Of a stretch of 64,000 nt of DNA, positions 1 through 64,000 are shown piece after piece. The stretch is from Candidatus Shapirobacteria bacterium (GTDB lineage: Bacteria > Patescibacteriota > Microgenomatia > UBA12405). Within the stretch, counting starts at the first letter, position 1. Every line of letters starts with the position of its first letter. The notes below the pieces were generated by a model. That model worked only from the letters and a program-made list of their open reading frames with translations, was not told where the DNA came from and did no database searches. A program made the translations under genes and the position numbers. Location of the stretch: the NCBI GenBank assembly GCA_030698565.1, contig JAUYJS010000003.1, forward strand, positions 76,187 through 140,186, in the 5' to 3' direction.

Positions 1-1285
1 TCAATAAAGTTAAATTACACTTTACTCCTTTATTGGCAATAATATTTGTCATCTGATTCACCTGCAACGGTGTTACATCCAAGTCTCCCTGTCCTATGGA
101 CATATGATAAGTATTACCCAAAAACCATTTTTCACCCTTATTTTCCAATTTCCATTTTTCATCCGGCACCAATCCGGTCACTTCATTTGACAACTCAATT
201 CCAGTCTTTACTCCATAACCATATTTATCCGCCCAGGTTTTTATTCGATCCACCCCCAAAGCCTCGCCTAATTTATAAAAATAAATATCATTCGACCTCT
301 TAATTGCCTTGGTAATATCCACCATACCATCGGTACCGCCATTTTTAGTCCATTGCCAGTTAGAATAAGAATATTCACCCACCTTTATAATTCCCGTATC
401 CTCATAAGTGCTATTTTTATCAATCACCCCAGATTCCAAGCCAGCCGTTGCCATCACAATTTTAAAAACCGATCCCGGATGATATTTGCCAGCCACAGCT
501 CGATTTAAAAGAGGTAGTCCAATACTATCTCCCAAATAACTATTTATGGCATTATTATCCTGACTAAAAGAAAATACATTTGGATCAAAAGCCGGCGATG
601 ATACTAAGCTAATTATTTTCCCCGTCTTCGGTTCACTCATTATTACCACTGCTTTTCTGCCACCAAGTAGTTTATAAATTTTATCCTGCCAGTAGGCATC
701 AATACTCAAATTAATACTTTTCCCCTGTTCCGGTTCTTGTCTCCCCAACTCCCGCAAATATTTTCCCTTGGCATCCACTTCAATCAATCTTTTTCCATCC
801 ACGCCTCGTAAATCACAATCAAAAAATTCTTCAATTCCACCTCGACCAACCACTTCATCTTTTTGTAACTTATTTTGACAATTATTATCTTTTATATCCG
901 AATCTGCCACCTTTCCTACATAACCGCTCACAAATGCCAAAGCTTCTCCATACGGATAATGTCTTTTTAATTCATACGCCAAGTCTTTACCTTCAAATTT
1001 ATATCCATCAAAATCTCCCGCGTCTTGGTACAGCTTATTCCCATTATCCATCTTAAAATACTGATACACACTCTTGTCAATTATTCTCCCTTTTCTATCA
1101 TAAATAACTCCTCTCCCTGCTGGAATCATACTTTCCATTATCCGATTATCCCTAGCCATTGCCTGATAATATTTTTGTTTTATAATTGTTAATTTAAAAG
1201 CCCCAGAAAATAATAGTCCAAAACTTACCACCAAACTCCATCTCAATAACCAATATTTTCCTAAATCTTCGCCTACTTCATTCAT
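1..1285 (-). CDS. mrdA: Penicillin-binding protein 2 (transpeptidase), N-terminal part. The gene runs off the window start.
   Basis: Reverse-strand ATG at 1285-1283 lies immediately after the mreB stop. The translation begins MNEVGEDLGKYWLLRWSLVV..., then a TM segment, a PBP dimerisation region and a transpeptidase-like region (GRGGIEE, SVFKIV). There is no stop before position 1, which is why it is absent from the ORF track. Confidence 0.65.
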   Translation of the reverse strand, partial: MNEVGEDLGKYWLLRWSLVVSFGLLFSGAFKLTIIKQKYYQAMARDNRIMESMIPAGRGVIYDRKGRIIDKSVYQYFKMDNGNKLYQDAGDFDGYKFEGKDLAYELKRHYPYGEALAFVSGYVGKVADSDIKDNNCQNKLQKDEVVGRGGIEEFFDCDLRGVDGKRLIEVDAKGKYLRELGRQEPEQGKSINLSIDAYWQDKIYKLLGGRKAVVIMSEPKTGKIISLVSSPAFDPNVFSFSQDNNAINSYLGDSIGLPLLNRAVAGKYHPGSVFKIVMATAGLESGVIDKNSTYEDTGIIKVGEYSYSNWQWTKNGGTDGMVDITKAIKRSNDIYFYKLGEALGVDRIKTWADKYGYGVKTGIELSNEVTGLVPDEKWKLENKGEKWFLGNTYHMSIGQGDLDVTPLQVNQMTNIIANKGVKCNLTLL

Positions 1286-1286
1286 A

Positions 1287-2405
1287 CTAGCATCGGGTAA
1301 TTAATTTAATTTGACCCAACAAATCATGATTTTGAATCAATTCACCACATCCCCTAATCACACACAAACCAGCTTCATCCGCCACTCGTGTGGTAATTTT
1401 AGTTTCCGCTTCAATTAAGCGGTCTAAGCCTTTGATTTTAGCTCCATTACCCACCAGAATTATTCCTTTTTTCAATATATCATCCATAAGTTCCGGCGGG
1501 GCCTCGTCTAAAACCGCCGATACTAATTTTATAATTTTAGACACATCCATAGATATTGCCTCTCTAATTTCTGCTTCTGTTATTTTTATGCTTTTTGGCA
1601 ATCCCTTCTCCAAATCTCGTCCTCGTATAATAGTTGTTTTACCTTCATTTTTACTATTTTCCCACACATTACCGATTTCAATTTTAATTTTTTCAGCACT
1701 ATTTTGACCGATTAAAAGACCATATTTCATTTTAATATAATTGACAATGCTTAAATCAAACTCAATGCCAGCTACTTTTATTCCCTTACCCACCACCACT
1801 CCTCCCATCGAAATAACACTCACTTCTGTTTTACCTCCACCAATATCTACAACTATTAATCCAGAAGAACTATGAACCGGTAAACCCACACCAACTGCTG
1901 CTAAAACAGCTTCTTCCACCAAAGTCACTTCTCTAGCCCCAGCATTTAAAAAAATTGATTTTACTGCCCTTTTTTGGACTTGATTAATACTACTAGGCAC
2001 TCCCACTATTACTTTTGATTTTAAAATTTTAGGATATTTACTGGGAATTTCTTGAATCAATTTTAAATAATAAGAAATCAAATCTTGCACCGCTTCCAAA
2101 TCAGAAATTATTCCATTTTTAATTGGACTAATAACTTCAATTTGCACTGGTTCTTTATTGAACATTTCTTTGGCCTTGGTACCAAAAGCAATCGGTGTCA
2201 AAATTTTTGATTTAGGTGCCGACAACCCCGTCCACCTCTTTTTTTTCTGTCGCGAGATCATTGACGGTTCATCCACCACCACCCCTTTATCTTTAAGATA
2301 AACCAAAATATTACTACTCCCCAAGTCCACTCCAATGTCCCAACTCAAAAATGAAAGCGCTTTTCTATATTTTTCATTTAACCAAGATGTTTTCATCAAT
2401 TTCAA
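1287..2405 (-). CDS. mreB: Rod-shape-determining actin-like protein MreB
   Basis: 372 aa with DLGSSNILVY (MreB DLGTANT motif), the GGG.TE phosphate loop and overall actin/Hsp70 fold signatures. Confidence 0.9.
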   Translation of the reverse strand: MKLMKTSWLNEKYRKALSFLSWDIGVDLGSSNILVYLKDKGVVVDEPSMISRQKKKRWTGLSAPKSKILTPIAFGTKAKEMFNKEPVQIEVISPIKNGIISDLEAVQDLISYYLKLIQEIPSKYPKILKSKVIVGVPSSINQVQKRAVKSIFLNAGAREVTLVEEAVLAAVGVGLPVHSSSGLIVVDIGGGKTEVSVISMGGVVVGKGIKVAGIEFDLSIVNYIKMKYGLLIGQNSAEKIKIEIGNVWENSKNEGKTTIIRGRDLEKGLPKSIKITEAEIREAISMDVSKIIKLVSAVLDEAPPELMDDILKKGIILVGNGAKIKGLDRLIEAETKITTRVADEAGLCVIRGCGELIQNHDLLGQIKLITRC

Positions 2406-2422
2406 ATTATACTACTACTATG

Positions 2423-4408
2423 AAATCAATTTCTGGAATTATTAAATTTGGCTTTCTATTTTTGTTATTTTTTACGCCCTTAATTTTTACCTCCTTCAAC
2501 TCCGAGCTATTCGAATTGCCCAAAATGTATTTTGTTTATTTAATTACTCTAATTATTCTAACTTTACATTTAATCAATTTTTTTCAAAATAAATCCAAAC
2601 TATTATCCACCAATCTTCTTGTTTTACCTCTTTTTCTTTTTTTACTGTCCCAAGGTATTTCCACATATTTTTCCGTCGACCAGCATACCTCAATTTTTGG
2701 CTATTACTCTCGTCTCAACGGCGGTTTACTTTCACTGATCTCTTATATAATTCTTTTTTTAATTTTAACTGTTTATATCGATAAGCCTTTTATTCAAAAA
2801 ATTATCAATGTTTCCCTTATTTCCGGATTAATCGTTTCTATTTATGCCATTGCCGAACATTTTGGTATCGATAAAGATATTTGGCTTCAAGATGTCCAAA
2901 ACCGAGTCTTCTCCACTTTCGGTCAACCCAACTGGTTAGCCGCTTACCTTTGCATTTTGATTCCCATTGGTTTGGCTCAATCTGTTGAATATTTCTATAA
3001 AAAAAATAAAATTTTATTTTTAATTTATGATCTATCGGCTATCATTTTTTTTCTAGCTTTACTTTTTACAAAATCTAAATCCGGTATTATCGCCGCCATT
3101 ATTTCTCTAGGTTTATTTTTTATTTTAAGTTTTCTCAAAAACAAAAAGTCTCTAAAATTATTAATTCTTAATTCTTCATTATTAATTCTTTTCTCATTAT
3201 CAATCAACAATCCCATCAAAGATCTCCTATTTCCCCAAAAACTAAAGATTGCAGATTCTAAAATTGAAAATTTAAATATTACTCCCTCCGAAGATATCCG
3301 AAAAATTGTCTGGAAAGGAGCCTTAGAACTTTGGCAAAAATTTCCTCTATTTGGTACTGGAGTTGAAACTTTTGCCTATTCCTATTACTGGACCCGACCC
3401 GCCGAGCACAACTTAACTTCCGAATGGGATTTCCTTTACAACAAAGCTCATAACGAATATATTAACTACTTGGCCACCACGGGTGCCCTTGGCTTACTCA
3501 CCTACTCTATTTTCATCGGTGCCATTCTCCTCTTATTTGTTAAAACCATATTAAAAGATAAAGATAATATCTATTTAAATTTAGGTTTATTAACCGCTTT
3601 TATTTCCATTTTAATTACCAATATTGCCGGATTTTCGGTCGTTGTTATATCTCTTTATTTTTTCTTACTTCCAGTATTAATCTCCAAAGATAAATCCAGT
3701 TTTATATTTTCTTTTAATTTCCCTAAATTTATTTCGGCTACCAGTTCTATTGTCATTATAATAGTAGCTTTATTCCTTGGTCAAAAAACTCTTTTCTTTT
3801 ACCTGGCTGACATTACTTATGCCCAAGCTTCTGAATATGACGATCAAAATAAATATAATTTAGCCTATGAACGAATCCAAGAAAGTATTGCCTACAGAAA
3901 TGACGAACCTGTTTATTTAGATAAAGCTTCTTCAGTTACAGCCAAAATGGCTCTTGTCGCTCACAGTCAAAAGAATGACGCCTTAACTCAAAAATATATT
4001 TACGAAACCGAAAATTATTCTAATCAAGCCTTACTTATATCTCCCGCCAATATTAATTTCTGGAAAGAAAGAGCTCAAAGTTATTATTATCTTTCCAGTA
4101 TTGACCCAAAATACTTTCAAAATGCCATAACCGCCCTATCCAAAGCCACAATATTAGCCCCAACAGATGCCAAATCATTTTATTTATTAGGTAAATTTTT
4201 GCAAACAGCCAATCTATCCGACAAAGCCATTCCTTTTTACCAAAAAGCAATTGAACTCAAGTTTAATTACGATTATGCTTATTTTGATTTAGCCAAAATA
4301 TATTTCGATTCTAAAAACTATTCCGAAGCCAAAAAGTATTTTCAAATGGTCTTAAAATATGCTCCTGACAGCCAGGAAAGTAAAGATTATTTAAATAAAA
4401 TTAAGTAA
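2423..4408 (+). CDS. Polytopic membrane protein with an O-antigen ligase (Wzy_C)-like domain and C-terminal TPR repeats
   Basis: Multi-TM N-terminus, then WKGALELWQKFPLFGTGVETF...NKAHNEYINYLATTGALGL (O-antigen ligase/Wzy_C signature), then TPR-like repeats (AIPFYQKAIELKFNYDYAYFDLAKIYF). The start at 2423 is preferred over 2351, which overlaps mreB. Confidence 0.55.
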   Translation, partial: KSISGIIKFGFLFLLFFTPLIFTSFNSELFELPKMYFVYLITLIILTLHLINFFQNKSKLLSTNLLVLPLFLFLLSQGISTYFSVDQHTSIFGYYSRLNGGLLSLISYIILFLILTVYIDKPFIQKIINVSLISGLIVSIYAIAEHFGIDKDIWLQDVQNRVFSTFGQPNWLAAYLCILIPIGLAQSVEYFYKKNKILFLIYDLSAIIFFLALLFTKSKSGIIAAIISLGLFFILSFLKNKKSLKLLILNSSLLILFSLSINNPIKDLLFPQKLKIADSKIENLNITPSEDIRKIVWKGALELWQKFPLFGTGVETFAYSYYWTRPAEHNLTSEWDFLYNKAHNEYINYLATTGALGLLTYSIFIGAILLLFVKTILKDKDNIYLNLGLLTAFISILITNIAGFSVVVISLYFFLLPVLISKDKSSFIFSFNFPKFISATSSIVIIIVALFLGQKTLFFYLADITYAQASEYDDQNKYNLAYERIQESIAYRNDEPVYLDKASSVTAKMALVAHSQKNDALTQKYIYETENYSNQALLISPANINFWKERAQSYYYLSSIDPKYFQNAITALSKATILAPTDAKSFYLLGKFLQTANLSDKAIPFYQKAIELKFNYDYAYFDLAKIYFDSKNYSEAKKYFQMVLKYAPDSQESKDYLNKIK

Positions 4409-4964
4409 ATTTAATCTTATCCACATTCCACTTCGCCATTTTTTCTCCCATCGCTTTAAAAAATTTACCCCCATCTTCTTTGACTCGGTCAATAAACAAA
4501 ACTCCATTTAGATGATCTAACTCGTGTTGATAAACCACTGCATTTAAACCGGTCAAAATTCCTTTTTTATTCACAAATTTTCCGTTTTCCATTTCTTGCC
4601 ACTTCACCGCAATTTTAAAATATCTCTGCAGGGTTCCATAATAATCAGGAAACGACAAACAGCCTTCCAAAAAATCTTCCTCCTTACCCTTGTCATTAAC
4701 TATCTTTAAAAATTCTTTGCGACCAAAAATTTTTTTAATTTCCGGATTAACATATACATTCACTATCTTTTTTTTACTATCTTTAATTCCAAAAAATCTT
4801 CTTTTCAATCCTATTTGAGGTGCCGCCAACCCCACTCCTATTTCCGTACTTTCTAGCACTTCAATTAGGCTTTTAATATCAGTTTCCAATTTAGAATCCA
4901 CCTCTTTTATTTCTTCCGTTTTTATCCTTAAAATTTCGTTAGGATAAATGACTATCTTTTTCAT
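4401..4964 (-). CDS. def: Peptide deformylase
   Basis: GVGLAAPQIG, EGCLSFP and HELDHLNG motifs. Confidence 0.9.
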   Translation of the reverse strand: MKKIVIYPNEILRIKTEEIKEVDSKLETDIKSLIEVLESTEIGVGLAAPQIGLKRRFFGIKDSKKKIVNVYVNPEIKKIFGRKEFLKIVNDKGKEEDFLEGCLSFPDYYGTLQRYFKIAVKWQEMENGKFVNKKGILTGLNAVVYQHELDHLNGVLFIDRVKEDGGKFFKAMGEKMAKWNVDKIKFT

Positions 4965-5014
4965 CCCTATATTTTATCAAATGCCATTGATTTTAAGTTA
5001 TAATTTCAATTAAC

Positions 5015-5878
5015 ATGATTAGAACAGTTTTCTTCGGATCTTCCGAATATTCCATTATTATTCTTCAAAGTCTTCTTAAAGCCGACAATTTTGAGGTAGT
5101 CACTGTCGTTAGTAAAGAAGACAAACCTACCGGTCGCCAACAAATTATTACTCCAAACCCCATGGCTAAATTTGCCAAGGAAAATAATTTAAACTTACTT
5201 CAACCCGCCAATTTTACTCCAGATTTTATTGATAAATTCAAAAAATTAGATCCTGATTTAGGTATAGTTGTTGCTTACGGCCCACCCTATTTTACAAAAG
5301 AAATGATCAACATCCCCATATTTAAAATCGTCAATATTCATCCATCACCTCTACCCAAATACCGCGGCGCCACACCTGGTCCCTGGCAAATAATTAATGG
5401 CGAAACTGAAAGTGCTGTTTCTTTTTTTCAAATCGACGCCCTACCCGATCATGGCTCCTTAATCGCCCAAATCCCTTTTAAAATCGAACCAAATGAAACC
5501 GCTCAGACTTTTTATAACAAGGCTTTTAATTTAGCTGCTTCAAATCTAGACTCTATTTTAGCTAAATATATTAACAATCCAAACGAACTAATTATCCAAG
5601 ATCATAGTCAAAAAACTTATTTTCCAAAATTTACCAAAGAATCAGCCCAAATCGACTGGTCTTGGTCAATACAAAAGATTGAAAGATTTATTCGAGCCCT
5701 AAGTCTTTGGCCAATTGCCTGGACTTACGTTGAAAACCAATTTCATCAAAAACTAAAAATGAAAATTTATTCATCTATATTAGACAAAGAAAATTTAGTA
5801 CCCAAAGACGTTCAAGTTGAAGGAAAAAAAATTACTTCATGGCGAGATATAAGCCAATATTATATTATCTTGAAGTAA
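5015..5878 (+). CDS. fmt: Methionyl-tRNA formyltransferase
   Basis: N-terminal formyltransferase domain with NIHPSPLPKYRGATP. Adjacent to def in the classic arrangement. Confidence 0.88.
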   Translation: MIRTVFFGSSEYSIIILQSLLKADNFEVVTVVSKEDKPTGRQQIITPNPMAKFAKENNLNLLQPANFTPDFIDKFKKLDPDLGIVVAYGPPYFTKEMINIPIFKIVNIHPSPLPKYRGATPGPWQIINGETESAVSFFQIDALPDHGSLIAQIPFKIEPNETAQTFYNKAFNLAASNLDSILAKYINNPNELIIQDHSQKTYFPKFTKESAQIDWSWSIQKIERFIRALSLWPIAWTYVENQFHQKLKMKIYSSILDKENLVPKDVQVEGKKITSWRDISQYYIILK

Positions 5879-5964
5879 AACTAGCTTCGGTCTCTATTCT
5901 TTAATTTTCTGTTTTTTTTGTATTCCAACCAACAAATTTCAACCATAAAATCGGCTATTTATTT

Positions 5965-5998
5965 TTTGACATTACCAAGCGAAAAATATTTAATTAAT
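5965..5998 (+). promoter_or_regulatory. Sigma70-like promoter (TTGACA-17-TTTAAT) plus a strong SD (AAGGAGG) driving the tiny ORF at 6015
   Basis: ttgacattaccaagcgaaaaatatttaat, followed by aaggagg 7 nt before the ATG. Confidence 0.45.
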
Positions 5999-6014
5999 TA
6001 AAGGAGGAAATAAT

Positions 6015-6083
6015 ATGGCAACAAAGAAAAAAACAGTCAAAAAAGCTAAGAAAAAAACAGTCAAAAAAGCTAAGAAAAAATAA
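6015..6083 (+). CDS. Tiny lysine-rich peptide (22 aa, MATKKKTVKKAKKKTVKKAKKK) encoded by a perfect 24-bp tandem duplication
   Basis: Strong SD and consensus promoter. Contains acagtcaaaaaagctaagaaaaaa twice. Not in the ORF track because it is under 60 aa. Confidence 0.35.
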   Translation: MATKKKTVKKAKKKTVKKAKKK

Positions 6084-6105
6084 ATAATCAAAGCTTTGAT
6101 TAGTC

Positions 6106-6134
6106 AAAAAACGGCGCCATTCGGCCCGTTTTTT
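6106..6134. terminator. Bidirectional intrinsic terminator between the tiny ORF and rpmB
   Basis: aaaaacggcgcc-attc-ggcccgtttttt hairpin flanked by an A-run and a T-run. Confidence 0.5.
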
Positions 6135-6139
6135 GTGTT

Positions 6140-6340
6140 CTAGGCTTTTACTATTTCCTTAGCTTCGTTTTTCATTTTCTTTAGGCATTTAGTACAAAAC
6201 TTACCGCTGATTTTTTCCTCACCTACAACCAGCGTAACCTTTTGAATGTTAGCCATATAAGTTCTTGGTGTTCGATTTTGTGCGTGGGATCGGATACGAC
6301 CAATTCTGGTTCCTTTTCCACATAGTGTACATGTTCTCAT
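6140..6340 (-). CDS. rpmB: 50S ribosomal protein L28
   Basis: 66 aa, MRTCTLCGKGTRIGRIRSHAQNRTPR: the L28 C-x-x-C-G-K and SHA-N-T-R pattern. Confidence 0.8.
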   Translation of the reverse strand: MRTCTLCGKGTRIGRIRSHAQNRTPRTYMANIQKVTLVVGEEKISGKFCTKCLKKMKNEAKEIVKA

Positions 6341-6377
6341 ACGGGGTATAATAACAAAACATTAGCCTTTTTAAAAC

Positions 6378-6995
6378 ATGGTAAACATTTTATTCCTATT
6401 TTTTCTTATTATTGCGATTACCATCCATGAATTTTCCCACGCACTAGTCGCTGATTTTCTAGGCGACCCAACTCCTCGTTCTCATGGCCGTTTAACTTTA
6501 AATCCCATGGCTCATGCTGATTTATTTGGCACTATTCTTCTACCCCTTTTAAGTGCTCTTACAGGCATTCCTACTATCGGTTGGGCCAAACCAGTCCCAA
6601 TTGATCCTTACAATTTAGCTAATCCAAGAAGAGACGAATTTTTTATAGCTGCCGCTGGACCATTAAGCAATTTATTACTAGCTATAATCCTTTCTTTGGT
6701 GGTTCGTTTTTCAGGCATTAATAGCGATATTTTATCTATTGCTATTTTAATAAATATTTCCTTGGCTGTTTTCAACCTTATTCCTATTCCACCTCTTGAC
6801 GGTTCAAAAATTTTCTTCAATTTAATACCCGACTCTGAATCTTCATTGCAATGGCAAAAAACGTTAGATCAATACGGTTTTATTATCCTATTAGTATTAC
6901 TTTTTGTTCCTTTTGGTAATTCCAGTTTACTGAGATTAATTATGTCACCTATCATTCACGGATTCAGTAACCTCCTAATTCCAGCTCGTTTTTAA
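6378..6995 (+). CDS. Membrane zinc metalloprotease (site-2 protease/M50-like, HExxH)
   Basis: HEFSHAL motif in the first TM, a downstream LTLNP...D loop, and multiple TM segments. Confidence 0.55.
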   Translation: MVNILFLFFLIIAITIHEFSHALVADFLGDPTPRSHGRLTLNPMAHADLFGTILLPLLSALTGIPTIGWAKPVPIDPYNLANPRRDEFFIAAAGPLSNLLLAIILSLVVRFSGINSDILSIAILINISLAVFNLIPIPPLDGSKIFFNLIPDSESSLQWQKTLDQYGFIILLVLLFVPFGNSSLLRLIMSPIIHGFSNLLIPARF

Positions 6996-7211
6996 TTATT
7001 TTTTGTCAATCAATTCGTTTAAGTTTTCGACCATTATTTTAATATCGTTTTCGTCCATGCCATGCGCCATCCCCCCTTGTTCTAATGTTTCCATCGCCGA
7101 TGCAAAACAACTAAAACAATGCAAACCATAATCCTCCATCAAAATATTGATTAAATCAGGATACGCTCCCACTAACTCCGAAATCAGCATTTCTTTATAT
7201 ATTTTTTTCAT
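6996..7211 (-). CDS. DUF1858-like small redox-disulfide domain protein
   Basis: 71 aa with the CFSCFASAMETLEQG pattern typical of the hybrid-cluster-associated disulfide domain. Confidence 0.45.
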   Translation of the reverse strand: MKKIYKEMLISELVGAYPDLINILMEDYGLHCFSCFASAMETLEQGGMAHGMDENDIKIMVENLNELIDKK

Positions 7212-7597
7212 ATTTCACTTAATTTAACTTTTTTCATTTCATTAAACATGCCTATTTCTATTCGGTTCCAAATACTCGCAATAGCACAAACATTTAATCT
7301 TTTACATCCCTTGTCCGACAAACATTCAACCAAATGCTTGTTTTCTCCCAAAGCTTCAACCAAATCATAAAGACTTTTATTTTTAAAATCTGCCGCCAAA
7401 AAATAACCACCCATCTTCCCCTCTTTGCTTTCTACAATACCGCTCGATCGTAAAAAAGAGGCTATTTGTCCCAGGAATCTATAGGGTAACACTAACTTTT
7501 CTGCCGCACTAGTCAAAGACACAATCTCTCCCTGTCTTTTGGACAAATATGATATAAAAATTATGCTATATTCGATTTTTTTTGATATGCTGATCAT
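7208..7597 (-). CDS. Rrf2-family (IscR-like) transcriptional regulator with three Cys
   Basis: N-terminal wHTH (YRFLGQIASFLRSSGIVESKEG) and a C-x5-C-x5-C cluster (CLSDKGCKRLNVC). Confidence 0.7.
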   Translation of the reverse strand: MISISKKIEYSIIFISYLSKRQGEIVSLTSAAEKLVLPYRFLGQIASFLRSSGIVESKEGKMGGYFLAADFKNKSLYDLVEALGENKHLVECLSDKGCKRLNVCAIASIWNRIEIGMFNEMKKVKLSEI

Positions 7598-7770
7598 GGT
7601 ACAATTATATATCCTACCAAAAGTGTAGTTTTGAGAAGGTGTTTTTTCTAACTAAACTTCTATATTGGGGGGCGCGTCTTTTGAAACCTTGGTTTTAAGA
7701 GTAGTTCTCCACCACGTGCTTTTTAGCATGGAAAAGCCACTATTGAAACGAACTTTTGGTGGGATTTCTT

Positions 7771-8910
7771 TTATATACTGTTCGCCTTTTCCCAAACCAA
7801 TTCCAAACTTTTACTATTATTTATCGCCTCTTTTTCAATCGTTTCCTTAAATTTGTCTTTAAATAACGACGGATTTTTAATATATCTTGCTAAAAATTCC
7901 GATGCCAATCCATTCTTTTCCTTAATCCAACCCAATTTTTTCCGTTTAATTAAAACTAAATTACCGTCTTCCTGACCTCCAATATGGGTGATAGCTACAA
8001 ACGGCTTTTCAGTTGCTACTACATCAAACAAAAAATTTGGACCAGCTTTACCAAAAACTATATCGCAAGCAGACAAAACTTCGGCCATATTATCAATCCA
8101 ACCCAAATTTTTAATCACCACCAAGTCATCTTTTCTAAGTTTTTTAAATAATTTAATAAATTCCTGAACCATGTTATAGCCTAATTTGTCAGTACCGGTA
8201 TTGAATACCACCCCAACCTTGTTTTTAACCAACATTAGTATTGGTAAAATACGTGTCAAAGAATTAGTCCCCAAACTACCACCACCTACAAAAATTACTG
8301 GCCGATCATCGTTGAATCCAAGTTTTTTTCTTGATTTTTCTCTGTCATATTTGGTATACATTTCTGGTCTCACCCACCAACCAGTTTTTAAAATTTTATC
8401 GCATTCTATACCATATTTTTGTGCCATTTTTTCAGCCACCTCATCATATACCAAACTTAAATCCGCTCCTTTTACAAAAGTGATCGGATTTACTGTCCAT
8501 GGATCAGCCACAATATTCCACAGTTTAAACTTCTGATTTGTTTTTTCGCGCAATTTAACCAAAGAATGACTATGGAAGAAATAAGCTGAAATTATTAGAT
8601 CTGGCTTAAGTTTTTCTACATTTTTTTTTAATTTTGGTAAATTCATTACAGAAATTTCTTCTACAAATCCTCTTGCTGTTTTGTTCTCAAAAAACCGATG
8701 AGCTATTCTATTGGACGAGGGCATATATCTATATATAAAAGAATATAAATCCCCCGCCAGTCCTATATTTGGCTCAACTTCTTCGTAATAAACTTTGTAG
8801 TTCGATTCTTTTTCTTTGTTTTTAAGATATCCGTACACCGCCTTAGCAATCGACCTATGCCCCCAGGGCATATGATCAGTCAAAACCAAAACTTTTTTCT
8901 TCGGTGTCAT
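7771..8910 (-). CDS. Glycosyltransferase, MGDG-synthase/UgtP/MurG-like (GT28 family)
   Basis: N-terminal LVLTDHMPWGHRS and a C-terminal UDP-sugar binding half (IFVGGGSLG...). Confidence 0.55.
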   Translation of the reverse strand: MTPKKKVLVLTDHMPWGHRSIAKAVYGYLKNKEKESNYKVYYEEVEPNIGLAGDLYSFIYRYMPSSNRIAHRFFENKTARGFVEEISVMNLPKLKKNVEKLKPDLIISAYFFHSHSLVKLREKTNQKFKLWNIVADPWTVNPITFVKGADLSLVYDEVAEKMAQKYGIECDKILKTGWWVRPEMYTKYDREKSRKKLGFNDDRPVIFVGGGSLGTNSLTRILPILMLVKNKVGVVFNTGTDKLGYNMVQEFIKLFKKLRKDDLVVIKNLGWIDNMAEVLSACDIVFGKAGPNFLFDVVATEKPFVAITHIGGQEDGNLVLIKRKKLGWIKEKNGLASEFLARYIKNPSLFKDKFKETIEKEAINNSKSLELVWEKANSI

Positions 8911-8971
8911 TGTAGTTGTTATTTTACCTCAAAATAAACCATTCCATACTTTGTTATAATTAACCGAATTT

Positions 8972-9047
8972 GCCTGAATAGCTCAGTTGGTAGAGCATCC
9001 CTCTTGTAAAGGGAAGGTCGTCAGTCCGAATCTGACTTCAGGCTCCA
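8972..9047 (+). tRNA. tRNA-Thr (anticodon UGU), CCA encoded
   Basis: Cloverleaf: acceptor gcctgaa/ttcaggc, D arm gctc-agttggta-gagc, anticodon arm tccct-cTTGTAa-aggga, T arm gtcag-ttcgaat-ctgac, discriminator T then CCA. Confidence 0.85.
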
Positions 9048-9084
9048 AAAAGTTTGCTAAAGCCTATGTTATAATCCCTCTTAC

Positions 9085-9837
9085 ATGACAGAAAGATTAA
9101 CCGGAGGATCGGAAATAAGTAGAACAATAGAGGGGGAAAGAACCTTCCCCACTCTAGATAATTTGCAAGAACATTTCATTAATTTATACGACAGAAGAAA
9201 CAATGTATATTTGCCAGGAAGAAATATCAGAATCGAACTCTTCTATCGTGGTGTGGCCGATTTAGTAGACGCCGTTAGAAAAGAAGCAAATGAATATAAT
9301 GTCGAAAACATGTTAGCTCGAGTAGTATCCAGGATTTTTTGTATTGCAAATGGCATTAATAATGTTTCTGTAGCAGAAGGTATGAGAATAAAATATCCTG
9401 CAAACGGATGTTTTTATTGTCATAACGTGCCATGCCAATGTCAAGAAAAAAGAAACGAGCCTGATACCACCCTTGATGTTAGTTCGGCCCAAAAAAACTG
9501 GAGTTTAAAAGATTGGCAAAAACACCTAAATAATCTTTATGGAGATAAGAACAAGAATCATGGCATCAGTTACATGCTCCTTAGATTGTCGTCTGAGATG
9601 GGAGAACTTATTACCGAAGAACATCAAGTTTCAAAAAGAATGATGGATGAAATTGAATCAGGCTACCAATTAGAACTTGCTGATTCATTAGCTTGGACGA
9701 TTGCTGTTGCTAATTTTCTCAATATTGATATTCAGCATGCTGTAGAAAGTCGATACAAAAATGGTTGTCAAAAATGTAGTCAACCTTCTTGTGTCTGTGG
9801 TCCCCACAGTTTTGATCAAATAAGATTTAATATTTAA
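9085..9837 (+). CDS. Hypothetical protein with a MazG-like NTP-pyrophosphohydrolase-type helical motif and two Cys-rich clusters
   Basis: LRLSSEMGELITEE...ELADSLAWTIAVANFLNID (MazG-like EExxE...D), plus CFYCHNVPCQCQ and CQKCSQPSCVCGP. Confidence 0.35.
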   Translation: MTERLTGGSEISRTIEGERTFPTLDNLQEHFINLYDRRNNVYLPGRNIRIELFYRGVADLVDAVRKEANEYNVENMLARVVSRIFCIANGINNVSVAEGMRIKYPANGCFYCHNVPCQCQEKRNEPDTTLDVSSAQKNWSLKDWQKHLNNLYGDKNKNHGISYMLLRLSSEMGELITEEHQVSKRMMDEIESGYQLELADSLAWTIAVANFLNIDIQHAVESRYKNGCQKCSQPSCVCGPHSFDQIRFNI

Positions 9838-9843
9838 TCCTAC

Positions 9844-10098
9844 CTATTCTTTACATTCTTCAACATCATATATCCCCAAAGCTTTTCTCAATGCCCTATC
9901 ATAAATTTTTTGACCACGTCCATCTTCCTCACTAACAGGCCCATCACCCATACTATCAATCACCGACTCAAACAATATTTGTAATTCTTCAAGGCTACCT
10001 CCATATTGATGATAAGCAATAATCAATGTTTCTAATTTAACTTGGTAAATGTTATACCTTCCCGTATCTCTTCTGTCTGCAATCGTCTTTTTTCCCAT
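9844..10098 (-). CDS. Hypothetical small protein (84 aa)
   Basis: ORF only. No recognisable motif. Confidence 0.25.
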   Translation of the reverse strand: MGKKTIADRRDTGRYNIYQVKLETLIIAYHQYGGSLEELQILFESVIDSMGDGPVSEEDGRGQKIYDRALRKALGIYDVEECKE

Positions 10099-10199
10099 TC
10101 CAATTGTGGTTCTGTAGGCGATTTCTCTCCCATATTTAAAACCATATTAACACAATAAAAATAATTCTTCCAAGAATAGACATTTAATTAACCTAATTT

Positions 10200-10568
10200 T
10201 TATTTTTTATCTAAATTCACAATTTTTCTCACCACCTCCAGCCCTAAATAAGCACATTTTTTTCGAACCGAAGTTAATTCCACTCCCAACATTTCTTCAA
10301 TTTCACTACCTTTTATTTTTTTAATATCATCTATTTTTTTGCCTTTAATTTTATCCAAAAGCATGTCCACCGACGCCATACTGATAGCGCAACCGCCGCC
10401 TTCAAACTTAACATCTTCCATTATTCCATCTTGGATTTTTGCTGTAATTTTCAACTTGTCGCCACAAAGTATATTCACCTCAAACGCCTCCACCCCACCC
10501 TCAACCACGCCCCTATTTTGCGGGTTCTGGTATCGATCAATTATTATTTCTTTATATAAATCATCCAT
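10200..10568 (-). CDS. sufU: Fe-S cluster assembly scaffold, SufU/IscU (NifU-like)
   Basis: GCGD...GGGCAISMAS conserved Cys pattern. Last gene of the suf cluster. Confidence 0.75.
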   Translation of the reverse strand: MDDLYKEIIIDRYQNPQNRGVVEGGVEAFEVNILCGDKLKITAKIQDGIMEDVKFEGGGCAISMASVDMLLDKIKGKKIDDIKKIKGSEIEEMLGVELTSVRKKCAYLGLEVVRKIVNLDKK

Positions 10569-10687
10569 AATTCTAAAACCCTTTGTCCCTTCGGGACATT
10601 TCCCTTAAAAAGGGCAATTTTAATAAAAAACTTTCAATTTAATTTTTAGAATCTTTGAACGTGGTGACACATTCACGATGAGAAAAA

Positions 10688-11884
10688 TTAAATAGGAAGT
10701 TTGACCTTAAAAATTTTTCCCACCTCTTTTAAACCTTTAATTAAATTATCAATATCATCTTTATCATTATAAATTCCCAAACTAACTCGGGTCGTCGCTT
10801 CAACCCCTAAAATTTCATGCAAAGGCATAGCGCAATGATGTCCACTTCGAACACAAACTCCATAACGATTTAAAATTTCCGCCACATCATGAGTGTGAAC
10901 GCCTTCAATAACAAAAGTCATTAAACTACTTCCCTGCCCCACTATTTTTAAATTAGGAATATTACTTATTTGTTCTATTAAATAACTCATTAATTTTTCT
11001 TCCCGATCGGAAATAAAATCAAAACCTAAATTTTCGACAAACTTTACCGCTTCAGCCAAAGCAATTACCTCAGCAATCGGTGGCGTACCACCTTCAAATT
11101 TATCCACCCCATCAGCCAAAATTGAATCATATAAACTCACCTCTTTTATCATTCCACCACCATAATTTAAAGGTTCCATTTTATCTAAAATTTCGGATCT
11201 AGCCCACAAAACCCCAATGCCCGTCGGACCATATAATTTGTGTCCGGAAAAAGCATAAAAATCTACACCTAAATCTTTGACATCGACTTTAATATGCGCC
11301 ACAGCCTGAGCCCCATCAACCAAAATTTTGATATCAGAATTATAATTTTTGACTTGAGTCGCCAATTCTTTAATCGGATTTTCCATTCCCAACACATTAC
11401 TTATTTGGGTTAATGCCACCAATTTAGTTTTTGATGTTAAAATATTTTTTAATTCAGTCAAATCTAATTGACCATTTTTTAATCCCAAATATTTTAATTT
11501 AGCTCCAGTTTTTTTGGCCAAGATTTGCCAAGGTAATAAATTTGAATGGTGTTCCATTACTGTCAAAATTATTTCATCACCCTGTTTTATATTAATTTCT
11601 CCCCAACCACAAGCTACTAAATTAATTGATTCAGTCGTTCCTCGAGTAAATACAATCTCATTACTTTTTGCCCCAATAAATTTGGCAACAACATCTCTAG
11701 CTTCTTCATATTTTTTCGTCGCTTCTTCAGAAATTTCATAAATTCCCCGATGAATATTGGCCGAATAAAAGGAATAATAATCGCAAACGGCATCAATTAC
11801 ACTTTTGGGTTTTAACGCCGTTGCCGCACTGTCCAAATAAGCCAGTTTAGAATGTTTTTGATAAATCGGAAATATTTTTTTCAT
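10688..11884 (-). CDS. sufS: Cysteine desulfurase SufS
   Basis: PLP-lysine motif FSGHKLYGPTGIGVLW and the catalytic loop RSGHHCAMPL. Confidence 0.9.
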   Translation of the reverse strand: MKKIFPIYQKHSKLAYLDSAATALKPKSVIDAVCDYYSFYSANIHRGIYEISEEATKKYEEARDVVAKFIGAKSNEIVFTRGTTESINLVACGWGEINIKQGDEIILTVMEHHSNLLPWQILAKKTGAKLKYLGLKNGQLDLTELKNILTSKTKLVALTQISNVLGMENPIKELATQVKNYNSDIKILVDGAQAVAHIKVDVKDLGVDFYAFSGHKLYGPTGIGVLWARSEILDKMEPLNYGGGMIKEVSLYDSILADGVDKFEGGTPPIAEVIALAEAVKFVENLGFDFISDREEKLMSYLIEQISNIPNLKIVGQGSSLMTFVIEGVHTHDVAEILNRYGVCVRSGHHCAMPLHEILGVEATTRVSLGIYNDKDDIDNLIKGLKEVGKIFKVKLPI

Positions 11885-11885
11885 T

Positions 11886-12377
11886 TTATTTGTTTGACTT
11901 AAAATAAGTCAAAATATTTTGTCTATCATCTTTAGACACTCTATCAATTATTTCTGCAAAAAATGCTTTAGTCAATATTTTAATAGCTTTCTTTTTGGTA
12001 ATACCTCTTGATTGTAAATAAAATAATTCTTCTTCGTTTAATTGCCCCACCGTCATTGCATGCGAAGCTTTAACATCGTCAGTTTCAATTTCCAATTCTG
12101 GCCTGGCTATTGCCAAGGCATTTTCTCCCAAAAGCAATATGTTTTGTCTCAAAAAAGCATTAGCTCCAACCGCATCTTTACCAATTTTAATTAGTCCATT
12201 TAGATCTAATTTACCGCCATCCATTACCACTACTTTTACAATTGTATTTCCGTAAGTATTTGGTGCCATAAATTTCATTTCCGTTGTTATTTCTAATTTT
12301 TCCTGCGGTTTTACCACGAAAGCCCTAACAATCTCCCTTTCTTCTCCAATATTATTTAATATATCAGTGTATATCAT
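11886..12377 (-). CDS. sufD: SufD-like protein, short form (C-terminal beta-helix domain only)
   Basis: 163 aa resembling the SufB/SufD C-terminal domain ([17 protein letters not shown]...[15 protein letters not shown]). Full-length SufD is about 400 aa. Confidence 0.55.
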
Positions 12378-13804
12378 CCCACACTTCCTTCCATTTGCAT
12401 GTTAATTAATCTATTTAATTCAACCGAATATTCCATCGGTAATTCTTTGGCAATTGGCTCAATAAAACCATTAACAATCATCGCTTCAGCTTCGTGTTCT
12501 TCAAAACCTCGGCTCATCAAATAAAATAATTGTTCTTCACCAATCTTAGATACCGTTGCCTCATGTTCAATAATACTTTGTGGTTCACTAATTTTATTAG
12601 TCGGATAAGTATCGCTCCGACTATCTTTATCCATGATTAAAGCATCACAAACCACTTTGCTGCGGCTATTTACTGCTCCCTTGTTTATCGAGACTAAGCC
12701 TCTATAGCTAGCCCTACCTCCCTTAAAACTTATTGATTTAGAAATTATTCTGGAGCTGGTATTCGGTGCCAAATGAACGCATTTGCCGCCCGCATCTTGA
12801 TGTTGACCCTTACCAGCAATCGCAATCGATAAGATTTCTCCTCGGGCACCTTCCTCAGCTAAGATAACCGAAGGATATTTCATAGTCAACCTACTCCCAA
12901 AATTTCCATCCACCCATTCCATAATTCCATTTTCTTCTACCCAAGTTCTTTTTGTTACCAAATTGTAAACATTGATTGACCAGTTCTGAATTGTTGTATA
13001 TCGACACCGAGCATTTTTCTTCACAAAAATTTCTACCACAGCAGCGTGCAAACTATCGGAAGAATAAATTGGGGCGGTGCACCCTTCCACATAGTGAACA
13101 TAAGCACCTTCATCCACAATTATCATTGTTCTTTCAAATTGACCCGAGTTAGCGCTATTAATTCTAAAATAAGCTTGAAGTGGCAGATCTACTTTGACAC
13201 CTTTTGGTATATAAAGAAAAGAACCACCAGACCAAACTGCCGAATTTAATGCCGCAAACTTATTGTCACCTGCCGGCACTAATTTTCCAAAATATTCCCG
13301 TACCATATCAGGATAATTTTGAACCGCTTCGTCCATGCTACAAAATATTACCCCTTTATCAGATAAATTTTTTTGTAAACTTCCATATACCACCTCCGAT
13401 TCGTATTGGGCTTTGATTCCGCCCAAATATTCTTTTTCAGCTTCAGGCAACCCCAATCTATCATACGTATTTTTAATTTCTTTTGGCAGATCTTCCCATT
13501 TTTTTTCTACATTTATAGTTGGCTTGATATAGTAATAAATATCTTCAAAATTTATATGACTTAAGTCTCCACCCCAAGTTGGCATCCGTTTTTTATAAAA
13601 AATCTCCAAAGCCAATAGTCTTTTTTCCCGCATCCACAAGGGTTCTTTCTTTATATCTGAAATAACTTTAACCACTTCTACGTCTAACCCTTTTTTGGAT
13701 TTGTAAACATTGTTTTCTATTTCCTTAAAACCATACTTGTACTCACCCATTACCTCTTTTGAAGTTATCTTCTTCTCTTTTTTTAATGATACAAACCGTG
13801 TCAT
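12374..13804 (-). CDS. sufB: Fe-S cluster assembly protein SufB
   Basis: 476 aa with the canonical SufB C-terminus ([24 protein letters not shown]) and a conserved central region. Confidence 0.9.
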
Positions 13805-13807
13805 TTT

Positions 13808-14575
13808 TTAATTTTCAAATGAATAACCTTGGCTTTCAACTTTCTCAACCATCTCCCATCCGCCACTTTTAATAATTTTACCCGTAGACATAATGTGTAC
13901 CTTGTCCGGTTTTAAGAACTTTAAAATTCTTGAATAATGGGTAATTATAATAACTCCAATATTTCTATCCTTAGCCACTTTTGCAATTGTTTGCGCAATT
14001 TTTTTAATAGCATCTATGTCCAAGCCGGAATCAATCTCATCCAATATTATATATTTTGGATTAAAAACCAACATCTGTAAAATTTCTATCTTTTTCTTCT
14101 CACCGCCGGAAAATCCGTCATTCAATCCCCTTTTTAACAATTCTGGTTTTAAGCTCAACGCCTTGGCTTGTGCTTCAATCCATTTTCGGAATTCAATCAA
14201 CGACATGATTGAATCATTTTTTACCTGCCCGCCTAAATGCGCAGCTTTTGGCGGGTTTCTCTTTTTATACACCTGCCACAAAAAACTCTGAACCGTCAAC
14301 CCAGGAATAGCCACCGGGTATTGGTTCGCCAAAAACAAACCTTTCCTAGCTCTTTCATCCGGGGTTTCCTCACAAATATTATTTTCATCTAAATTAATTT
14401 CTCCTTTCGTGATCTGGTATTTTGGATGCCCCGACAAAGAGAAGGCTAGGGTTGACTTACCCGAACCGTTTGGCCCCATGACCGCATGAATTTCTCCCGA
14501 TTTTACTTCCAAATTTACACCAGAAAGTATTTCTTTTTCTTGAGTGGAAACGTATAAATTTTTGATAATTAACAT
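13808..14575 (-). CDS. sufC: Fe-S cluster assembly ATPase SufC
   Basis: Walker A GPNGSGKST, ABC signature LSGGEKKK, Walker B ILDEIDSGLD. Confidence 0.9.
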   Translation of the reverse strand: MLIIKNLYVSTQEKEILSGVNLEVKSGEIHAVMGPNGSGKSTLAFSLSGHPKYQITKGEINLDENNICEETPDERARKGLFLANQYPVAIPGLTVQSFLWQVYKKRNPPKAAHLGGQVKNDSIMSLIEFRKWIEAQAKALSLKPELLKRGLNDGFSGGEKKKIEILQMLVFNPKYIILDEIDSGLDIDAIKKIAQTIAKVAKDRNIGVIIITHYSRILKFLKPDKVHIMSTGKIIKSGGWEMVEKVESQGYSFEN

Positions 14576-14654
14576 ACTCCCACCATTTTAGTCATAGTTC
14601 CCCAAAAAGGCAACAACTAAAAGCAAGGAATTGAAAAAATGGTTTTATTTTCCG

Positions 14655-14738
14655 CGGAGGGTATAGGATTCGAACCCATGAGGGATTGCTCCCACTGGTT
14701 TTCAAAACCAGCGCCATAAACCACTCGGCCAACCCTCC
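14655..14738 (-). tRNA. tRNA-Ser (anticodon UGA), long variable arm, no encoded CCA
   Basis: Reverse complement ggagggttggccgagtggtttatggcgctggtTTTGAAAaccagtgggagcaatccctcatgggttcgaatcctataccctccg. Anticodon loop tTTGAAa and a 16-nt variable arm. Confidence 0.85.
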
Positions 14739-14838
14739 GTATATAGAACAGTGAATTATAACAATTTAGACTTAGAGTTGCCATAAATTGCTCTTTATCA
14801 GAAAAAAATATTTCTGGTAGAATATCAAAGTAATAAGT

Positions 14839-14911
14839 GCCCAGATAGCTCAGTTGGTAGAGCATCCCCTTGGTAAGGGGAAGGTCAAGGATTCAAGTTC
14901 CTTTCTGGGCT
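14839..14911 (+). tRNA. tRNA-Thr (anticodon GGU), no encoded CCA
   Basis: gcccaga...tccccTTGGTAAgggga...aagga-ttcaagt-tcctt-tctgggc-t. Confidence 0.85.
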
Positions 14912-14923
14912 CATCTTTTTCTT

Positions 14924-15253
14924 TCAGCTGACAATCTTCTTCAAAAATTTACCAGCCGGAAAGATTGTCAACAAAATAAAAGAGATTGTTCCCAAAATTC
15001 CAAGTCCCAAAAATATATTAAAAACGTTTTTATAATAACCTAGTTGGTACCAATAAAACCGCATACAATCGTTGTAACCAAAATGCTGGCAGGTAGTATC
15101 AAATTCATTGAATACTTTACTTGAAGTCTGAAACCAAGCAAACGTAGCCATAGCCGCAGAAAATAAAACCAAAATTACCAACATAGTTTTTAGTTCAGCC
15201 AAACTAAAACTCTTTTTTTTTCCTTTTCCTTTTTGTTTTTTCCCAATTCTCAT
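14924..15253 (-). CDS. Hypothetical small membrane protein
   Basis: Lys-rich N-terminus and two predicted TM segments. Confidence 0.35.
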   Translation of the reverse strand: MRIGKKQKGKGKKKSFSLAELKTMLVILVLFSAAMATFAWFQTSSKVFNEFDTTCQHFGYNDCMRFYWYQLGYYKNVFNIFLGLGILGTISFILLTIFPAGKFLKKIVS

Positions 15254-15883
15254 AATCTAACTTTTATTTTAGCACTTTTAACCAATAGACCTTCCTTCTC
15301 AAAAAATTCAGCTAAATCATCATAACCAACATATTGATGCCCGTGTATTCCCAAAGCCTTAGCCGCTTCCACATAATCTTTTATATCATCAACATACACA
15401 CATTCTTTCGATCTTAACTTTAATTTACTTAGCGAATCTTCAAATATTTTTCTGTCCGGCTTCATCACTCCCACCTCAAAAGACAAAGTTACTTTATCAA
15501 ACAATTCAAAGACTTCAGTTTTTTTGACCCCATATTCAAAATCCCATTCACTAGTATTTAGACAGTAAGGCTACTTTATAATTATTTTTTAATTCTTTAA
15601 TCAAATTAAAGGTAGATAAAATAGGCATAAATTTATTGGTATATGCTTCGATAAATTTATCTTTTGAGATATTTAATCCAGTAATTTTCAAAATTCCTTC
15701 ATAAAATTCAGTCGAGCTAATCTGCCCCATTTCATATCGTTTAGGCAAATCGGAATTTTTATAAATAATCTCTCTTAACGACTCGATTGATTGGCCACTA
15801 TATTTTGAAAATTTTTCTAAGATTAATTCATTATTAAACGTGCAGACAACGTTTCCAAAATCAAATATTATTGCTTTTATCAT
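15250..15883 (-). pseudogene. HAD-family hydrolase interrupted by a single-base frameshift in an A-run
   Basis: Track ORFs 15551..15883 (motif I FDFGNV) and 15250..15504 (K...DD motifs) are two halves of one HAD protein. Reading through with one A fewer in tctAAAtac gives a continuous ...KVALLSNTNSEWDFEYGVKKTEVFELFDKVTLSFEVGVMKPD... (HAD motif II LSN). Confidence 0.6.
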
Positions 15884-15896
15884 TAATTATTAATTA

Positions 15897-16640
15897 TTAA
15901 TTATTAATTAATTTATACGGCACAAGTTGTTTAAATTTTTGTGATTCAATTCTTTTAAGAATTTTCTTAACGGTTTCTCCTGGAACACCTTCTAATTCAT
16001 TCTCCATTACCCTATCCGCTTCATCATAAGTAAATCCAAACTCTGTTTCATCTGTTTGTCCATCCCACAATTCGGCCGACGGCCGTTTATTTAAAATATT
16101 TTCTGATAAATTTAAAAACCTTGCTAATTGCTGAACTTGAGTTTTATATAAATGTTCAATTGGTTCCAAATCCGAAGCCGCGTCACCAAATCGAGTAAAA
16201 TAACCCAAATATTTTTCCGACTTATTCTCTGTTCCACACACCAAACAGTTATATTTTTTTGCCAAATCATAAAGGATAATCATTCTAGTTCTAGCCATCA
16301 CATTGCCCAATCTTAATTTATCATCTCCAATATTTTGACTTTCTTTTATTTGATCAACAATTTTTTTTATATTTATTTCCTGCCAATTATCTTCTGGAAT
16401 TTTATTCCATTTACACAATAATTTTCCATCAATACTGCTCTGACTTCCATAAGGCAACAAAACCGGAATTACATTTTCAAAGCCCAATGCTTGGCACAAT
16501 AAAGTACAGGACAATGCCGAATCAATTCCACCCGACACCGCCACAATTGCTTTTTTAAATCCGGTTTTAACAAATATAGTTTTTATAAAATTTTCTATTT
16601 TATTAACTTCCTTTTCTGGTTTTTCCAAAATTAATGTCAT
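15897..16640 (-). CDS. nadE: NH3-dependent NAD+ synthetase
   Basis: PP-loop AVSGGIDSAL and the C-terminal ELWDGQTDETEFG motif. Confidence 0.85.
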   Translation of the reverse strand: MTLILEKPEKEVNKIENFIKTIFVKTGFKKAIVAVSGGIDSALSCTLLCQALGFENVIPVLLPYGSQSSIDGKLLCKWNKIPEDNWQEINIKKIVDQIKESQNIGDDKLRLGNVMARTRMIILYDLAKKYNCLVCGTENKSEKYLGYFTRFGDAASDLEPIEHLYKTQVQQLARFLNLSENILNKRPSAELWDGQTDETEFGFTYDEADRVMENELEGVPGETVKKILKRIESQKFKQLVPYKLINN

Positions 16641-16643
16641 AAG

Positions 16644-17204
16644 TTAGTTTATATATAAAGAATAATTTTTGATATATTTTTCTACCTTATTATTTAGCAT
16701 TTTCCCCACATTTTCTTTTTTAGCTACACTTTGCCGAATTTCAGTCGACGATACTGGCACTTCTTTTACACCTGACAAGATTATCATTTCTTTATACTTA
16801 ATATTTACAGGATAACCAATTCTAGGATATACAAAAACTTGGTAATTTTTTAAAATATCTTGGTAATCTTTCCATTTATTAAAACTTTCAAGTTGGTCAC
16901 TACCAATTAAAAGTAAAAATTTATTATCCGGCATTTTTTGGGAAAAATAATTTAAAGTATCAATTGTAAAACTAGTACCATTTTTTTTAATTTCGTAATC
17001 ACAAATCTTTATTTTATCCGAAACCAAAAAATTCAGCATTTCTAATCTTTCTTTTACCGGGCTAATTTTTTTATCAAAAGGATGTTTGTAACAAGGCACC
17101 AGCCACACCTCATCAGCTATTTTTTTTCGGATAATTTCCTGCGCCATTATCTGGTGTCCCAAATGCGGCGGATCAAAACTACCCCCAAATAGCATGATTT
17201 TCAT
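16644..17204 (-). CDS. nadD: Nicotinate-nucleotide adenylyltransferase
   Basis: MKIMLFGGSFDPPHLGHQ (HxGH nucleotidyltransferase motif). The start is placed at MKIM rather than the track's upstream Met. Confidence 0.8.
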   Translation of the reverse strand: MKIMLFGGSFDPPHLGHQIMAQEIIRKKIADEVWLVPCYKHPFDKKISPVKERLEMLNFLVSDKIKICDYEIKKNGTSFTIDTLNYFSQKMPDNKFLLLIGSDQLESFNKWKDYQDILKNYQVFVYPRIGYPVNIKYKEMIILSGVKEVPVSSTEIRQSVAKKENVGKMLNNKVEKYIKNYSLYIN

Positions 17205-17283
17205 ATCTTTTTCAGTATAACATCGACAACCACTAATTTTTCCATTCCTTGTCAAGCCAACTTCGATGTTAAAATTAATTAAT

Positions 17284-17604
17284 ATGAATATTCAAATCAC
17301 AGCTGATAAGGTAGACCTGTCGGTAGAGATTAAAGAGATGATAAACATAAAAATTGGTCATAAAACAGACCAACTCCTCCCCGATTTAAACGACGAAATT
17401 AAAACCGCTTTTGTTAATATAAAAAGAGATAAATTAGGTCAATATAAAATAAGTTTTGACATGTTACTGCCTGGGAAAAAAGGAAAAATATTTGCTGAAA
17501 ATCAACATTTTGAATTAATTCCCGCCATAACCGGGTTAAGGGAACAAATAGAAACACAAATTAAAAAATACAAAGAAGAACAGTTGCCAAACGCCCGATC
17601 TTAG
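17284..17604 (+). CDS. hpf: Ribosome hibernation promoting factor (HPF/RaiA family)
   Basis: MNIQITADKVDLS...LPGKKGKIFAENQHFELIPAITGLREQIETQIKKYKE matches the RaiA/HPF fold pattern. Confidence 0.7.
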   Translation: MNIQITADKVDLSVEIKEMINIKIGHKTDQLLPDLNDEIKTAFVNIKRDKLGQYKISFDMLLPGKKGKIFAENQHFELIPAITGLREQIETQIKKYKEEQLPNARS

Positions 17605-17619
17605 TTTAAAATACCACTC

Positions 17620-17799
17620 ATGGCTAAATCTAAAAAAACACCTAGAATTTTAATCGCCCTACTCTGTTCTGCTTGTGGCGCTCAGAATTACCTAACTGAA
17701 AAAAATAAAACCAACACTCCCGACAAAATTAAATTCAACAAGTATTGTCATTGGTGTAAAAAAGCAACCGAACACAAAGAATCGACTAAGTTAAAATAA
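17620..17799 (+). CDS. rpmG: 50S ribosomal protein L33 (zinc-ribbon type)
   Basis: 59 aa, MAKSKKTPRILIALLCSACGAQNYLTEKNKTNTPDKIKFNKYCHWCKKATEHKE: the C..CG..NY..KNK..PD...F.KYC..C..T.H.E pattern of L33. Missing from the ORF track because it is under 60 aa. Confidence 0.8.
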   Translation: MAKSKKTPRILIALLCSACGAQNYLTEKNKTNTPDKIKFNKYCHWCKKATEHKESTKLK

Positions 17800-17802
17800 G
17801 TT

Positions 17803-17949
17803 ATGTCATCAGAAAATAAAAAAACACCAAAACCAGTTACGGTAGTCAAACCAGTAGTCCCGGTAAAACCCACCTTTCCTAGTCCACCATCAGGTTCCAA
17901 CTTCAAACCAAATGCCCGATTCCAATCAATAAACCGAAGCCGTAGATAA
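17803..17949 (+). CDS. Hypothetical Pro/Lys-rich small protein (48 aa)
   Basis: The ORF immediately follows rpmG. Its last 24 nt overlap the convergent HAD-like gene. No motif. Confidence 0.2.
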   Translation: MSSENKKTPKPVTVVKPVVPVKPTFPSPPSGSNFKPNARFQSINRSRR

Positions 17950-18552
17950 AGTTTGCCAAACATGTTCCCAATCCTTACACGGTACAATTTTTATATCTTT
18001 TCTCATGTGTTCCGATATTCCTTTATACAAAAACACTGTTCCTTTGTAATCTGAAGATAAACAGTCAATCAAGCCCGGATTGTCATCTATTATCCCTATA
18101 ATCTCTGGATAAAGATTTTCTAAAATCTTAGCCTTCCATTTATTTCCATCTTCCGCCCTAACCTCCAAAGGTCTGGTAATAATTTTAGCTTTGGGAAAGT
18201 TATGTTTTTCCAGCCATTTCTCCGTCCCTTTTAGAACCGAATCCGGTCTGGCTGTAATATAAGCTCGAATCGGTAGAATTTTATTTATTTTTTGAACTAC
18301 AGTATTTGAATTTTCAATCAAAGGCAAATTTTCTTGAAACACATCATCATTTCTCATTTCTTCCATTAAATTCAACCCATTATCAGTTTGCCAATACCCA
18401 GGGTCACTAGCATATTTATATTTTATTTCCATTTCTTCTATACTTAGGTTTTCAGGATTTCCCAATTTTAGTTGTAAATATTCGACCCAAAAATAATTTG
18501 TCCGCGATAAGGTCTCATCAATATCCAATGCTAAACCACCACTTTTTTTCAT
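17926..18552 (-). CDS. HAD-superfamily hydrolase (5'-nucleotidase-like)
   Basis: LALDIDETLS (DxDxT motif I) and the distal IIGIIDDNP motif. Confidence 0.55.
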   Translation of the reverse strand: MKKSGGLALDIDETLSRTNYFWVEYLQLKLGNPENLSIEEMEIKYKYASDPGYWQTDNGLNLMEEMRNDDVFQENLPLIENSNTVVQKINKILPIRAYITARPDSVLKGTEKWLEKHNFPKAKIITRPLEVRAEDGNKWKAKILENLYPEIIGIIDDNPGLIDCLSSDYKGTVFLYKGISEHMRKDIKIVPCKDWEHVWQTLSTASVY

Positions 18553-19076
18553 AATGTTTCTGATTGCACCATTACCACTTCTCCACGCTCATTAGCCAAA
18601 GATACCACCTTAAATCCGAATTTAGTATAAAGTTTTATAGCTGCTAAGTTATGTACCTTGGTTTCCAGCCAAATACCTTTTTCAGGTATCTCGTTGTAAA
18701 TTTTACTATCTTTAAATCGATTTATAGCCTCATTCATAAAATTTGAAGCCATTCCTTTTCCCCTAGCCTCTCCATAAATTCTAATACCAAATGTTATTCC
18801 AAATTTATTTCTGTCAAAACTTTCATCATAATCCGCTTCTGGTAATTTTTTTTCACCCAACCAAAAAATACCCAATAGGTCTTCCTGATCATTTGTTAAA
18901 ATATATATAGATCTACCTTTCTTTTTCCATTCCTCAAAGGCCTCTATACTAGAAAACCTTTTTTGATCGGAAGTAAATTTTTTAATGTCGTCATCTGTAT
19001 TAGTTAAGTTAATTAACTGCTGTATTTGCCAATTATTAATACCATTTTTTATTAAAAAATTATCCATTGTTAGCAT
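18549..19076 (-). CDS. GNAT-family N-acetyltransferase
   Basis: IRIYGEARGKGMASNFMNEAI...LYTKFGFKVV (acetyl-CoA binding motif A). Confidence 0.65.
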   Translation of the reverse strand: MLTMDNFLIKNGINNWQIQQLINLTNTDDDIKKFTSDQKRFSSIEAFEEWKKKGRSIYILTNDQEDLLGIFWLGEKKLPEADYDESFDRNKFGITFGIRIYGEARGKGMASNFMNEAINRFKDSKIYNEIPEKGIWLETKVHNLAAIKLYTKFGFKVVSLANERGEVVMVQSETL

Positions 19077-19130
19077 ATAATACCAATTTCTTAAAAAATT
19101 AGCACTTAAATTACTGATATTATATAGTCA

Positions 19131-19634
19131 ATGGAAAAAATCCAATCGCTAAGCAAATTAGCCCAACTTATTACCCAATTAAAAAAAGGGGGTAAAAAAA
19201 TTGCACTGATCACCGGTTGTTTTGATATTGTTCACCTGGGCCATATTAATCTTTTTCGTTTTGCCAAAACCCACGCCGATATTGTCATTGTGGGTTTGGA
19301 AAATGATTCCACAATTAAACTTTACCAAAAAGGTATAGACAGGCCTTTGAATAATCTCAAAAACAGACTTCAATTTTTAGCCGAATTTCAAAGCATCGAC
19401 TATGTTTTTCCTATTAAAAAAATTATTAAAAATACTTTTGAAAACTACGCCCTTTATGAGCAGATCACTAAAAGGTTAAAACCAGATTTTTTGGTAACTA
19501 ACAAGTCGGCCGACGGTTTTTTACAGGAGAAAAGAAATCGAGCCAAAAAATTTGGTATAAAACTTTTGCTCCACAGGCCAAGTCGGCGCCAATCCTCCAC
19601 CCAAATCATCCAAAAAATAGAATCAGAGTTATAG
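19131..19634 (+). CDS. Cytidylyl/adenylyltransferase-like protein (RfaE domain II/TagD-like)
   Basis: GCFDIVHLGHINLF (HxGH nucleotidyltransferase). Confidence 0.6.
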   Translation: MEKIQSLSKLAQLITQLKKGGKKIALITGCFDIVHLGHINLFRFAKTHADIVIVGLENDSTIKLYQKGIDRPLNNLKNRLQFLAEFQSIDYVFPIKKIIKNTFENYALYEQITKRLKPDFLVTNKSADGFLQEKRNRAKKFGIKLLLHRPSRRQSSTQIIQKIESEL

Positions 19635-19645
19635 TTATTTAACTT

Positions 19646-20173
19646 ATGTTTTCTAATTTTATTTTTCTAACCTTTTTGCTTATCCTTTTAATTATTCAGT
19701 TTTCAATTGTTTTTTATTTTCTTTATACACAAATAATCGAACCCGGTGCCATTTATTATCCAACCAAAATGGATGTGGTCAAAAAGATGCTTAAATTAGC
19801 TAATGTCACCAAAAAAGATACTGTTTTAGATTTGGGTTCTGGTGATGGTCGAATTTTAATCGAGGCCGCCAAACTTGGCGCCAAAGCCATAGGTTATGAA
19901 ATCAATCCGGTTTTAGTTAAACGTTCCCGAAAAAAAATAGAGAAACTCGGTCTTTCTCATTTGGCCACAGTCCATTTAAAAAGTTTTTGGCATGTCGATT
20001 TTGACCAAGCTACTATTATTACCCTTTATCTTTTCCCCAATCTTATGAATCGACTCCAAAAACTATTAGAGAAAAAAATGACTCATCCGCTTTTACTAGT
20101 ATCCAACGACTATCAATTTCCCAAAAAGAAATTTATCAAAAAAGACCAAAAAATATTTTTGTATAAATTTTAA
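19646..20173 (+). CDS. Class I SAM-dependent methyltransferase
   Basis: VLDLGSGDGRILIEAA (motif I) and an N-terminal TM segment. Confidence 0.65.
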   Translation: MFSNFIFLTFLLILLIIQFSIVFYFLYTQIIEPGAIYYPTKMDVVKKMLKLANVTKKDTVLDLGSGDGRILIEAAKLGAKAIGYEINPVLVKRSRKKIEKLGLSHLATVHLKSFWHVDFDQATIITLYLFPNLMNRLQKLLEKKMTHPLLLVSNDYQFPKKKFIKKDQKIFLYKF

Positions 20174-20192
20174 AACCAATCTATTATTTTTT

Positions 20193-21233
20193 TTACTGGT
20201 TTTTATATTGTTGTACCTCTTCGTATTTATATTCCAACTCAACCCCAGCTTTTTTGAACATTTGTTCTGACTCGGCTCCAGCATGGTATTTACGTTCACA
20301 ATATACTTTTTTTACACCACAGTTAATTAACAACATGGCGCAGATTCTACAAGGTGTCATTCGACAATAAACAGTTGCTCCGTCAATCGACACACCTCTT
20401 TTTGATGCCTGACAAATAGCATTTTGCTCGGCGTGAACTGTTCGTACACAATGCTGAGTAATCGTTCCGTCTTCATGAATTGTTTTTTTCATTTGGTGAC
20501 CCACTTCATCACAGTGAGGCAAACCTACAGGCGACCCCACATAACCCGTAACTAAAATCTGTTTATCTCGTGCAATTACACAACCACTTCTACCTCGATC
20601 GCAAGTGGCTCTCTTGGAAATTGCATCGGCCACTTCCATAAAATAATCATTCCAAGATGGTCGAACATGAACCGGCTTATTTTCGATTAAATTAACTACT
20701 TCCAAAACCTTGTGATATAAATCTTCTAATTTTCCATTATTTTCAAAAGTATAATCAGCCAAACTAATACATTTGGATAAATTCTGTTTATTTGGATCAG
20801 CCGAAATCATTTCTCTTTTTTCATTTTCAATGAATTTTTCATAAGTTACCAAATCAGTTTCCGAACCTCGTTTTTTTATTCTTTCATATCTAATTTTCGG
20901 GTCAGCATCAATGGCAAACATAAAAAAATTATCCTGTTTTTTTAAACTTTCCACTTCTCCCGGAGCCCTTAAACTTTCGATTATACAATTAATACCAGAT
21001 TCCTTTGCTTGTTTATATAATTGTTCAGCCAAATAGCTAGATGAATATTTTTCTCTTAAATCATTGGCTACTTCTACCATCGAATCTCGGTTAACCTCCA
21101 GACCTCTTTTTTTAATTTCTTCCACCAAAAATTCTCTTATGGAAAAATGTTTAAATCCTTTTTCTTTAACTAAAAAATCAACAATAGTCCCCTTTCCTGC
21201 ACCCAAGGTACCCGTAATTCCAATGATTATCAT
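20193..21233 (-). CDS. Fusion of a P-loop nucleoside/nucleotide kinase-like domain and a dCMP (cytidine/deoxycytidylate) deaminase domain
   Basis: N-terminal IIIGITGTLGAGKGT Walker A. C-terminal zinc-binding deaminase motifs HAEQNAI and PCRICA. Confidence 0.65.
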   Translation of the reverse strand: MIIIGITGTLGAGKGTIVDFLVKEKGFKHFSIREFLVEEIKKRGLEVNRDSMVEVANDLREKYSSSYLAEQLYKQAKESGINCIIESLRAPGEVESLKKQDNFFMFAIDADPKIRYERIKKRGSETDLVTYEKFIENEKREMISADPNKQNLSKCISLADYTFENNGKLEDLYHKVLEVVNLIENKPVHVRPSWNDYFMEVADAISKRATCDRGRSGCVIARDKQILVTGYVGSPVGLPHCDEVGHQMKKTIHEDGTITQHCVRTVHAEQNAICQASKRGVSIDGATVYCRMTPCRICAMLLINCGVKKVYCERKYHAGAESEQMFKKAGVELEYKYEEVQQYKNQ

Positions 21234-21329
21234 AATTTATAAAAATATTAATTTAAACCATTCTAGCATTCATTTCATTGCCAAAAAATAGATCAAAAAT
21301 CATCAAATCAAAATAATTTAGTGGAACTC

Positions 21330-21404
21330 GGAGACATTGTGTGTGTTGTGTGGATTTTGTTAGCGCAAACGCTAACTAATCCTGTTTGTTTACACAATGT
21401 CTCC
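21330..21404. ncRNA. Structured inverted-repeat element (13-bp perfect arms plus an inner 7-bp hairpin)
   Basis: ggagacattgtgt ... acacaatgtctcc, enclosing gttagcg-caaa-cgctaac and GT-rich repeats. Lies in a local GC-rich patch. Confidence 0.3.
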
Positions 21405-21432
21405 TACAAATATATTGCAGGATAAGATTCTA

Positions 21433-21798
21433 TTAATGAAGCATTTTTAGTTGCGGTCGACCATTGTACCGGTTCAACAACTTCTGAGTTGCTTTCACTA
21501 GCCTCAACTTTGATGAATCAGGATCAGAAACTATCTCTATCCAACCGTACCGAACGAGCTGTTGAATACCTCTATTAAATCTGTGCTGCGAAGTTATAAC
21601 CTTGTGCATTAACGATTCCAAAAAAAGCTCGCTTACCGGAACTACTTCCACTGCCTGTTTCTCAACAAAAACAAAATCCAGAACTCCCAAAAGGATCATT
21701 AGTCCAGCACTTCCTTTCCGTAAACGATGTTCATCAATAACAACCATCGTTACCCTAGTCTTCAATACCCGACCAAACACGGTTTCCACTCTACTCAC
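21433..21798 (-). CDS. Hypothetical protein, possibly a winged-helix DNA-binding protein. Locally elevated GC.
   Basis: ORF with RFNRGIQQLVRYGWIEIV (wing-like). Composition is distinctly more GC-rich than the neighbours. Confidence 0.3.
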   Translation of the reverse strand: MSRVETVFGRVLKTRVTMVVIDEHRLRKGSAGLMILLGVLDFVFVEKQAVEVVPVSELFLESLMHKVITSQHRFNRGIQQLVRYGWIEIVSDPDSSKLRLVKATQKLLNRYNGRPQLKMLH

Positions 21799-22004
21799 CC
21801 TTTCTTATTTCTTAACCTGCATGTCAATGAACTCCCATAATATAACAAATAAATTTTAAAATACAATATTTTTAACAGAAAAACTTATTTTTCCACCAGC
21901 ACCAAAATATTCACTACACCAAGCACTCTGTATTTATCTATTTCAAATCTTGCCCAAAAGTTTGCGGTAGTTTTATTTATATCCAATTGTAATATAATCA
22001 GTTC

Positions 22005-22451
22005 ATGAAAAAAACTGTCACCAAATTTCCCCGAGGAGTTGAAGTTGTCGGCGGTGCTGTCATAGAAAATAATCAAGGCAAACTTTTATTAACCAAATCT
22101 TCAAAATGGAACAATAAATGGGTCTGGCCTGGCGGTCACATTGAACCAGGAGAAACAATCATTGATGGTGTCAAAAGAGAAATCGAAGAAGAGGTTGGAC
22201 TCACCGTAGAGCCTATCGGAATTTTGGCCTGGGGCGAAACAATTGACAATAAAAATTTTCATCGCCCATCTCATTTTGTCTATTTTCATGTTCACTTTAA
22301 AGCTCTCGATGACAAAATTACTCTCGATAATCTTGAACTTCAAGAATATAAATGGGTCACTCCACAAGAAGCATTGACTATGGACATAGAAGTCTCCTGT
22401 ACCAAAACTATAAAAAAATTTATGAAATTTTCAAAAAAGAAAAATAAATAA
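22005..22451 (+). CDS. NUDIX hydrolase
   Basis: Nudix box GGHIEPGETIIDGVKREIEEEVGL. Confidence 0.8.
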   Translation: MKKTVTKFPRGVEVVGGAVIENNQGKLLLTKSSKWNNKWVWPGGHIEPGETIIDGVKREIEEEVGLTVEPIGILAWGETIDNKNFHRPSHFVYFHVHFKALDDKITLDNLELQEYKWVTPQEALTMDIEVSCTKTIKKFMKFSKKKNK

Positions 22452-22466
22452 ACCCTAATTTTTATA

Positions 22467-23009
22467 TTAGATAGCCATTCTCATGGCACTTTCTGGTTTA
22501 TAGTAATGGCGAAATTTTTCTACAGACCATAAAGCCGTTCCTCTGGCAATAAAAGTACTATGCCAAATAGCAGGCTTATCCCGATCAATTTCATCACCCG
22601 AGAAAAAAGCTAATATCTCATCTGTAGGCAAGCCTACGTATACAGCCAAGTGTAAATGAACCAACCTTTCATACTCAGTTTCAAATTTTTCCTTGCCCGA
22701 TTTAATTTTTTTTCCATGACTATCTCTTAATTTTTCTGCATAAATAATATCTCCTTCCTGAAGACCACTAAAAAACTCATTGCTATCAACTTGATTATTT
22801 TCGATAAAAGTTCCTCTACTATTGTTACGTGCATACGGAAGCACTATCTCCGAATGACTAAGATATATTCCCCGAGTTTCTTTAAAATATTGTTGAATTG
22901 CAAAGCGACAATTACCCTTGTCTGGTTTTTCCTCAAGAACCCTCTGAGATACTGGTCCATCAAAAAGACTATATATAAAAGACCTGAACGGTCCTTCTGC
23001 ACTATTCAT
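22467..23009 (-). CDS. Hypothetical protein, possible NlpC/P60-like papain-fold hydrolase
   Basis: Cys (GNCRFA) followed by GDIIYAEK and HLHLAVYVG, reminiscent of permuted/NlpC-P60 Cys-His folds. Weak. Confidence 0.25.
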   Translation of the reverse strand: MNSAEGPFRSFIYSLFDGPVSQRVLEEKPDKGNCRFAIQQYFKETRGIYLSHSEIVLPYARNNSRGTFIENNQVDSNEFFSGLQEGDIIYAEKLRDSHGKKIKSGKEKFETEYERLVHLHLAVYVGLPTDEILAFFSGDEIDRDKPAIWHSTFIARGTALWSVEKFRHYYKPESAMRMAI

Positions 23010-23139
23010 GGGGCGATTATATCAAAACAACTTTTAAAATTAGCTTGTGTAAATTTACTTAGCAGGTTTACCTAGCAACGTTTGCCGATTAATTAGAAAA
23101 AGCAGGTTCACCTGCCGAAGTTCTGCTTTGCAGAACGTA

Positions 23140-23213
23140 TGGCAGGCCCGCCCCGAGTCGAACAGGGAAAAAAGGTTTTGGAGACCTTTGTGATACCATT
23201 TCACCACGGGCCT
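23140..23213 (-). tRNA. tRNA-Trp (anticodon CCA), 3' CCA encoded
   Basis: Reverse complement aggcccg-tg-gtga-aatggta-tcac-a-aaggt-cTCCAAa-acctt-ttttc-ccctg-ttcgact-cgggg-cgggcct-g-cca. Confidence 0.8.
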
Positions 23214-23278
23214 AGTTAGGAATCTCTAAATTATAACATCCAAAATGGCTTAAACTTCCAAAAATAAATTAATTAATT

Positions 23279-23354
23279 TGGTGGACCTAAGGGGACTCGA
23301 ACCCCTGACCTTCCCCATGCCATGGGGACGCGCTACCAACTACGCTATAGGCCC
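23279..23354 (-). tRNA. tRNA-Ala (anticodon GGC), copy 1, CCA encoded
   Basis: Reverse complement gggccta...tccccATGGCATgggga...ggggttcgagtcccc-taggtcc-a-cca. G3:U70 Ala identity pair present. Confidence 0.85.
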
Positions 23355-23395
23355 AAATTTTATATGAAAGTTCTTTTTATCAATTTTGCGTAAAT

Positions 23396-24001
23396 TTACA
23401 AAACTTCCCGAGGTAATCTATAAATATAAATTCCTAATCCTGTTGAAACAATCGACATCACAATAAAGATGATTGGATAGCCAAAAAATTGAATTAATAC
23501 TCCACCTATTAAAGCCGCAAAACCTGTTACTATCGCCGCAATTCCTTCCCATCTCCCCCATTCAATAATAGAATTCTCTTTACTGGTGTGACTAGAATAT
23601 ACAGAGTCGAACGCTGGTGTACCAATAGCCGTAGCCACACCCCAAAGAACCTGTGTCAAAATCAGCTGAGGAATATTATTCATCAAAGCATAACTAAAAA
23701 ATACTCCTCCTCTTAAAACATAACCCAAAGCAATCAATAACTCCGGCTCTTTCACCTTTAATTGCCAATTAGAAAATAAAAATATTAAAATACCGCTAAC
23801 CATAGAATATACCGCCCAAGACAATCCAGCAAAAGCAATATTTCCGCCTATCTCTTGAACAAAAACAGCATAAAATGGCGCAAACAAATTCAAAATAAAT
23901 ACCAATATTGAATTAGCTGTGACCAAGATGGTTAAGCTTTTATTAATCCGCGTATGAGGAAAAACAAAACCAAATATCGTTTTTAATTTATTAATTACCA
24001 T
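23396..24001 (-). CDS. Half-size MFS-transporter-like membrane protein (about 200 aa, 6 TM; resembles the C-terminal half of an MFS transporter); possibly a gene fragment
   Basis: Six hydrophobic segments with MFS-like loop motifs. The start at MVINKLK abuts the tRNA-Ala copy 2. The track ORF extends into the tRNA and is trimmed here. Confidence 0.4.
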   Translation of the reverse strand: MVINKLKTIFGFVFPHTRINKSLTILVTANSILVFILNLFAPFYAVFVQEIGGNIAFAGLSWAVYSMVSGILIFLFSNWQLKVKEPELLIALGYVLRGGVFFSYALMNNIPQLILTQVLWGVATAIGTPAFDSVYSSHTSKENSIIEWGRWEGIAAIVTGFAALIGGVLIQFFGYPIIFIVMSIVSTGLGIYIYRLPREVL

Positions 24002-24004
24002 TTG

Positions 24005-24077
24005 TGGACCTAAGGGGACTCGAACCCCTGACCTTCCCCATGCCATGGGGACGCGCTACCAACTACGCTATAGGCCC
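24005..24077 (-). tRNA. tRNA-Ala (anticodon GGC), copy 2, identical to copy 1 over 73 nt but without encoded CCA
   Basis: Same 73-nt sequence as 23282-23354. The 3' flank reads ACAAAT instead of ACCAAAT. Confidence 0.8.
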
Positions 24078-24174
24078 GAATCAAACTCACTATTTTAACA
24101 AATTTTCCCACATAACCATATATCCAATCAGACACTCCCCAACTTTTATATGATCTGATATTATTAAGGCACTT

Positions 24175-25059
24175 ATGACTAAAATCAAAAAGGCCGTCAT
24201 TGCTGCCGCTGGTCGCGGCACTCGTTTTCTACCTGTAGTTAAATCTTATGCCAAAGAATTAGTCCCTGTTTTAGCCAAACCAAATATCCAACTTCTAGTT
24301 GAAGAATTAATCGGAGCGGGTATTTCTGAAATCTGTATTGTCCACCGCAACGGTGAAACTGGTATTAAAAATTATTTTACTCCAGACGCTGATCTGGAAA
24401 AATATTTAAAAAATAACAATAAAACTTCATTTTTAGATAGTTTAAGAGAAATTTGGGATAAAGTTAAAATAATGGAATTTATTTCCCAACCTCTCGACCT
24501 TCCTTATGGCAATGCTTCCCCAGCTTTAGCCGCTGAATCATTTATCGGCAAAGATCCTTTTGTTTATCTTTTTGGTGACGATCTAATTATCGAACCCAAA
24601 CCCGGTCAATTTCTAACAGAAATGCTTGCCACATACGACAAATTCCACCCCGACGCTGTCATGGCTACCCAACAAGTTCCTTGGGAAGAAATCGTTCGTT
24701 ATGGTTGTATTAAATATAAAAACAATCCTAAACACCCAAACCAAGTCGAAACCGTTGTCGAAAAAATGCCACCCGATGACGCACCTTCCAACAATGCCGT
24801 TCTCGGTCGTTTTGTGGTCTCAAATAAAATATTAGAAAATATCAAAAAACAAGCAATTTCCCGCGACAATGAACTTTGGTGGGCTGATGCCATCAATGAA
24901 TTGGCCCAAACAGGAGTCGTGTTAAATCAAACCATTAAGCACGGTGAATGGATGACAACTGGCGATCCACTTCGTTGGCTTAAAGCCAACATTGCCATCG
25001 CTTTACAAGAGCCAAGGTATTCAGCCGATCTAAAAGAATTCATGCAAAAGATTACCTAA
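24175..25059 (+). CDS. galU: UTP--glucose-1-phosphate uridylyltransferase (GalU-like sugar nucleotidyltransferase)
   Basis: KAVIAAAGRGTRFLPVVKSYAKELVPV (GalU N-terminal signature). Confidence 0.8.
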   Translation: MTKIKKAVIAAAGRGTRFLPVVKSYAKELVPVLAKPNIQLLVEELIGAGISEICIVHRNGETGIKNYFTPDADLEKYLKNNNKTSFLDSLREIWDKVKIMEFISQPLDLPYGNASPALAAESFIGKDPFVYLFGDDLIIEPKPGQFLTEMLATYDKFHPDAVMATQQVPWEEIVRYGCIKYKNNPKHPNQVETVVEKMPPDDAPSNNAVLGRFVVSNKILENIKKQAISRDNELWWADAINELAQTGVVLNQTIKHGEWMTTGDPLRWLKANIAIALQEPRYSADLKEFMQKIT

Positions 25060-25154
25060 GTTAAGTAACTTTAGTTACTTTTTCATACCGCTTGACATTT
25101 ATTATATTTTTTATATAATAGCCCATAATTAATTTTTATAAATTAAAAGCAGGT

Positions 25155-25784
25155 ATGATCAATAAAAATTTAAAGTTTCTTATCGCCCTAGTTACCTTTT
25201 TAGTTCTCCCATCTTCTGTCCGAGCTGATGATGAAGTCAGAAAAATGGAAGTGGATATAAAAGCCAAAGGGTTTAGTCAACAAATTTGGCAAGACAATCT
25301 TGACAGTAGTCAAATAATCTTTGGGCCAAAAGACCAATTTCAAATTCAATTTATAATCAAAAATTTAGGTAATCGTACTCAAACCCAAATTGAAGTCAAA
25401 GAAATTTTACCTCGAACTTTATCTGTGGTTGACAGCCAAATTAAAGCTAATCAAATAAATCAAATTAGCTTTAAAATTCCTCAAATTGCAGCTAATGAAA
25501 ATTACGTCCAAACCATTACTGTTGCTGTAAAAGGTAAAGACTCTATTAATCCAAACATTACTAAAAACGAAGTTCACGCCGCAATTAAATCAGAAATTGG
25601 AACAGCCAGTGAAGATAATTTAGCTTTTTATACCAACAATGGTACTCAAAAAGTAAAATCGGCTACTATTTCTGCTCAAGTTCTACCAAAAACTGGTAGC
25701 AGTGCTTTAATTTTAGGCACGCTTATGGCTACTGCAGTTTTAGCCGCCGGCTACGGTTTAAGAAAATATTCCAGAGGTTACTAA
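25155..25784 (+). CDS. Secreted surface protein with a C-terminal LPXTG-type sortase anchor
   Basis: N-terminal signal peptide (LVLPSSVRADD). C-terminal LPKTG, then a hydrophobic stretch and RKYSRGY. Confidence 0.6.
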   Translation: MINKNLKFLIALVTFLVLPSSVRADDEVRKMEVDIKAKGFSQQIWQDNLDSSQIIFGPKDQFQIQFIIKNLGNRTQTQIEVKEILPRTLSVVDSQIKANQINQISFKIPQIAANENYVQTITVAVKGKDSINPNITKNEVHAAIKSEIGTASEDNLAFYTNNGTQKVKSATISAQVLPKTGSSALILGTLMATAVLAAGYGLRKYSRGY

Positions 25785-25809
25785 ACTTTATAAGTAATTT
25801 TCAAAATAA

Positions 25810-25837
25810 CCCCGCTCCGGCGGGGTTATTTTTTTGC
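25810..25837 (+). terminator. Intrinsic terminator
   Basis: aaccccgc-tccg-gcggggtt followed by a T-run. Confidence 0.7.
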
Positions 25838-25863
25838 CAAACTTAATAAGTTATTATAAATAT

Positions 25864-25902
25864 ATCCTATAACTTGACATTATTATATAAATTTTATATA
25901 AT
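25864..25902 (+). promoter_or_regulatory. Promoter repeat copy 1: ATCCTATAAC-TTGACA-17 nt-TATAAT
   Basis: TTGACA at 25874-25879 and TATAAT at 25897-25902 with exact 17-nt spacing. The upstream ATCCTATAAC block is shared with copies at 26725, 26916 and 26985. Confidence 0.6.
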
Positions 25903-25957
25903 CCCACTTAAATTAATCAATCTAAACTTAAAGCGTTTTTATCTGATTAATTTAAAA

Positions 25958-26036
25958 GTTCTTTAACAAACCGTAAACTTTGAAATTTCGAATCCGATTG
26001 TGAGTACACACTGTGTATTTAGAACCGGATTCGAAA
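25958..26036 (+). promoter_or_regulatory. 5'-UTR element: conserved motif TCTTTAACAAACCGTAAACTTT followed by a 12-bp perfect inverted repeat with a nested palindrome
   Basis: The motif is also present at 27096-27119. Arms atttcgaatccg (25986-25997) and cggattcgaaat (26025-26036) enclose tacaca-c-tgtgta. Confidence 0.45.
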
Positions 26037-26058
26037 TATGTTTTTGGAGGTTGAGACA

Positions 26059-26637
26059 ATGCTTAAGAAGATGATTTCCGTTTTCTTGATTCTGGGTTTA
26101 GTGTTTATCACCCGGTCTGTCCCAGTTTTTGCTGGCGGTACTTCCGATAACCCCGGAAGCTACTACGTCGCACCGGTCAGTATTATCCTAACTTCAAATG
26201 GAAATGCCAGCCTCAATGCCAACGTCTTACTACCATACGGCACAATGGCTGAGATGGGCGACGAAGTCTACTATTCCACTATCAACTCTTTTGACATCCC
26301 AATGAAGGCCCTAGATTCACTAAAAGTCTTTGATCCTGTCAGTATGGTCGTTACCAGGGTTACTTACTCCGGCGTCAATACTCCAGCATCATTCGTCTCG
26401 ATTCCCATTGTAAAGATCAACGTCCCATACAACTACCAGGCTTGGAAGATGACCTACATCGACATCAAGTGCAATGAGGATTACACCTCCTGCACCGGCG
26501 GCTGGTCAATCACCCGATACCTGGGCGGCAATATCTACAAATTGACCCTTGAAAGGGGTAGCACCTTAATCATCCAACCAACCGACGATATCCTCAACAA
26601 TCGGCTTTTGCCACCCATCTTAGCCCAAATAGGCTAA
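26059..26637 (+). CDS. Secreted hypothetical protein, GC-rich relative to the genome
   Basis: SD ggagg 8 nt upstream. Signal peptide MLKKMISVFLILGLVFITRSVPVFAGG. Composition is clearly above the local background. The start at 26059 is preferred over the track's 26038. Confidence 0.55.
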   Translation: MLKKMISVFLILGLVFITRSVPVFAGGTSDNPGSYYVAPVSIILTSNGNASLNANVLLPYGTMAEMGDEVYYSTINSFDIPMKALDSLKVFDPVSMVVTRVTYSGVNTPASFVSIPIVKINVPYNYQAWKMTYIDIKCNEDYTSCTGGWSITRYLGGNIYKLTLERGSTLIIQPTDDILNNRLLPPILAQIG

Positions 26638-26724
26638 TTTCCCACCGGAACCAAAGGAGCGTCGAAGTTCTACTTCGACCTCCTTCCCTTTCGGGGGAAA
26701 ATCTTCAAAGTTTACGGTGTACAT

Positions 26725-26763
26725 ATCCTATAACTTGACATTATTAAACATTACTGTTACACT
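26725..26763 (+). promoter_or_regulatory. Promoter repeat copy 2 (ATCCTATAAC-TTGACA-17-TACACT)
   Basis: TTGACA 26735-26740. A -10-like TACACT at 26758-26763. Confidence 0.45.
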
Positions 26764-26905
26764 ACTTCAGTTCATTAAAAATTAGACAAAAATAAATACC
26801 AAAGGAGAGATGTTGGGGTGGGCTCCTCTAAAGATCTTCACTCCATTTCTCCTTTGCTATTTATATAATATTTTAAAAAAACCTCCATTAATTTGGAGGT
26901 TTTTT
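26764..26905 (+). ncRNA. Candidate small RNA (or 22-aa micro-ORF) between promoter repeat 2 and a strong bidirectional terminator
   Basis: About 140 nt with no ORF of 60 aa or more. A 13-bp near-perfect inverted repeat caaaggagaGatg...catttctcctttg. Terminator aaaaaaacctcca-ttaatt-tggaggtttttttt at 26872-26905. Confidence 0.35.
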
Positions 26906-26915
26906 TTGGTCCCCT

Positions 26916-27023
26916 ATCCTATAACGACTGACATTATTAATTAAATTCCTTCATCCAGCTCTGGTTTGCAAATTGTGTTTTGTTATCCTATAACTTGATT
27001 TTTTTACCATTTAATGCTATAAA
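26916..27023 (+). promoter_or_regulatory. Promoter repeat copies 3 (degenerate: ATCCTATAACGACTGACATTATTA) and 4 (ATCCTATAAC-TTGATT-17-TATAAA)
   Basis: Copy 4: TTGATT 26995-27000 and TATAAA 27018-27023 with 17-nt spacing. Confidence 0.45.
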
Positions 27024-27277
27024 CATCCATAGCAAGAAATTGCTTGTAAGTTGATTATATTTTAGACAATGCGTCTAATTCTCATAATCAATTTAGCTCT
27101 TTAACAAACCGTAAGACTTTTGTTGAAAAAAGAATATCTCATTACATTTAGGCTTGTGTAGAAGAATGATGATGAAATTTTGGAAGAAAAAAATTGGGTA
27201 ATAAAACCCATTCACATAGGCCCCGGCCCCGGCAGAGATCCAATTTTTTTTGCGTAATACGCAAAGGAGGAATTTTC

Positions 27278-28189
27278 ATGTCCGCACCCGGAACAACACC
27301 GACCCGTACCCGCAGGTCTCTTAATTGGCTCACGCGTCACTGGTTCCCAATCCTGATGGTGATGATCGCGCTGGCGGTGCTAGTAGTTTGGCTATTCGTA
27401 TGGCATCCATGGAAGACCACCACTGCCCCGGCACCCGTTGTACCTGCAACTTCCACTACTGCTGTCACTGTTCCAGGAATCGATACTCTGACTGAAGCGG
27501 TCAAGGGAAACACGAAGGCGACGTCCGAAAACACCACTGCGACAATCGACAACACGGCAGCTACAAAGGAGAACACAACGACCTTGAAAAGCAACACCGA
27601 CAAGGTGATTGCTACTGCACCAGCTGCACCTGCACCGGCTCCTGCGCCTACCGTCGTTTACGTCCCGATCCATGTGTCTGCTCCTACTCCTGTTGTTACC
27701 GAATGGGTTACTGAACATGAACTGGACCTGACCCCAAACAAGGGCCATAGAATGTATCAGGTTAGATACAATAATGGAAGAAGAACCGAAGAAATTCGGT
27801 ACTTCACTCCCGAGAGATATATTACTCTCGAGGGAGACATTACTACTCCAACTTCTACCGTCGTCTATGTCCCGACCCCTGCACCTGCTCCGGCTCCCAC
27901 TGGCAACGACTGCCAAGAGTGGACAAAGAACACTAATGGCTCAATGAGTTGGGTCGGCCCAACTGACGGTACGATGAGTATTTGTCAGACGGGGACATGG
28001 CTCGACTGGATTCGCGCCGGGCACACGGCTGTTTTCAGCGTCTCCGTTCCGGGGACACTGGAAATCACCACCGGTTCTTATTCCACCCAAGTCACCGGGA
28101 ATGTGATCACCTACACGGTGATCAACAGTTCCGGCCCTAGTGGCGGCTTCCGCTGGACCCCTCAACAAGGGTACGGCTGGAGACGCTAA
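27278..28189 (+). CDS. GC-rich membrane-anchored Thr/Pro/Ala-rich protein with an internal repeat (hypothetical)
   Basis: SD aaaggagg 7 nt upstream. N-terminal TM anchor (WFPILMVMIALAVLVVWLFVW). The internal repeat APAPAPAPTVVYVP appears twice. Composition is far more GC-rich than the surrounding low-GC genome. The start at 27278 is preferred over the track's 27194. Confidence 0.55.
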   Translation: MSAPGTTPTRTRRSLNWLTRHWFPILMVMIALAVLVVWLFVWHPWKTTTAPAPVVPATSTTAVTVPGIDTLTEAVKGNTKATSENTTATIDNTAATKENTTTLKSNTDKVIATAPAAPAPAPAPTVVYVPIHVSAPTPVVTEWVTEHELDLTPNKGHRMYQVRYNNGRRTEEIRYFTPERYITLEGDITTPTSTVVYVPTPAPAPAPTGNDCQEWTKNTNGSMSWVGPTDGTMSICQTGTWLDWIRAGHTAVFSVSVPGTLEITTGSYSTQVTGNVITYTVINSSGPSGGFRWTPQQGYGWRR

Positions 28190-28277
28190 AAGTCTAAAAG
28201 TCTTACGATTTCAAAAAGGTGGCAGGGTCCTGCAAGCTCTTCGGATTTATCCGAATCTTGTAGTTTCCTGTCCCCTG

Positions 28278-28328
28278 TTCCATTATCGATGTGTGTCGAT
28301 ACTGATGAGTCCAAAAGGACGAATGGAA
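28278..28328 (+). ncRNA. Hammerhead-ribozyme-like motif (type III topology) with a U15.1:A16.1 variant helix III. Ends 6 nt before the GT2 start codon.
   Basis: uucca-U-UAUCGA-ugugug-UCGAUA-CUGAUGA-GUCC-aaaa-GGAC-GAA-uggaa. Helix I, the CUGAUGA core, the GUCC/GGAC helix II and GAA are the same as the canonical copy at 59460-59520. Helix III is fully compensated but carries the noncanonical 15.1/16.1 pair. Confidence 0.45.
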
Positions 28329-28333
28329 ATTTT

Positions 28334-29254
28334 ATGAAAAAAAATAAACAATCTTTAATATCCGTAATTATGCCGGTCTTTAACGCCGACAAATATTTAA
28401 AAGATGCTATAGACAGCATTTTAAATCAAACCTACTCTAATTTTGAATTTATTATTATTGACGATTCTTCAACTGATAATTCTTGGTCCATCATCAAAAA
28501 CTACCAAAAAATAGACAAACGAATTGTTGCCCGAAAAAATAGAAAAAATTCAGGTGTAGCTACAACTTTAAATAAAGCCTTAAAACTTTGCCACGGTGAA
28601 TATGTTGCTCGAATGGACGCCGATGATATTTCTTTGCCAAAACGTTTCCAAATTCAGCTGCACTACTTAAAAAAACACCCCGAAATTGTCGGTGTTGGCA
28701 CCCAAGTAAATATTATTAATAATTCCAACAAAATTACCGGTAAACGCTATTTTCCTACCACCACCAAAGATTGTTACCAATTTTTAATGATCACATCTCC
28801 TATTCAACATCCCACACTAATGGTCCGCACTCAAACCATAAAAAAATATCAATATTCAGCCAACTACAAAACAGCCGAAGATTGGGATCTTTACTTTAAA
28901 TTAGTTCAAAATAATCAATTAAATAATATCAATAAAACTCTTTATAATTATCGACAAAACTTTGGTAGCAACGGCTACAAAAACATCAAAAAAGCATTTA
29001 TTTTAATATTCAAAATTAGATTAAATGCCATTTTAAAACTAAACTATCATCCTTCAATAAAAGGACTTATTATTACTTTTCTCCAAGCCATTCTGGTTTT
29101 TTCCCTACCAGAAAAATTGGTTTTTAATCTATTCACTCTCTGGCGAGTCAGACAACTTTATTTTTTCGAAAATATTCAACTCCCACAATTATTACCAAAC
29201 AATTTAAAAGCCAACCAGCCCAAACTATTTGATTTGGCCAATAATCAGCCTTAA
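28334..29254 (+). CDS. Family 2 glycosyltransferase
   Basis: ISVIMPVFNADKYL...NFEFIIIDDSSTDNS (GT2 DxD region). The start at 28334 (MKKNKQ) is preferred. Its 3' end overlaps the convergent gene by about 107 nt. Confidence 0.7.
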   Translation: MKKNKQSLISVIMPVFNADKYLKDAIDSILNQTYSNFEFIIIDDSSTDNSWSIIKNYQKIDKRIVARKNRKNSGVATTLNKALKLCHGEYVARMDADDISLPKRFQIQLHYLKKHPEIVGVGTQVNIINNSNKITGKRYFPTTTKDCYQFLMITSPIQHPTLMVRTQTIKKYQYSANYKTAEDWDLYFKLVQNNQLNNINKTLYNYRQNFGSNGYKNIKKAFILIFKIRLNAILKLNYHPSIKGLIITFLQAILVFSLPEKLVFNLFTLWRVRQLYFFENIQLPQLLPNNLKANQPKLFDLANNQP

Positions 29255-32200
29255 GTTTCTCATCGTCACTTTTTATCACAAAAGCTTGCTCCCAACCATT
29301 TATCATTGCTGGTTGTAACTGTTCTCTTTTATCCGAAACTGACCAATGACTATGTTTTGCTTTGTTTATCCCAACCACCTTAGGTATCCTTGAAATTTCG
29401 GGAACCAAACTTATACCACCCCAAGCCAATGGTATTGGTTGAGTTACTAAATTAGAAATTTTGTTTACACTTTTATCTCTCCCTACCGCCCAAACTGCGG
29501 CTTCAAAAATGTAATTTTTCCAGTCTATGGGCAATATAAAAGTTTCTAGAATTTGATTGTTTTGTAAATATCCCATTCGCTCAGTCCACAATTTATTTTC
29601 CGCTTTTGTATCTCTAAAATTTAAATCCACCGGAATTCCTTCCAAATTTTCTACTTCCGCTGCCACCAACATCATATTGTTACTTAATTGGGGTGAACTT
29701 TGGCTCAGATAAAAACCAGAGACTCCTCTTTGGTTTTCTATTTTTAATCCATCTTTATCAATCAAAATATTATTCTCTAAACCCATATATTCGGGAATAA
29801 CTCCATAATCCTTTCTCAACTCAAAACTATTGTCTCTACTTTTTAAAATTGGTATTTCCACTTCAAGTAGATCCCCATTTTTAATCTCAATCGGGTCAAA
29901 GTTGAAATTAATATTGTTCTGCCAGTCATTTTCCAGATTACTAATTTTTTCCCAAACAATTGAATCCTGAATCTCCACACCCTCTGGCAAGAAAATTTTT
30001 ACCGTATCTGGACCCCTTAGAAAGATATAATCGCTACTGATCGAATCATCTTCCACAAAATATACCGAAATATTTTGATTCAAGCATTCTCTGGTCCGAT
30101 CAGATTTGATGCATACCTTTTTCCATAAATCTTTAGAACCGTTAGATAATTTTAATTTTATAATCAAATCACTTTCTACTTTTACCAGATTACTAGATAA
30201 ACTTATCTTTTTGTAAGTTTTTTTCCAGAAAGACAAAGTCTCATTTTCTGTAATATCACTATTCCCTAAAAAATTGATCTCCAGAATATTTTTAAAATCC
30301 CAAATATCTTTACTCAAAGAAATTAAGTCTGTTTGCTTTGGTAGATCAAAATTGATTCCACCGATCTGATTGTTTATTATCTCCTTCTTGTTTACCAAAA
30401 TTTTAGGAATAGCCGATCTTACTTCCACTTTTCCATTATCATAATTTAAATTAACTGGAAACTGTTCGGAATTATCTAAAGAAGGCTTGTAAGTTATGTC
30501 TTCACCTTTATAAATATGAGTCAAAACTATTTTCCCTTCTTTAAACCCTAATTTATCGGGTTTCAAAAATAATGGAAAAATTTTCCCATAATTGCCATCA
30601 ATGGACCACCATTCAGTGTTGTTTTTACTAAAAATTTTCCATCTGGTTAAATTATTCCAGTCATGATTCGTATAAATCAAATCATTGCCAAAATCTTCTT
30701 CATCATTAACTTTATATAAGCTCAAAAAATCTTTCTGCCAAACTTTGGTTAAATCCGGATTTGATTCTATTACTTTATTAAAAGTATTCCAATCATATCT
30801 ATAACCATTCTTTTTATCAGTTACACTTTTGTCCGCTATCACCCATTTAACCTTATAATTTTTTAGTGATCTAAAAAATAAATTTGGGTCTTCGCTGTAA
30901 TAAGTATTTACTAAAACATCAAAAGCTATTTCATTCTCTTGCGAACCAGTTGTCAATGATTTTTCAATAATTGGATTAGGAATTAGATAACTCCAAAGAA
31001 CCGAGCCAAAAAATCCCCAGTTATGATTTCTAAAATATAAATTATTCGCCTCCGGAGCCAAATAGATTCTGCCATTCTTGTCTGTTTCGTATAAATAATC
31101 TTTTAATTCAAAATAAGGCTTGGGTATTTTCACCAAATCACTCTTATTTATCAAATCCCCTTTAAAAATAGGCCAAACAAAAAATAATTGGCAGCCGATT
31201 ATTCCTATCAAAATTATTCTTCTCCAAACTTTATGATAATTTTTACTTAATTCAACTAAAAATAAAGAGGCTAAAATCGGAATAATAATTGATAATAACG
31301 GCCAAAATTTAGAACTTCCCCACCGAAATACTTGTCTAAATAAAGGAATATTATTTTCAAAAAACTGATATATAAATCCAAGTGGAGAATTGTCTCTTTT
31401 AATCAAAAAAATACCAAAAAAAAGTAGGAGCACTAACGGCCAAATTCTTTTCCATTGGCCAGTTTTTAAAATTTTTATTAAATATAAAAACGTTAAAAGA
31501 ATTGGTAAAAAAGCTAAATAACTAAAAAACGACCCGTTTTGATATATTGGTGAATATTTAAATAAGTATTCTCCATCATCATTTTTTATATCCAGCCATG
31601 AAGTATAAAATCTCAAAACGTTTCCCAGGTTGTTGTATTTAAGCTCACTTCCAATCGTCTCTGGAGTAATAATCCGGTTGATATAAGAACTTGTTAAAGC
31701 CGACGCATTTGATTTGACATAAAATCCAAACGGAACTAACCAATAAAGCTGAAAAATAATAAAAATACCAAAGACTAAAATTAATCTTCTAAGATTAATC
31801 CCTAAAAGATAAAACCAAAAATAAAAAGTCACTATTATTATCAAAACAACCAAAAATATGGTTGGGACTATTGCCGACGAACTAATTAATAAAATTGAAA
31901 GTAAAAAAAATAAAAAAGTTTTTAGATTCCATTCATTAAAAAAGTTCCAGCTCTGCCACAAAAAAAATGGTAGAAAACCCCAAACAAAAATAAAAGGTTT
32001 CAATGGCGAAAAAAACAACCACAAGGTCAATATATTGGTAAAGTAAAAAACCCCAGTTAATAGAAATAAAGATTGTCCCTGAAAATCATCTAACTTCTTC
32101 TTAAAAATAGAGAGACTTAAACTAGCAATCGACCAAGATCCCAAAAAAAACACCAAAGAAACGCTTAATTGAGATATTAACCACAACGGTACCCCTAAAC

Positions 32201-32471
32201 TATTTAAAAACAAATCTACTCCCGACCTAAAAATATCCACTTGTTCCGAATCAGACGGTACACCTAGCCCCCGGTAATCTCTCCAAGCTGGTGACACCAA
32301 AAGTCTTTTTACTGATACTAGTGGCGCTTCCTCGGGAGAATAGTTATCATTTCCCAATACAAAATATCCCCAATGAAAATTTATTATTATTACCACCACC
32401 AACAATCCCAGCAATAAAAATTTTCCCCAAGATTTAATCAAGCGATCCTTCACACTTGTATTATAAAGCAA
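29148..32471 (-). CDS. Large polytopic membrane protein (1107 aa) with an N-terminal multi-TM glycosyltransferase-like domain (GT-C/AftD-like) and a large extracytoplasmic C-terminal region
   Basis: About 12 TM segments in the first roughly 450 aa, then a long soluble domain. The family assignment is tentative. Confidence 0.45.
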   Translation of the reverse strand: MLYNTSVKDRLIKSWGKFLLLGLLVVVIIINFHWGYFVLGNDNYSPEEAPLVSVKRLLVSPAWRDYRGLGVPSDSEQVDIFRSGVDLFLNSLGVPLWLISQLSVSLVFFLGSWSIASLSLSIFKKKLDDFQGQSLFLLTGVFYFTNILTLWLFFSPLKPFIFVWGFLPFFLWQSWNFFNEWNLKTFLFFLLSILLISSSAIVPTIFLVVLIIIVTFYFWFYLLGINLRRLILVFGIFIIFQLYWLVPFGFYVKSNASALTSSYINRIITPETIGSELKYNNLGNVLRFYTSWLDIKNDDGEYLFKYSPIYQNGSFFSYLAFLPILLTFLYLIKILKTGQWKRIWPLVLLLFFGIFLIKRDNSPLGFIYQFFENNIPLFRQVFRWGSSKFWPLLSIIIPILASLFLVELSKNYHKVWRRIILIGIIGCQLFFVWPIFKGDLINKSDLVKIPKPYFELKDYLYETDKNGRIYLAPEANNLYFRNHNWGFFGSVLWSYLIPNPIIEKSLTTGSQENEIAFDVLVNTYYSEDPNLFFRSLKNYKVKWVIADKSVTDKKNGYRYDWNTFNKVIESNPDLTKVWQKDFLSLYKVNDEEDFGNDLIYTNHDWNNLTRWKIFSKNNTEWWSIDGNYGKIFPLFLKPDKLGFKEGKIVLTHIYKGEDITYKPSLDNSEQFPVNLNYDNGKVEVRSAIPKILVNKKEIINNQIGGINFDLPKQTDLISLSKDIWDFKNILEINFLGNSDITENETLSFWKKTYKKISLSSNLVKVESDLIIKLKLSNGSKDLWKKVCIKSDRTRECLNQNISVYFVEDDSISSDYIFLRGPDTVKIFLPEGVEIQDSIVWEKISNLENDWQNNINFNFDPIEIKNGDLLEVEIPILKSRDNSFELRKDYGVIPEYMGLENNILIDKDGLKIENQRGVSGFYLSQSSPQLSNNMMLVAAEVENLEGIPVDLNFRDTKAENKLWTERMGYLQNNQILETFILPIDWKNYIFEAAVWAVGRDKSVNKISNLVTQPIPLAWGGISLVPEISRIPKVVGINKAKHSHWSVSDKREQLQPAMINGWEQAFVIKSDDEKLKADYWPNQIVWAGWLLNCLVIIVGVEYFRKNKVV

Positions 32472-32500
32472 CCCACGTCTTACAGCCAGGGTATTTAAGG

Positions 32501-33748
32501 CTAACTAAATTCCCTCATCCAATTTTTTACCTCAATATCAATTTCTGCCAAATTTCCTTCCAAATTAGCTTCATTTTTATTTACTTCACAACATACTCGG
32601 TCGATTAAATCAGCCACTTTTATAAAATCTTTTTCTCTGAATCCTCGAGTCGTCATGGCCGGAGTACCGATTCTAATTCCCGACGGTCTCATTGGTGATC
32701 CTTCATCATGAGGCACCATATTGGAATTCACAAAAATATTGGCCTTTTCCAAAGCCACTGCCACCTCTTTACCTCTTTCTTTACCTACATCAATTAGCAT
32801 TAGATGATTTTCTGTTCCAAAAACTTTATATCCTTTCTCCTTTAAAGAATCAGCCAAAGTTTTAGCATTTTTTACTATTTGATGTGCATAATCATTAAAT
32901 TCTTCACTATCGGCCTCATTAAAAGCCACCGCCAACGCTCCAATCGTATTTTCGTGCGGCCCGCCTTGCATTCCTGGAAACACAGCTCTGTCGATCCGCT
33001 TTTCCAAATCCAGTATTCCGAAGCTTTTAGCGAAGGATATCCCTTTTTTAGTCACACCAATAATCGCTCCCCGTGGACCTCGCAAACTTTTGTGGGTAGT
33101 ACTGGTAACAATATGAACATAGGGCACTGGACTCGGATGAGCCCCGCCAATTACCAATCCCACAATATGGGAAATATCGGCAATTAACCAAGCGCCAACA
33201 CTATCGGCAATTTCTCCAAACTTTTTAAAATCTAAAATATATGGATATGCAGTTGTCCCAGCAAAAATAATTTTTGGTCTAGTTTCTTTTACTAATTCAC
33301 CCAACTTTTCATAATCAATTCGACCGTCTGGTTCGACATCATACTGCACACTTCTGAAAAATTTTCCCGAAAAAGTAATTTTTGGATGACCATGAGTCAA
33401 ATGACCACCAGCTGACAATTTCAAACCACAAATAGTATCACCCACTTCCGCCAAAGCCATCAATACTTCACTATTCGCCGGGCTACCAGAATATGGTTGA
33501 ACATTTAAATGTTCAACTCCCAAAAGTTTTTTACCTCTTTCAATGGCTAAACTCTCGATTTCATCAACAAAACCATTACCCTGATAATATCTTTTCCCGG
33601 GGTAACCTTCGGCATATTTATTGGTCAATACACTCCCCAAAACCTTCATTACTTCTTCAGAGGCAAAATTCTCACTCGGTATCAAGTGAATCCCCTCTTT
33701 TTGCCGACCTGCTTCTTTTTTTATTAATTCAAATATTTTTTTATCCAT
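32501..33748 (-). CDS. glyA: Serine hydroxymethyltransferase
   Basis: PLP site VTSTTHKSLRGPRGAII and the typical SHMT N-terminus. Confidence 0.9.
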   Translation of the reverse strand: MDKKIFELIKKEAGRQKEGIHLIPSENFASEEVMKVLGSVLTNKYAEGYPGKRYYQGNGFVDEIESLAIERGKKLLGVEHLNVQPYSGSPANSEVLMALAEVGDTICGLKLSAGGHLTHGHPKITFSGKFFRSVQYDVEPDGRIDYEKLGELVKETRPKIIFAGTTAYPYILDFKKFGEIADSVGAWLIADISHIVGLVIGGAHPSPVPYVHIVTSTTHKSLRGPRGAIIGVTKKGISFAKSFGILDLEKRIDRAVFPGMQGGPHENTIGALAVAFNEADSEEFNDYAHQIVKNAKTLADSLKEKGYKVFGTENHLMLIDVGKERGKEVAVALEKANIFVNSNMVPHDEGSPMRPSGIRIGTPAMTTRGFREKDFIKVADLIDRVCCEVNKNEANLEGNLAEIDIEVKNWMREFS

Positions 33749-33754
33749 TTTAAT

Positions 33755-34483
33755 TTATTTTAACAAACCTCTTTTTTCTATCTCTTTCAAGATTTTTTGA
33801 TGAATTTCTTCCGGAGCCATTAACTGACCATTTTCACAACAATCAATCAAAACCCAACTTTCCGGATTCTGTTCCGCCATCTTTTTATATTCTTTAGCCG
33901 ATTCCATTTGATGATTAAAATCCTCTTCCGCCGCATCCATCACCTGACCACTAGTATATTTTCTTTCTGCTTTTTTCTTGACATTTTCCCGACAAATTGG
34001 CGGATCAACCAACAAAACTATTACCAAATCCGGCGGGATAATTTTCATTTCATCATAACCAGTACTCCACAGCCACTCAGCATACTTTTCCCTTTCCCTT
34101 TCTGGCATTTTAGCAATTTGATGAATATTCGAAGTAAAATACCGATTGCAAATAACCATTTTCCCCAAATCCAAAGCCGGTTTTATAATATCTTTACTCC
34201 CCTCCGCCTCGTCCAAAATATAAGGCAAAACAGTTAAATACGGACTCACTTGCATCGGATCACCAAATTCTTTAGCCAACATTCTGCCTACATGCCTTCC
34301 CCAAAAACTAGTTTCGTAATGAGGATAATCATCAGTGACCACTTCCAAACCATTTTTTCTCAATCCCTCAACTAACAATTCAGTTTGTGTCCCTTTTCCC
34401 GACCCATCAATTCCTTCAATTACAATAAATTTTCCTTGTTGGTTACTCTTATACATTCTTGATTCTTTATAGTCTAGCTTCAA
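33755..34483 (-). CDS. tmk: Thymidylate kinase
   Basis: P-loop FIVIEGIDGSGKGTQ. The true start may be the internal Met (MYKSNQQGKF) at 34456. Confidence 0.8.
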   Translation of the reverse strand: MKLDYKESRMYKSNQQGKFIVIEGIDGSGKGTQTELLVEGLRKNGLEVVTDDYPHYETSFWGRHVGRMLAKEFGDPMQVSPYLTVLPYILDEAEGSKDIIKPALDLGKMVICNRYFTSNIHQIAKMPEREREKYAEWLWSTGYDEMKIIPPDLVIVLLVDPPICRENVKKKAERKYTSGQVMDAAEEDFNHQMESAKEYKKMAEQNPESWVLIDCCENGQLMAPEEIHQKILKEIEKRGLLK

Positions 34484-34595
34484 GCTAAATTCAAATTAGC
34501 TTATCAAGCTAAAAATAAAAAATTAGCCATTAATTAGGCTTTTATTTACAACAAGCATTTGTCTTTGTTCATCCTATTTTGATATACTGAATTTA

Positions 34596-35153
34596 GTGAA
34601 ATTAAAGCCCCATCATCATAAATATAAAAATTTAATTTTATTAGCACTTGGTATTATTGTCGCCCTAATTTTATTTAAAAATTCTGCCTTCCATAATTTT
34701 CTTTTAAGCCTTGGTAACTACGGTTATATCAGCGCTTTTATCGCCGGTGCGCTGTATGCTTCCACTTTTACAGTACCTATTGGTGCTATTATTCTTATTA
34801 CTCTAGCCAAAACCCTATCCCCAATTGAACTAATTATTATCGCACTTTTTGGTTCTGTAATTTTTGATGTCACGGTTTTTAAATTAGTCAAACACAAAAT
34901 TTCGGATGAAATTTCCCACATATACAATAATCCAAAATTTGATCATCACTTTAAAAAAATATTACATACCAAATACTTTGCCTGGACTTTACCCTTAATT
35001 GGTATTTTTATGATCATTTCCCCGCTTCCCGACGAATTGGCCATCGGCTTAATGGGTCTAGCCAAAATTCATGGTCTGGAATTTCTATTAATCTCCGCCG
35101 TTTCTCACGCCATTGGTCTTTCTCTCATCATCTCCGCCTCAAATTTGATTTAG
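34596..35153 (+). CDS. Small polytopic membrane protein, paralog A of the 37042..37608 gene
   Basis: 185 aa with 4-5 TM segments. Clearly homologous to the 188-aa product at 37042..37608 (shared KYKNL, GAFIAG, STFTV, LSPIE, SPLPDEL blocks). Confidence 0.5.
   Translation: MKLKPHHHKYKNLILLALGIIVALILFKNSAFHNFLLSLGNYGYISAFIAGALYASTFTVPIGAIILITLAKTLSPIELIIIALFGSVIFDVTVFKLVKHKISDEISHIYNNPKFDHHFKKILHTKYFAWTLPLIGIFMIISPLPDELAIGLMGLAKIHGLEFLLISAVSHAIGLSLIISASNLI
35122..35146 (+). repeat. Direct repeat DR1 (ctctcatcatctccgcctcaaattt): the 3' end of paralog A
   Basis: An identical 25-mer recurs at 36496-36520. The flanks are also similar (Gatttag vs Tatttaa). Confidence 0.7.
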
Positions 35154-35163
35154 ACCATGTTTT

Positions 35164-35898
35164 TTAGGTCAGTTTGGCAATTTCATTATTCAAAAACATT
35201 ATAGTTTCTTCTTTTAAGGTTTTTCTAATTTTACTAAAAGTTTCAGTTGGCAAAAGAGTATTTAAGTCCTGATCAATTAATGTTTGATTAATTTTTTGTT
35301 TGATAAAATCACAAAGATAAATAAGGTATTCTTTAGTTTGTGTTCCTGTTCTTTCAATTATTACTTGTTCATTATATTTTAAATTTTTTAAGAAAAAATA
35401 ATGAATATCGTAGATATCTCGACCAGCAATTGATTTTTTACGGTCATAGCGATCTTTAACAGCCACCAGTTTATTTGCAAAGATACTTTCTTGGCTTTGA
35501 CAATTAACTGTCCGATTAATTTCCGGCAAAAACACCGGTACATAAACATTTGACTTTACAATAAAATTAAGGGCATCAATTTTTAAAGTGTTTCTTTCAT
35601 TTAGTAAATTAGAATATTTAAGAAAAAATTCTAGGGCTTTTTGACTTTCTTGTTGTAAATTAAATCCAAGTTTGTCAAAAATTTTATGAAATTCAAGTCT
35701 TAACTCTTTTTCGTCTACTCCAGTTTTAAGGTCAAAATCAAGATCAACAGAAAATCTATTAAGGATTCCCATCATTGAAGCGCAAGTGCCACCTTTGAAA
35801 AATAAAGAATTAGACAAAAGAGGGTTGTCTACGATTTCAGTTAAGGTTCTAAGTAAATAAGCTTTGTGAATAGCGTCTGCTGGTTTAACTATAATCAT
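35164..35898 (-). CDS. AbiEii/AbiGii-family nucleotidyltransferase toxin (type IV TA/abortive infection)
   Basis: FFKGGTCASMMG motif and the overall AbiEii family pattern. Its start overlaps the upstream partner by 4 nt. Confidence 0.65.
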   Translation of the reverse strand: MIIVKPADAIHKAYLLRTLTEIVDNPLLSNSLFFKGGTCASMMGILNRFSVDLDFDLKTGVDEKELRLEFHKIFDKLGFNLQQESQKALEFFLKYSNLLNERNTLKIDALNFIVKSNVYVPVFLPEINRTVNCQSQESIFANKLVAVKDRYDRKKSIAGRDIYDIHYFFLKNLKYNEQVIIERTGTQTKEYLIYLCDFIKQKINQTLIDQDLNTLLPTETFSKIRKTLKEETIMFLNNEIAKLT

Positions 35899-36437
35899 AG
35901 ATAGTTGATTTCTTTTTGATAACTTTTAACTAAATCCCAATCAATGATACTATCAGCATCAAAATGATAACTTGGTTGAAAATATAACATGTCGGCAATT
36001 GCCCGCTCAATAGTGGCAATAAAAACACCTTTATCATTTTGAATAATTCCGACACTATTGTTAAGACATTGAGGTTTTAATTGTCTTACTAAATAGGAGA
36101 CTTCATTAATATTAAAATTAGCAGGAGAACTAGAAACAAAAGTGATTTTAGTGGGAGATTGATTGATTATCCCATTTTTAGACAAAATCGATTCTGTACT
36201 TAGATAACTAAATTGATTTATGGCTCTAAAGCCAATTTCTATCGGATCCAATTGATCTAGAGGAACGATGCTGTAAAAACCTTTCTGGATACTAATCAAA
36301 ACCTTTTTTTTAATAAACCTGGCAATAGTTTTATAAAGTGTATTTTGATTTGAAATATTCCAAAGAACTTTCAGGTCTGAGGTATGAAATAACCTTTGTG
36401 CTTGTTGGATTAAAATACCAATTTTATCTTTAGTCAT
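35895..36437 (-). CDS. AbiEi-family antitoxin/transcriptional regulator (partner of AbiEii)
   Basis: 180 aa immediately upstream of and translationally coupled to the AbiEii-like gene. N-terminal wHTH-like region. Confidence 0.55.
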   Translation of the reverse strand: MTKDKIGILIQQAQRLFHTSDLKVLWNISNQNTLYKTIARFIKKKVLISIQKGFYSIVPLDQLDPIEIGFRAINQFSYLSTESILSKNGIINQSPTKITFVSSSPANFNINEVSYLVRQLKPQCLNNSVGIIQNDKGVFIATIERAIADMLYFQPSYHFDADSIIDWDLVKSYQKEINYL

Positions 36438-36495
36438 AGTTATATTATCTAGTACTAATATGTACAGGATAACACAACCATTGTGCTTGTCAAGC

Positions 36496-36520
36496 AGCTG
36501 TCAAACTCTCATCATCTCCG
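36496..36520 (+). repeat. Direct repeat DR2: a duplicated 3' end of the membrane-protein gene, encoding ...SLIISASNFI*
   Basis: Identical to 35122-35146. Behaves like a remnant or target duplication flanking the AbiE cassette. Confidence 0.7.
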
Positions 36521-36549
36521 CCTCAAATTTTATTTAAAAAAAACACCTC

Positions 36550-37020
36550 CTAATAATTCAACGGCGGTCGCATTTTTTTACCCGAATATTTCAACTTCAT
36601 ACCGATAACCTCATCGTAAATTTCCCGAACTTCTTTTTTTATCACTTCAATATCGACACCTTTTGATCGCAAATTTTCCAAAACATATTCCATTGACTTA
36701 GCATAATCATTTTTAAATTTTTTGTTTATATCTTGCCAAACAATTCCTTTTAGTGGGGACAATAAATTTTCGCTAAATAATAATCTTTTGGTCAACATCA
36801 AAAAGGCAATCATCGGATAACTAACCGCACCAGTAAAATAAGCCGTATTATCATTTGAAATGATATCTCTTGTTTCCGGATCATATTTTATATCGTAAAT
36901 TTTGTCCCTCATCGACGAAAAACATTTAGCGTGATTATCATCTTCCAATTTAATTCTTGAATCGGCCATAGCCGTCAATGCTTCATAAACTTTTGAAATA
37001 TGTGGTTTTTTCCAGATCAC
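36550..37020 (-). CDS. Hypothetical protein (156 aa)
   Basis: ORF only. Confidence 0.3.
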   Translation of the reverse strand: MIWKKPHISKVYEALTAMADSRIKLEDDNHAKCFSSMRDKIYDIKYDPETRDIISNDNTAYFTGAVSYPMIAFLMLTKRLLFSENLLSPLKGIVWQDINKKFKNDYAKSMEYVLENLRSKGVDIEVIKKEVREIYDEVIGMKLKYSGKKMRPPLNY

Positions 37021-37041
37021 TAGCTAATATATTACCAGATA

Positions 37042-37608
37042 CTAGGGTTTAATGATTACCGATGCCGATACTATTAAAAATAAGCCGATAGAATTTAAAA
37101 CATAAGACAAAACAATAAATTTGAACGTGCTTAATTTTGACATCCCCATTAGACTAACACCTAGCTCATCGGGCAACGGCGAGGCAATAATAACCGCCCC
37201 TATCACAGGCAACATCCAATTAAAATAATTTGAATGAAACAGTTTTTTGAGATGCCTTTTTTTATCTAAATGCTTATATATATCATTTATTTCCTTGGCC
37301 AAATTGTCTTTGATAAAATGAAATATGAGCACATCTCCGACGACCGCTCCCAAACCAGCAATCAAACCAATTTCTATAGGCGACAGGGTTTCTGCCAAAG
37401 TCAGTAAAACCAAAACACTTGTGGCAACAGTAAAGGTAGACACAAAAAATATACCTGCAATAAAAGCACCAAGATACCCCAAACCATTTAAATGTAAAAG
37501 AAAAGTATGAAACGCTTCAATTTGGGACAGAACAATAGCTAAAATTATTCCCAAAAAAACAACAGTAAGATTTTTATATTTCCACTGATGACCTAATCCA
37601 CCACTCAT
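37042..37608 (-). CDS. Small polytopic membrane protein, paralog B (inverted relative to paralog A)
   Basis: See paralog A. Confidence 0.5.
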   Translation of the reverse strand: MSGGLGHQWKYKNLTVVFLGIILAIVLSQIEAFHTFLLHLNGLGYLGAFIAGIFFVSTFTVATSVLVLLTLAETLSPIEIGLIAGLGAVVGDVLIFHFIKDNLAKEINDIYKHLDKKRHLKKLFHSNYFNWMLPVIGAVIIASPLPDELGVSLMGMSKLSTFKFIVLSYVLNSIGLFLIVSASVIIKP

Positions 37609-37685
37609 ATTATTTATTGTACTTTATATATAATCATTTAAGCCAAAGCAATGCTTTGTGTCTTTGATTTTGGTATAAATATTTA

Positions 37686-39077
37686 GTGAGACTTAATGAA
37701 ATTGGTCAAGCCAAATTACCCGCCCCTCCCCTTTTAAGAAAAATGTTCGGCCCGAGTTTTATATTATTAGGAATGGGTTTGGGCAGTGGGGAACTAATCT
37801 TGTGGCCATATTTGAGTGCTAATTATGGAATGGGGATAATCTGGGCGGCAATTATTGGCATAACCTTTCAATTTTTTATAAATATGGAAATTGAAAGATA
37901 CACATTAATAACCGGTGAAAGTGTGTTTGTGGGGTTAGGTAGAAAACTTAAATTAATTTCACCTGTTTGGTTTATATTGTCCACCTTAATCCCTTGGATG
38001 TGGCCAGGAATCATCTTATCTTCAGCTACGATTTTTGGACAAATAATTGGTTTTGATAATTCGGGAGTCTTAGCAATTCTTATGTTAATTTCTATCGGTC
38101 TGATTTTAACTTTAGGAAAAGTCGTTTACAAAACCCAAGAAAGTATCCAAAAAGCATTAATTTTTATTGGAATCCCGATAATTTTTTGCTTAACTTTAAT
38201 ATTTATTAATTTAGGAGATTGGCCCACCATAGTAAGCGGTTTTGTAGGCAAAGGAACCGATTACTGGTTTATACCAGCTGGACTGCCAATGATAACCCTT
38301 TTGGCAGCTTTTGCTTATGCAGGTGCTGGCGGCAATCTCAACTTAGCCCAGTCTTTTTATATTAAAGAAAAAGGTTATGGAATGGGTAAATACGGCGGTA
38401 AGATAACTAGCGTTTTAACCGGAAAAAAGGAAGAAATAACCCTAGAAGGAAAAACCTTTGAAGTCAACAAAGAAAATTTGAAACTTTTTAAGGATTGGTG
38501 GATAAAAATAAATTTAGAACATCTAATTATTTTCTGGTTTATAGGCGCCATAACCATTGTTTTTTTAAGCTTACTATCATTTTCTACTGTCTACAAAAAC
38601 ACGAGCGAGCTTAGTGGTATTAGTTTTCTTTTCGAAGAAGCTTTATTTATTGGTAAAAATACCCTACCAATAGTTGGTACAATTTTTCTGACTTTAGCTG
38701 CAGCCATGCTATTTTCCACCCAACTTTCCATAATGGATGCTACAAGCAGGATAATGTCGGAAAACTTAGTGATAATAAATCAAGATAGATTTAATATAAA
38801 AAATTTAGCAACATTTTATTATAGATTTTTATGGTTTCAAATCTTATTAAGTATAATAATAATATTGCTTGGATTTAGAGAACCTTTGCAATTGGTAATA
38901 ATCGGAGCATTTCTAAATGCTATTGCCATGTTTGTATATTCGATCGCAGTATTGTGGCTAAACCACCAAAGTCTAGACAAAAGACTTAGACCAAAACCCT
39001 ACAGAATTATAGTGCTATTTTTAGCTATAGCATTTTTCGGATTATTTAGTTTAATGACTTTTCCTTTCAGCCCATAA
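37686..39077 (+). CDS. NRAMP-related (APC-superfamily) membrane transporter
   Basis: GPSFILLGMGLGSGELILWPYLSANYGMGIIWAAIIG aligns with the NRAMP TM1 region, with LGSGE in place of the canonical DPGN. 11-12 TM segments. Confidence 0.45.
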   Translation: MRLNEIGQAKLPAPPLLRKMFGPSFILLGMGLGSGELILWPYLSANYGMGIIWAAIIGITFQFFINMEIERYTLITGESVFVGLGRKLKLISPVWFILSTLIPWMWPGIILSSATIFGQIIGFDNSGVLAILMLISIGLILTLGKVVYKTQESIQKALIFIGIPIIFCLTLIFINLGDWPTIVSGFVGKGTDYWFIPAGLPMITLLAAFAYAGAGGNLNLAQSFYIKEKGYGMGKYGGKITSVLTGKKEEITLEGKTFEVNKENLKLFKDWWIKINLEHLIIFWFIGAITIVFLSLLSFSTVYKNTSELSGISFLFEEALFIGKNTLPIVGTIFLTLAAAMLFSTQLSIMDATSRIMSENLVIINQDRFNIKNLATFYYRFLWFQILLSIIIILLGFREPLQLVIIGAFLNAIAMFVYSIAVLWLNHQSLDKRLRPKPYRIIVLFLAIAFFGLFSLMTFPFSP

Positions 39078-39091
39078 TCCAATTTGCAGAA

Positions 39092-39805
39092 TTATTCCAA
39101 TTCAAAACTAACATTCAAACTTTTACTCACAGTTGCACTACCTGGTTCGACAGCAGCTTTCATGTCATACATCGGATAAATATTACTACCACCACTACCT
39201 TCACTAACACTCATAACTTTACCTAGTTTCCTTCCCGAAGCCTTAGCAATCAATTCTGCTTTTTTCCTGGCATCCTTCATCGCACCATCAAATAAAGTAT
39301 TTTCAATTTTATTGGTATCATCCATTCTAAAATTTGGACCATAAACATTATTAGCCCCACTACTATTCAATAAATCAGCCAACTCCTGGGCTTTATCAGC
39401 ATCTCTTAAAGTAATTTCAATTGAATTGTTAACCACCCATTGACCTTGAGTCGTTGGTCTTTTTTGCCCAGGCATCATTGGATCCTGTTGTTGGTAAACA
39501 CTCATGTTTTGAGTTTTAATATCTTCAGTTGGAATTCCAAATTTTTTAACTGAGTCAATTAATTCGTTAATTTTTTTATTAACTTCATCCACAGCCACTT
39601 CCTTTTTATCATTAAAAATATTTACTCCGGCTGTAAAACTAGCAATTTGATTTTTTTGTTGCGATTTTGCCTCTCCAGTCACAGAAATTAACTCCGCCGG
39701 TATGAAGCTAATTTTCCCCCAATTTACATTTCTCCAAGGCAGCAAAAATGCCGCAGCAATTAAAAATAAAGCCAAAACTCCAAAACCAATTATTGTTTGT
39801 TTCAT
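39092..39805 (-). CDS. SIMPL-domain (DUF541/YggE-like) secreted protein
   Basis: Signal anchor plus the characteristic SIMPL topology (QGQWVVNNSIEITLRD..., GPNFRMDD...). Confidence 0.6.
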   Translation of the reverse strand: MKQTIIGFGVLALFLIAAAFLLPWRNVNWGKISFIPAELISVTGEAKSQQKNQIASFTAGVNIFNDKKEVAVDEVNKKINELIDSVKKFGIPTEDIKTQNMSVYQQQDPMMPGQKRPTTQGQWVVNNSIEITLRDADKAQELADLLNSSGANNVYGPNFRMDDTNKIENTLFDGAMKDARKKAELIAKASGRKLGKVMSVSEGSGGSNIYPMYDMKAAVEPGSATVSKSLNVSFELE

Positions 39806-39844
39806 AATTTATTCTATCTGAAATTCATAGATACTTACAATTAT

Positions 39845-41245
39845 TTATTTATCGCTAAATTCAAATCTGGCACCTGCTAATTGTTTTACTATTTTGTGAG
39901 TTAGATCCTTATTTTCTCCACTAAAAACCATTTGAGACGCCAAAGGCCATTTATTATTGACCACATCCATAACCCCGCTCCATTTATTTTTTACCAAACC
40001 AATACCTAACATCTTTAAGGCTCGTTTGTCATCTATTTCTCCTAATTTACGTTTCCCAGATACTTCCTTATATGCAACCAATAATTCACTAGCCTGATAT
40101 TGCAAATGGAATATTTCATTTTTAAAAGCCTCTAGTACCTCGGTTCTATATTCATTGACCAAATCAACATTCACACCCACTTCTTTCATTTTCTGCACAA
40201 TCTGAGCCACTTGGTCTGTTAATTGTTGATGTTCATCATTAACTGCTGAAACTATGTCAGTATTATTTTCTGGATCAATCCCCATATATTGAAAGTCTCC
40301 GCGTTTAAATTCAAAAAACCGATAGTTTATACCAAAACTTAAACCACTCGCATCCTCAAAACATTTGATTACATCCGGACTTACAGTCTTTATTTTATGA
40401 TAAATATCACCCCGCCTATCCATTGATTTCAATTCTTCTTCTTTTGGATAGAAACTTGTCTGAACCGTTTGTGGATGTCTTTCCACAATCTGCTTCATTT
40501 CCAATCCAACAATTTTTAATAAGGTTGGTGGTAAACCAAACATAGAACCTCTCTCTCCAAAAACAAAAAATCCACCTTCACTGACCATTACACAATTCTC
40601 GGCTGTAATTTCTTCCCTCACTTTTGGAATTACTATTTTGTAACGACCCTCTTCATCAGGCTTTGGCGCTAACGGGTCTGTCGCCATCTCATCCCTAACT
40701 TTTTGTTCTAAACTCATCATTATCCATTCATCACCATACTTGCTTTGTAAATATAATTCTTCTTCCGTAATATCTACATCGGCTCCTGTGGGAGCGTATA
40801 TATGTAAAACATCAACCGCCTCAAACCCGAAAGCTTTTAAATCAACTTGTCGAGCGTCCCGATATAATCTTGTTATTCGCCTCTCCTTACCATCCAACTC
40901 AAAAGTAATTTCTCTTTTTCTTTCTTCTGCAAAAATTTCTGTTTTTGTTTGAATACCGACTGATTGTAATTTTTCCTCAAGATTTCCGGCCCACTGCTCA
41001 TCAGGATCAACAGCGATAAGATGATCCGCATCATAAGCATATAAAACTCTGAGCATATCCTCACCACTTGCTGGATAATAAATAGTACTGTGACGACCAT
41101 TTTTAGTTGCTTCTCTTATACTGGAAATATTTTGGGCCACCCAATCTTTCTTTTCCACATCAACATCTTTACCTGCTACTAAATCAACTACAAGCTGTAA
41201 ATCAGATAAAACTGTTTCTTTATTACTAGTATTTTCTCTTTCCAT
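39845..41245 (-). CDS. Hypothetical cytoplasmic protein (466 aa)
   Basis: ORF only. Acidic, with no clear motif. Confidence 0.35.
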   Translation of the reverse strand: MERENTSNKETVLSDLQLVVDLVAGKDVDVEKKDWVAQNISSIREATKNGRHSTIYYPASGEDMLRVLYAYDADHLIAVDPDEQWAGNLEEKLQSVGIQTKTEIFAEERKREITFELDGKERRITRLYRDARQVDLKAFGFEAVDVLHIYAPTGADVDITEEELYLQSKYGDEWIMMSLEQKVRDEMATDPLAPKPDEEGRYKIVIPKVREEITAENCVMVSEGGFFVFGERGSMFGLPPTLLKIVGLEMKQIVERHPQTVQTSFYPKEEELKSMDRRGDIYHKIKTVSPDVIKCFEDASGLSFGINYRFFEFKRGDFQYMGIDPENNTDIVSAVNDEHQQLTDQVAQIVQKMKEVGVNVDLVNEYRTEVLEAFKNEIFHLQYQASELLVAYKEVSGKRKLGEIDDKRALKMLGIGLVKNKWSGVMDVVNNKWPLASQMVFSGENKDLTHKIVKQLAGARFEFSDK

Positions 41246-41329
41246 TAATTCATAATACTAAATTTATATACACTTATTCAATTTGTCGTAAATGTTTGCT
41301 TTTTTTTCTAGTTTTTCGTAAGCTATGTT

Positions 41330-42076
41330 ATGGCCATACTATATATTTTTCTAGTTCTTTTTATCATTTTTCTTTTATTCAGTTCTATTATTATAGTCAA
41401 TCAATACGAGCGGGGTCTAGTCTTAACTCTTGGCACATATTCTTACACTCTCCAACCCGGTCTCAAACTAGTCATCCCCATAGTTCAACGAGTCATCAAA
41501 GTTGATATTAGAATCAACACCGCCGATATCCCCAAGCAAGAAGTTATTACCAAAGACAATGTTCCGGTCAATATTAATGCCGTGGTTTATTTTCAGGTAG
41601 TCAAACCAGAGGATGCCATATTAAAAGTTCAGGATTATATTTACGCAATTTCTCAATATGCCCAAACAGCTCTCCGTGATGTGATTGGTAGCGTTGAACT
41701 CGATAGTCTTCTAACTGAAAGACAAAAAATTTCCGAAGAGATTCAGAAAATCGTTGATCAAGAAACCGCCGAGTGGGGTGTCGACGTCACCGCCATCAAA
41801 ATGCAAGATATTGAAGTTCCCTCAGATATGAAGCGGGTCATGGCCAAACAAGCCGAAGCCGAACGCGAACGCCGCGCCACCATTATTCGCGCCCAAGGCG
41901 AGTTAACCGCTTCTGAAAATTTATCAAAAGCTATGGCTCAAATGACTGACAGTGGAGCCATTACACTTCGGACTCTTCAAACCATAGAATCAGCCAGCGC
42001 TGGCACGGGCAATACCACCATTTTTGCTCTTCCGATCGAAGTTCTCGAGGGGTTCAAAAAACTAATCGCAAAATAA
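41330..42076 (+). CDS. SPFH/band-7 (stomatin/prohibitin-like) membrane protein
   Basis: N-terminal TM plus IVNQYERGLVLTLG..., and a coiled C-terminus. Confidence 0.8.
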   Translation: MAILYIFLVLFIIFLLFSSIIIVNQYERGLVLTLGTYSYTLQPGLKLVIPIVQRVIKVDIRINTADIPKQEVITKDNVPVNINAVVYFQVVKPEDAILKVQDYIYAISQYAQTALRDVIGSVELDSLLTERQKISEEIQKIVDQETAEWGVDVTAIKMQDIEVPSDMKRVMAKQAEAERERRATIIRAQGELTASENLSKAMAQMTDSGAITLRTLQTIESASAGTGNTTIFALPIEVLEGFKKLIAK

Positions 42077-42081
42077 AATTT

Positions 42082-43110
42082 TTATTTTGTACAGAGAGGA
42101 CATTTATTCCCCAAGTAATAAACCTTGCAATCTGAACACCACTTTGCCCCCTCTGTATCCTTAGTTACCACCATACTGCTTCCATATAATGAATTAAACG
42201 CGTCTTTATTGGACATTCCATGATTCCCTCCTCCAGCTTTTAAATTCATTCCATGCATTCGACTCAAGTAGTCCTCCATCAAATTTCCCAACACCACTGC
42301 TTCAAATTTGTTTTCAATCCTAGCTATCCTACTTCCAAATTCTCGATGTAACTCCAAAGCGATTTTTTCCGCTTCCAAAACACTTCTAATATCCTCTCCT
42401 GCCGCAATTGCCTCAAAAACTTCTGACAATTCTCCAAAAAAAGCGGGAAAATATTCAAACCACTCTTCATCTTTCAAATTTAAACCAACAGGGTGATTTC
42501 TTAAATCATCTGGATTATTTATTTCACCGTCGACAAAATTATCATCATTAATTATATTTAAAACTCTTTTATAAAAATCGAGCCTGTCGTATTTGCCACA
42601 GATCCCTCGGCATTCAAAAACAATAGTATCATCCTCACCAATCTCTTTTAATTTTGCTACTACCATTCTAATTTCTTCATATGGACTATTACCACCGTTC
42701 GGACTAAACCACGCTATAGTTTTGTAACCCCTTAAGGCTAATTCTCTAATATTTTGCATTCCTTCCACCTCCACGCGACCAAGTTCTGTTTCATTGTCCA
42801 CATCCATTTCTTCCAGATCCCCATTTTCCATCAGTCTCATCGGCACACCATTTTTAAAAATTAATTCAAAAGGATTTACTCTTTCTTTTAATTTTTCTGT
42901 TTGCAAATTTTCTTTAATTGCCCTTGCCACCTGACCATTATCCCAACCATTATTACAATAACCCTGCAAATCTAAAAATAAATTCACTTTCTCTAAATTA
43001 ACTCTTTCGCCACCATTGGAAACAATTACATCGCTATAATCTGGTTTCAAAGCACCACTCCCATCTGTGGGATAAACAATCCATTTTCGATTTAAAATTT
43101 CTCGTGTCAT
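42082..43110 (-). CDS. Hypothetical protein with a C-terminal zinc ribbon (CSDCKVYYLGNKCPLC)
   Basis: ORF plus a C-terminal CxxC...CxxC. Confidence 0.35.
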   Translation of the reverse strand: MTREILNRKWIVYPTDGSGALKPDYSDVIVSNGGERVNLEKVNLFLDLQGYCNNGWDNGQVARAIKENLQTEKLKERVNPFELIFKNGVPMRLMENGDLEEMDVDNETELGRVEVEGMQNIRELALRGYKTIAWFSPNGGNSPYEEIRMVVAKLKEIGEDDTIVFECRGICGKYDRLDFYKRVLNIINDDNFVDGEINNPDDLRNHPVGLNLKDEEWFEYFPAFFGELSEVFEAIAAGEDIRSVLEAEKIALELHREFGSRIARIENKFEAVVLGNLMEDYLSRMHGMNLKAGGGNHGMSNKDAFNSLYGSSMVVTKDTEGAKWCSDCKVYYLGNKCPLCTK

Positions 43111-43235
43111 ATTTACTTTTTGCTCGAAAGATTTGGTCCTCTGGCTTCGGTATTCCGTAGCTCGATTTAATCGAGCGAAGGATACCTTTACAGTTGCGGC
43201 ACAGCGCGGGAATTACACCCGACTTTCCCTAATTT

Positions 43236-43760
43236 TTAAATTTTTTTGGTCTCCGCTCTCAGCAAGCGAGCTACCATAAATAAATAATCCGACAATCTAT
43301 TAAAATATCTAATCGCATTAAAATTAATATCTTTTTGTTTTTTTAAACCGACCACCGACCGTTCTACTCTTCGACATACACTTCTAGCAAAATGCGCCAA
43401 CGCCTCGGACTGATTTTCACCAGGAATTATAAATTCTTTTAGCACCGGCAATTTTCCCTCCCACTTATTTATTAATTCTTCCATTTCTATCAATTTTTGA
43501 TCATAATCCAATTTGCCACCGAAACCAGACATCTCCCCATTGATGACATATAAATCTTTTTGAATTTCCGAAATCTTAATTTTTAATTCGGTCACCTGCC
43601 TGCCGGCAGGCAGGTTATTAATTTCCGCCTTAAACATTCCCAACACCGATTGCAATTCATCAATCTCTCCAATCAACTGAATCGTCAAATGATCCTTGCC
43701 CACCCGCCCGCTACCGAGCTGGGTTTGTCCTTGATCACCTGTTTTTGTTGTTATGCTCAT
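43236..43760 (-). CDS. pduO: ATP:cob(I)alamin adenosyltransferase, PduO-type
   Basis: N-terminal TKTGDQGQT motif. Sits downstream of nrdJ. Confidence 0.8.
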   Translation of the reverse strand: MSITTKTGDQGQTQLGSGRVGKDHLTIQLIGEIDELQSVLGMFKAEINNLPAGRQVTELKIKISEIQKDLYVINGEMSGFGGKLDYDQKLIEMEELINKWEGKLPVLKEFIIPGENQSEALAHFARSVCRRVERSVVGLKKQKDINFNAIRYFNRLSDYLFMVARLLRAETKKI

Positions 43761-43763
43761 AAT

Positions 43764-46241
43764 TTAACTACACTTACTATACCCACAAAAAATATTAGTA
43801 CATTTAAAACAGCCTTCTTCAGCTCGCAAAGGACTGCCACAATCAGGACAAGCACTAAATTTGCTCTCAACACTGGCCTGTTCGCTTCTTAAATTAGATA
43901 GTAATTCAGTTTTATCCACCTCTATTGCCGTCTTTTCTTCATTAAAAAGATTCATTTGCTCGCCTTTTGAAATTTCCATAAGTGTCTTACCAACTGCATC
44001 AAACATGCTCAAAATTGTAGAATTACCCAAACCAATTTTTTGACCACAAGAAATACCGACTAATTCCGAAGCAACTTCATCCAAATTTGCCCCATATTTT
44101 AATGCCAAAGAAGACAATCTTCCAGTTACTTCAGCCGCTCCTGCCATGTAACCGCCGCTTTTACCTAAATTTACAAATACTTCAATTGGACCGTCTCCTT
44201 CCTCAAAAAATACAGAAGTATAAACTTTTCCCACATCACAAGGTTTTCTTATTCTGACTCCCCTGGCAATTTGCGGAGTTACCTTTTTCTTTGGTTCAAC
44301 ACTGGCAACAATATTTTCAGTTTTATCTTTTTCCCTAACTTGTTGCAATACTTCTTTTTCCCTAGAACCGGATCTGTAAATTGTGATTCCTTTTGTTCCC
44401 AAAGAATAAGCCAATCTATAAGCATTTCTCACATCATCAACATTAGCTTCTTTTGGAAAATTAATGGTTTTGGATACTGCATTGTCCACAAATTCCTGGA
44501 AAGCCGCCTGCACTTTTATATGCCATTCCGGACTAATTTCCAAAGCAGTTATAAAAACTTCTTTTATATCTTCAGGAATTTCACTAATTCCTTTTAGGAT
44601 GCCGCCATTTTTAGCAATTTTTTCCGCCAATTCTTCATTATACAAATTTCTTTTTTTCAATTCTTCCATTAAAATCTGATTGATAAAATATAGAGTTTTC
44701 CCTTCAACTGTATTTTTTTGGTAAGACAAAGAGAATACCGGTTCAATTCCAGAAGAAGCATCCGCGATTACACTAATAGTTCCAGTTGGAGCAATAGTAG
44801 TTAAAGCCATGTTTCTTGGTCGATAATCAGTATTGGCATATACACTCACATCCCAACTTGGAAAAGCACCGCGCTTGCTTCCTAATTCAATTGTCGCCTC
44901 TTTGGATTTATCCTGAATAAAACTCATGATTTTTTTGGACCACTCAATTCCCAAATCCGAATCATATCGAATTTTGAGTTTAAAAAAGCAATCAGCCAAG
45001 CCCATTACCCCCAAACCAATTCTTCTGGTTTTCGACACCATTTCTCTAATCTTTTCTACAGGAAACTGGTTAACCTCAACCACATTATCCAAAAAATGAA
45101 TAGCATGTTTAACAGTGTATTCCAACGCTTCCCAGTCAAGGTCATTCCCATTCACAAACTTTGCCAAATTTATACTTCCCAAATTACACGCATCATAAGG
45201 TAAAAGTGGTTGTTCACCACAAGGATTAGTGGCTTCAATTTTTCCCAAAGCTGGTACCGGGTTAGACCGAAATTCATTCATTCTGTCAATAAATATCAAT
45301 CCCGGATCACCATATTGCCAAGCCAAACGAGTAATCAAAATAAATACCTTATAAGCATTCAATTTCATCGCCACCTTTCCGTTATGAGGATTAATCAACT
45401 CATAACCTTCGTCTATCTGCTTTGCCAAGGCCCATTCATAAAGTTTTTTTGTCCACTGTTCTACTTCTCTCAATCTCGCATCTACATCTCTATTTTTTTC
45501 TGCTTCTCGAATCGCTTCCACCACGTCTTCAGGAATTGAATCATCACTTACAAATTTTTTATCCTCGTCCACCTTCTTCATAAAAACATTAGTGATCGCC
45601 AAAGAAATATTGAAGTTGGTCAAACTAAATTCATCCAACTTTACAATGGCAAATCGTAAGACGTCAGGATGATCAACCGAAAGCATTCCCATATTAGCTC
45701 CGCGACGAACTCCACCTTGTTTTATTTGAGCAGTTACATCGTTATAAGCTTGCATAAAAGAAACCGGGCCAACGGTTGTACCACCACTGCTCGCGATATA
45801 ATCGCCGTAAGGTCTCAATCTGGAAAAGGAAAAACCAGTTCCACCACCACTTTTGTGGATTTTGGCCATATTGGACATTGTTTCCAAAATCGAATCCATA
45901 CTATCTTCAATCGGCAACACAAAACAAGCCGATAATTGTTGATGTTTCTTTCCGGCATTGACCAAACATGGTGTATTTGGAAAAAACTTTTGTTCCGCCA
46001 TCAAGTTATAAAAATCAACAGCCAATCTTTCCACGTCTTCCTCATTGGCTCCAAAATCACCATCCGCCTTAGCTATATTGCTGGCCACTCGCCAAAAAAT
46101 ATCTTTAACCTTTTCCACCGGTTTACCCTCTTCGTTTTTAATAGCGTATCTGGTTTCGGCAATGTAGGTTGCATTGTCCGATAATTGTGGTTCGGCTAAA
46201 TTTAAAGCCATTATTGATTGGCGGTTTTGTGGATCGGTCAT
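43764..46241 (-). CDS. nrdJ: Adenosylcobalamin-dependent (class II) ribonucleotide reductase
   Basis: NPCGEQPLLPYDACNLGSINL active-site region and the C-terminal Cys-rich tail CPDCGSP...CFKC. Confidence 0.9.
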   Translation of the reverse strand: MTDPQNRQSIMALNLAEPQLSDNATYIAETRYAIKNEEGKPVEKVKDIFWRVASNIAKADGDFGANEEDVERLAVDFYNLMAEQKFFPNTPCLVNAGKKHQQLSACFVLPIEDSMDSILETMSNMAKIHKSGGGTGFSFSRLRPYGDYIASSGGTTVGPVSFMQAYNDVTAQIKQGGVRRGANMGMLSVDHPDVLRFAIVKLDEFSLTNFNISLAITNVFMKKVDEDKKFVSDDSIPEDVVEAIREAEKNRDVDARLREVEQWTKKLYEWALAKQIDEGYELINPHNGKVAMKLNAYKVFILITRLAWQYGDPGLIFIDRMNEFRSNPVPALGKIEATNPCGEQPLLPYDACNLGSINLAKFVNGNDLDWEALEYTVKHAIHFLDNVVEVNQFPVEKIREMVSKTRRIGLGVMGLADCFFKLKIRYDSDLGIEWSKKIMSFIQDKSKEATIELGSKRGAFPSWDVSVYANTDYRPRNMALTTIAPTGTISVIADASSGIEPVFSLSYQKNTVEGKTLYFINQILMEELKKRNLYNEELAEKIAKNGGILKGISEIPEDIKEVFITALEISPEWHIKVQAAFQEFVDNAVSKTINFPKEANVDDVRNAYRLAYSLGTKGITIYRSGSREKEVLQQVREKDKTENIVASVEPKKKVTPQIARGVRIRKPCDVGKVYTSVFFEEGDGPIEVFVNLGKSGGYMAGAAEVTGRLSSLALKYGANLDEVASELVGISCGQKIGLGNSTILSMFDAVGKTLMEISKGEQMNLFNEEKTAIEVDKTELLSNLRSEQASVESKFSACPDCGSPLRAEEGCFKCTNIFCGYSKCS

Positions 46242-46696
46242 TTGTTGGTTTTTTTATAATCTATAATTAATTTCTCAAAGTCATCAATAGAATTAACATC
46301 CAAGTAAACAGTGGCAAATCTGATATAAGCCACTGGGTCCAGATTTTTCAATTTTTCCATCACCATTAAGGCAATTTCTCTCGAAGGTATTTCGACACTT
46401 TCCCAATTCAAAAGTTTCATTTCAATTTCATCAATTAAATTCGCCCTTTCTTCTTCAGTTAATTTCCAGCAAGCTTTTTCAAAACATCTTTCTAATTTTT
46501 CTCGGCGGTAGTCCTCAACTCGGCCATTCTTTTTCACTACTTTCAAATCAATATTACCCACTCTTTCATAAGTAGTAAATCTTTTTTTGCATTGCAAGCA
46601 TTCCCTTCTTCTTCGGTTAACTTTATTTTCTTCCGCATCCCGACTTTCCAAAACGTTGGATTCAGTGAAAGCACAATAAGGACACATCATAAACAT
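46238..46696 (-). CDS. nrdR: Transcriptional repressor NrdR
   Basis: Zinc ribbon MMCPYCAF...CLQCKKRF plus an ATP-cone. Overlaps the nrdJ start by 4 nt. Confidence 0.85.
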   Translation of the reverse strand: MFMMCPYCAFTESNVLESRDAEENKVNRRRRECLQCKKRFTTYERVGNIDLKVVKKNGRVEDYRREKLERCFEKACWKLTEEERANLIDEIEMKLLNWESVEIPSREIALMVMEKLKNLDPVAYIRFATVYLDVNSIDDFEKLIIDYKKTNK

Positions 46697-46863
46697 TAAT
46701 TTTAATAATTAATATTCTGCTTTGCAGAAAGCACTATTTATAGTGAGTGATAATTATGATACCCACTACCAGTAGTACCAGTCAACTAGAAGTTAATGGT
46801 ACATACTCATCCAAAATCACTCAACTGTAAGGACCAAAATTGAATAATAATATTGAACAAAAA

Positions 46864-47091
46864 TTAAATTTTATCCTGTTTTTTACCCTGCCAAGAATCA
46901 AAAGTACCAATCTTTTCTTGATTATAAAAAACAAAAGTAGCCCCTCCAGATCCGTTTTTACCTTCACCGCTTTCATTGTAAACAATCCCGTCTAAACCGA
47001 TATCTTTCATAAAATCAGAAAATGCCGAAGACCATGGCGGGGAGGGAGATACTCCCACACCCAATCTCTTATCAGTTGCTGTTCGCAACAT
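46864..47091 (-). CDS. Hypothetical small protein (75 aa)
   Basis: ORF only. Gly-rich. Confidence 0.25.
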   Translation of the reverse strand: MLRTATDKRLGVGVSPSPPWSSAFSDFMKDIGLDGIVYNESGEGKNGSGGATFVFYNQEKIGTFDSWQGKKQDKI

Positions 47092-47102
47092 GACTCTTAA
47101 AT

Positions 47103-47646
47103 TTATATCCGGTAAACCCCACTTACGTCATTTAAATATTTCAAATAATCGTCCTCAATTTCTTTAATATCACTCAAATCTTTAGACCTGTCTCTTTTTT
47201 CTAAAATATCTTTATAAAATTGCTGCCAACTCTGAACAAATTCTACCGGCACCGGAACATTATTATCTAGATTTTCCCTATCTCTTAAATCTAAAAGTTT
47301 TGCCTCAAATGGCAAAAGAGATATCACTTTTGCATCTGCACTATCTTTATATTGTCTCACTCTAGAATAATTTTCAGCTTCATTTCTACTTTCAGTCATA
47401 TAAAATCCCTCACCTAGCGTCCAACTGCCATCACTATCAAGTATTACATCTGAAGAATAATCAAATCTTGAATCAAATTTAAAATCCTTTGCGCAACCAT
47501 GATAAAGTAATTCTGGCGAATTTGAAAACTCCTCTGGACTTAAAGTTCTAGGATCAACCAAACCCACGACCCTAAAACCAACAGGTTTTTTTTCTGACTC
47601 AAGTTTTATCTCTGGCCTAGGCAATTCTGCCAATCCATCACTCATT
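47103..47646 (-). CDS. Hypothetical protein (about 181 aa)
   Basis: The start at MSDGLAELPRPE is preferred. The track's upstream Met overlaps secE. Confidence 0.3.
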
Positions 47647-47685
47647 ATTTTTAATAAAAAATAACATCTGCTGTTATAATACAGC

Positions 47686-47874
47686 ATGTCCCGAATCATC
47701 CAATACTTTAATGAAGTAAAAGCTGAGTTTAAAAATATAACTTGGCCCAAAAGAGAGACTTTAATTCAGCTTACAGTTGTGGTAATATCAATCTCGATTG
47801 TTATTTCCCTAATACTGGGAGGATTCGATTTTATTTTTATAAATTCTATTAGATTATTAGGCGAAATAAAATAA
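47686..47874 (+). CDS. secE: Preprotein translocase subunit SecE
   Basis: 62 aa with a single TM. Conserved position immediately upstream of nusG. Confidence 0.75.
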   Translation: MSRIIQYFNEVKAEFKNITWPKRETLIQLTVVVISISIVISLILGGFDFIFINSIRLLGEIK

Positions 47875-47881
47875 AAATAGT

Positions 47882-48478
47882 ATGCCAAAAACTTCAGCTA
47901 AAACTAACAAAAGAGAATTTTTATTTAAGCTTTCCAATCAAGAGCCCAGCATTGACGCCGCTTGGTATATTATTAACACCTATTCCGGTCACGAGTATAA
48001 AGTCATTGAAGCTCTAAAGACCAGGATTAGAACCATGGGTTTGGAAGATCATATTTTTCAAGCTGTCGTTCCAATTCAAACCAAAATGGTTATTCGCCGT
48101 GGTCAAAAAATTAAGTCTCAAGAAAAAACTTTTCCAGGTTATGTTTTAATTCAAATGATTTTAACCGACAATTCCTGGGTCACAGTCCGAACCACTCAAG
48201 GTGTCACTGGATTCGTAGGTATTGAAAGCAAACCGTCCCCCATTTCCCAAAAAGAAGTTGACAAAATTCTAAAAGTTACCGAAGAAGATAAGCCAAAATA
48301 TCAAGCTCCATTTGCTATCGGCGATGTAGTCAAGGTTACCAGTGGTCCATTTGCTGATTTTATTGGTACTATTGATACTATCGATCAGGAAAAAGGCAAA
48401 ATCCGAGTTCTTGTTTCCTTCTTCGAAAGAGAAACTCCAGTCGAATTAGACTTTTTACAAGTTACTAAAGAATTATAA
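47882..48478 (+). CDS. nusG: Transcription termination/antitermination factor NusG
   Basis: NGN domain plus C-terminal KOW (VKVTSGPFADFIGTIDTID...GKIRVLVSFFERETPVEL). Confidence 0.85.
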   Translation: MPKTSAKTNKREFLFKLSNQEPSIDAAWYIINTYSGHEYKVIEALKTRIRTMGLEDHIFQAVVPIQTKMVIRRGQKIKSQEKTFPGYVLIQMILTDNSWVTVRTTQGVTGFVGIESKPSPISQKEVDKILKVTEEDKPKYQAPFAIGDVVKVTSGPFADFIGTIDTIDQEKGKIRVLVSFFERETPVELDFLQVTKEL

Positions 48479-48482
48479 AATT

Positions 48483-48908
48483 ATGGCCAAAAAAATAAAA
48501 ACAATTGTTAAATTAGCTCTTCAAGCTGGTACAGCTAACCCAGCTCCTCCAGTCGGTACCGCATTAGGTCCTCATGGTATCAAGATCATGGATTTCTGCA
48601 ATGAATTCAATGAAAAAACCAAAGATATGCGCGGCTCCTTGATTCCAGCAGTTATTACTATCTACGAAGATAGGTCTTTTGATTTCATTATCAAAAAGCC
48701 ACCAGTTTCCGACACTATCAAAAAAGTTAGTGGTATTACCAAAGGTGCTGTTACAACCGGCCGAGAAAAAGTTGGTAAATTAACCATGGCTCAAGTCGAA
48801 GATATTGCCAAAAATAAATTAGTTGATTTAAATACCAAAGATTTAGAAGCGGCCAAGCGTTCTGTCATGGGCACCGCCAAATCCATGGGTGTCGAAATCG
48901 TCGATTAA
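48483..48908 (+). CDS. rplK: 50S ribosomal protein L11
   Basis: MAKKIKTIVKLALQAGTANPAPPVGTALGPHG. Confidence 0.9.
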   Translation: MAKKIKTIVKLALQAGTANPAPPVGTALGPHGIKIMDFCNEFNEKTKDMRGSLIPAVITIYEDRSFDFIIKKPPVSDTIKKVSGITKGAVTTGREKVGKLTMAQVEDIAKNKLVDLNTKDLEAAKRSVMGTAKSMGVEIVD

Positions 48909-48925
48909 AAATTAAACAAAATCAT

Positions 48926-49729
48926 ATGAGCAAAACCACTCAAGAAAACAAAAAAAAATCTCTCAAAGAGAAAAAAAACAAAGTGGAAGAGACTTCGCAA
49001 ACCAAAAAGTCTCGAAACGCAACTGTAGGGGCGAATCAAGATTCGCCTATTGCCACGGAAACTGCAGCTGAAATCATTACTGATGATGTCCAAAGCGAAA
49101 CCAAAGCATCAGAGGAAACAGTTAAATCAACCAGAGAAGCCAAAGTCAGAGGCAAAAGATACAAGGCCGCCAAAGCAAAAATTGACGTCACTAAGTATTA
49201 TCCTCTCCGAGAAGCTATTGATTTAGTTAAAGAAACTTCTTTATCTAAATTTGATGGTAAAATCGAAGCCCATGTCACCAGTTTAGATATTGGTGTTGTC
49301 GGCGAAATTACTTTTCCCCATCTTGAAACTGCCACCAAAAAAATAGTCGTTTTAAATGACACTATTTTGGCAGAAATCAAAGAAGGTAAAATTAATTTTG
49401 ATATTTTAATTGCCACTCCAACCACCATGCCAAAACTTTTACCTTTTGCCAAAACTCTTGGTCCAAAAGGTTTAATGCCAAACCCAAAAAATGGTACCTT
49501 AACCGATAAGCCAGAAGAATCTGTCAAGAAATTATCAGTTGCCAAAACTGTAATCAAGACCGAAAAGAAAGCTCCGGTTATTCATATTGTTGTTGGAAAA
49601 GTTTCCCAACCAATTAATGAATTAATGTCCAACATTGATGAATTAATCAAAGTTGTCAAACCAAGCAAAATCAAAAAATTGGCTATTTGTGCCACCATGG
49701 GTCCATCAGTCAAAGTCGAAATCAAATAG
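48926..49729 (+). CDS. rplA: 50S ribosomal protein L1 with an approximately 60-aa Lys/Glu-rich N-terminal extension
   Basis: L1 core (GKRYKAAKAKIDVTKYYPLREAIDLVKE...). The first 60 or so residues are a low-complexity charged extension. Confidence 0.85.
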   Translation: MSKTTQENKKKSLKEKKNKVEETSQTKKSRNATVGANQDSPIATETAAEIITDDVQSETKASEETVKSTREAKVRGKRYKAAKAKIDVTKYYPLREAIDLVKETSLSKFDGKIEAHVTSLDIGVVGEITFPHLETATKKIVVLNDTILAEIKEGKINFDILIATPTTMPKLLPFAKTLGPKGLMPNPKNGTLTDKPEESVKKLSVAKTVIKTEKKAPVIHIVVGKVSQPINELMSNIDELIKVVKPSKIKKLAICATMGPSVKVEIK

Positions 49730-49754
49730 TTTTTCATATTTAGTTTGTTTTTGT

Positions 49755-49817
49755 AGAGACGCGCTGCAGCGCGTCTCTTTTGTTTTGTATTCAACCCCGC
49801 CACCCGGCGGGGTTTTT
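49755..49817 (+). terminator. Tandem intrinsic terminators after rplA
   Basis: agagacgcgc-tgca-gcgcgtctct followed by a T-run, then aaccccgcc-accc-ggcggggttttt. Confidence 0.75.
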
Positions 49818-49893
49818 GGTAAGCGATAATTCAATTTAATAAAAAAAATTAAGTAAACGTCCTATATAAATATAATATGTTATAATCCAAACA

Positions 49894-50640
49894 ATGTCGC
49901 CGGAATTTGGTGCTCAAAATCCAAACTTAGTTCGAGGTGAAACTGACCTTAGAATAATTTCGCACCCTCCAACACCACAAATACAAAAATTGGCCGACAT
50001 TAACTATGGACTATATGATGAAAAAAACTTATTATGCCCTTTATCCCCAAGTTTCTTTGTTGGATCGCTAATAATTGCAGCAAACAAAAGTATTTTTTCT
50101 GATTTATTAAAAAGTCAGAATCCTCAAATACCAGTAAATTCAGAGCTCGCCACACCAATTGAAATCCATCATCAAGTTCCTTTAGTAGTTCACAGTACCA
50201 TCACCGGTAGAGAAGAACATCCTAAACTACTTGCTTCAACAGTTCTAGTTAAAAAAGCTTGTGGTTTGTATACTGGAGTAGTTTTAGAGGGACCATTAAC
50301 CGGGCTTTTATTAACAAAACATACCGGGTCTCAATTTTCACAAAAGATGCTTGTTGATCGGCTATGGAACAACGACCAGCTTGATCAAAATTCATTAATA
50401 AATACCACTTTTAGTCTTCCTGTATCCAAAAAATATTTGCGACAGTATTTACAAAACGAAACCGCAGTTGAAGATTTTTATAAAAAAGAAGATGCAATTT
50501 TTAGTCAGTTGTATCAAGATGTCATTCAAACATTTAATGGTAATACTGTATACGAATTTTTCTTGCTTATGTGCCAAAAGCTCGGTATAAAAGTCGACAC
50601 TCAAAACTTTCATTACACTACCGCTATTCCAACTCTTTAA
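49894..50640 (+). CDS. Hypothetical protein (248 aa)
   Basis: ORF only. Confidence 0.3.
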   Translation: MSPEFGAQNPNLVRGETDLRIISHPPTPQIQKLADINYGLYDEKNLLCPLSPSFFVGSLIIAANKSIFSDLLKSQNPQIPVNSELATPIEIHHQVPLVVHSTITGREEHPKLLASTVLVKKACGLYTGVVLEGPLTGLLLTKHTGSQFSQKMLVDRLWNNDQLDQNSLINTTFSLPVSKKYLRQYLQNETAVEDFYKKEDAIFSQLYQDVIQTFNGNTVYEFFLLMCQKLGIKVDTQNFHYTTAIPTL

Positions 50641-51539
50641 CTCTCTAACGCCAACTCAATCATCCTCTCCAGAAGTTCCGGATAGGAAATCCCGGCCACC
50701 AATGCTTCTTTGGGCAACAAAGAATTTGGGGTTAAACCAGGAATGGTGTTAATTTCCAAAACATACGATACATGATTTTTTAAAATAAGATCGATTCGGG
50801 CAAAACCTCTGCCGCCCACAATTTTAAAAACTTCTACCGCAATTTTTTGCACCATTTTTGTATCATCATCAGAAATTCTCGCCGGCACAATTTCTTCGCA
50901 TTTCCCATCCGTATATTTTGCTTCATAATCAAAAAACTCGTTTTTAGGACAAATTTCAATGACCGGCAATGCCATTGGATTTTCATTGCCCAATACTCCA
51001 CACGACAACTCTATCCCTTCAATAAATTCTTCCACGATTGCCTTATCGCTAAACTCAAAAGCTTTTTTTAATGCTTCATTCAATTTTGATTCGTCCCTGA
51101 CAATACTCACTCCCACACTCGACCCCTGATCAGACGGCTTAACCACCCATTTATTCCCTAAACTTTTAAAAACTACATCGCGCGGTACATTAATGTTATT
51201 CTGCTTCATTAAACTTTTAAAACTAATTTTATCCATTCCCAAAGCCGATGCCAACACTCCACAACCAGTATATTTTATTCCCAAAAATTCCAAAAACCCC
51301 TGCACCACCCCGTCTTCCCCACCCCGTCCATGCATCGCAATAAAAACTACGTCCGGTTTAAATTCATCAATCCAACCCAAATCTTTTATATTTAATTTTT
51401 TATTTTTAGACAAAATAACCGGATAAACTTCATATTTTTTTGTATCTAAATTTTTTAAAACTTCTTGTCCCGAAATCAACGACACCTCATGTTCCGAGCT
51501 ATTTCCACCCATTAAAACAACAATCCTTAGTTTTGGCAT
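50637..51539 (-). CDS. ddl: D-alanine--D-alanine ligase
   Basis: VVFIAMHGRGGEDGVVQGFLEFLGIKYTGCGVLASALGMDK and an ATP-grasp C-terminus. Confidence 0.88.
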   Translation of the reverse strand: MPKLRIVVLMGGNSSEHEVSLISGQEVLKNLDTKKYEVYPVILSKNKKLNIKDLGWIDEFKPDVVFIAMHGRGGEDGVVQGFLEFLGIKYTGCGVLASALGMDKISFKSLMKQNNINVPRDVVFKSLGNKWVVKPSDQGSSVGVSIVRDESKLNEALKKAFEFSDKAIVEEFIEGIELSCGVLGNENPMALPVIEICPKNEFFDYEAKYTDGKCEEIVPARISDDDTKMVQKIAVEVFKIVGGRGFARIDLILKNHVSYVLEINTIPGLTPNSLLPKEALVAGISYPELLERMIELALES

Positions 51540-51578
51540 TTCTAAATTATATATTATTCATCTTGTTATAATCCTTTT

Positions 51579-52382
51579 ATGTCCAAGCCATTATTTATTA
51601 TTAAACTAGGTGGTAGTGTAGTTACGTATAAAAATTATCAATTCGCCAAACTTCGTCAAAAAAGACTCCATGAAATTGCTGTTGAAATAAAACAAGCCCA
51701 AAATAAAATTGATTTCGATTTAATTTTAGTCACAGGCGCTGGATCTTTTGGCCACCCTTTAGCCCACAAATACCAAACTCAAAATGGTGTTTATAACCAA
51801 GATCAAGCTCATGGATTTTGTGAGATAAAAACATTGATGAACAAAATGGTCTCCCAGATAGCGCAAATTTTAAATCAAAATGGTTTAAGCGTATTTCCTT
51901 GCCAGACTGCTTCATTAATAGTTCAAGACAAAGGTAAGATATCTTCTTTCAACACTGATCCAATAAAAAATTTATTAAAAATAGGAGTTATTCCTTTTTT
52001 GTCAGGCGATGTGTCTAGTGATATAACATTAGGAGGAAGTATCTGTTCTGGCGATGCTATCGTCCCATATTTAACCAAAACTTTTAAAGTTGAAAAAATA
52101 TTTTTTGCTAGTGATGTGGATGGTATTTTTGACAAAGATCCCAAAAAAAATAAAACTGCTCAAGTCATACCGATTATTAATTCCAAAAATTTTTCTGAAT
52201 TAATTAATCAAATCGGTACCAGTAACAACACTGATGTTACTGATGGAATGAAAGGTAAAATTTTGAAATACAAGGAGGAAGTAAACCAAACACCGGCTTT
52301 TGTTTTCAACGGTCTCAAAAAACAATCCGTTTTCAACGCAATTTTAGGAAAACAAAAAGGCACTATACTTGATTTGGTCTAA
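51579..52382 (+). CDS. Amino-acid-kinase-family protein (isopentenyl phosphate kinase/FomA-like)
   Basis: IIKLGGSVVT N-terminal motif, GAGSFGH, and a length of about 260 aa typical of IPK. Confidence 0.55.
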   Translation: MSKPLFIIKLGGSVVTYKNYQFAKLRQKRLHEIAVEIKQAQNKIDFDLILVTGAGSFGHPLAHKYQTQNGVYNQDQAHGFCEIKTLMNKMVSQIAQILNQNGLSVFPCQTASLIVQDKGKISSFNTDPIKNLLKIGVIPFLSGDVSSDITLGGSICSGDAIVPYLTKTFKVEKIFFASDVDGIFDKDPKKNKTAQVIPIINSKNFSELINQIGTSNNTDVTDGMKGKILKYKEEVNQTPAFVFNGLKKQSVFNAILGKQKGTILDLV

Positions 52383-52980
52383 ATCCCGGCACGCATTTAC
52401 CCCTAATATAAACACTTCCGTCTAAATCTTTTATTTTAGACTTAAGATCTCTAGCCATCTCCCATATTCCTCTCCTTCTGGGCATATTTCTGATTGCACC
52501 AGGTCTTACCCATCTATATTCCAATAATTCATTATTATCAGCCCTTAACATACCCAAATTTATATTCCATGAATTTTTATCTATACACATAACAAACACC
52601 CTACCCCAAACCGGAAAATCAACACCTACCTGATAATCACCTAACCAAAATTTTGAAGAAACATCATAAAATTGAGCTGCAAATTCTTCACCTGTTTCTT
52701 CTTTTACAGTTCGACGTAAGGTATCTTCATCAGTTTCACCAGCCTTAACGGTTTCAAAAGGGATACTCCAATCACCAGCCTTTTTATCCATAAAAAGTTT
52801 ATCTTCTGTCTCCTTACCTATCAAAACCTTACCGTCGTGTGAAATTATCATTATTCCAATCCCAGCAGGTTTTATTGTTACCAACTCTGAAAAATTAGTT
52901 AAATATTGACTTCGTACCTCTGGCATATTATTTACACCAATAACATCACCTTCGGTGTGTAGACATTCTTTTTTTCCCAT
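52363..52980 (-). CDS. NUDIX hydrolase
   Basis: Nudix box GETDEDTLRRTVKEETGEE. Confidence 0.7.
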   Translation of the reverse strand: MGKKECLHTEGDVIGVNNMPEVRSQYLTNFSELVTIKPAGIGIMIISHDGKVLIGKETEDKLFMDKKAGDWSIPFETVKAGETDEDTLRRTVKEETGEEFAAQFYDVSSKFWLGDYQVGVDFPVWGRVFVMCIDKNSWNINLGMLRADNNELLEYRWVRPGAIRNMPRRRGIWEMARDLKSKIKDLDGSVYIRGKCVPGFRPNQV

Positions 52981-53062
52981 GTAAGCCCTAATTTACCATA
53001 AAAATGAAATTTATCAATTTAGGATAGGTAAAATTGTCTATTTAAGCTAAAATAGCTTAATA

Positions 53063-54448
53063 ATGAAAAAAATTCTTTCCCTTATATTTCTAAACTACCT
53101 TCGCCTTTTTGCTAAACTTCAGCTTGCCAAAATTGGCTTAGTTCAAAAAATCAAAGGCAAAAAATTAATAATCGTCGGTATCACTGGTTCGGCCGGAAAA
53201 ACATCCACTCTTTTAGCGACCCAAGCCACCCTGACTCCCAATTTTAAAGTTAAAACTAATTCCAGTGGCAACTCTGAATCCGGAATTCCATTGAGTATTT
53301 TAGATATCAAAATTAATGGCTTTTCTCCAAAGGATTGGTTAATAGTGGCCCTATTAGCACCAATAAAACTAATTGCTAATTGGAAAACCTACGATATTTT
53401 TCTAGTCGAAATGGGAATTGATGGCCCAATTCCACCCCAGAACATGTCTTATCTTTTAAAAATCATCAAACCCACTATTGGCATTTTTCTAAATGTTGGT
53501 TCGGTTCACTCCATGCAATTTGATAATACTATATCCAAAGACATCAAAGGCAATCAAAGATTAAAGAATGTCACCGAAAATATCGGTCGAGAAAAAGCCA
53601 AATTAATTAATTCCCTCCCCTTAACCGGTTTTGCTATTTTAAATTTAGACGATTCTATTGTTTCTCAAACGACCCATTTTTCTCCTGCTCATAAATTAAC
53701 CATTGGCCATAGTAGTGGCGAGCCGACTTTTAAAATCATAAAAACTCAAACCGGTCCCAACGGTTTTTCCCTCTCTTTTTCGTATCAAAGAAAACGCTAT
53801 CAACTCAATTTGCCCAAATTTGTTCTGCCTCAAATTTACAGTGTCTCCATTGCCGCCGCACTTCTAACCGCCGCCAGTTTAAAAATAAATATTGATACTG
53901 CAATTCAAAATTTAACTCAAAATCTCCATGTTCCCCACGGTCGATCTAGCCTTTTTGAAGGCATAAATAATTCTAAAATAATCGATAGCTCTTATAATTC
54001 TTCACCGCTCGCTTGTATTGAAATGCTCGATCTTTTAAAAAATTTTCCATCACCCCGAATTGCTATTTTAGGCGACATGCGCGAACTTGGCCTCGAATCT
54101 CCCCAAGCCCACAAAACTATTTACCAAAAAGCCCAAAACTCAGCCGATTTAATTATTAGTGTTGGTCCGGAAACCCAAAAATACTTCACCCATCCGAAGC
54201 TTTCAGCGAAGGAGGGTTTACCTTCTACCCTTTTTTTTCAATATTGGTGGCAAGCTCTCAAATTCATTAAAAGTCACCCTGAGTTTGTCAAAGGGTCTAC
54301 AATGTTAGTTAAAGGTTCTCAAAATACTATTTTTCTTGAAGAATTAATTAAACCACTCCTAAAAAATCAATCCGATATTAAACACCTCTGCCGCCAATCC
54401 CCCTACTGGCTCCAAGTTAAACATAATTTCAAAAACAGTATTAAATAA
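53063..54448 (+). CDS. murF: Mur ligase family protein, probably UDP-MurNAc-tripeptide--D-Ala-D-Ala ligase
   Basis: P-loop GITGSAGKTSTL. Mur ligase middle and C-terminal domains. Adjacent to ddl. Confidence 0.7.
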   Translation: MKKILSLIFLNYLRLFAKLQLAKIGLVQKIKGKKLIIVGITGSAGKTSTLLATQATLTPNFKVKTNSSGNSESGIPLSILDIKINGFSPKDWLIVALLAPIKLIANWKTYDIFLVEMGIDGPIPPQNMSYLLKIIKPTIGIFLNVGSVHSMQFDNTISKDIKGNQRLKNVTENIGREKAKLINSLPLTGFAILNLDDSIVSQTTHFSPAHKLTIGHSSGEPTFKIIKTQTGPNGFSLSFSYQRKRYQLNLPKFVLPQIYSVSIAAALLTAASLKINIDTAIQNLTQNLHVPHGRSSLFEGINNSKIIDSSYNSSPLACIEMLDLLKNFPSPRIAILGDMRELGLESPQAHKTIYQKAQNSADLIISVGPETQKYFTHPKLSAKEGLPSTLFFQYWWQALKFIKSHPEFVKGSTMLVKGSQNTIFLEELIKPLLKNQSDIKHLCRQSPYWLQVKHNFKNSIK

Positions 54449-55055
54449 TATCCAATAAACCCTCCGGCTCGTCAATCAACCAATCCGGTTCATATTTTTC
54501 TAAAATATTTTTTGAATTAAATCCCCAGCTCACTGCCACAATTTTTACCCCCGCTTTTTTGCAGGCCTCAATATCTCTAACTTCATCCCCCACATAAATC
54601 ACATCTCCTACTTTTAGCCCCCTCTCTTTTAATAAATGCTTAATTATTTTCTCTTTGCCAAACAAATTTTTTTCACTATAAATATAGCTAAATATATCAA
54701 TTTCGTTTTTTACCAAAAATTTTTCAACATTTTCTTTTGAATTTGAAGTTAAAATTCCCAACACAAACCCTTGGGCTTTAAGTGTGTGCAGTACATCCAC
54801 TAAGCCATCTATTATTTTAATATCGGCAATTTTTTTGGTCTGTTCTTCCTGGCACCTTTGAATAATCTTGGGCAATTTAAAAAGAGACACCTTAAGTTTT
54901 TTTAAAGCCTCTCTCGCTCCTTCCTCTCGATAAATATCGATTTCATATTGAGTAATCGGTTTGAATCCAAATTCTGGCGCCAAATCTCCCAAAATTTTAA
55001 TCAACGATCCAAGTGAATCAGCTACTGTCCCATCAAAATCAAAAATTATTTCCAT
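54441..55055 (-). CDS. HAD-family hydrolase (phosphatase)
   Basis: MEIIFDFDGTVADS motif I, and GDEVRDIEACKKAGV motifs III/IV. Confidence 0.7.
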   Translation of the reverse strand: MEIIFDFDGTVADSLGSLIKILGDLAPEFGFKPITQYEIDIYREEGAREALKKLKVSLFKLPKIIQRCQEEQTKKIADIKIIDGLVDVLHTLKAQGFVLGILTSNSKENVEKFLVKNEIDIFSYIYSEKNLFGKEKIIKHLLKERGLKVGDVIYVGDEVRDIEACKKAGVKIVAVSWGFNSKNILEKYEPDWLIDEPEGLLDII

Positions 55056-55064
55056 TTTTTAATT

Positions 55065-55640
55065 TTAACCCTTAAACTCTCTATCTTTTTTCATTTCCCT
55101 CTTAATTAAATTTCTCAAAAATACCGACCTGGGAATCATTTTCTGTTGGGACACCCAGTCCAAATAAGCTAAAATTTTTGGGCTAACAAAAAAATTAAAC
55201 CTAACATCACTTTTTGACTTGGCCGTAATTATCAATTTTCTTAACACCACCTTGATTTCACTTGTTTCCTTGTAATTGCCAATCAATAACTTATCCGTTT
55301 CTTCAACAGTAGACAAAATATTTGATTCACCATCACCTTTATAAAGTAAAATAGTCGGCTTCATTAAATCAAGTGATACTGAAATTAAATATCCCACACT
55401 CAAACTCTCACTTGTCGTTTCAGCCACCACAATATCTGATTTTTTTATCTGATCAATTATTTTTTTGTTATACAGTCTCTTTTCATCTAAACCAAAATTG
55501 TCTAAATCTGCTTGACTGTAATTAATTACGTGGTCACAAAACACCTTATCCTCGAAAGTTTTTAAGATCGAAACAATCTCTTTATAGTCGCTTGAATGCT
55601 TATCTTTGTGTTTGACTGATGCGATAAAACATACTTTCAC
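55065..55640 (-). CDS. Hypothetical two-domain protein: a nucleoside 2-deoxyribosyltransferase-like Rossmann N-domain plus a C-terminal ribbon-helix-helix-like tail
   Basis: N-domain SDIVVAETTSESLSVGYLISVSL...PTILLYK. C-terminal RFNFFVSPKILAYLDWVSQQKMIPRSVFLRNLIKREM (RHH-like). Confidence 0.3.
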   Translation of the reverse strand: MKVCFIASVKHKDKHSSDYKEIVSILKTFEDKVFCDHVINYSQADLDNFGLDEKRLYNKKIIDQIKKSDIVVAETTSESLSVGYLISVSLDLMKPTILLYKGDGESNILSTVEETDKLLIGNYKETSEIKVVLRKLIITAKSKSDVRFNFFVSPKILAYLDWVSQQKMIPRSVFLRNLIKREMKKDREFKG

Positions 55641-55810
55641 GACAAAACCCCCGTCTCCATTTTTTTTATTTTTTTAGTGTCTGAAAATTTCCTGCTTTTC
55701 ATTACGAATTGACCAATTATATCAGATAAAATACAGATAAAACAACCGGCTGAATATCCCAATTCTTCTCCGCCAACTGGCGGATTATAATGACAAACAA
55801 CAAATCATTA

Positions 55811-56824
55811 TTAATTATTAATTATTAATTTATTTTTAAAGAATTGTATGTCTCTCTCTGCCACCATCTCCCAATTTTTACTCAAATTATGATCATCCCC
55901 ACTATATATACTAAGCCAAACTTCTTTATTTAATTCCTTAAGTCTACTTTGCAAATTTTTTTGCCATTCTAATTTTATCCAAGTGTCCGCAGTTCCTTGA
56001 TGAAGCATTATTGGAGCCTTTATCCAAGATAAATAATTCTCAAAAGCATATCGGCGCACATCATAATACTTTTTAAATTCTTTAATTTTTTCAATAACCA
56101 ACCTCCCGTTATCGTCCAAGTCAGAGGCCGTGTCCAACACACTGTTAGGAAACGGATTCGTCATTGGTGCCCACAAAGTCGTTGGGTAATTACCACCCGT
56201 GATTTCCAAAATCGACAAGGCAATTTGTCCGCCATTGCTGTGCGCCCAAATCCCAATTTTTTTATCATCAACGAATGGTAATTTTTTAACCGATTCAATT
56301 AAATCCAATACCGTCATCACCTTTTCAAATCTGGTTTCCAAAATATCCAAGCTTTCATCATCCGACAACCCATAACCCAAAAAATCTATTGACACCGTAT
56401 TAAAACCCTCGCCGGCCAATTTGTCCGCCATTTTCCAGCTACCAGATCCAGGATAATATCCTAGTTTATCAGCATAACCTCGGACCATAATAATAGCCGG
56501 TCTTTTGATACCATCATTTCTAAAATTAATTACCCCACTAATTTTTTTCCCATCACTTTCAAAAATAAAAACTTTACTGGAAGAATTTTTACTGGCAATT
56601 ATCCTCCTATCATCAACTTCAGTCGGCTCTCTAATAAATTTTATTTCAGAAGCCACCCCGCCCCTCTTTTTTAACGAATCAAAATCATATTTTTCTAATT
56701 TTTTTTCAATCGGATCTTTTTTCTGGCCTCTGGGATCAAAAAAGTAATTGTCTTTTTGAAAAAAACCATTTACCCCAACCACTACCATTCCTATTAAAAG
56801 CAATATTCCCAAAATCTTTGCCAT
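55811..56824 (-). CDS. Secreted alpha/beta-hydrolase (S9/dienelactone-hydrolase-like)
   Basis: Signal anchor. Nucleophile elbow GIWAHSNGG. Distal D and H (GDDHN). Confidence 0.65.
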   Translation of the reverse strand: MAKILGILLLIGMVVVGVNGFFQKDNYFFDPRGQKKDPIEKKLEKYDFDSLKKRGGVASEIKFIREPTEVDDRRIIASKNSSSKVFIFESDGKKISGVINFRNDGIKRPAIIMVRGYADKLGYYPGSGSWKMADKLAGEGFNTVSIDFLGYGLSDDESLDILETRFEKVMTVLDLIESVKKLPFVDDKKIGIWAHSNGGQIALSILEITGGNYPTTLWAPMTNPFPNSVLDTASDLDDNGRLVIEKIKEFKKYYDVRRYAFENYLSWIKAPIMLHQGTADTWIKLEWQKNLQSRLKELNKEVWLSIYSGDDHNLSKNWEMVAERDIQFFKNKLIINN

Positions 56825-56879
56825 TACCTATTTTATCCTGCTTGATGTTATATTAAAAATAATTAAGAATTTATTCATC

Positions 56880-58313
56880 ATGCCAACTATTCAAACCAAC
56901 AAGCGCCGCATCTACACTCTCAACAAATTAAAACCAGAAATCACCGCTGTAACTTTTGCCAAATGCTCCCGCTCTCCCGATTCTTTTAAAAATATTGCCA
57001 AGGAATTAACCGAAGCCAAATCCAGCGCTTTCAATGAAAAATATGTGGTTGGTTATGGCCATGGCTCAGTTGCCGAGCATGCCACCTTGCACATGGCAAT
57101 CGAAAACGTTTCTATTTTAGCGACCAAAGTTTTAGAAGATAACCGCCTTGGTTCTTATACTGAAAAATCCACCCGTTACCAAGTTTACGATCGCACCCGC
57201 TACTACAAACCCAAAAATATCATGCGTTCTGAATTTGGCAAATTATATAAAGAGACTATGAATTTTATTTTCGATACCTATTGCTCACTTTTTGAACCAA
57301 TGAAAGCTTTCATACTCAAAAAATACCCCAAAGGTGCAAAGGAAAATGATATGGCTTACAATGCCGTCCTCAAATCCCGAACTTGTGATAATATCCGCTA
57401 TCTTTTACCCACAGCCACTTTAACTAATTTAGGGATGACCACCAACGCTCGGGTTTTGGAACACGCCATTGTCAAACTTTTGTCCAATCCATTAGACGAA
57501 ATGAAACAAATTGGAGAAGAGGTCAAATCCCAAGCCATAAAAGTCACTCCGACTTTACTTAAATACGCTCAACCAAATCCATATCTAGTAAACACCACAA
57601 AAAAGTTAGAAGAGCTAAGCCATAAAATTTTACCCAAAAATATTAATCCCAGTATTCCAGTTCAAATTGTTAATTATGACCAAGACGCTGAAAATAGATT
57701 GATTACCGCCCTTCTTTATAACGGTTCCAATTTGCCCTATAACCAAATTTGGCATGAAGTCAAAAAAATGTCCCAAACTGATAAAGAAAATATAATCGAT
57801 GAAGCTCTAAAAAATCGCAGTGCCTTTGACGCTCCTATACGCGAGTTAGAACACGTTTATTATACTTTTGATATCTTGATGGATTATGGTGCTTTCCGCG
57901 ACATTCAACGCCACCGCATGTGCACTCAAACCAATCAAGATGTTACTATCGATCATGGTTTCGATACCCCTCCAGAAATTATTGAAGCCGGTCTAAAAGA
58001 ACCTTATTTAAAAGCGATCAACAAAGCCGTTGCACTTTATCAAGCCATGTCCCCAAAATTCCCCAAAGAAGCTCAATATGCGGTTCCCCTCGCTTTCCGG
58101 AAAAGAGTTTTATTTACCTGGAATTTGCGCGAACTTCATCATTTCATTTCCCTGCGAAGTACCAAAAAAGGCCATATTTCTTATCGCCGAATTGCTCAAG
58201 CCTGTTGGCAACAATTAAATGAAATTCATCCGCTTTTAGCCAAATACATCCGAGTCGACATGACCGAAGGATCCTCTTCTTGGGCCGCATCGATGTACAA
58301 GCAGGTGAAATAA
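56880..58313 (+). CDS. thyX: FAD-dependent thymidylate synthase ThyX-like, double-length (477 aa)
   Basis: ThyX N-terminal pattern (AVTFAKCSRSPDS...YGHGSVAEHATLHMAIENVS...RYQ) and a second RHR-containing module (RHRMCTQT) in the C-terminal half. Confidence 0.6.
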   Translation: MPTIQTNKRRIYTLNKLKPEITAVTFAKCSRSPDSFKNIAKELTEAKSSAFNEKYVVGYGHGSVAEHATLHMAIENVSILATKVLEDNRLGSYTEKSTRYQVYDRTRYYKPKNIMRSEFGKLYKETMNFIFDTYCSLFEPMKAFILKKYPKGAKENDMAYNAVLKSRTCDNIRYLLPTATLTNLGMTTNARVLEHAIVKLLSNPLDEMKQIGEEVKSQAIKVTPTLLKYAQPNPYLVNTTKKLEELSHKILPKNINPSIPVQIVNYDQDAENRLITALLYNGSNLPYNQIWHEVKKMSQTDKENIIDEALKNRSAFDAPIRELEHVYYTFDILMDYGAFRDIQRHRMCTQTNQDVTIDHGFDTPPEIIEAGLKEPYLKAINKAVALYQAMSPKFPKEAQYAVPLAFRKRVLFTWNLRELHHFISLRSTKKGHISYRRIAQACWQQLNEIHPLLAKYIRVDMTEGSSSWAASMYKQVK

Positions 58314-58315
58314 AC

Positions 58316-58352
58316 ATCCTATATTTCAATTTATATGTAAATTTGGTATAAT
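58316..58352 (+). promoter_or_regulatory. Promoter with an extended -10 (TGgTATAAT) preceded by an ATCCTATA block, then a 5'-UTR 15-bp hairpin
   Basis: atcctatatttcaatttatatgtaaatttggtataat. Further downstream, cggtaacacgtttct...agaaatgtgttaccg (14/15 complementary). Confidence 0.45.
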
Positions 58353-58509
58353 CCGGGCGTTTACTAGAATTCAAAAAATAAAGCATTTATTGAATTTTTT
58401 AAGCACCTTAAAATTTGCAGAACACTATTTTTCGGTAACACGTTTCTGAATAGACTAAAGTATTTAGAAATGTGTTACCGAATCTAATTTTGAAAGGAAT
58501 GAATCTTCA

Positions 58510-59400
58510 ATGGAAATCAGAACGATACCTGTTTCAAGTTCAAAAATGCACCCAATGACGCGACCCGGTTACTTAGCCAATATGTTTCAACAAACCGGTG
58601 GATTCCAGTCAATGCTCCTTGCCAATTATCTGGCTCAAGAACACCAACGAGGCGAAGGTATCAAGAGTCACACTGAAGTCTTATCTGTGATCATCGACGG
58701 TCAACGGTTGGAAATGACCTTGGATCAAATCAATGATCATTTGGCTAAGCTATCAGGGAATATTCCTCAACTTGAAGCCGTCGTTTCCTGGGGAAGAGAT
58801 CCATACCAAAAAGTTCTCTCTTGGATACATGGCCTACCCAACTCCTCACACGAACGTCCGATGATTCAGGAAGGACCACACTTGGTCCTGGCTCTTTATA
58901 GCTATGCCAAGGATGGCCTTCGTCTTTACCGGACTCTTCAGAGAAGGCCGTTCGACGTTAAAATTGATACGGTCCGGGGGTTCACTGGCACAACAGAAGA
59001 AATGTATGGCAACACCAACCCTGACGTCATTCTCCAACACATTGTCAAAACCATCGGCGACGAAGCTGGTCAAAAGTGTCTTGACATCCGGGACATCGTT
59101 TTCCTCGGCGCCCATCATGTCAACTCTTCTTTTGTCCAATCAAGAACCGCTCTCTTCGGGATCGAAATCGACCGAGACAGATTCCTGGAAAGCAATCGTG
59201 TGTTTACATCTGAAGAAGCAAAAAGGATGGAGCGACAGTACCAACAGCAGGGTTTACTCAGTCAAATTATTGAACTGACTATCCCTCAGTTTTTGGCTTA
59301 CGGATGTCACCCCGACGTCTGTCGTGACTTCACGGCCGATGCCCCCCATCAAGCAATATTGTCTGCTCATCTCCTCAACCTCCTTAAACCTTCCAACTAA
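58510..59400 (+). CDS. GC-rich hypothetical cytoplasmic protein (296 aa)
   Basis: The ORF is much more GC-rich than its neighbours. It has its own promoter and is followed by a strong terminator. Confidence 0.5.
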   Translation: MEIRTIPVSSSKMHPMTRPGYLANMFQQTGGFQSMLLANYLAQEHQRGEGIKSHTEVLSVIIDGQRLEMTLDQINDHLAKLSGNIPQLEAVVSWGRDPYQKVLSWIHGLPNSSHERPMIQEGPHLVLALYSYAKDGLRLYRTLQRRPFDVKIDTVRGFTGTTEEMYGNTNPDVILQHIVKTIGDEAGQKCLDIRDIVFLGAHHVNSSFVQSRTALFGIEIDRDRFLESNRVFTSEEAKRMERQYQQQGLLSQIIELTIPQFLAYGCHPDVCRDFTADAPHQAILSAHLLNLLKPSN

Positions 59401-59428
59401 GAGAATCGGGTTCTCCCGATTCTCTCCC
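59401..59428 (+). terminator. Intrinsic terminator-like hairpin (11-bp perfect stem)
   Basis: agagaatcggg-ttct-cccgattctct. Confidence 0.6.
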
Positions 59429-59459
59429 CCTCCGGGGGTCAATGTAATTAGTGTTCTGT

Positions 59460-59520
59460 AAATATGGTCTATCGAAAAATCGATACTGATGAGTCCCGTA
59501 GGACGAAACCAAATATTTTT
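59460..59520 (+). ncRNA. Canonical type III hammerhead ribozyme motif
   Basis: aauaugg-U-C | UAUCGA-aaaa-UCGAUA CUGAUGA GUCC-cgua-GGAC GAA A-ccaaauauu. Every core position is canonical: CUGAUGA, G10.1:C11.1, G12A13A14, A15.1:U16.1, and a GUC cleavage triplet. Confidence 0.6.
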
Positions 59521-59666
59521 AATTCACTCTATATACTTCGTTATGAGTTCCAATATTTACAAAATGAGCTATGCCGTTTTCAACAAAATAAATCATTCTA
59601 ATACTATCATTAATTGAAATACTCCAATAACCATTCAAGTAACCTTTCAATTTAAAGTAAAATATC

Positions 59667-59933
59667 TCACTTATTCAGTTTATCAAGAATTTTATCAAAA
59701 TATTCATCAGTATTCCTAACTTTAATCCATTTTACTTTTCCACTTTTTGCATCTCGAATATTTTTTAATGTTTCTTCAGAAAATTCTAAATCATCGCTTT
59801 CCTCCAAATCCTTTATCATCAAATATCTGGTATATGCCGCCAAACTTATACCATATTTAACGGCTTTCCTTTTTATTTTGCTCTTAATTGAATCTGATAA
59901 ATTTATTTTTATTTGACTTTGTTTAGTTTCCAT
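59667..59933 (-). CDS. Small RHH/antitoxin-like DNA-binding protein (orphan)
   Basis: KINLSDSIKSKIKRKAVKYGISLAAYTRYLM resembles ribbon-helix-helix antitoxins. No adjacent toxin ORF was found. Confidence 0.35.
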   Translation of the reverse strand: METKQSQIKINLSDSIKSKIKRKAVKYGISLAAYTRYLMIKDLEESDDLEFSEETLKNIRDAKSGKVKWIKVRNTDEYFDKILDKLNK

Positions 59934-60015
59934 AAACTAATTATACCCCTATTTCAGTACTTTTCCAGGACCTTAATTTATTCGAACTTATTTTTTACTT
60001 TACTTTAAAAATTTG

Positions 60016-60150
60016 TGCTATAATAACCCCATCTTAACCGAAGACAGTAGGCTTGGCTAATCACCATTGAAAAGTCCTACCGAGGCAAAAGCAATTTGTT
60101 TTTATTTTGCGCCTCGATCTTCGAGGTTTTTTTTATTTTAATAACAAATT
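60016..60150 (+). promoter_or_regulatory. rplJ promoter (TGcTATAAT) and L10-leader-like structured 5' UTR ending in an attenuator terminator
   Basis: Extended -10 at 60016-60024. Hairpins gtagg...cctac. gcgcctcgatcttcgagg followed by a T-run at 60109-60134, just before the rplJ ATG. Confidence 0.5.
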
Positions 60151-60666
60151 ATGCCAAATCAAAAAAAAGTAGCCAAAGTCGAAGATGTAGTTGAAAAACT
60201 AAACAAAGCTAAATCAGCCGCTTTAGTTCAATATCAGGGTTTAAATGCCGCCGATATTTCTGCTCTCCGCGATCAAATCAAACAAAATGGTGGTCTCATG
60301 GAAGTCACCAAAAACACTCTTATTACCCGTGCTTTAGCCAAATTTGGTATCACCTTACCTGAAACCCTCACCGGTCCAACATCCATTGCTTACTGTAATG
60401 ACGATGAAATCGCTCCTCTAAAAGAAATTGACAAGGTCAATAAAACCAAAGATGTCACCGCCTTTAAATACGGTATTTACGGCAAAAAACTTTTATCAGT
60501 CGATGAATTAAAAATCTTTTTAAGCTTACCTTCCAAATCCGATCTCTTGGCTCGATTGGTCGGCGGCTTGGTCAACCCATTGCAACGTTTAGTTTATGCA
60601 ATGCGTTACAACCAAACTCAATTAGTTTTAACCTTAAAAGCTATTGCTGAAAAGGAAAACAAATAA
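60151..60666 (+). CDS. rplJ: 50S ribosomal protein L10
   Basis: MPNQKKVAKVEDVVEKLNKAKSAALVQYQGLNAADISALRDQIKQNGGLMEVTKNT. Confidence 0.88.
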   Translation: MPNQKKVAKVEDVVEKLNKAKSAALVQYQGLNAADISALRDQIKQNGGLMEVTKNTLITRALAKFGITLPETLTGPTSIAYCNDDEIAPLKEIDKVNKTKDVTAFKYGIYGKKLLSVDELKIFLSLPSKSDLLARLVGGLVNPLQRLVYAMRYNQTQLVLTLKAIAEKENK

Positions 60667-60702
60667 ATTATTAATTTTTAATTATTAATTAAATATAAAA
60701 TT

Positions 60703-61098
60703 ATGGCAGAAGAAACCAAAATTAGTGCAAAACTACAGAAGATTATTGACTCTGTATCCGAATTATCAGTTCTCGAACTTTCCGAGCTCGTTAAAGCTTT
60801 GGAAGTAGCCTTCGACGTCAAAGCTGCTGCTGCTGCTCCTGCCGCTGCTGCTACCGCTGGCGAAAGTGCTCCTGCAGCCGAAGAAAAAACCGAGTTTGAA
60901 GTCGTTATGACTTCTGCTGGTACCAACAAAATTGCTGTCATTAAGGCTATCCGAGAATTCAAACCGGAATTAGGTCTTAAAGAAGCTAAAGATTTAGTTG
61001 ATGCCGCTCCTGCTAACTTAGGTACAATGAAAAAAGAAGTCGCCGCTGAAGCCAAATCCAAAATGGAAGCCGCTGGTGCGCAAGTGGAACTAAAATAA
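60703..61098 (+). CDS. rplL: 50S ribosomal protein L7/L12
   Basis: N-terminal dimerisation domain, an Ala/Pro hinge and a C-terminal domain ([11 protein letters not shown]...[12 protein letters not shown]). Confidence 0.9.
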
Positions 61099-61142
61099 TT
61101 AATTATTTTAGTGACATCCCTTTAGGGATCGAGCTCAAATTT

Positions 61143-61170
61143 AAAACCCCGCCAAACGGCGGGGTTTTTG
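61143..61170. terminator. Bidirectional intrinsic terminator
   Basis: aaaaccccgcc-aaac-ggcggggttttt. Confidence 0.75.
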
Positions 61171-61187
61171 GTTTCAATAAAAACAAC

Positions 61188-61271
61188 TTATTTCTTCTTA
61201 CTTCCGCAACATCCACAACAAGCTTTTTTCTTAGTGGTCTTAACAGCTTTTTTAGCAACGACTTTGGCCAT
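61188..61271 (-). CDS. Tiny basic Cys-cluster peptide (27 aa: MAKVVAKKAVKTTKKKACCGCCGSKKK)
   Basis: Short ORF between the manC-like gene and the shared terminator. It resembles the other tiny Lys-rich ORF at 6015 (MA.KK..VKK.KKK). No clear SD. Confidence 0.25.
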   Translation of the reverse strand: MAKVVAKKAVKTTKKKACCGCCGSKKK

Positions 61272-61300
61272 ATTATTTATTTAATTACTAACTACTAAAA

Positions 61301-62380
61301 TTATAACAGCTCGATTCTTTCTTTAGCCTTCAAAGTATCTACCACTTCCCCTACTTTGCCAGACTTATCTTTTTTCAAAACCAGTAAAGCATCGCCAGTA
61401 TCCACAATCACCAAATTTTCAACTCCAATTGTCGCCACATATTTACCATTTGGTCTGGAAATAAAATTTCCACTGCCATCAATTTCTAAAATATTTTCAT
61501 CGGTTTTATAAAGATCATTAGTCACCATAAAATTAGCCAACGATTCCCAAGTCCCAAAATCGATCCAATCAAACGGCAAATCAACCACATATGCATCGTC
61601 CATTTCATATTTAGTCACTCGTGCTTCTATTGGATCTTTTGGCATTTTTGCATATTCTTCTTTGACTACTCTATCTTCATCTGGAGTATCAAAAACATCT
61701 ACCATTTTCATCAAAGGTTCATACCATTCTGGTGCCCTTCTTTTAAAAGCTTCCAGCATCAATCTTGGCGTCCAAGCATAATGGTTGGCATGCCCCAAAA
61801 CCGCTCCGCTTTCAATTTGGCTTTCATCCCGATTCGGATCATCTCTCATCACCCATTTTTTCATCTTATAAATTGTTACATCACCTGTATTTTCAATTTC
61901 ATCTCCAGCTACCATAAAATCAATTCCAGCCACACCGTGTTTTAATCTAATTCCTCCAGTCATTAATTTTCCGTCCCGTTTGATTAAATAATCAAATTGT
62001 TCTATTGTCTCCAAAAACTTTTCCGCCGGCCTTCTTAAAACATCTGCCTGCACCAACATAAATGGTTCATCAGGAAATTTTTTAAATAATTTAGCCGCCA
62101 AGAATCCTGTAGCCGGTCCCTGATTTCTCATTTCCGGTTCTATAAAAAAATTACCATCAGGAATTTCAGGAACCTGTTCCTTGGCTATTTTAGCTTGTAA
62201 TGCATTTGTCTGGATAAAGATATCTTCCGTGCTAAATTTTTGTCTCAAAGTTTCATAGTTGATTTGAAATAAAGATTTACTCTCAAAAAATTTGACAAAA
62301 TGTTTCGGCATTGTACTGCGACTTACCGGCCACATTTTTGATCCAATTCCACCACATATTATTATTGGTTTCATGAACAA
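61301..62380 (-). CDS. Mannose-1-phosphate guanylyltransferase-like nucleotidyltransferase
   Basis: IICGGIGSKMWPVSRSTMPKHF (ManC/GMP N-terminal signature). Confidence 0.65.
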   Translation of the reverse strand: MFMKPIIICGGIGSKMWPVSRSTMPKHFVKFFESKSLFQINYETLRQKFSTEDIFIQTNALQAKIAKEQVPEIPDGNFFIEPEMRNQGPATGFLAAKLFKKFPDEPFMLVQADVLRRPAEKFLETIEQFDYLIKRDGKLMTGGIRLKHGVAGIDFMVAGDEIENTGDVTIYKMKKWVMRDDPNRDESQIESGAVLGHANHYAWTPRLMLEAFKRRAPEWYEPLMKMVDVFDTPDEDRVVKEEYAKMPKDPIEARVTKYEMDDAYVVDLPFDWIDFGTWESLANFMVTNDLYKTDENILEIDGSGNFISRPNGKYVATIGVENLVIVDTGDALLVLKKDKSGKVGEVVDTLKAKERIELL

Positions 62381-62381
62381 A

Positions 62382-63380
62382 TTATAACCTACAAAAATCT
62401 TTTATGTTTTCAACAGTCGTTTTTACAATTCTCTCAATCGCTTCTACTGTATTAAAGGCATTATGTGGAGTAAAGACAACATCATCCCTATCTTTCAGCA
62501 AATGATAACTTATCACTTCCCGTAAATCTTCTTTACTTGTTTCATTATTCATTACTACACTCACATTCTCGACTAAGTTTTCCTCTTCAGTTACGTCTAA
62601 TCCCGCTCCGGCTAAAATTTTATTGTTCAAAGCCCACACAATCGCTTCAGTTTCCACCACTCCACCTCTAGCTGTGTTGATCAAATAACTTCCTCGTTTC
62701 ATTAATTTAATATTCTTTTTATTGATTAAATGAAAAGTCTCTGGAATAGACGGTACGTGTAAAGTTATAAAGTCGGATTGACTTAAACATGTTTCCAAAT
62801 CAACATACTTGAAACCTAATTTTTTAGAGATTAGGGGATCCTGATATTGTTCCACACCCAAAACATTCATTCCAAAGCCTTTGGCGATACGGATCACATT
62901 TTGGCCTATCTTTCCGACTCCAATTACACCTAATGTTTTATTATACAAATCCACCCCAGTTAAACCATCTGGCGTAAATTCCCCGTTCTCCACAGCTTGG
63001 TGGGCTACTACAATTTTTTTAGAAATCGCCAAAAGTAACCCAAAAACATATTCAGCCACAGTATTTGATCCATAAGTCGGTACACTTTTAATTTCAATTC
63101 CTCGTTTTTGACAAGCCTCCGAATCAATATGGTCGATTCCAGTTGACCTCGTGGTTATCATTTTTAATTTGGGTAATTTTTCCAATACCAGGCTATCCAT
63201 CTTGGAGTATATAAAAATTGAAATGACATCGTAATTAGCCGCCATTTCTAAATTATCCTGTACTTCTTCTTCAAAAATTCCTACCCCAAAACTATCCAGT
63301 TTAATTATTTCCCGCTCAATCATTTCTTTCTCCCAACTCTTAACTCCAAAAAAAGCGATTTTATATTCTCCATTATTCAT
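62382..63380 (-). CDS. D-isomer-specific 2-hydroxyacid dehydrogenase (NAD-binding)
   Basis: GVIGVGKIGQNV Rossmann motif and the catalytic R/E/H pattern. Confidence 0.75.
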   Translation of the reverse strand: MNNGEYKIAFFGVKSWEKEMIEREIIKLDSFGVGIFEEEVQDNLEMAANYDVISIFIYSKMDSLVLEKLPKLKMITTRSTGIDHIDSEACQKRGIEIKSVPTYGSNTVAEYVFGLLLAISKKIVVAHQAVENGEFTPDGLTGVDLYNKTLGVIGVGKIGQNVIRIAKGFGMNVLGVEQYQDPLISKKLGFKYVDLETCLSQSDFITLHVPSIPETFHLINKKNIKLMKRGSYLINTARGGVVETEAIVWALNNKILAGAGLDVTEEENLVENVSVVMNNETSKEDLREVISYHLLKDRDDVVFTPHNAFNTVEAIERIVKTTVENIKDFCRL

Positions 63381-63552
63381 ATTTCTATTTTACATCAAAA
63401 GCTTAGTAAGTAAAAAGAAAATTAACGCCACAATTTAGGCAGATTATCTTATTCAAACTCTCTTATTTTTTATCACCATATTGACACACAAATATACTCT
63501 ATGTTTTACTCTTATTAGTTATTAATTACTTTGATACAAGAGGAGCCGGTCA

Positions 63553-63813
63553 ATGGACTATCAAAACGAATCACAAGACAAACTTGTGAAACAAAATACT
63601 TCTGCCCCAAAGAAAGTAAATGGAATCTCCATCGACAATCTTCCCGACCTGTTAACAGTCGCCGAAGTTGCCGATCTCCTAAGGGTCAGTAAACTGACCA
63701 TTAAACGTTGGGGAAAAAGGGGCAAATTACCTGCCATCCGTATCAATGCACGAGGCGATCGCCGCTACCGCAAGGAAGCTGTTTTGTGGTTGCTTGGCAT
63801 CCAATCGGATTAA
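63553..63813 (+). CDS. Excisionase/MerR-like HTH DNA-binding protein; GC-richer than the background
   Basis: LTVAEVADLLRVSKLTIKRWGKRGKLPAIRI...RYRKEAVLWL (Xis-family HTH). Followed by the perfect terminator aaagaggtaccc-tcgc-gggtacctctttt at 63838-63866. Confidence 0.55.
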   Translation: MDYQNESQDKLVKQNTSAPKKVNGISIDNLPDLLTVAEVADLLRVSKLTIKRWGKRGKLPAIRINARGDRRYRKEAVLWLLGIQSD

Positions 63814-63869
63814 TACAACCTACCTGCCTAAACAACAAAGAGGTACCCTCGCGGGTACCTCTTTTGGTT

Positions 63870-64000
63870 TTAAATAGTCACTCGTCCCCGTGAAGTTCTT
63901 TTTACCAATCCTCTTTTCATTAAATACGGTTCATAAACTTCAGTAATTGTCCCCACATCTTCAGTCAATGCCGCCGCAATATTTTCTACTCCCACCGGTC
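63870..64000 (-). CDS. ruvB: Holliday-junction helicase RuvB, C-terminal fragment. The gene continues beyond the window end.
   Basis: Reverse translation ...[42 protein letters not shown] matches the RuvB C-terminal winged-helix. Confidence 0.6.

Follow-up and report, generated by a model that had tools for sequence, protein, structure and literature searches.

Processing stalks flank the 16S and 23S rRNAs and, as in panhandle viral RNAs, complementary sequences on both sides close off a long functional RNA. As for hammerhead ribozymes placed next to genes, the RiboJ-type synthetic insulator, reportedly due to Lou et al. in 2012, is said to combine a hammerhead with a hairpin before the ribosome binding site. 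In bacteria, polycistronic RNA is cut, both in vitro and in vivo, by clustered hammerheads that flank single genes whose identity varies (PMC3088659), and for those of prophage regions the proposed role is to break up long transcripts into mRNAs of one gene each (Perreault et al. 2011, PMC3088659). The locus described here resembles the latter arrays by its hammerheads between or flanking genes of varying identity and by the presence of a U15.1-A16.1 variant, but it lies in a CPR core chromosome with no prophage genes in 64 kb, its hammerhead is one part of a frame that also comprises a promoter element, a box and a 5'/3' helix, and the upstream gene is systematically GC-rich and hypervariable.

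The window, i.e. the whole stretch of DNA analysed, covers 64 kb of the chromosome of Candidatus Shapirobacteria (CPR), an ultra-small bacterium. Units 1 and 2 are located between galU/LPXTG and a GT2 glycosyltransferase gene, and unit 3 lies 30 kb from them, after thyX. The GC-rich island is best read as a tandem set of modular, self-contained expression cassettes in the CPR core chromosome, each consisting, in this order, of a promoter, a leader of 150-250 nt, a GC-rich ORF restricted to its lineage, the right-hand arm of a long-range helix and a 3'-end element (Table 1). The leader opens with a 5' hairpin, followed by a CUUUAACAA-type box, the left helix arm and a long hairpin ending at the Shine-Dalgarno (SD) sequence, while at the 3' end units 2 and 3 carry a type III hammerhead, and unit 1 an intrinsic terminator. 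Since unit 1 has no hammerhead (present in two of the three cassettes), the ribozyme is not obligatory. With a probability of roughly 0.6, these modular cassettes would be ribozyme-insulated and panhandle-stabilised, their cargo alleles being swapped via recombination in conserved flanks. The first-pass annotation had already seen a co-regulated surface-protein module, and its shared promoter and leader family driving foreign-looking secreted or anchored genes stands, unit 3 (58.5 kb) included; the hammerheads and the helix arm had escaped it.

Table 1. Features of the three units in the 64-kb window (IR-L and IR-R, left and right inverted repeats; TSS, transcription start site).
Feature	Positions	Strand	Description
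Unit 1 promoter	25864..25902	+	ATCCTATAAC, TTGACA 25874-25879, 17-nt spacer, TATAAT 25897-25902; predicted TSS ~25909
Unit 1 leader 5' hairpin	25908..25955	+	TTAAATTAATCA / TGATTAATTTAA; in MFE fold
Unit 1 box	25958..25969	+	GTTCTTTAACAA, first half of the annotated UTR motif
Unit 1 IR-L	25970..25984	+	ACCGTAAACTTTGAA; 15/15 complementary to 26704-26718
Unit 1 long leader hairpin	25985..26037	+	Directly before SD GGAGG at 26045-26049; repeat scan, fold
ORF1	26059..26637	+	192 aa, signal peptide, GC3 0.59, orphan
Unit 1 IR-R	26704..26718	+	TTCAAAGTTTACGGT; pairs with IR-L
Unit 1b promoter	26725..26763	+	Second exact 22-mer; TTGACA-17-TACACT at 26735-26763, 10/12 matches
Structured non-coding element	26790..26868	+	AGGAGAGA..GGGTGGGCTCCTC..TTCTCCTTTG; 97-100% identical in L005
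Intrinsic terminator	26875..26912	+	AAAAAAACCTCCA..TGGAGGTTTTTTTT; repeat scan, fold
Solo degenerate 22-mer (indel copy)	26916..26939	+	Segment differs between window and L005
Unit 2 promoter	26985..27023	+	ATCCTATAAC, TTGATT, 17 nt, TGC-TATAAA; predicted TSS ~27030
Unit 2 box and IR-L	27097..27121	+	Box CTCTTTAACAA, IR-L AAACCGTAAGACTTTT
ORF2	27278..28189	+	303 aa, N-terminal TM anchor, T/P/A-rich repeats, GC3 0.55
Unit 2 IR-R	28196..28218	+	AAAAGTCTTACGATTTCAAAAAG
Unit 2 type III hammerhead (predicted)	28271..28332	+	70.3 bits, E = 2e-18, CPR model
Unit 3 promoter	58316..58354	+	ATCCTATA, TTTCAA (58326), 17 nt, TGG-TATAAT; predicted TSS ~58361
Unit 3 IR-L	58413..58430	+	ATTTGCAGAACACTATTT; z = 6.4
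Unit 3 long leader hairpin	58431..58482	+	Before SD; repeat scan, fold
ORF3	58510..59400	+	296 aa, GC3 0.48, orphan
Unit 3 IR-R	59446..59463	+	AATTAGTGTTCTGTAAAT; adjoins hammerhead stem III
Unit 3 canonical type III hammerhead (predicted)	59457..59516	+	RF00008 41.1 bits, E = 3.6e-7, full length; CPR model 40.6 bits, E = 2e-9

The 22-mer ATCCTATAACTTGACATTATTA, which joins a ATCCTATAAC element to the -35 of the cassette promoter, occurs exactly at 25864 and 26725, as annotated, with degenerate copies at 26985 (three mismatches) and 26916 (an indel copy, TATCCTATAACgacTGACATTATTA); at most three mismatches being allowed, three matches were found vs. 0.01 expected. Concerning the shorter ATCCTATA, five of its six copies in the window are at cassette promoters (25864, 26725, 26916, 26985 and 58316, the last being the related block previously reported before the third GC-rich gene), and the sixth is inside a tRNA-Ser gene. 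The promoter geometry proposed for copies 1 and 4 was found as described, with TTGACA-17-TATAAT at 25874-25902 (12/12 matches) and, read from the sequence, TTGATT-17-TATAAA at 26995-27023, with TGC before the -10. Having -35 and -10 hexamers 17 nt apart, within the 16-18 nt of this class, the cassette promoters are predicted to be strong sigma-70-type promoters, with the cassette-specific ATCCTATAAC just upstream of the -35. The LPXTG gene, whose GC content is normal, also has a perfect consensus promoter, at 25092, without ATCCTATA; TTGACATT..ATTAT is therefore generic to some extent, and what is specific to the cassettes is ATCCTATAAC. The unit 1 promoter is 97% identical in the sister strain L005 (83-85% for ordinary intergenic DNA), the homology of unit 2 with L002 starts exactly at CCTATAAC, and the solo copy at 26916 looks like a remnant promoter.

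In the leaders, the annotated UTR motif was recovered at 25960 and 27098 (two matches vs. 0.01 expected), and a 20-nt block, AG(T/C)TCTTTAACAAACCGTAA, is common to 25957 and 27095. The motif consists of the conserved box CUUUAACAA and the left arm of the 5'/3' helix; inverted repeats flank all three GC-rich ORFs, the 5' leader being complementary to the 3' UTR. In minimum-free-energy (MFE) folds of the full 1.0-1.25 kb transcripts of the three units, the unit 1 helix forms 15 of its 15 pairs (mean pair probability 0.975) and that of unit 3 forms 15 of 18 (0.84), while the unit 2 helix, with a mean of 0.545, differs from that of unit 2 in L007 by three compensatory double changes. Unit 3 has only a weak CCUUAAAA-like stretch as a box. 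The 5' hairpin of unit 1 occupies the place of the pre-box hammerhead of other CPR genomes, and the box follows hammerheads in about 25-30 of 137 CPR loci; box-hammerhead complementarity was marginal in a strictly anchored test (p = 0.054). The structured element at 26790 has homologous stretches, aligned by eye, in cassette leaders of L020 and L050, and the terminator that follows it is probably where the transcripts of units 1 and 1b end.

Across 107 loci, cargo-flanking repeats exceed shuffled controls (p = 1e-6). In the long-range helices, G-U amounts to 14 vs. 10 for A-C, counts that do not tell an RNA helix from a DNA-level repeat. Taken as DNA-level repeats, the IRs would serve a MITE-, IS- or integron-like mobile element, which moves the cargo genes, as its terminal repeats or as sites of recombination, with the 22-mer as attachment or target site. 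Such an origin, which we consider quite unlikely, would fit the bracketing of each cargo gene by IRs, the 22-mer flanking unit 1 as an 861-bp direct repeat, the existence of solo copies, the third cassette at an unrelated locus and a Saccharibacteria subfamily in which a constant 12-nt repeat (GACAAGCAGAC / GTCTGCTTGTC) surrounds differing cargo. However, a survey of the ORFs of at least 110 aa in the 64 kb turned up no integrase, transposase, reverse transcriptase or phage structural gene, there are no target-site duplications, the repeats vary between units of one genome and covary between species, like an RNA helix and not a protein-binding site, IR-R adjoins the predicted ribozyme cleavage site, and the 22-mer belongs to predicted promoters with correct -35/-10 geometry. 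Integron cassette arrays are similar in their tandem, compositionally odd and mostly orphan cargo, with a structured repeat after each and a fixed chromosomal platform on which the cargo varies. An integron gene cassette requires the tyrosine recombinase IntI with attI, and an attC site behind every ORF, whereas no integrase is encoded by the window ORFs of at least 110 aa; here every cassette is provided with its own promoter and ends in a hammerhead (a predicted catalytic RNA) or a terminator, the repeats stand on both sides of the ORF and not side by side downstream of it, and exchange appears to proceed via homologous flanks.

If the long-range helix were instead a processing stalk, the cargo mRNA would be cut out by RNase III, leaving the hammerhead a role for the downstream gene only. 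Helices of 15-23 bp do bracket the whole ORF, and in unit 2, unit 2 of L007, L023 and L099 the IR-R is located 90-120 nt before the hammerhead, and therefore not at a ribozyme-made end in these four units; many helices, though, are only 12-15 bp long, short for RNase III, and in most of the strongest cases the IR-R ends 22-29 nt before CUGAUGA, i.e. exactly at stem III, which makes the stalk improbable. Contrary to rRNA stalks and panhandle viral RNAs, the helix found here closes an mRNA and is coupled to a predicted self-cleaving ribozyme.

Exactly two hammerheads, both just 3' of their GC-rich ORFs, were found in the 64 kb with a CPR covariance model built from 104 CPR hammerheads, none of them from the species of the window, the next best match reaching 12.9 bits. 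Against Rfam RF00008, both score below the gathering value of 48.5 bits (41.1 for unit 3 and 17.8 for unit 2), and the search at that threshold returned no hit. Full-length alignments to RF00008 and to the CPR model display the type III topology, with three helices round the core and stem III open. The catalytic core is complete in unit 3 (CTGATGAG-TCC-N4-GGA-CGAAA at 59486), with an A15.1-U16.1 pair; in unit 2 (28302), CUGAUGA and G12-A13-A14 are present, 15.1 is a U (CGAAU), and the pair is flipped and compensated as U15.1-A16.1. This flipped pair was also seen in L006, L023, L099, L100 and L115 (4/104 alignment sequences), and the variant still self-cleaves, even though less efficiently, with an activity at least 10-fold lower in tested cases (PMC3088659). 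Position 17 is H in both, namely U at 28283 and C at 59469, and cleavage is predicted between 28283 and 28284 in unit 2 and between 59469 and 59470 (after GUC, before U) in unit 3. In CPR hammerheads 96.5% of the stem I/III positions are paired, and the covariation score of these stems among the 104 relatives is 0.79, vs. 0.17 when shuffled and 0.05-0.12 when the pairing is slid. As a whole, the hammerheads of units 2 and 3 are predicted self-cleaving type III ribozymes. In unit 2, UGGAA (28324-28328) serves both as the 3' strand of stem III and as the SD of GT2, whose ATG is at 28334.

Type III hammerheads, units of ca. 1 kb and end-joining pairing are also features of retrozymes and viroid-like RNAs. 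On a circular reading, units bounded by hammerheads would be excised on either side and closed by ligation into circular mRNAs, their two ends being brought together by the long-range helix. Tandem arrays of near-identical hammerheads, spaced by 390-1400 nt, occur in other CPR genomes (L041, L042, L119, L047, L085 and L007). The window units, however, carry their own promoters, protein-coding cargo and no more than one hammerhead, placed 3', so that their 5' end would be a triphosphate rather than a 5'-OH; the window yielded no reverse transcriptase, and circular products of bacterial arrays were looked for and not detected by Perreault et al. (PMC3088659). We regard such circles as very improbable. 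Note that a retrozyme or viroid-like RNA requires two direct-repeat hammerheads bounding the unit, which leave 5'-OH and 2',3'-cyclic phosphate ends, and that units 2 and 3 have one each and unit 1 none.

The GC-rich character of the ORFs was borne out by windowed GC, which is 0.43-0.51 over 26001-28500 and 0.46-0.47 over 58501-59500 vs. ~0.34 elsewhere, and by codon composition, the GC3 values of the three ORFs contrasting with 0.23-0.38 in host genes, ribosomal protein genes included. The ORF coordinates, the signal peptide and TM segment, and the LPKTG/DUF11 neighbour all agree with the first-pass annotation. Its inclusion of the LPXTG gene in the island was not sustained, this gene having a normal GC3 (0.23), its own promoter and 96% identity between strains. 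The surface-protein module holds at this locus but not family-wide, because ORF3 has no signal peptide and N-terminal hydrophobic segments are not enriched in CPR-wide cargo (22% vs. 22%).

A plain horizontal-transfer island, made of two or three foreign surface-protein genes with their own promoters and UTRs and with hammerheads and IRs as incidental passengers, would account for the GC3 contrast, the weaker GC skew of the GC-rich ORFs relative to the host, the motifs common to the units, and the orphan status of the cargo, for which no homologue outside close relatives was found among 5.8 billion proteins. The same search returned zero donor homologues, and the acquired island is both too simple and unlikely. 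At the syntenic galU-GT2 site of at least six other genomes (L007, L099, L020, L023, L036 and L050), the same frame is found in the order TCCTATAA-CTTGA promoter, box, IR-L, cargo, IR-R, hammerhead and GT2 start codon, with a different cargo gene in each, even where GT2 is only ~60% identical. Conservation of the flanks far exceeds that of neutral DNA, the hammerhead stems covary, the hammerhead position right before the GT2 start codon is kept, and cargo GC follows host GC (slope 0.67) and not a single donor pool. The cargo thus appears to turn over inside a resident frame.

Between strains, the cargo ORFs are 4-7x more diverged than the flanking genes, synonymous sites included: dS is 0.65 for ORF1 vs. 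0.11-0.15 for flanking genes, with a dN/dS of 0.18, and 1.0-1.2 for ORF2 vs. 0.165 for GT2, with a dN/dS of 0.15-0.24. By contrast, the identity between the window and the sister strain is 96.9-98.6% in the leaders and 98.9% in the 3' UTR, vs. 83-85% in ordinary intergenic DNA. The dN/dS of 0.15-0.24 indicates that the cargo ORFs are still coding and under purifying selection. Divergence stays within the ORF and stops abruptly at the start codon and close to the 3' end, which could also point to targeted hypermutation by a DGR-like or other local mutator, giving a high dS without allele exchange. This is highly unlikely: the dN/dS values imply a divergence filtered like ordinary evolution, no reverse transcriptase gene was found in the window, the island repeat scans gave no template/variable repeat pair, and three ORF2 alleles form a block-wise mosaic, which indicates recombination, the L006 allele being composed of alternating window-like and L002-like blocks (37 runs vs. 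52.7 expected, p = 0.0006). A diversity-generating retroelement was likewise rejected, as there is no RT domain in the window and the sole internal repeat found in the island scan is the in-frame protein repeat of ORF2 (27639-27705 / 27846-27912).

At the scale of the CPR, GC in the ~500 nt preceding this hammerhead subtype is 6-9 points above background in at least 120 genomes, mostly CPR. Over ~125 loci, GC exceeds the locus mean by 0.065 to 0.085 between -500 and -100 nt, counted from the hammerhead, and by about zero elsewhere (Wilcoxon p = 1e-16); this excess is absent from 36 viral contigs with the same hammerhead subtype. It may be due to biased gene conversion at a recombination hot spot, to selection for stable mRNA, or to both.

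In the modular cassettes as we picture them, transcription would proceed through the cargo gene, after which the hammerhead would cut itself and leave a cargo mRNA with a defined 3' end bearing a 2',3'-cyclic phosphate, 6 nt from the long-range helix in unit 3 and ~65 nt downstream of it in unit 2. The panhandle and the 5' hairpins would shield this mRNA against exonucleases. In unit 2, the downstream GT2 mRNA would begin with a 5'-OH and the ribozyme fold. The likeness to RiboJ lies in a hammerhead that would remove the upstream RNA context, its fold staying at the downstream 5' end with the SD in a defined context, and part of the CPR loci are ordered hammerhead, box, hairpin, SD and ATG. 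The CPR element differs in being natural, in that the unit 2 SD is itself the 3' strand of stem III, and in that the ribozyme would in addition end the cargo mRNA upstream of it, close to the long-range helix. Homologous recombination within the highly conserved leader and 3' flank would let lineages swap cargo alleles, which would explain why the ORFs are mosaic, highly diverged and still under selection.

Neither the CPR chromosomal context, nor the frame of promoter element, box and 5'/3' helix, nor the GC-rich hypervariable upstream gene is described by Perreault et al. or in any retrievable paper on hammerheads in CPR. The same hammerhead lies 3' of GC-rich genes in more than 100 CPR genomes, and no paper that we could search links these cases. 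As cleavage would uncouple the cargo from the next gene and, in unit 2, free the GT2 SD, which would be accessible only after the cut, the ribozyme would act as a natural insulator, allowing the cargo to be swapped while its neighbours remain undisturbed.

The three cassettes of the window are units 1 and 2, located between galU/LPXTG and the glycosyltransferase gene GT2, and unit 3, some 30 kb away after thyX; their cargo genes are referred to as ORF1, ORF2 and ORF3. The 22-mer ATCCTATAACTTGACATTATTA singled out by the first-pass annotation is indeed perfect at 25864 and 26725 (the second 22-mer promoter, unit 1b), and its degenerate copies were retrieved at 26985 (3 mismatches; 0.01 matches expected by chance) and 26916 (with an indel). 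The -35/-10 geometry of these promoters also matches the earlier description. When further copies were sought in the 64 kb, the shorter ATCCTATA was found six times, of which five are at cassette promoters, including the one at 58316, and the sixth is within a tRNA-Ser gene. The LPXTG/DUF11 neighbour, which has a normal GC content, possesses a perfect TTGACA-16-TATAAT promoter at 25092 yet no ATCCTATA, so that the cassette-specific signal is the ATCCTATAAC element rather than the consensus hexamers. This element lies at about -45 to -36 and is kept across species; it probably serves as a UP-type or regulator-binding site, through which the cassettes could be co-regulated.

The unusual composition first attributed to these genes was recovered by windowed GC, with values of 0.43-0.51 at 26.0-28.5 kb and 0.46-0.47 at 58.5-59.5 kb vs. 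a background of ~0.34. The excess is at synonymous sites, GC3 being 0.59, 0.55 and 0.48 for ORF1, ORF2 and ORF3, respectively, vs. 0.23-0.38 in the neighbour genes, including those of L10 and L7/L12. Two other GC bumps were considered as cassettes and rejected: the one at 41.5 kb is, judging from its sequence, an ordinary SPFH/band-7-like protein gene, and the one at 63.5 kb an ordinary HTH_17 protein gene. As for GC skew on the + strand, it is strong and uniform window-wide (about -0.2 to -0.5), independently of gene orientation. The cassette ORFs are far less skewed (-0.06 to -0.17), as if they had not equilibrated with the host mutational bias. One study (PMC7143001) has reportedly described a Microgenomates genome with an unusual strand disparity.

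Positions of the cassette elements and other features in the window
Feature	Position	Remarks
Shared UTR motif	25957-25976; 27095-27114	
Inverted repeat, unit 1	25970-25984 with 26704-26718	15/15 complementary
Inverted repeat, unit 2	27099-27121 with 28196-28218	23 nt, 83%
Inverted repeat, unit 3	58413-58430 with 59446-59463	18 nt, 89%
Long leader hairpin, unit 1	25985-26037	directly 3' of left arm, ends at Shine-Dalgarno (SD)
Long leader hairpin, unit 3	58431-58482	directly 3' of left arm, ends at SD
Structured non-coding element	26790-26868	
ORF2 in-frame internal repeat	27639-27705; 27846-27912	70% identical (DNA)
Hammerhead, unit 2	28271-28332	70.3 bits (E = 2e-18), CPR covariance model; cleavage predicted after U28283
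Hammerhead, unit 3	59457-59516	40.6 bits (E = 2e-9), CPR covariance model; cleavage predicted after C59469
UGGAA, stem III 3' strand, unit 2	28324-28328	5-9 nt before GT2 ATG
Direct duplication	23278-23358; 24001-24081	- strand; 81 nt, 98% identical
Truncated MFS-like gene	23396-24046	annotated start inside second tRNA copy
AbiEii-type nucleotidyltransferase toxin gene with upstream 180-aa ORF	35164-36437	- strand; Pfam E = 3.6e-18 for the toxin
nusG-rplK-rplA	47882-49729	
L10 leader (RF00557)	60020-60142	intact
rplJ-rplL	60151-61098	

A repeat scan showed all three ORFs to be bracketed by inverted repeats. The shared UTR motif noticed earlier is borne out in the leaders of units 1 and 2, and corresponds to a conserved box, (G)TTCTTTAACAA, together with the left arm of the repeat (IR-L) directly after it. 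In the folds of the complete predicted transcripts (1.0-1.25 kb), the long-range helix between the two arms is part of the minimum-free-energy structure, with mean pair probabilities of 0.975, 0.545 and 0.84 for units 1, 2 and 3, respectively. The G-U vs. A-C counts in these helices (14 vs. 10) do not tell RNA-level from DNA-level repeats.

A separate structured element, AGGAGAGA..GGGTGG(G)CTCCTC..CTCC..TTCTCC(T/C)TTG, is located in the window 3' of the second 22-mer promoter and 5' of a strong terminator. It is conserved in the sister strain L005 (2745-2825) and in two other loci, L020 (about 4045-4125) and L050 (about 2440-2525), where it lies inside cassette leaders. When the window and L050 are compared, its outer helix shows a compensatory replacement of A-U by G-C. 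It matches no Rfam family and could be an attenuator, a riboswitch-like leader or an sRNA.

Directly 3' of both ORF2 and ORF3, the string CTGATGAGTCC-N4-GGACGAA was found, with zero occurrences expected by chance. The Rfam type III hammerhead model aligns full length to 59462-59514 with 41.1 bits (E = 3.6e-7) and gives 17.8 bits for the hammerhead at 28.3 kb, both under the gathering score of 48.5 bits. As an independent test, one genome per species was scanned with CTGATGAGTCCAAAAGGACGAA, and 104 hammerheads, none from this species, were aligned. Stems I and III covary strongly in this alignment: 96.5% of the positions pair, and the covariation score is 0.79, vs. 0.17 for shuffled controls and 0.05-0.12 with the pairing slid. 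The covariance model built from this set, applied unfiltered to the entire window, returned exactly two matches, the third-ranked one reaching 12.9 bits only. In the unit 2 hammerhead, the A15.1-U16.1 pair is flipped to U-A, a compensated change also present in L006, L023, L099, L100 and L115; a natural hammerhead variant with this flipped pair self-cleaves, less efficiently (PMC3088659). Both window ribozymes are additions to the type III hammerhead class, one of them with a known low-activity core variant. The Rfam search of the leaders and the whole window yielded only the two hammerheads and weak terminator-driven matches; in the leaders, it detected no twister, pistol or hatchet, nor any ribozyme or riboswitch of another type. 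A pairing of the box GUUCUUU with stem II AAAGGAC is possible, the search pattern itself having fixed stem II. In a strictly anchored test, the complementarity between box and hammerhead is marginal (p = 0.054).

The UGGAA in stem III of unit 2 is the sole SD-like sequence before the GT2 start codon. In several loci, namely 28324-28336 of the window and the regions downstream of the hammerheads in L012, L121, L125 and L007, only 5-10 nt separate a purine-rich stem III 3' strand (UGGAA, AGGAA, AGGGA, AGGUU) from the following gene's start codon. At several loci, such a strand would serve as the next gene's SD only once cleavage frees it.

The same frame was found in relatives. In L007, a more distant relative (61% identity in GT2), galU and GT2 are separated by two cassettes, both in the order TCCTATAATCTTGA promoter, leader (box, IR-L, hairpin), GC-rich signal-peptide ORF, right arm (IR-R) and canonical hammerhead; its second ribozyme adjoins the GT2 start codon, like that of the window. 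The long-range helix of unit 2 shows three compensatory double changes between the window and L007 (ACCGTAAGAC/GTCTTACGGT vs. CCCGCAAGAT/ATCTTGCGGG), which adds some covariation to its thermodynamic support. The promoter element and the frame are also present at the orthologous loci of L099, L020, L023, L036 and L050, where the cargo differs and the box is directly 5' of IR-L in every leader. The cargo proteins at the relatives' galU-GT2 loci have no Pfam family. Some of them have a C-terminal domain of ~140 aa in common, to which ORF1 and ORF2 show no detectable relationship: their profile-profile comparison with the cargo family of L007, L023, L036, L050 and L099 gave probabilities <1%. MAGs with this hammerhead subtype (L012, L023, L036, L042, L050 and L093) are labelled "uncultured Gammaproteobacteria"; L023, L036 and L050 also carry the TCCTATAA-CTTGA promoter element and a hammerhead before GT2, as in the Shapirobacteria-type locus, at 33-40% GC. 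These labels are probably wrong.

Concerning the cargo proteins, no Pfam or PHROG family was found for ORF1-3, save one weak, meaningless Zot-like match. ORF3 matches only itself, ORF2 has one homologue (59%), and ORF1 has one (79%) among 1.84 billion representatives; look-ups of the exact proteins, with the start codons chosen here, found none on record. AlphaFold2 run on ORF3 without an alignment gave an unusable model (mean pLDDT 32.6). The contigs bearing the ORF1 and ORF2 homologues belong to sister strains with the same locus order. Between the window and these strains, the cassette promoter and leader are 96.9-98.6% identical, the 3' UTR 98.9% and unit 1b 96.8%, vs. 83-85% for ordinary intergenic DNA, and the homology with L002 starts exactly at CCTATAAC. 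For the same strain pairs, dS is 0.65 for ORF1 and 1.0-1.2 for ORF2 vs. 0.11-0.17 for galU, LPXTG and GT2, while dN/dS of the ORFs is 0.15-0.24. With such high dS and low dN/dS, the ORFs are real, selected proteins whose divergence is 4-7x that of the surrounding genes, silent sites included. That the GC-rich segments might be non-coding structured RNAs is ruled out by dN/dS, the in-frame indels and the signal peptides. The internal repeat of ORF2 encodes TVVYVP...APAPAP segments, and the indels between ORF2 alleles are located in its Pro/Ala/Thr-rich linkers.

Two alleles of ORF1 and three of ORF2 were compared. ORF1 identity drops to 0.53-0.62 in its 5' part and is restored to 0.97-1.0 over the final 80 nt and the 3' UTR. 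In the sister strain L006, the ORF2 allele alternates in blocks between the window and L002 alleles (37 runs vs. 52.7 expected, p = 0.0006); a stretch of 14 L002-type sites, for instance, gives way to 8 sites of the window type. The divergence and the mosaic pattern point to old alleles exchanged via the conserved flanks, and not to relaxed or positive selection.

The genome scan provided at least 120 loci with a hammerhead, a lower bound biased to one hammerhead subtype since the scan pattern fixed stem II by design. Of the 120 listed, 97 are labelled as lineages of the CPR, the radiation of ultra-small bacteria that includes this organism (a Candidatus Shapirobacteria MAG, by the NCBI name of ORF2): Saccharibacteria, Paceibacteria/Parcubacteria, Woese-, Shapiro-, Gottesman-, Kaiser-, Nomura- and Gracilibacteria, and others. 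No paper linking hammerheads to the CPR was found in the searchable literature. Among the loci listed, an ORF-independent meta-profile gave a GC offset of +0.065 to +0.085 over the locus mean between -500 and -100 nt from the ribozyme (SE 0.006-0.009) and of about zero elsewhere; by ORF, the mean offset is +0.08 upstream and +0.02 downstream of the ribozyme. Within the same loci, cargo GC follows host GC (slope 0.67, r = 0.61), which argues against a single external donor pool, and the cargo offset goes from +0.10 in low-GC hosts down to +0.03 in hosts above 0.54 GC. The 36 viral contigs that carry this hammerhead subtype have only a short GC-rich hairpin just 5' of the ribozyme and no extended GC-rich segment; the enrichment is thus a property of the chromosomal context in the CPR rather than of the ribozyme. 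These IMG/VR loci (L128-L163) are compact and lack GC-rich cargo, their typical order being a hairpin (e.g. GTGTCTTCAAAGACAC), the ribozyme and an ATG within 20-40 nt. Searching viral sequences for the specific hammerhead pattern and for the UTR motif gave nothing, or one chance match inside a coding region, and in metagenomes neither the leader pattern nor an alignment of the ORF2 family retrieved anything usable.

The sampled cargo proteins are diverse: 14 out of 20 have no Pfam family, and the annotated ones include two NUDIX proteins and one each of Csx3-like, receiver-like, UDPGP, GH113 and PALP-fragment proteins. A generally surface-directed cargo family was rejected, N-terminal hydrophobic segments not being enriched. 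Cargo-bracketing inverted repeats score higher than shuffled controls (Wilcoxon p = 1e-6; z >= 2.5 in 22/107 loci) and, in most of the z >= 2.5 loci, 22-29 nt lie between the end of the right arm and CUGAUGA, which places this end at stem III. A Saccharibacteria subfamily retains CTTTGACAAGCAGAC ... GTCTGCTTGTC-hammerhead around differing cargo. In about 25-30 of the loci listed, the ribozyme is followed by GTTCTTT(A/G)A(A/C)AA within 10 nt, a long hairpin, an SD and an ATG. Tandem hammerhead arrays are common among CPR loci; near-identical copies are mostly 390-1400 nt apart (L041, L042, L119, L047, L085, L016), and about 4 kb apart in L008. In several arrays, successive copies have stem III strands that are mutually compatible after double cleavage, which would permit re-formation of the ribozyme and perhaps circularisation.

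Among the ORFs of 110 aa or more, no gene for an integrase, a transposase, a reverse transcriptase or a phage structural protein was found in the 64-kb window, which holds only housekeeping genes and an AbiEii-type toxin-antitoxin pair; DNA-transposon, integron, diversity-generating retroelement (DGR) and prophage readings are weakened by this lack of mobility and phage genes. By the features that define integrons, retrozymes and DGRs, the window cassettes are none of these. They resemble the clustered hammerheads flanking single, non-constant genes described, in prophage regions, by Perreault et al. 2011 (PMC3088659). The cassettes differ from the known systems in their CPR chromosomal setting, their conserved promoter element and box, the 5'/3' helix adjoining the ribozyme, and an upstream gene that is hypervariable and systematically GC-enriched.

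Elsewhere in the window, each copy of the direct duplication carries a complete tRNA-Ala(GGC), with the truncated MFS-like gene in the 723-bp segment between them; this has the appearance of a scar left at a tRNA gene by integration or duplication. The nusG-rplK-rplA and rplJ-rplL clusters, usually contiguous, are ~10.4 kb apart, and the genes between them include Ddl, a Mur ligase, NUDIX, thyX, cassette unit 3 and a small NikA-like/RHH gene. A 180-aa ORF upstream of the AbiEii-type toxin gene is likely its antitoxin. Besides small HTH/NikA-like genes and the duplicated tRNA-Ala, this pair is the sole recognisable defence/addiction module.

A mechanism can be proposed in which the consensus promoters would drive strong transcription and the hammerhead would cut read-through RNA, working like the synthetic RiboJ insulators. 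In unit 3, which faces a convergent gene, the cut would make the 3' end, with a cyclic phosphate 6 nt beyond the long-range helix. In unit 2, it would part the cargo from GT2 and should free the UGGAA SD of the latter, since only a trans interaction would hold the remaining 5-bp helix together. For unit 1, the end would be set by an intrinsic terminator (26875-26912) instead. A long-lived mRNA may result from the combination of 5' hairpins, closing helix and GC-enriched body. As the frame is constant and insulated, cargo alleles could be replaced by homologous recombination with the neighbours undisturbed. Under frequent recombination, biased gene conversion may have raised the GC content, selection for stable mRNAs being an alternative or additional cause. 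Natural competence is reported for Saccharibacteria (PMC10187176).

As a whole, these data might be explained by a hitherto unrecognised, CPR-wide system of ribozyme-bounded gene cassettes, a tentative reading to which we give a probability of about 0.3. A resident platform (ATCCTATAAC promoter, CUUUAACAA box, 5'/3' helix and type III hammerhead) would host diverse orphan genes exchanged by recombination, GC-rich relative to the host via biased gene conversion or selection for ultra-stable mRNAs, and tandem arrays might give panhandle or even circular mRNAs. Such a system would be an RNA-defined counterpart of integron arrays, by which ultra-small episymbionts vary their accessory and surface proteins.

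Self-cleaving ribozymes are common in bacteria, and their biological roles are largely unexplained. Here, the hammerhead is built into a repeatable, conserved gene-expression architecture, every part of which yields a testable prediction: end formation, insulation, cleavage-dependent SD release and mRNA closure via 5'/3' pairing. Saccharibacteria are now reported to be genetically tractable and naturally competent (PMC10633639), which would make these predictions directly testable. The architecture also offers a natural precedent for the ribozyme insulators of synthetic biology, and a possible case of composition shaped by recombination or mRNA-stability selection. Finally, the combination of a ribozyme with GC-rich, fast-turnover cargo provides a simple sequence handle for locating the variable genes, accessory and surface, of organisms otherwise hard to annotate.

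Follow-up and report, generated by a model that had tools for sequence, protein, structure and literature searches.

We identified a type III hammerhead ribozyme motif on the forward strand at positions 28278–28328 of the window (the whole stretch of DNA analyzed, 64 kb, from a Shapirobacteria-like member of the CPR), upstream of a glycosyltransferase gene. Its core pair 15.1:16.1 is inverted, U:A in place of the canonical A:U. The structure is under selection, the inversion recurs in about 40 distinct hammerheads from bacterial genome and metagenome contigs, canonical hammerheads occupy the same place at orthologous loci and the motif directly adjoins the glycosyltransferase start. On this comparative evidence we consider it somewhat more probable than the opposite (roughly 60%) that the element is a self-cleaving hammerhead that processes the transcript between its upstream gene and the GT2 glycosyltransferase gene.

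A type III hammerhead with an inverted core pair

An earlier note on this DNA had proposed a hammerhead-like element here; its transcription of 28278–28328 matched the window exactly, and the proposal was borne out by sequence parsing, folding and 40 covarying relatives. The motif begins with the 5′ strand of helix III, UUCCA (28278–28282), whose last base is A16.1 according to the parse and the covariation across the 40 sequences. U17 (28283) follows, unpaired and thus conforming to the non-G rule at this position (H17), and the hammerhead register places the predicted self-cleavage site between 28283 and 28284. Helix I (28284–28301), recovered by parsing, folding and covariation, comprises 7 bp (UAUCGAU/GUCGAUA), with 28284–28290 pairing to 28295–28301 and a U·G pair closing a GUGU tetraloop. 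The parsed catalytic core is complete, with CUGAUGA at 28302–28308 (C3 U4 G5 A6 N7 G8 A9) and GAA at 28321–28323 (G12 A13 A14). Between these two segments lies helix II (28309–28320; parse and folding), in which GUCC and GGAC pair around an AAAA loop and G28309:C28320 forms the closing pair G10.1:C11.1. The 3′ strand of helix III, UGGAA (28324–28328; parse and covariation), completes the motif with U15.1 as its first base. In both the parse and the centroid folds, helices I and II are capped by loops and helix III is the open end of the three-helix junction. The centroid fold of 28186–28350 consisted of this three-way junction and a long hairpin 5′ of it (z = −4.2).

The element departs from the canonical motif at one pair. 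Instead of A15.1:U16.1, the basis of the NUH rule, U28324 pairs with A28282 and the triplet before the predicted cleavage site is CAU, as the earlier note had claimed; no alternative register at 28278–28328 restores A:U. Searching with a hammerhead covariance model, as had been suggested, did return the element, but only as a local match to Rfam RF00008 with 17.8 bits, below the gathering score of 48.5. Canonical hammerheads, both the window's and those of CPR-type contigs, likewise stay under that score, at 32–45 bits, so the RF00008 threshold does not discriminate within this group. A covariance model built from 40 inverted-pair sequences, the window’s own among them, gave 73.3 bits at 28278–28328 and 38.3 bits at 59463–59513. 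With filters off, this model detected no further diverged hammerheads in the 64-kb window. A minus-strand match, CTGAAGAGTCC...GACGAA at 58919–58941, was dismissed as a chance occurrence within an ORF (10.7 bits, E = 1.1). Judged by sequence, the loops at 28278–28328 (loop I GUGU/UGUGUG, loop II AAAA) resemble those of canonical hammerheads from phages and CPR.

The second hammerhead in the window lies at 59466–59510 on the forward strand and is canonical by parse and Rfam, with GGU-C17, A15.1:U16.1 and a GUC triplet; RF00008 matched it at full length (59462–59514, 41.1 bits). Its helix I is identical in sequence to that at 28278–28328, a sharing already pointed out in the earlier note, which had counted 6 bp and missed the seventh, U·G closing pair. 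Shuffles predict 0.01 occurrences of the 18-base core CTGATGAGTCCNNNNGGACGAA in the window, which contains it twice, at 28302 and at 59486. A repeat or mobile element common to both copies was ruled out, as their BLAST match is a 28-nt core confined to the ribozyme and their flanks are unrelated. The ORFs upstream of the two hammerheads are also unrelated to each other, and the canonical copy is located 3′ of a hypothetical gene (58510–59400) and converges on a RelE/RelB-like pair. The two copies are not orthologous. Selection on the structure, first argued from covariation between them, thus holds on other and better grounds, namely the 40 covarying relatives and the hammerheads at orthologous GT2 loci.

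Recurrence of the U15.1:A16.1 pair

For pattern scans, we fixed CUGAUGA-GUCC-N4-GGAC-GAA with a non-A (or T) at 15.1 and placed no constraint on helix I, helix III or position 16.1. Matches comprised 27 genome stretches (~22 full hammerheads) and 31 metagenome stretches, and about 40 distinct inverted-pair hammerheads were obtained from bacterial genome and metagenome contigs. CPR-labelled MAGs, assigned to Saccharibacteria, Woesebacteria, Gottesmanbacteria, Dojkabacteria, Parcubacteria and Microgenomates, hold 15 of the ~22 full genome hammerheads, and most of the non-CPR ones stem from low-G+C bins labelled Gammaproteobacteria. In a gapless alignment of 40 distinct sequences, 96.2% of the cells were paired, a value that dropped to 26–40% when the pairing partners were slid. 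Changes on both sides of a pair numbered 184, compared to 55 ± 9 in shuffles. Helix I alone showed 98.9% paired cells and both-side changes at six of its seven pairs. Position 16.1 was A in all 40 sequences and N17 was C in 35, U in three, A in two and G in none. Core conservation within this set is built in by the search pattern, while pairing, covariation, A16.1 and the N17 distribution were not imposed by it. A variant found independently of the pattern, at 6579–6631 of contig L160, likewise carries U15.1:A16.1. Among 2.9 million viral contigs, cores with the inverted pair or any other non-A15.1 base numbered zero; the same core with A15.1 occurred in >120 contigs. By these sequence criteria, the element at 28278–28328 is a member of a natural hammerhead subclass with U:A at 15.1:16.1 and not a lone degenerate copy. 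Members of such a subclass would be cleaved 3′ of an NAH triplet, which in the window copy is CAU.

Alternation of canonical and inverted pairs at orthologous loci

GT2 orthologs were retrieved by protein alone, which is independent of the pattern and makes them an unbiased test of the core (L181–L187, n = 7, a count that leaves out two JGI ortholog loci). A hammerhead is present 0–9 nt before the GT2 ATG in six of the seven (L181, L182, L184, L185, L186 and L187), and all six are canonical type III with A:U; the L183 GT2 locus has none. Locus L125 also carries a canonical hammerhead before its GT2 gene. In the GT2 tree, U:A appears in two separate clades: the window and L121 (U:A) adjoin the six A:U loci, and L123, L136 and L139 (U:A) surround L125 (A:U). 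No other type of 15.1:16.1 pair and no mismatch occurs among the loci of this tree. The distribution over the tree suggests that the A:U and U:A states are functionally interchangeable.

The inverted-pair locus L121 differs from the window within the 51-nt hammerhead by one structure-preserving change (U·G to U–A) and in the remaining spacer by some eight changes plus an indel of 9 nt, an excess over the hammerhead that is not statistically significant. With 95% identity between their GT2 proteins, the two loci are too close for their shared inversion to prove selection. For the closest SHMT relative, the contig (42 kb) stops short of the GT2 locus.

These data bear on whether the inversion killed the ribozyme, leaving a neutral remnant or just a stable 5′-UTR or 3′-UTR structure. 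A15.1:U16.1 is the hammerhead’s most conserved pair and U:A variants are far less active in vitro (PMC3088659); the low RF00008 score and the restriction of viral cores to A15.1 point in the same direction. A dead ribozyme would be expected to accumulate further damage in core and helices, yet about 40 copies pair perfectly at 15.1:16.1 and retain a non-G17 (mostly C) and covarying helices. The L160 variant shows the same pair without having been selected for it, and two GT2 clades either gained or retained the inversion. We therefore judge loss of catalysis to be quite unlikely. According to published data on mutants and variants, altering 15.1/16.1 lowers the rate at least 10-fold (PMC3088659), and a natural U15.1-A16.1 hammerhead showed low but detectable self-cleavage, less efficient than typical ones (Perreault et al. 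2011, PMC3088659, PLoS Comput Biol 7:e1002031, Fig. 5/S6). The suggestion that the window copy has impaired catalysis and was co-opted for a structural role fits poorly with this precedent, the recurrent inversion, the invariant A16.1, the absence of G17 and the alternation with the canonical pair at the locus, which together make a working, probably slower ribozyme the more economical reading. The copy at 28278–28328 would accordingly be expected to cleave, probably at a lower rate than canonical ones.

Gene neighborhood and proposed transcript processing

The upstream gene (27278–28189, forward strand, ORF call) encodes a 303-aa hypothetical protein without Pfam, NCBIfam or convincing PHROG match. 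Unlike most genes here, it has a strong SD, AGGAGG, 7 nt ahead of its ATG. Its G+C content is elevated, with 0.447 for the 2-kb bin 26001–28000 compared to about 0.29–0.39 in every other bin. Its protein shares 64% identity with the L121 ortholog, against 95% for GT2; by this comparison, the upstream gene evolves fast. We presume it to be the source of a transcript running into the hammerhead. Positions 28217–28276 (forward strand, centroid fold) comprise a long, imperfectly paired hairpin and, after it, a C/U-rich linker; for lack of a U-tract, the hairpin was rejected as an intrinsic terminator. The hairpin shows compensatory changes relative to L121, and equivalents precede the hammerheads of L181, L182, L184 and L187. 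More generally, variant hammerheads are preceded by comparatively structured RNA: over the 60 nt before them, the median was −15.0 kcal/mol versus −11.1 kcal/mol in control windows (p = 0.003). Neither a promoter-like site nor a U-tract terminator was found in 28190–28333, and the upstream gene and GT2 may be co-transcribed.

On the other side of the hammerhead, the A/U-rich spacer AUUUU (28329–28333, forward strand) separates it from the start codon by 5 nt, one fewer than previously stated. The GT2 glycosyltransferase gene (28334–29254, forward strand) encodes a 306-aa, EpsE/TuaG-like protein (Pfam PF00535, E = 3.5e-36; NCBIfam). Its true start is 28334, where the N-terminus MKKNKQSLISVIMPV aligns with those of the orthologs; the start at 28370 given by one gene caller was discarded as it would delete the conserved LISVIM residues. 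An in-frame ATG at 28289 falls within the ribozyme. The locus is syntenic across genomes, with an NTP-transferase, DUF11/LPXTG proteins, GT2, a convergent large ORF and SHMT.

This operon-like order, with a surface-protein-like gene, a long hairpin, a C/U-rich linker, the hammerhead, 5 nt and the GT2 start, suggests how processing might proceed. Self-cleavage between 28283 and 28284 would part the upstream message from the GT2 message. The former would then end in the hairpin and a 2′,3′-cyclic phosphate, and the hairpin may protect this 3′ end. The GT2 message would start with a 5′-OH and the compact hairpins of helices I and II. The 5-bp helix III would dissociate after cleavage, so that the A/U-rich nucleotides ahead of the AUG would become single-stranded. 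It is plausible that the hammerhead is in some way coupled to the start of the GT2 message, and cleavage may affect GT2 expression.

One way in which it could do so is by lowering expression: if cutting were constitutive and the 5′-OH GT2 fragment degraded faster, in a glmS-like manner through RNase J, the distal gene would be kept low relative to the upstream surface-protein gene. In Bacillus, a 5′-OH end is a substrate of RNase J1, as with glmS, and at the present locus the hairpin would shield the upstream product, with no equivalent cap at the downstream 5′ end. Helices I and II at the new 5′ end would, however, be expected to hinder 5′ exonucleases, and translation would seem to be what the conserved, unstructured A/U spacer and the short distance to the ATG are kept for. 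We regard such down-regulation as unlikely.

Alternatively, the intact hammerhead might block the 30S subunit at the GT2 start, with cleavage or unfolding needed for translation and the slow U:A core setting the translatable fraction. Helix III and the start codon keep a conserved spacing, 0–17 nt in every GT2-linked locus read. Most spacers of at least 5 nt are A/U-rich, including those of 7–14 nt at L123, L125, L136, L139, L181, L182 and L184; those of L185–L187 (0–6 nt) are not, and at L187 the 3′ strand of helix III directly abuts the ATG. A GG(A) is located in or just past this strand in the window, L181, L182 and L136. In eukaryotic RNA viruses, cleavage of a 5′-UTR hammerhead was reported to be necessary for translation initiation (bioRxiv 10.1101/2024.05.16.594327). 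These arguments are set against the scarcity of a clear ribosome-binding site to occlude: 49 of the 54 window genes of at least 150 aa show no SD-like sequence within the 22 nt preceding their ATG. Many window genes have TATAAT-like boxes 6–9 nt before the ATG and look leaderless. A G-rich element is missing near the ATG of L123, and helix III, with its 5 bp, offers little resistance. Many of the variant hammerheads do not adjoin a start codon, and the gene facing the canonical copy at 59466 is convergent. Such gating of translation is therefore a possibility that we hold only tentatively. Occlusion of an SD as the specific mechanism, proposed earlier with ‘ggacgaauggaaa’ as the occluded site, was rejected: the only candidate is the GGA inside UGGAA, a genome largely without such motifs makes ‘ggacgaauggaaa’ an improbable SD, and what stands of the proposal is the conserved proximity of hammerhead and ATG.

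Relation to known hammerheads

The processing ribozyme proposed here shares many features with the phage/bacterial group of type III RF00008 hammerheads (for example, PaP3): the helix-III-open junction, CUGAUGA...GAA, G10.1:C11.1, H17 and a GUCC/GGAC helix II, as well as loop I (U)GUGU(G), an AAAA loop II (NAAA in the group), an upstream hairpin and a pyrimidine-rich linker. These shared features occur in >120 viral contigs, and the PaP3 construct (reverse complement of the oligonucleotide in the supplement of Perreault 2011) has a loop I of the type at 28278–28328. The window element differs from the group in U:A instead of A:U, CAU (NAH) instead of NUH and a score under the gathering threshold. 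Hosts of the inverted pair are, unlike those of the phage group, mostly CPR among genome contigs with a taxon label, and the inverted pair has no viral-contig matches. The U15.1-A16.1 variant of Perreault 2011 represents the same natural inversion. That variant was one sequence among several rare core variants, whereas about 40 covarying sequences are described here, with conserved loops and alternation with the canonical pair at an orthologous locus.

Hammerheads between genes have precedents. Tandem hammerheads in polycistronic RNAs self-cleave during in vitro transcription (PMC3088659), and triple hammerheads surround ardA in a prophage-like region of Agrobacterium, where cleavage would give separate mRNAs (Perreault 2011, PMC3088659). 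As in these arrays, the ribozymes described here lie between genes of what would be one transcript, and L160 has three units in a row. The window, in contrast, carries a single ribozyme in a syntenic, chromosomal cell-envelope locus that is not an obvious prophage. A functional parallel is offered by the RiboJ-type insulator, an engineered sTRSV hammerhead placed in the 5′ UTR, with an added hairpin that exposes the SD. Like the window element, it is type III, has a GUCC-N4-GGAC helix II directly before the translation start and removes upstream RNA; the element at 28278–28328, by contrast, is natural, has an inverted core pair and belongs to a genome largely without SD motifs. Our literature search, which was incomplete in coverage, returned no match for hammerheads in CPR/Patescibacteria, and a prior description is possible.

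The NUH cleavage rule, on which motif searches and ribozyme design draw, rests on A15.1:U16.1. Standard descriptors and the Rfam threshold thus overlook real hammerhead diversity, which is concentrated in CPR-labelled genomes where labels exist. The ~40 inverted-pair hammerheads provide natural material on how the active site tolerates inversion, and the syntenic locus of hairpin, hammerhead and GT2 start offers a direct test bed for the long-standing question of bacterial hammerhead function.

Genomic contexts of further hammerheads

A broader reading would extend the processing role to lineage-specific NAH hammerheads of CPR, with canonical and inverted forms routinely cutting internal genes from operon transcripts at their start codons and the inverted pair representing a selected, tunable core that is slower or condition-dependent. 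We consider this generalization doubtful. CPR-type contigs do carry arrays of hairpin–hammerhead–gene units, three of them within 1.35 kb at L160. Contexts are nevertheless heterogeneous, and many variant hammerheads have no same-strand ORF downstream within 300 nt, so freeing a start codon cannot be their general role. A common upstream protein family was rejected on the basis of Pfam and all-against-all BLAST analysis of 45 upstream ORFs, which are mostly unannotated and, save for close orthologs, unrelated. A single downstream gene family was likewise rejected, with GT2 in five of 33 cases; among the other downstream genes of this set are those for RF-1, NusA, EF-Tu, a pilin-like protein and products without match.

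An inverted core pair in a type III hammerhead

The sequence at 28278-28328, just 5′ of the glycosyltransferase gene GT2 (28334-29254, plus strand), was identical on re-reading to that of the earlier note, and both its architecture and its core are those of a hammerhead. In hammerhead numbering, it comprises the 5′ strand of helix III (UUCCA, 28278-28282) ending in A16.1, U17 (28283), helix I (UAUCGA and UCGAUA around UGUGUG, 28284-28301; 7 bp counting the U.G pair that closes the GUGU loop), C3-A9 (CUGAUGA, 28302-28308), helix II with its AAAA loop (GUCC and GGAC, 28309-28320), G12-A14 (GAA, 28321-28323) and the 3′ strand of helix III (UGGAA, 28324-28328), which begins with U15.1. Five A/U bases, not the six previously given, separate 28328 from the ATG at 28334. 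The reported swap to U15.1:A16.1 (hereafter ‘flipped’; cleavage triplet CAU) held, as no alternative register restores A15.1:U16.1. The thermodynamic centroid of 28186-28350 placed a long hairpin (28217-28276) ahead of the hammerhead three-way junction (z = -4.2).

The motif described earlier is genuine and far above chance: the window has two occurrences of the 18-base core pattern, at 28302 and 59486, versus 0.01 expected. The second copy (59466-59510) is fully canonical, with A15.1:U16.1 and a GUC triplet; likeness between the two is limited to the ribozyme, and their flanks have nothing in common. The Rfam type III model matched the canonical copy at full length with 41.1 bits and the flipped element only locally with 17.8 bits, both below the gathering score of 48.5 bits. 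Because the element lacks the defining A15.1:U16.1 pair and falls under this threshold, we class it as a type III hammerhead with a variant core rather than a standard member.

A pattern scan found CTGATGAGTCCNNNNGGACGAA in at least 120 viral contigs. Many of the matches listed are type III hammerheads organised like the window element, with a hairpin rich in G+C, then a pyrimidine-rich linker and YGUC ahead of a 6-7-bp helix I (GUGUG/GAGUG-type loop), GUCC-NAAA-GGAC and GAA-ACRG. In the remainder, the core is arranged as in type I, and in all viral matches listed GAA is followed by A, which the pattern did not demand. The window element shares loop I (UGUGUG), loop II (AAAA) and the hairpin plus linker with the viral type III group, and its loop I is of the type found in the hammerhead of phage PaP3 that Perreault et al. 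(2011) assayed; we rebuilt the PaP3 sequence by reverse-complementing an oligonucleotide from their supplement. These sequence features place the window element in a large type III group from phages and bacteria. Beyond the mere presence of a hairpin, a near-identical one, GUGUCUUCAAAGACAC, lies 5′ of many viral type III hammerheads (L008, L012, L017, L026, L029, L031, L041, L045, L046, L056, L062 and other viral stretches) and may serve one phage group as a conserved signal for protein binding or processing.

Flipped hammerheads form a covarying set

Scans were repeated demanding a non-A base at 15.1 or, for metagenome contigs, T. The non-A15.1 pattern gave no match in 2.9 million viral contigs but matched 27 stretches among the species-representative genomes, and the T15.1 scan yielded 31 metagenome stretches. 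A handful were rejected as chance matches inside high-G+C coding sequence; all others parse as complete type III hammerheads. Among about 22 real genome matches, 15 came from metagenome-assembled genomes labelled Saccharibacteria, Woesebacteria, Gottesmanbacteria, Dojkabacteria, Parcubacteria or Microgenomates, and the remainder mostly from low-G+C bins labelled Gammaproteobacteria.

Forty distinct flipped sequences with a 7-4-7 helix I architecture could be aligned without gaps. Standard pairs filled 96.2% of cells, versus 72% after shuffling and 26-40% with partners slid, and both-side changes affected 184 cells versus 55 +/- 9 in shuffles. Helix I was 98.9% paired, with both-side changes in six of its seven pairs, and the three helix III pairs adjoining 15.1:16.1 were 100% paired with four pair types each. 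All 40 sequences carry A16.1, while N17 was C in 35, U in three and A in two, with no G. The search pattern had left helices I and III, 16.1 and N17 free, so the pairing and covariation evidence is unbiased; core conservation among the 40 follows from the pattern by construction and carries no evidential weight. Covariation across these relatives thus bears out the earlier proposal that the structure is under selection. Independently of the pattern, the covariance model added one more U15.1:A16.1 hammerhead (metagenome contig L160, 6579-6631), in which helix II differs and position 7 is C.

A natural U15.1-A16.1 hammerhead self-cleaved with low activity, and wild-type hammerheads outperformed 15.1/16.1 mutants at least 10-fold (Perreault et al., PMC3088659). 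Cleavage at NAH sites reportedly reaches a few percent of that at GUC, a result attributed to the 1998 work of Kore and colleagues on the ‘NHH rule’. Within the full-text searchable literature, ‘U15.1’ appeared in the 2011 Perreault paper only, which leaves a single precedent for the inversion itself, and searches combining hammerheads with Patescibacteria, candidate phyla radiation (CPR) or Saccharibacteria returned nothing. No description of a coherent flipped subclass turned up there, nor of its presence in CPR genomes or of a locus at which it alternates with canonical hammerheads.

Two flipped hammerheads (L166 4284-4373 and L167 7001-7084) carry a 30-40-nt insertion in helix I after the GUGU motif and are still full-length covariance-model matches (47-55 bits). 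L137 (about 3228-3280 and 5012-5064) and L144 (1318-1370 and 3090-3142) each contain paired identical flipped hammerheads about 1.8 kb apart with identical 5′ flanks, every copy ahead of a large ORF (~390-470 aa); a tRNA and a 23S rRNA gene lie a few kb downstream of the L144 pair.

Flipped and canonical ribozymes alternate at GT2 loci

GT2 homologs were obtained by protein search and their contigs by exact protein look-up, with no RNA pattern involved. The loci are syntenic, with an NTP-transferase and then DUF11-type and hypothetical ORFs ahead of the intergenic spacer, and GT2, a convergent ~900-1100-aa ORF and SHMT behind it. The window (G+C ~35%) encodes an SHMT sharing 72-76% identity with proteins under the NCBI name Candidatus Shapirobacteria and with one named Woesebacteria. 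Its genes around GT2 look like a cell-envelope locus: besides the NTP-transferase there are unannotated proteins, a DUF11 protein bearing an anchor of the LPXTG type, and GT2 itself, which is EpsE/TuaG-like.

One contig (L122) was the same as the window. The closest relative (L121, GT2 95% identical) has a flipped hammerhead with a single change, the helix I closing U.G becoming U-A; there are compensatory changes in the hairpin upstream, and the remaining spacer is more diverged. Six loci (L181, L182 and L184-L187; GT2 identity 51-57% in the GT2 alignment, 56-61% by local BLASTP) each carry a canonical type III hammerhead (GUU, GUA or GUC) ending 0-9 nt before the GT2 ATG, two with an extended helix II. 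No hammerhead was found at the L183 locus (GT2 47%). Flipped hammerheads recurred 9-12 nt ahead of the ATG in L123, L136 and L139 (GT2 38-41% identical); the one in L125, where GT2 shares 81% identity with the L136 protein, is canonical. In a neighbour-joining tree of GT2 proteins, U:A fell in two separate clades, each time beside A:U relatives, and the GT2 loci examined had only these two pairs. We infer from this crude tree that the two states are probably functionally interchangeable at the locus, and that the flip would have arisen, or the ribozyme been replaced, more than once.

RNA processing as the proposed function

The 144-nt spacer between GT2 and the upstream hypothetical gene (27278-28189) contained no sigma-70-like promoter match, and hairpin 28217-28276 had no U-tract; GT2 would therefore most simply be expressed by read-through. 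The upstream gene has a strong AGGAGG Shine-Dalgarno (SD) motif, raised G+C and no family match, and evolves much faster (64% identity to L121 versus 95% for GT2).

The best-supported reading of the ribozyme is RNA processing by predicted self-cleavage. Cutting after U28283 would leave the long hairpin at the 3′ end of the upstream mRNA and the compact ribozyme body at the start of the GT2 mRNA; after cleavage, the 5-bp helix III could no longer stay together, so that the A/U-rich run before the AUG would become single-stranded. A strong hairpin precedes about half of the flipped hammerheads, and the 60 nt upstream of them fold more stably than control windows (median -15.0 versus -11.1 kcal/mol, p = 0.003). 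CPR-type contigs contain hairpin-hammerhead-gene arrays (for example, three units in L160), resembling the tandem hammerheads in polycistronic RNAs that self-cleave during in vitro transcription (Perreault et al., PMC3088659). A putatively functional, probably slower ribozyme is more likely than the impaired, co-opted element envisaged in the earlier note.

The L160 trio lies on the minus strand of its locus within 1.35 kb (5284-5336, 5731-5783 and 6579-6631) and comprises one canonical and two flipped copies, one of the latter with C7 and C.A at 10.1/11.1. A GGGAGA...UCUCCC hairpin directly precedes the flipped copies and an unrelated one the canonical unit; an ATG follows each hammerhead after 29-32 nt, giving an array of hairpin-hammerhead-small-gene units.

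Cleavage might also be linked to the GT2 translation start, a rival to processing or an extension of it that we consider less likely. Such a link is suggested by the very tight distance of 0-17 nt that is conserved between hammerhead and ATG at the GT2 locus. The earlier idea that folding occludes a ribosome-binding site in ggacgaauggaaa is weakened: SD-like motifs were absent before 49 of 54 window ORFs of at least 150 aa, and in many window genes a TGnTATAAT-like extended -10 box stops 6-9 nt short of the ATG (example ATGs at 9085, 5015, 49894 and 51579, plus strand; 62374, 23009 and 2396, minus strand), which together suggest that leaderless mRNAs are widespread in this Shapirobacteria-like genome. 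The canonical copy, moreover, has no downstream gene to translate; ahead of it stands a convergent pair of a short RelE-like toxin fragment (59519-59650) and a RelB-like antitoxin (59667-59933), both on the minus strand, next to an L10 leader (60020-60142) and rplJ/rplL. This argues for a general role in transcript-end formation rather than start-codon control.

Mechanical ORF finders lengthen GT2 by 15 codons from an in-frame ATG at 28289, in loop I of the ribozyme, and one gene caller chose 28370; ortholog N-termini favour 28334. The unannotated genes 5′ of both window hammerheads occupy high-G+C bins (0.447 for 26001-28000, by far the window maximum, and 0.393 for 58001-60000; ~0.29-0.38 elsewhere) and are among the few with an SD-like motif (AGGAGG, AGGA), on which grounds they may be foreign. 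Elsewhere in the window, a 93-nt direct repeat (23268-23358 and 23990-24081, 96% identical) bearing identical minus-strand tRNA genes (23282-23354 and 24005-24077) flanks an ORF at 23396-24046.

Follow-up and report, generated by a model that had tools for sequence, protein, structure and literature searches.

An AbiE operon in Candidatus Shapirobacteria was probably inserted behind a membrane-protein gene with a long duplication of its target

Introduction

How toxin-antitoxin (TA) cassettes move between genomes has long been puzzling, because they carry no mobility genes. Among the described systems, AbiE and the MenAT systems of M. tuberculosis are bicistronic operons whose two genes overlap by 4 nt (PMC3985639, PMC7450476, 10.64898/2026.01.19.700257). 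In AbiE systems the partner neutralises the toxicity, and phage resistance or stabilisation of plasmids results. AbiE systems pair a DUF1814 nucleotidyltransferase (NTase) carrying motifs I-IV with an AbiEi-family partner, and in S. agalactiae inverted repeats in the abiE promoter are bound by AbiEi for autorepression (PMC3985639).

A mode of entry termed "insertion with long target duplication" has been described for restriction-modification (R-M) gene complexes (Nobusato et al. 2000, Gene 259:99; Furuta, Abe and Kobayashi 2010, PMC2853133). In such R-M insertions the duplicated stretch exceeds 30 bp and varies in length, other mobile genes are absent, and some of the duplications overlap gene 3' ends (PMC2853133). 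Orphan 3' gene ends are also left by effector or toxin displacement at T6SS E-I modules, Rhs and CDI loci (Kirchberger et al. 2017, PMC5361080). Integrase-less att-flanked elements (CIMEs), integron cassettes and pdif modules are likewise small, consist of nothing but cargo between repeats, and in some cases carry TA genes. In the literature that we searched, we found no report of TA or AbiE modules inserted with a long target duplication.

Here, we have analysed a 64-kb stretch of a Candidatus Shapirobacteria genome (64,000 nucleotides, referred to as the window), in which an AbiE operon lies between two copies of the 3' end of a membrane-protein gene. As in AbiE and MenAT, its two genes form one operon and overlap by 4 nt; they encode a predicted DUF1814 NTase, in which motifs I-IV are present, and a partner of the AbiEi family, and an inverted repeat lies over the promoter. 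The locus differs from known AbiE systems in that its proteins are distant in sequence, and in that its host is a CPR bacterium.

Results

The layout of the locus is given in Table 1. The 1,353 nt between the two repeat copies comprise abiEi, abiEii and their promoter, and no more. Paralog A, which has a weak VTT/DedA-like match (Pfam VTT_dom, 22.7 bits, below the cut-off), ends in the stop codon TAG at 35151-35153; in relatives, the gene keeps its place beside tmk/SHMT.

Table 1. Features of the AbiE locus and its flanks in window coordinates.
Feature	Positions	Strand	Basis or remark
Paralog A, 185-aa membrane protein	34596..35153	+	ORF; predicted target gene, intact, 3' end duplicated
Direct-repeat copy 1, final 31 nt of paralog A	35122..35152	+	
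10-nt junction spacer between the stops of paralog A and abiEii	35154..35163	no strand	
abiEii, 244-aa DUF1814 nucleotidyltransferase, putative toxin	35164..35898	-	Pfam, PADLOC, motifs
abiEi, 180 aa, putative antitoxin and autorepressor	35895..36437	-	PADLOC, NCBIfam
abiE promoter and putative operator	36445..36494	-	sequence motifs and relatives
11-nt junction spacer between module and orphan repeat	36495..36505	no strand	
Direct-repeat copy 2, orphan 3' end of paralog A	36506..36537	+	30/31 vs copy 1, own TAA stop
UCP014422 (PF27709) family gene, 156 aa	36550..37020	-	right flank of the slot, outside the insertion
Paralog B, 188 aa	37042..37608	-	no part in the repeat

The first-pass annotation had described an AbiEi/AbiEii cassette, together with one hypothetical gene (the UCP014422-family gene of Table 1), between two inverted paralogous membrane-protein genes, and its gene coordinates match the ORFs. 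The paralogs are genuine (49% identity over 180 aa, E 8e-59), but their relevance is not borne out, as the cassette sits between paralog A and the UCP014422-family gene. Paralog B falls within a lineage-specific interval that runs from paralog A to SIMPL, and it plays no visible part in the event; the inverted arrangement is a red herring.

The predicted toxin, AbiEii, matches Pfam PF08843 with 66.8 bits (cut-off 22.5; E 3.6e-18) and the PADLOC AbiEii profile with an E of 2.5e-24. With the motifs of Dy 2014 (PMC3985639) as reference, namely hG[GS]...DhD for motifs I-II, KLxAaxxR for motif III and a downstream acidic motif IV, the corresponding NTase motifs of AbiEii are KGG-x14-DLD at residues 35-56, KLVAVKDR at 143-150 and RDIYD at 160-164. 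Motif III has a Val where the reference pattern has its 'aromatic' position, and motifs I and II are closer together by 2 residues than those of S. agalactiae. AbiEi matches the PADLOC AbiEi profile over residues 3-172 (E 7.6e-25) and NCBIfam TAA_AbiEi with 52 bits (E 6.4e-14), which is below the equivalog cut-off of 150, and a Pfam search gave no match for it. By these profiles AbiEi is a member of the AbiEi family and not an equivalog. Cognate antitoxins of this family are of the COG5340 type, with an N-terminal wHTH and a C-terminal domain, and are encoded upstream of the toxin. The two genes overlap by the 4 nt ATGA, with abiEi upstream. The HMM matches, the overlap, the NTase motifs and the palindrome over the promoter (see below) together argue that the genes between the repeat copies are a real AbiEi/AbiEii operon, as the first-pass annotation had proposed. 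Its label of "type IV TA" is the classical one; that AbiE-type systems should be reclassified as type VII is argued in a 2026 preprint (10.64898/2026.01.19.700257). A sequence search of the PDB returned marginal matches only (best E about 0.02). The AbiE system at this locus is an ordinary one.

Upstream of abiEi, a -35 box, TTGACA, is found at 36493-36488 and a TG-extended -10 box, TATCCT, at 36471-36466. An imperfect palindrome, TTATCCTGTAC-N6-GTACTAGATAA, overlaps the -10 box at 36472-36445. Scored by script, it is 9/11 in the window, and 7-10 of the 11 positions are kept in nine relatives; being imperfect, it was not picked up by an exact inverted-repeat search of the promoter with a seed of 6, which found none. 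We regard it as a putative AbiEi operator. It is a single palindrome with 11-nt arms and a 6-nt spacer, whereas the known operator is a pair of 23-bp inverted repeats, IR1/IR2.

Relatives of the cassette, at 72-85% nt identity, occur in at least 8 unrelated flanking contexts. Their homology to the window starts at 36494 or at 36478-36493, that is, at the -35 box of the abiE promoter, and stops at 35158-35180, at the abiEii stop. The cassette has a GC skew of about 0, compared with -0.3 to -0.4 in the neighbouring minus-strand genes. It is foreign and forms a discrete module, bounded by the -35 box and by the stop of abiEii. Its very sharp ends could be those of a defined element, or could merely mark how far functional constraint has preserved the sequence over a long divergence.

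The 25-mer CTCTCATCATCTCCGCCTCAAATTT occurs twice in the window as an exact match, at 35122-35146 and 36506-36530, and none of 100 dinucleotide shuffles gave two matches. The exact 25-nt repeat reported in the first-pass annotation is therefore real, but its second copy had been placed 10 nt too low (at 36496-36520), and the full repeat is 31 nt long, with 30/31 identity between 35122-35152 and 36506-36536. The two copies diverge just at their extreme ends (TTGATTTAG vs TTTATTTAA), and the stop codons that follow also differ, TAG in paralog A and TAA in the orphan. The second copy reads in frame as ...TLIISASNFI*, and so the orphan 3' gene end that had been noted earlier is indeed seen there; the native downstream sequence follows. 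Position 2 of the repeat is T in both window copies and C in both sister strains, and each copy is one change away from the inferred ancestral end of paralog A. The TAA stop of the orphan is the one found in the sister-strain alleles. The left junction, from paralog A to abiEii, is also present in two independent Logan assemblies (L001 and L002), and the right junction is seen in the window assembly only.

Sister strains carry other DNA at the same place. One of them (L008) matches the window with 94.4% nt identity on both sides of this place, as far as 35155 and then from 36539 onwards, and has an unrelated 361-aa gene in between. Two others (L007 and L010) have a 102/113-aa gene there, so that three different cargos are found at exactly one point, after the stop of paralog A. 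Since strains with about 94% nt identity in the flanks hold unrelated genes at this point, the region after paralog A is, on this comparison, a strain-variable slot in Shapirobacteria. Searches of Pfam, PADLOC and NCBIfam gave no match for the alternative cargos of 113 and 361 aa, or for a 75-aa gene nearby in L008.

Copies of a 52-nt stretch, a repeat of the 5' end of the UCP gene, lie on either side of this 75-aa gene. Its true empty site is the window itself, where 36977-37028 aligns to both copies; the orphan copy diverges more from this empty-site allele than the intact copy does. Relative to L008, the window also has a 1.5-kb insertion at 39818-41327, which has no repeat.

An empty site for the insertion in the window would read ...TCAAATTTGATTTA(A/G) joined straight to AAAAAACACCTCCTAATAATTC, with the 31 nt present once. 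Looking for such a site had been suggested as a check on the first reading. Our search covered the exact paralog A protein and its 90% cluster, one genome per species, and UCP014422 homologues with their contexts. It found none: all three strain-level relatives in the collections have some insert at this point, and relatives beyond strain level differ in gene order. L007/L010 and L008 may still have short traces of an orphan, decayed to about 9-15 nt. As the relatives are all occupied and may retain such remnants, the duplication could be older than the AbiE cargo, which could have been swapped in later via the flanking homology.

Flanking direct repeats recur around related AbiE modules. They were found in 11 of 41 distinct AbiE contexts and in 0 of 124 control segments (Fisher p = 7e-8), where a context was taken as repeat-positive if it reached a score that none of the 124 control segments reached. 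Two further contexts were positive by gapped or protein-level tests. Since the other 28 of the 41 have no repeat, the scar is not obligatory. The repeats are 31-147 nt long, have 76-97% identity and abut the module. They consist of host sequence that is wholly different between contexts and has no shared core. Many of them are gene termini: the 3' end of ndk in L051, of a gene for an HI0933-like flavoprotein in L076 and of DUF4143 ATPase genes in L054 and L062, and the 5' end of a membrane gene in L025/L018. In L080 there are two AbiE modules, each followed by an orphan. Two of the repeat-positive contexts, L043 (an array of TATCTCC-like motifs) and L072 (20-31 nt, AT-rich), are ambiguous. For the insertion at ndk there was no clean empty site among relatives, which have a YafQ-like TA pair or other DNA.

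Discussion

The comparisons above make it probable that the AbiE operon was acquired horizontally and inserted after paralog A with a long target duplication. An insertion that duplicated its target had been one of two readings offered by the first-pass annotation, and it is supported by the occurrence of the module in unrelated contexts, the other cargo in sister strains and the recurrent duplications of flanking host sequence. A compact operon of about 1.33 kb, with its own -35 box at one end and the stop of abiEii at the other, would have been inserted right behind the stop codon of paralog A, and the insertion would have copied the final 31-33 nt of that gene. One copy would then complete an intact paralog A, and the other would lie as an orphan beyond the cassette, beside the original downstream sequence of paralog A. 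We suggest that the joining was illegitimate and linked to replication or repair, with host junctions that were "crossed" and 30-150 nt apart. In gene-dense genomes, the survivors may be only those events that restore the disrupted gene end, and an addictive cargo would resist loss by recombination between the repeats. By analogy with AbiE systems that have been characterised, the palindrome at the promoter would be the binding site through which AbiEi represses the operon, and AbiEi would also neutralise AbiEii, the DUF1814 nucleotidyltransferase that would arrest growth. The pair would thereby keep the locus stable and might cause infections by phage to abort.

The scar could also have arisen by C-terminal displacement, in which homology-facilitated illegitimate recombination (HFIR) brought in a donor fragment with both paralog A and AbiE; this we consider unlikely. 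Homologous exchange within or upstream of paralog A would have been followed by an illegitimate join 31 nt before the stop of the resident gene, so that the intact end would come from the donor and the orphan would represent the resident allele. Such an exchange has been proposed for the orphaned 3' ends of T6SS and Rhs loci, and HFIR is known to leave ends of this kind (PMC5361080). The confinement of the differences to the extreme ends of the copies and the match of the orphan TAA to the sister-strain alleles are in line with such an exchange, for which the flanks are conserved enough to serve as anchor (94% nt). The lineage-specific base at repeat position 2, however, is common to both window copies and absent from the sister alleles. 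Moreover, the donor must already have had AbiE directly after paralog A, which leaves the first insertion unexplained, and in the 75-aa cassette of L008 it is the orphan rather than the intact copy that is more divergent from the empty-site allele. Canonical HFIR leads to insertion with deletion, whereas duplication is the signature of a single crossover of a circle (PMC3240628).

Still more doubtful is a CIME-like or integron-like origin, in which a site-specific recombinase supplied in trans would have moved the cassette, with the 31-nt repeats as its attL and attR. Insertion by an integrase typically yields direct repeats of which one restores the end of a gene, the L009 relative lies just downstream of a tRNA gene (74 nt from tRNA-Glu), and the three cargos share exactly the same point. 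CIMEs, integron cassettes and pdif modules, however, have a conserved site and a dedicated recombinase, whereas here the repeat is a different host sequence in each context, varies from 31 to 147 nt and has no common att/attC core. A recombinase gene would not fit into the unit between the repeats, the module ends have no inverted repeats or attC-like element, and a scan of neighbouring genes found no integrase. Relatives of the module were not found on plasmids, phages or viral contigs: none of AbiEii on plasmids or in IMG/VR contigs, and a single AbiEii match, at 32% identity, in phage records.

More specific candidates were also considered. By inspection, the repeat has no arm structure of a dif/Xer-like or attC-like site. 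Downstream of the L009 module there is a weak fragment resembling a tRNA 3' end (65%, judged by eye), but it was not significant in the repeat tests, and tRNA-linked integration was set aside. The locus does not have the features of an IS or transposon either: there are no terminal inverted repeats, Pfam and PADLOC scans found no transposase in the cassette, and the duplications are not of a fixed short length.

Finally, it is very improbable that the repeat arose by coincidence, through faulty assembly or from an exchange between paralogs A and B: the right junction is indeed known from one assembly, and the window belongs to a metagenome-assembled genome whose source population is strain-variable at this exact locus, but shuffling did not reproduce the second copy, imperfect copies with different stops are ill-suited to a k-mer loop, the left junction recurs in two other assemblies, the scar is seen in 11-13 independent contexts from many assemblies against none of the controls, and the orphan lies on the strand of paralog A and matches it, the 3' end of paralog B being different in sequence, so that the recombination between paralog copies considered in the first-pass annotation is unsupported.

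The reading that we prefer, insertion of the AbiE operon with a long target duplication, matches on sequence grounds the events described for R-M gene complexes. In both cases, a small unit without mobility genes, addictive or predicted to be so, has on its two sides a direct repeat of host sequence that is unique or, in the window, probably so; this duplication exceeds 30 bp, varies in length and sometimes lies over a gene 3' end, and flanking repeats are enriched in comparison with other genes. Here, the cargo is a toxin-antitoxin pair and the hosts include CPR bacteria, and the empty site is that of the neighbouring L008 cassette, not of the window's own event. The likeness to T6SS, Rhs and CDI loci is that the incoming module leaves a short orphaned end of a conserved neighbour downstream, and that repetition builds arrays (cf. 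L080). There, what is displaced belongs to the variable toxin itself and the incoming DNA brings a new C-terminus, whereas here the cargo has no relation to the gene beside it, of which a stretch is simply duplicated.

The locus in the window and 40 related contexts show that what moves in one AbiE lineage is a minimal unit reaching from promoter to stop, and that about a quarter to a third of the contexts are bounded by long duplications of unique host sequence, which frequently restore a gene end. This is the same unexplained scar that is left by R-M systems. If the link is general, there would be a common route of insertion or retention for addictive gene pairs. The scar is a concrete sequence signature that can be searched for and reproduced experimentally, and in annotation short orphan gene ends could be flagged as insertion scars.

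We would tentatively extend the argument, as a possibility that we hold with some doubt, to two-gene addiction modules such as AbiE and R-M at large, which may share a recombinase-independent entry into the chromosome that duplicates 30-150 nt of the target. If so, the enrichment of repeats would come either from properties of the modules that promote the event, or from post-segregational killing that blocks repeat-mediated deletion, and such an entry would explain how TA cassettes spread in genomes that are poor in classical mobile elements, those of CPR bacteria among them.

Results

An AbiE cassette that travels as a discrete module

The proteins of the region are NCBI MDP4009523-27, from a Candidatus Shapirobacteria metagenome-assembled genome (186,566-bp contig), and the coordinates of all five genes named in the first-pass annotation were confirmed. 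Its AbiEi/AbiEii assignment was borne out by profile searches (Pfam, PADLOC, NCBIfam). The 244-aa protein scored 66.8 bits against Pfam AbiEii (cut-off 22.5), matched 21 PADLOC AbiEii models (best 2.5e-24), and has the motifs that were established by mutagenesis as required for toxicity of S. agalactiae AbiEii. The 180-aa protein, with zero Pfam matches even at E <= 10, was recognised almost end to end by PADLOC AbiEi (7.6e-25) and also by the NCBIfam AbiEi model (6.4e-14, under that model's equivalog cut-off). The two genes overlap by ATGA; the top sigma-70-like site of the region, TTGACA-16-TG-TATCCT, lies immediately 5' of abiEi and is overlapped by an imperfect palindrome, TTATCCTGTAC-N6-GTACTAGATAA, that is retained in relatives. 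The cassette has the anatomy of AbiE, and AbiE activity would be expected of it.

Scanning JGI metagenome contigs yielded 80 loci that encode relatives of AbiEii. Among the 18 most similar, the part homologous to the window begins at the -35 box (36494, or 36478-36493) and ends at the abiEii stop or a few codons away (35158-35180), and the sequence outside these ends is unrelated from one context to another; the module lies 74 nt downstream of tRNA-Glu in L009, and is flanked by thiolase and membrane-protein genes in L018/L025. The final 3-8 codons of AbiEii vary with context, so that the junctions fall within the dispensable tail of the gene. GC skew is near 0 over the cassette (35200-36400) versus -0.3 to -0.45 in same-strand neighbours. 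The cassette travels as a discrete unit, and searches of plasmids, phages and viral contigs turned up no relatives. Compared with L025, L018 contains one more gene, UDP-glucose-dehydrogenase-like as judged by eye from sequence; it is inserted after the thiolase gene, next to the orphan 5' end of the membrane-protein gene, and truncates that orphan.

A 31-nt host repeat flanks the cassette

The first-pass annotation reported that the last 25 nt of paralog A, one of two membrane-protein genes, recur exactly at 36496-36520. Two exact copies exist, the second lying 10 nt further on, and none of the shuffled windows held two copies of the 25-mer. The repeat extends to 31 nt (30/31 identical), each copy followed by its own stop codon, and the A-abiEii junction was seen again in two independent Logan assemblies. 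One copy is 11 nt away from the -35 box and the other 10 nt away from the abiEii stop codon; both thus fall beyond the module ends and are host sequence rather than the element's own.

Repeat position 2 is T in both window copies versus C in the sister strains L007/L010 and L008. Each copy departs from the inferred ancestral end, TTTGATTTAA, by a single change: G to T in the orphan, TAA to TAG in the intact copy. Over these few sites, the shared T and the single change per copy favour a duplication that arose within the window's lineage and then diverged slightly. At the equivalent point the sister strains have only short imperfect similarities of ~9-15 nt, which could have arisen by chance or represent decayed orphans; in the latter case, the duplication could predate the AbiE cargo.

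What occupies the slot after A varies between strains. A 42-kb contig assembled from a different sample, L008, matches the window at 94.4% identity for 6 kb as far as 35155, and the match resumes at 36539; the stretch separating A from the UCP014422-family gene is occupied there by an unrelated 361-aa gene, and L007 and L010 (A protein 94% identical) have a 102/113-aa gene in the slot. All three cargos are on the minus strand and start a few bases from the stop of A, and the conserved right flank starts at about TTTAAAAA(C)CACCTCCTAATAATTC. No true empty site of the window's AbiE insertion was found among relatives, including the contexts of UCP014422 homologues.

A and its paralog B are indeed homologous (49% identical, E 8e-59), both with weak VTT/DedA-like Pfam matches. 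Their inverted arrangement, in which the cassette had been framed, is incidental: the orphan shares the strand of A and corresponds to A's sequence rather than B's. In related genera (L091, L092) the A homologue and the SIMPL gene converge directly, or a single DNA-glycosylase gene stands between them. The UCP014422-family gene, B and an Nramp transporter are all missing in the genus with A convergent to SIMPL, so these are lineage-specific additions in the window; the whole A-to-SIMPL interval is plastic, and B is variable material rather than a repeat partner. Between the SIMPL and Band_7 genes, the window has a 466-aa gene lacking a Pfam match, absent from L008 (~70 nt there); no flanking direct repeat was found around this 1.5-kb insertion in a roomy intergenic region.

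Three other repeats were noticed in the window. An 81-nt direct repeat (98% identical) formed by two tRNA-Ala(ggc) genes encloses a gene for a 202-216-aa MFS-like half-transporter, which starts directly beside the upstream copy. The arrangement may be a further cassette enclosed by long duplicated sequence, in this case an entire tRNA gene, or a remnant of tRNA-targeted integration. A 23-36-nt sequence containing TATCCTATAACTTGACATTATTA occurs in three intergenic copies upstream of plus-strand genes and may be a shared promoter or operator. The 24-nt unit AAGAAAAAAACAGTCAAAAAAGCT is perfectly duplicated in tandem.

The same scar at other loci

We compared the flanks of all 58 AbiE loci with enough sequence on both sides, representing 41 distinct contexts. 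Direct repeats were present in 11 of the 41 at a score reached by 0/124 same-geometry control segments (36 in the same loci and 88 across the window; Fisher p = 7e-8); for two further contexts, L018/L025 and L032, gapped or protein-level comparison gives support, and 28 contexts have no scar. The repeats span 31-147 nt at 76-97% identity, differ in sequence in each context, mostly sit directly against the module (at 0-30 nt on the -35 box side and at -24 to +50 nt relative to the stop codon), and many consist of gene termini. At the L076 junction the 3' end of abiEii and the host gene have a 12-nt match, GACAATGAAATC, in common, and in L062 the host stop codon lies inside the module's CTTGACA. 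In L080, two different AbiE modules stand in tandem after a PPDK_N-domain gene, each followed by the same orphan C-terminal fragment (...KVLKDGDLVEVDA...), with a third copy 3.3 kb on. In L008, a 75-aa gene between the UCP014422-family gene and B is flanked by a 52-nt repeat (90%; 41-nt core with 2 mismatches) duplicating the start codon and first 14 codons of the former; window 36977-37028 aligns to both copies and is therefore the empty site of this event.

The slot after a second ndk gene holds AbiE in L051, a YafQ-like toxin with a 91-aa partner in the Roizmanbacteria-like L098-L101, and neither in L102; it is another TA-prone slot at a gene 3' end.

Coordinates of features in the window and in compared loci
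Locus	Feature	Position	Strand
Window	24-nt tandem duplication	6024-6071	
Window	tRNA-Ala pair	23279-24077	
Window	TATCCTATAACTTGACATTATTA copies	25863-25898, 26724-26759, 26984-27019	
Window	paralog A (185 aa)	34596-35153	+
Window	25-nt repeat, in A	35122-35146	+
Window	abiEii	35164-35898	-
Window	abiEi	35895-36437	-
Window	25-nt repeat, orphan	36506-36530	+
Window	UCP014422-family gene	36550-37020	-
Window	paralog B (188 aa)	37042-37608	-
Window	466-aa gene insertion	39818-41327	
L008	75-aa gene with repeat	7601-8141	
L018	extra gene	2029-3309	
L025/L018	repeat: first ~30 codons of membrane-protein gene		
L051	AbiE in ndk slot	3177-4800	
L051	repeat: ndk 3' end		
L054-56, L062	repeats: DUF4143 ATPase gene 3' ends		
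L076	repeat: last 140 nt of HI0933-like flavoprotein gene		
L080	tandem AbiE modules	499-4860	
L080	third fragment copy	8102-8139	
L091	A-to-SIMPL interval	4001-5271	
L092	A-to-SIMPL interval	4001-5939	
L098	YafQ-like pair	about 3594-4177	

Discussion

The first-pass annotation had read the repeat as the mark of an insertion that duplicated its target, or of recombination between paralog copies. We judge the first reading right, as the cassette is a discrete module and the same scar recurs around its relatives. The anatomy matches the "insertion with long target duplication" of restriction-modification units, whose duplications exceed 30 bp, vary in length, come without other mobile genes and in some cases overlap gene 3' ends; flanking repeats are significantly enriched there, and the species are mostly naturally competent (PMC2853133).

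We infer an illegitimate, microhomology-assisted joining tied to repair or replication, whose second junction would land behind the first so that the interval between them is duplicated. Two filters could then act. With intergenic spacers of 10-20 nt, only events restoring the interrupted gene end would survive, and repeat-mediated deletion, the remover of ordinary inserts, would be counter-selected for an addictive cargo. The main rival, less likely but a possible account of the window's event, is homology-facilitated illegitimate recombination that displaces the resident gene end. A single att site is excluded by repeats lacking a shared core, and a classical transposon by the variable duplication length and by the lack of terminal inverted repeats and transposase.

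A 2026 preprint reclassifies AbiE to type VII, the antitoxin inducing autophosphorylation of the toxin. AbiE is already a common defence family in groundwater MAGs (>10% of bacterial MAGs), in a study that also discusses the CPR defensome; its occurrence in this genome is thus probably unsurprising, and as a system it is one more ordinary addition to a known family. In the literature searched, we found no earlier report of long-target-duplication insertion for TA modules. What the present analysis adds is that the 31-nt scar in the window exemplifies a recurrent association, backed by statistics, of this AbiE lineage with long target duplications.
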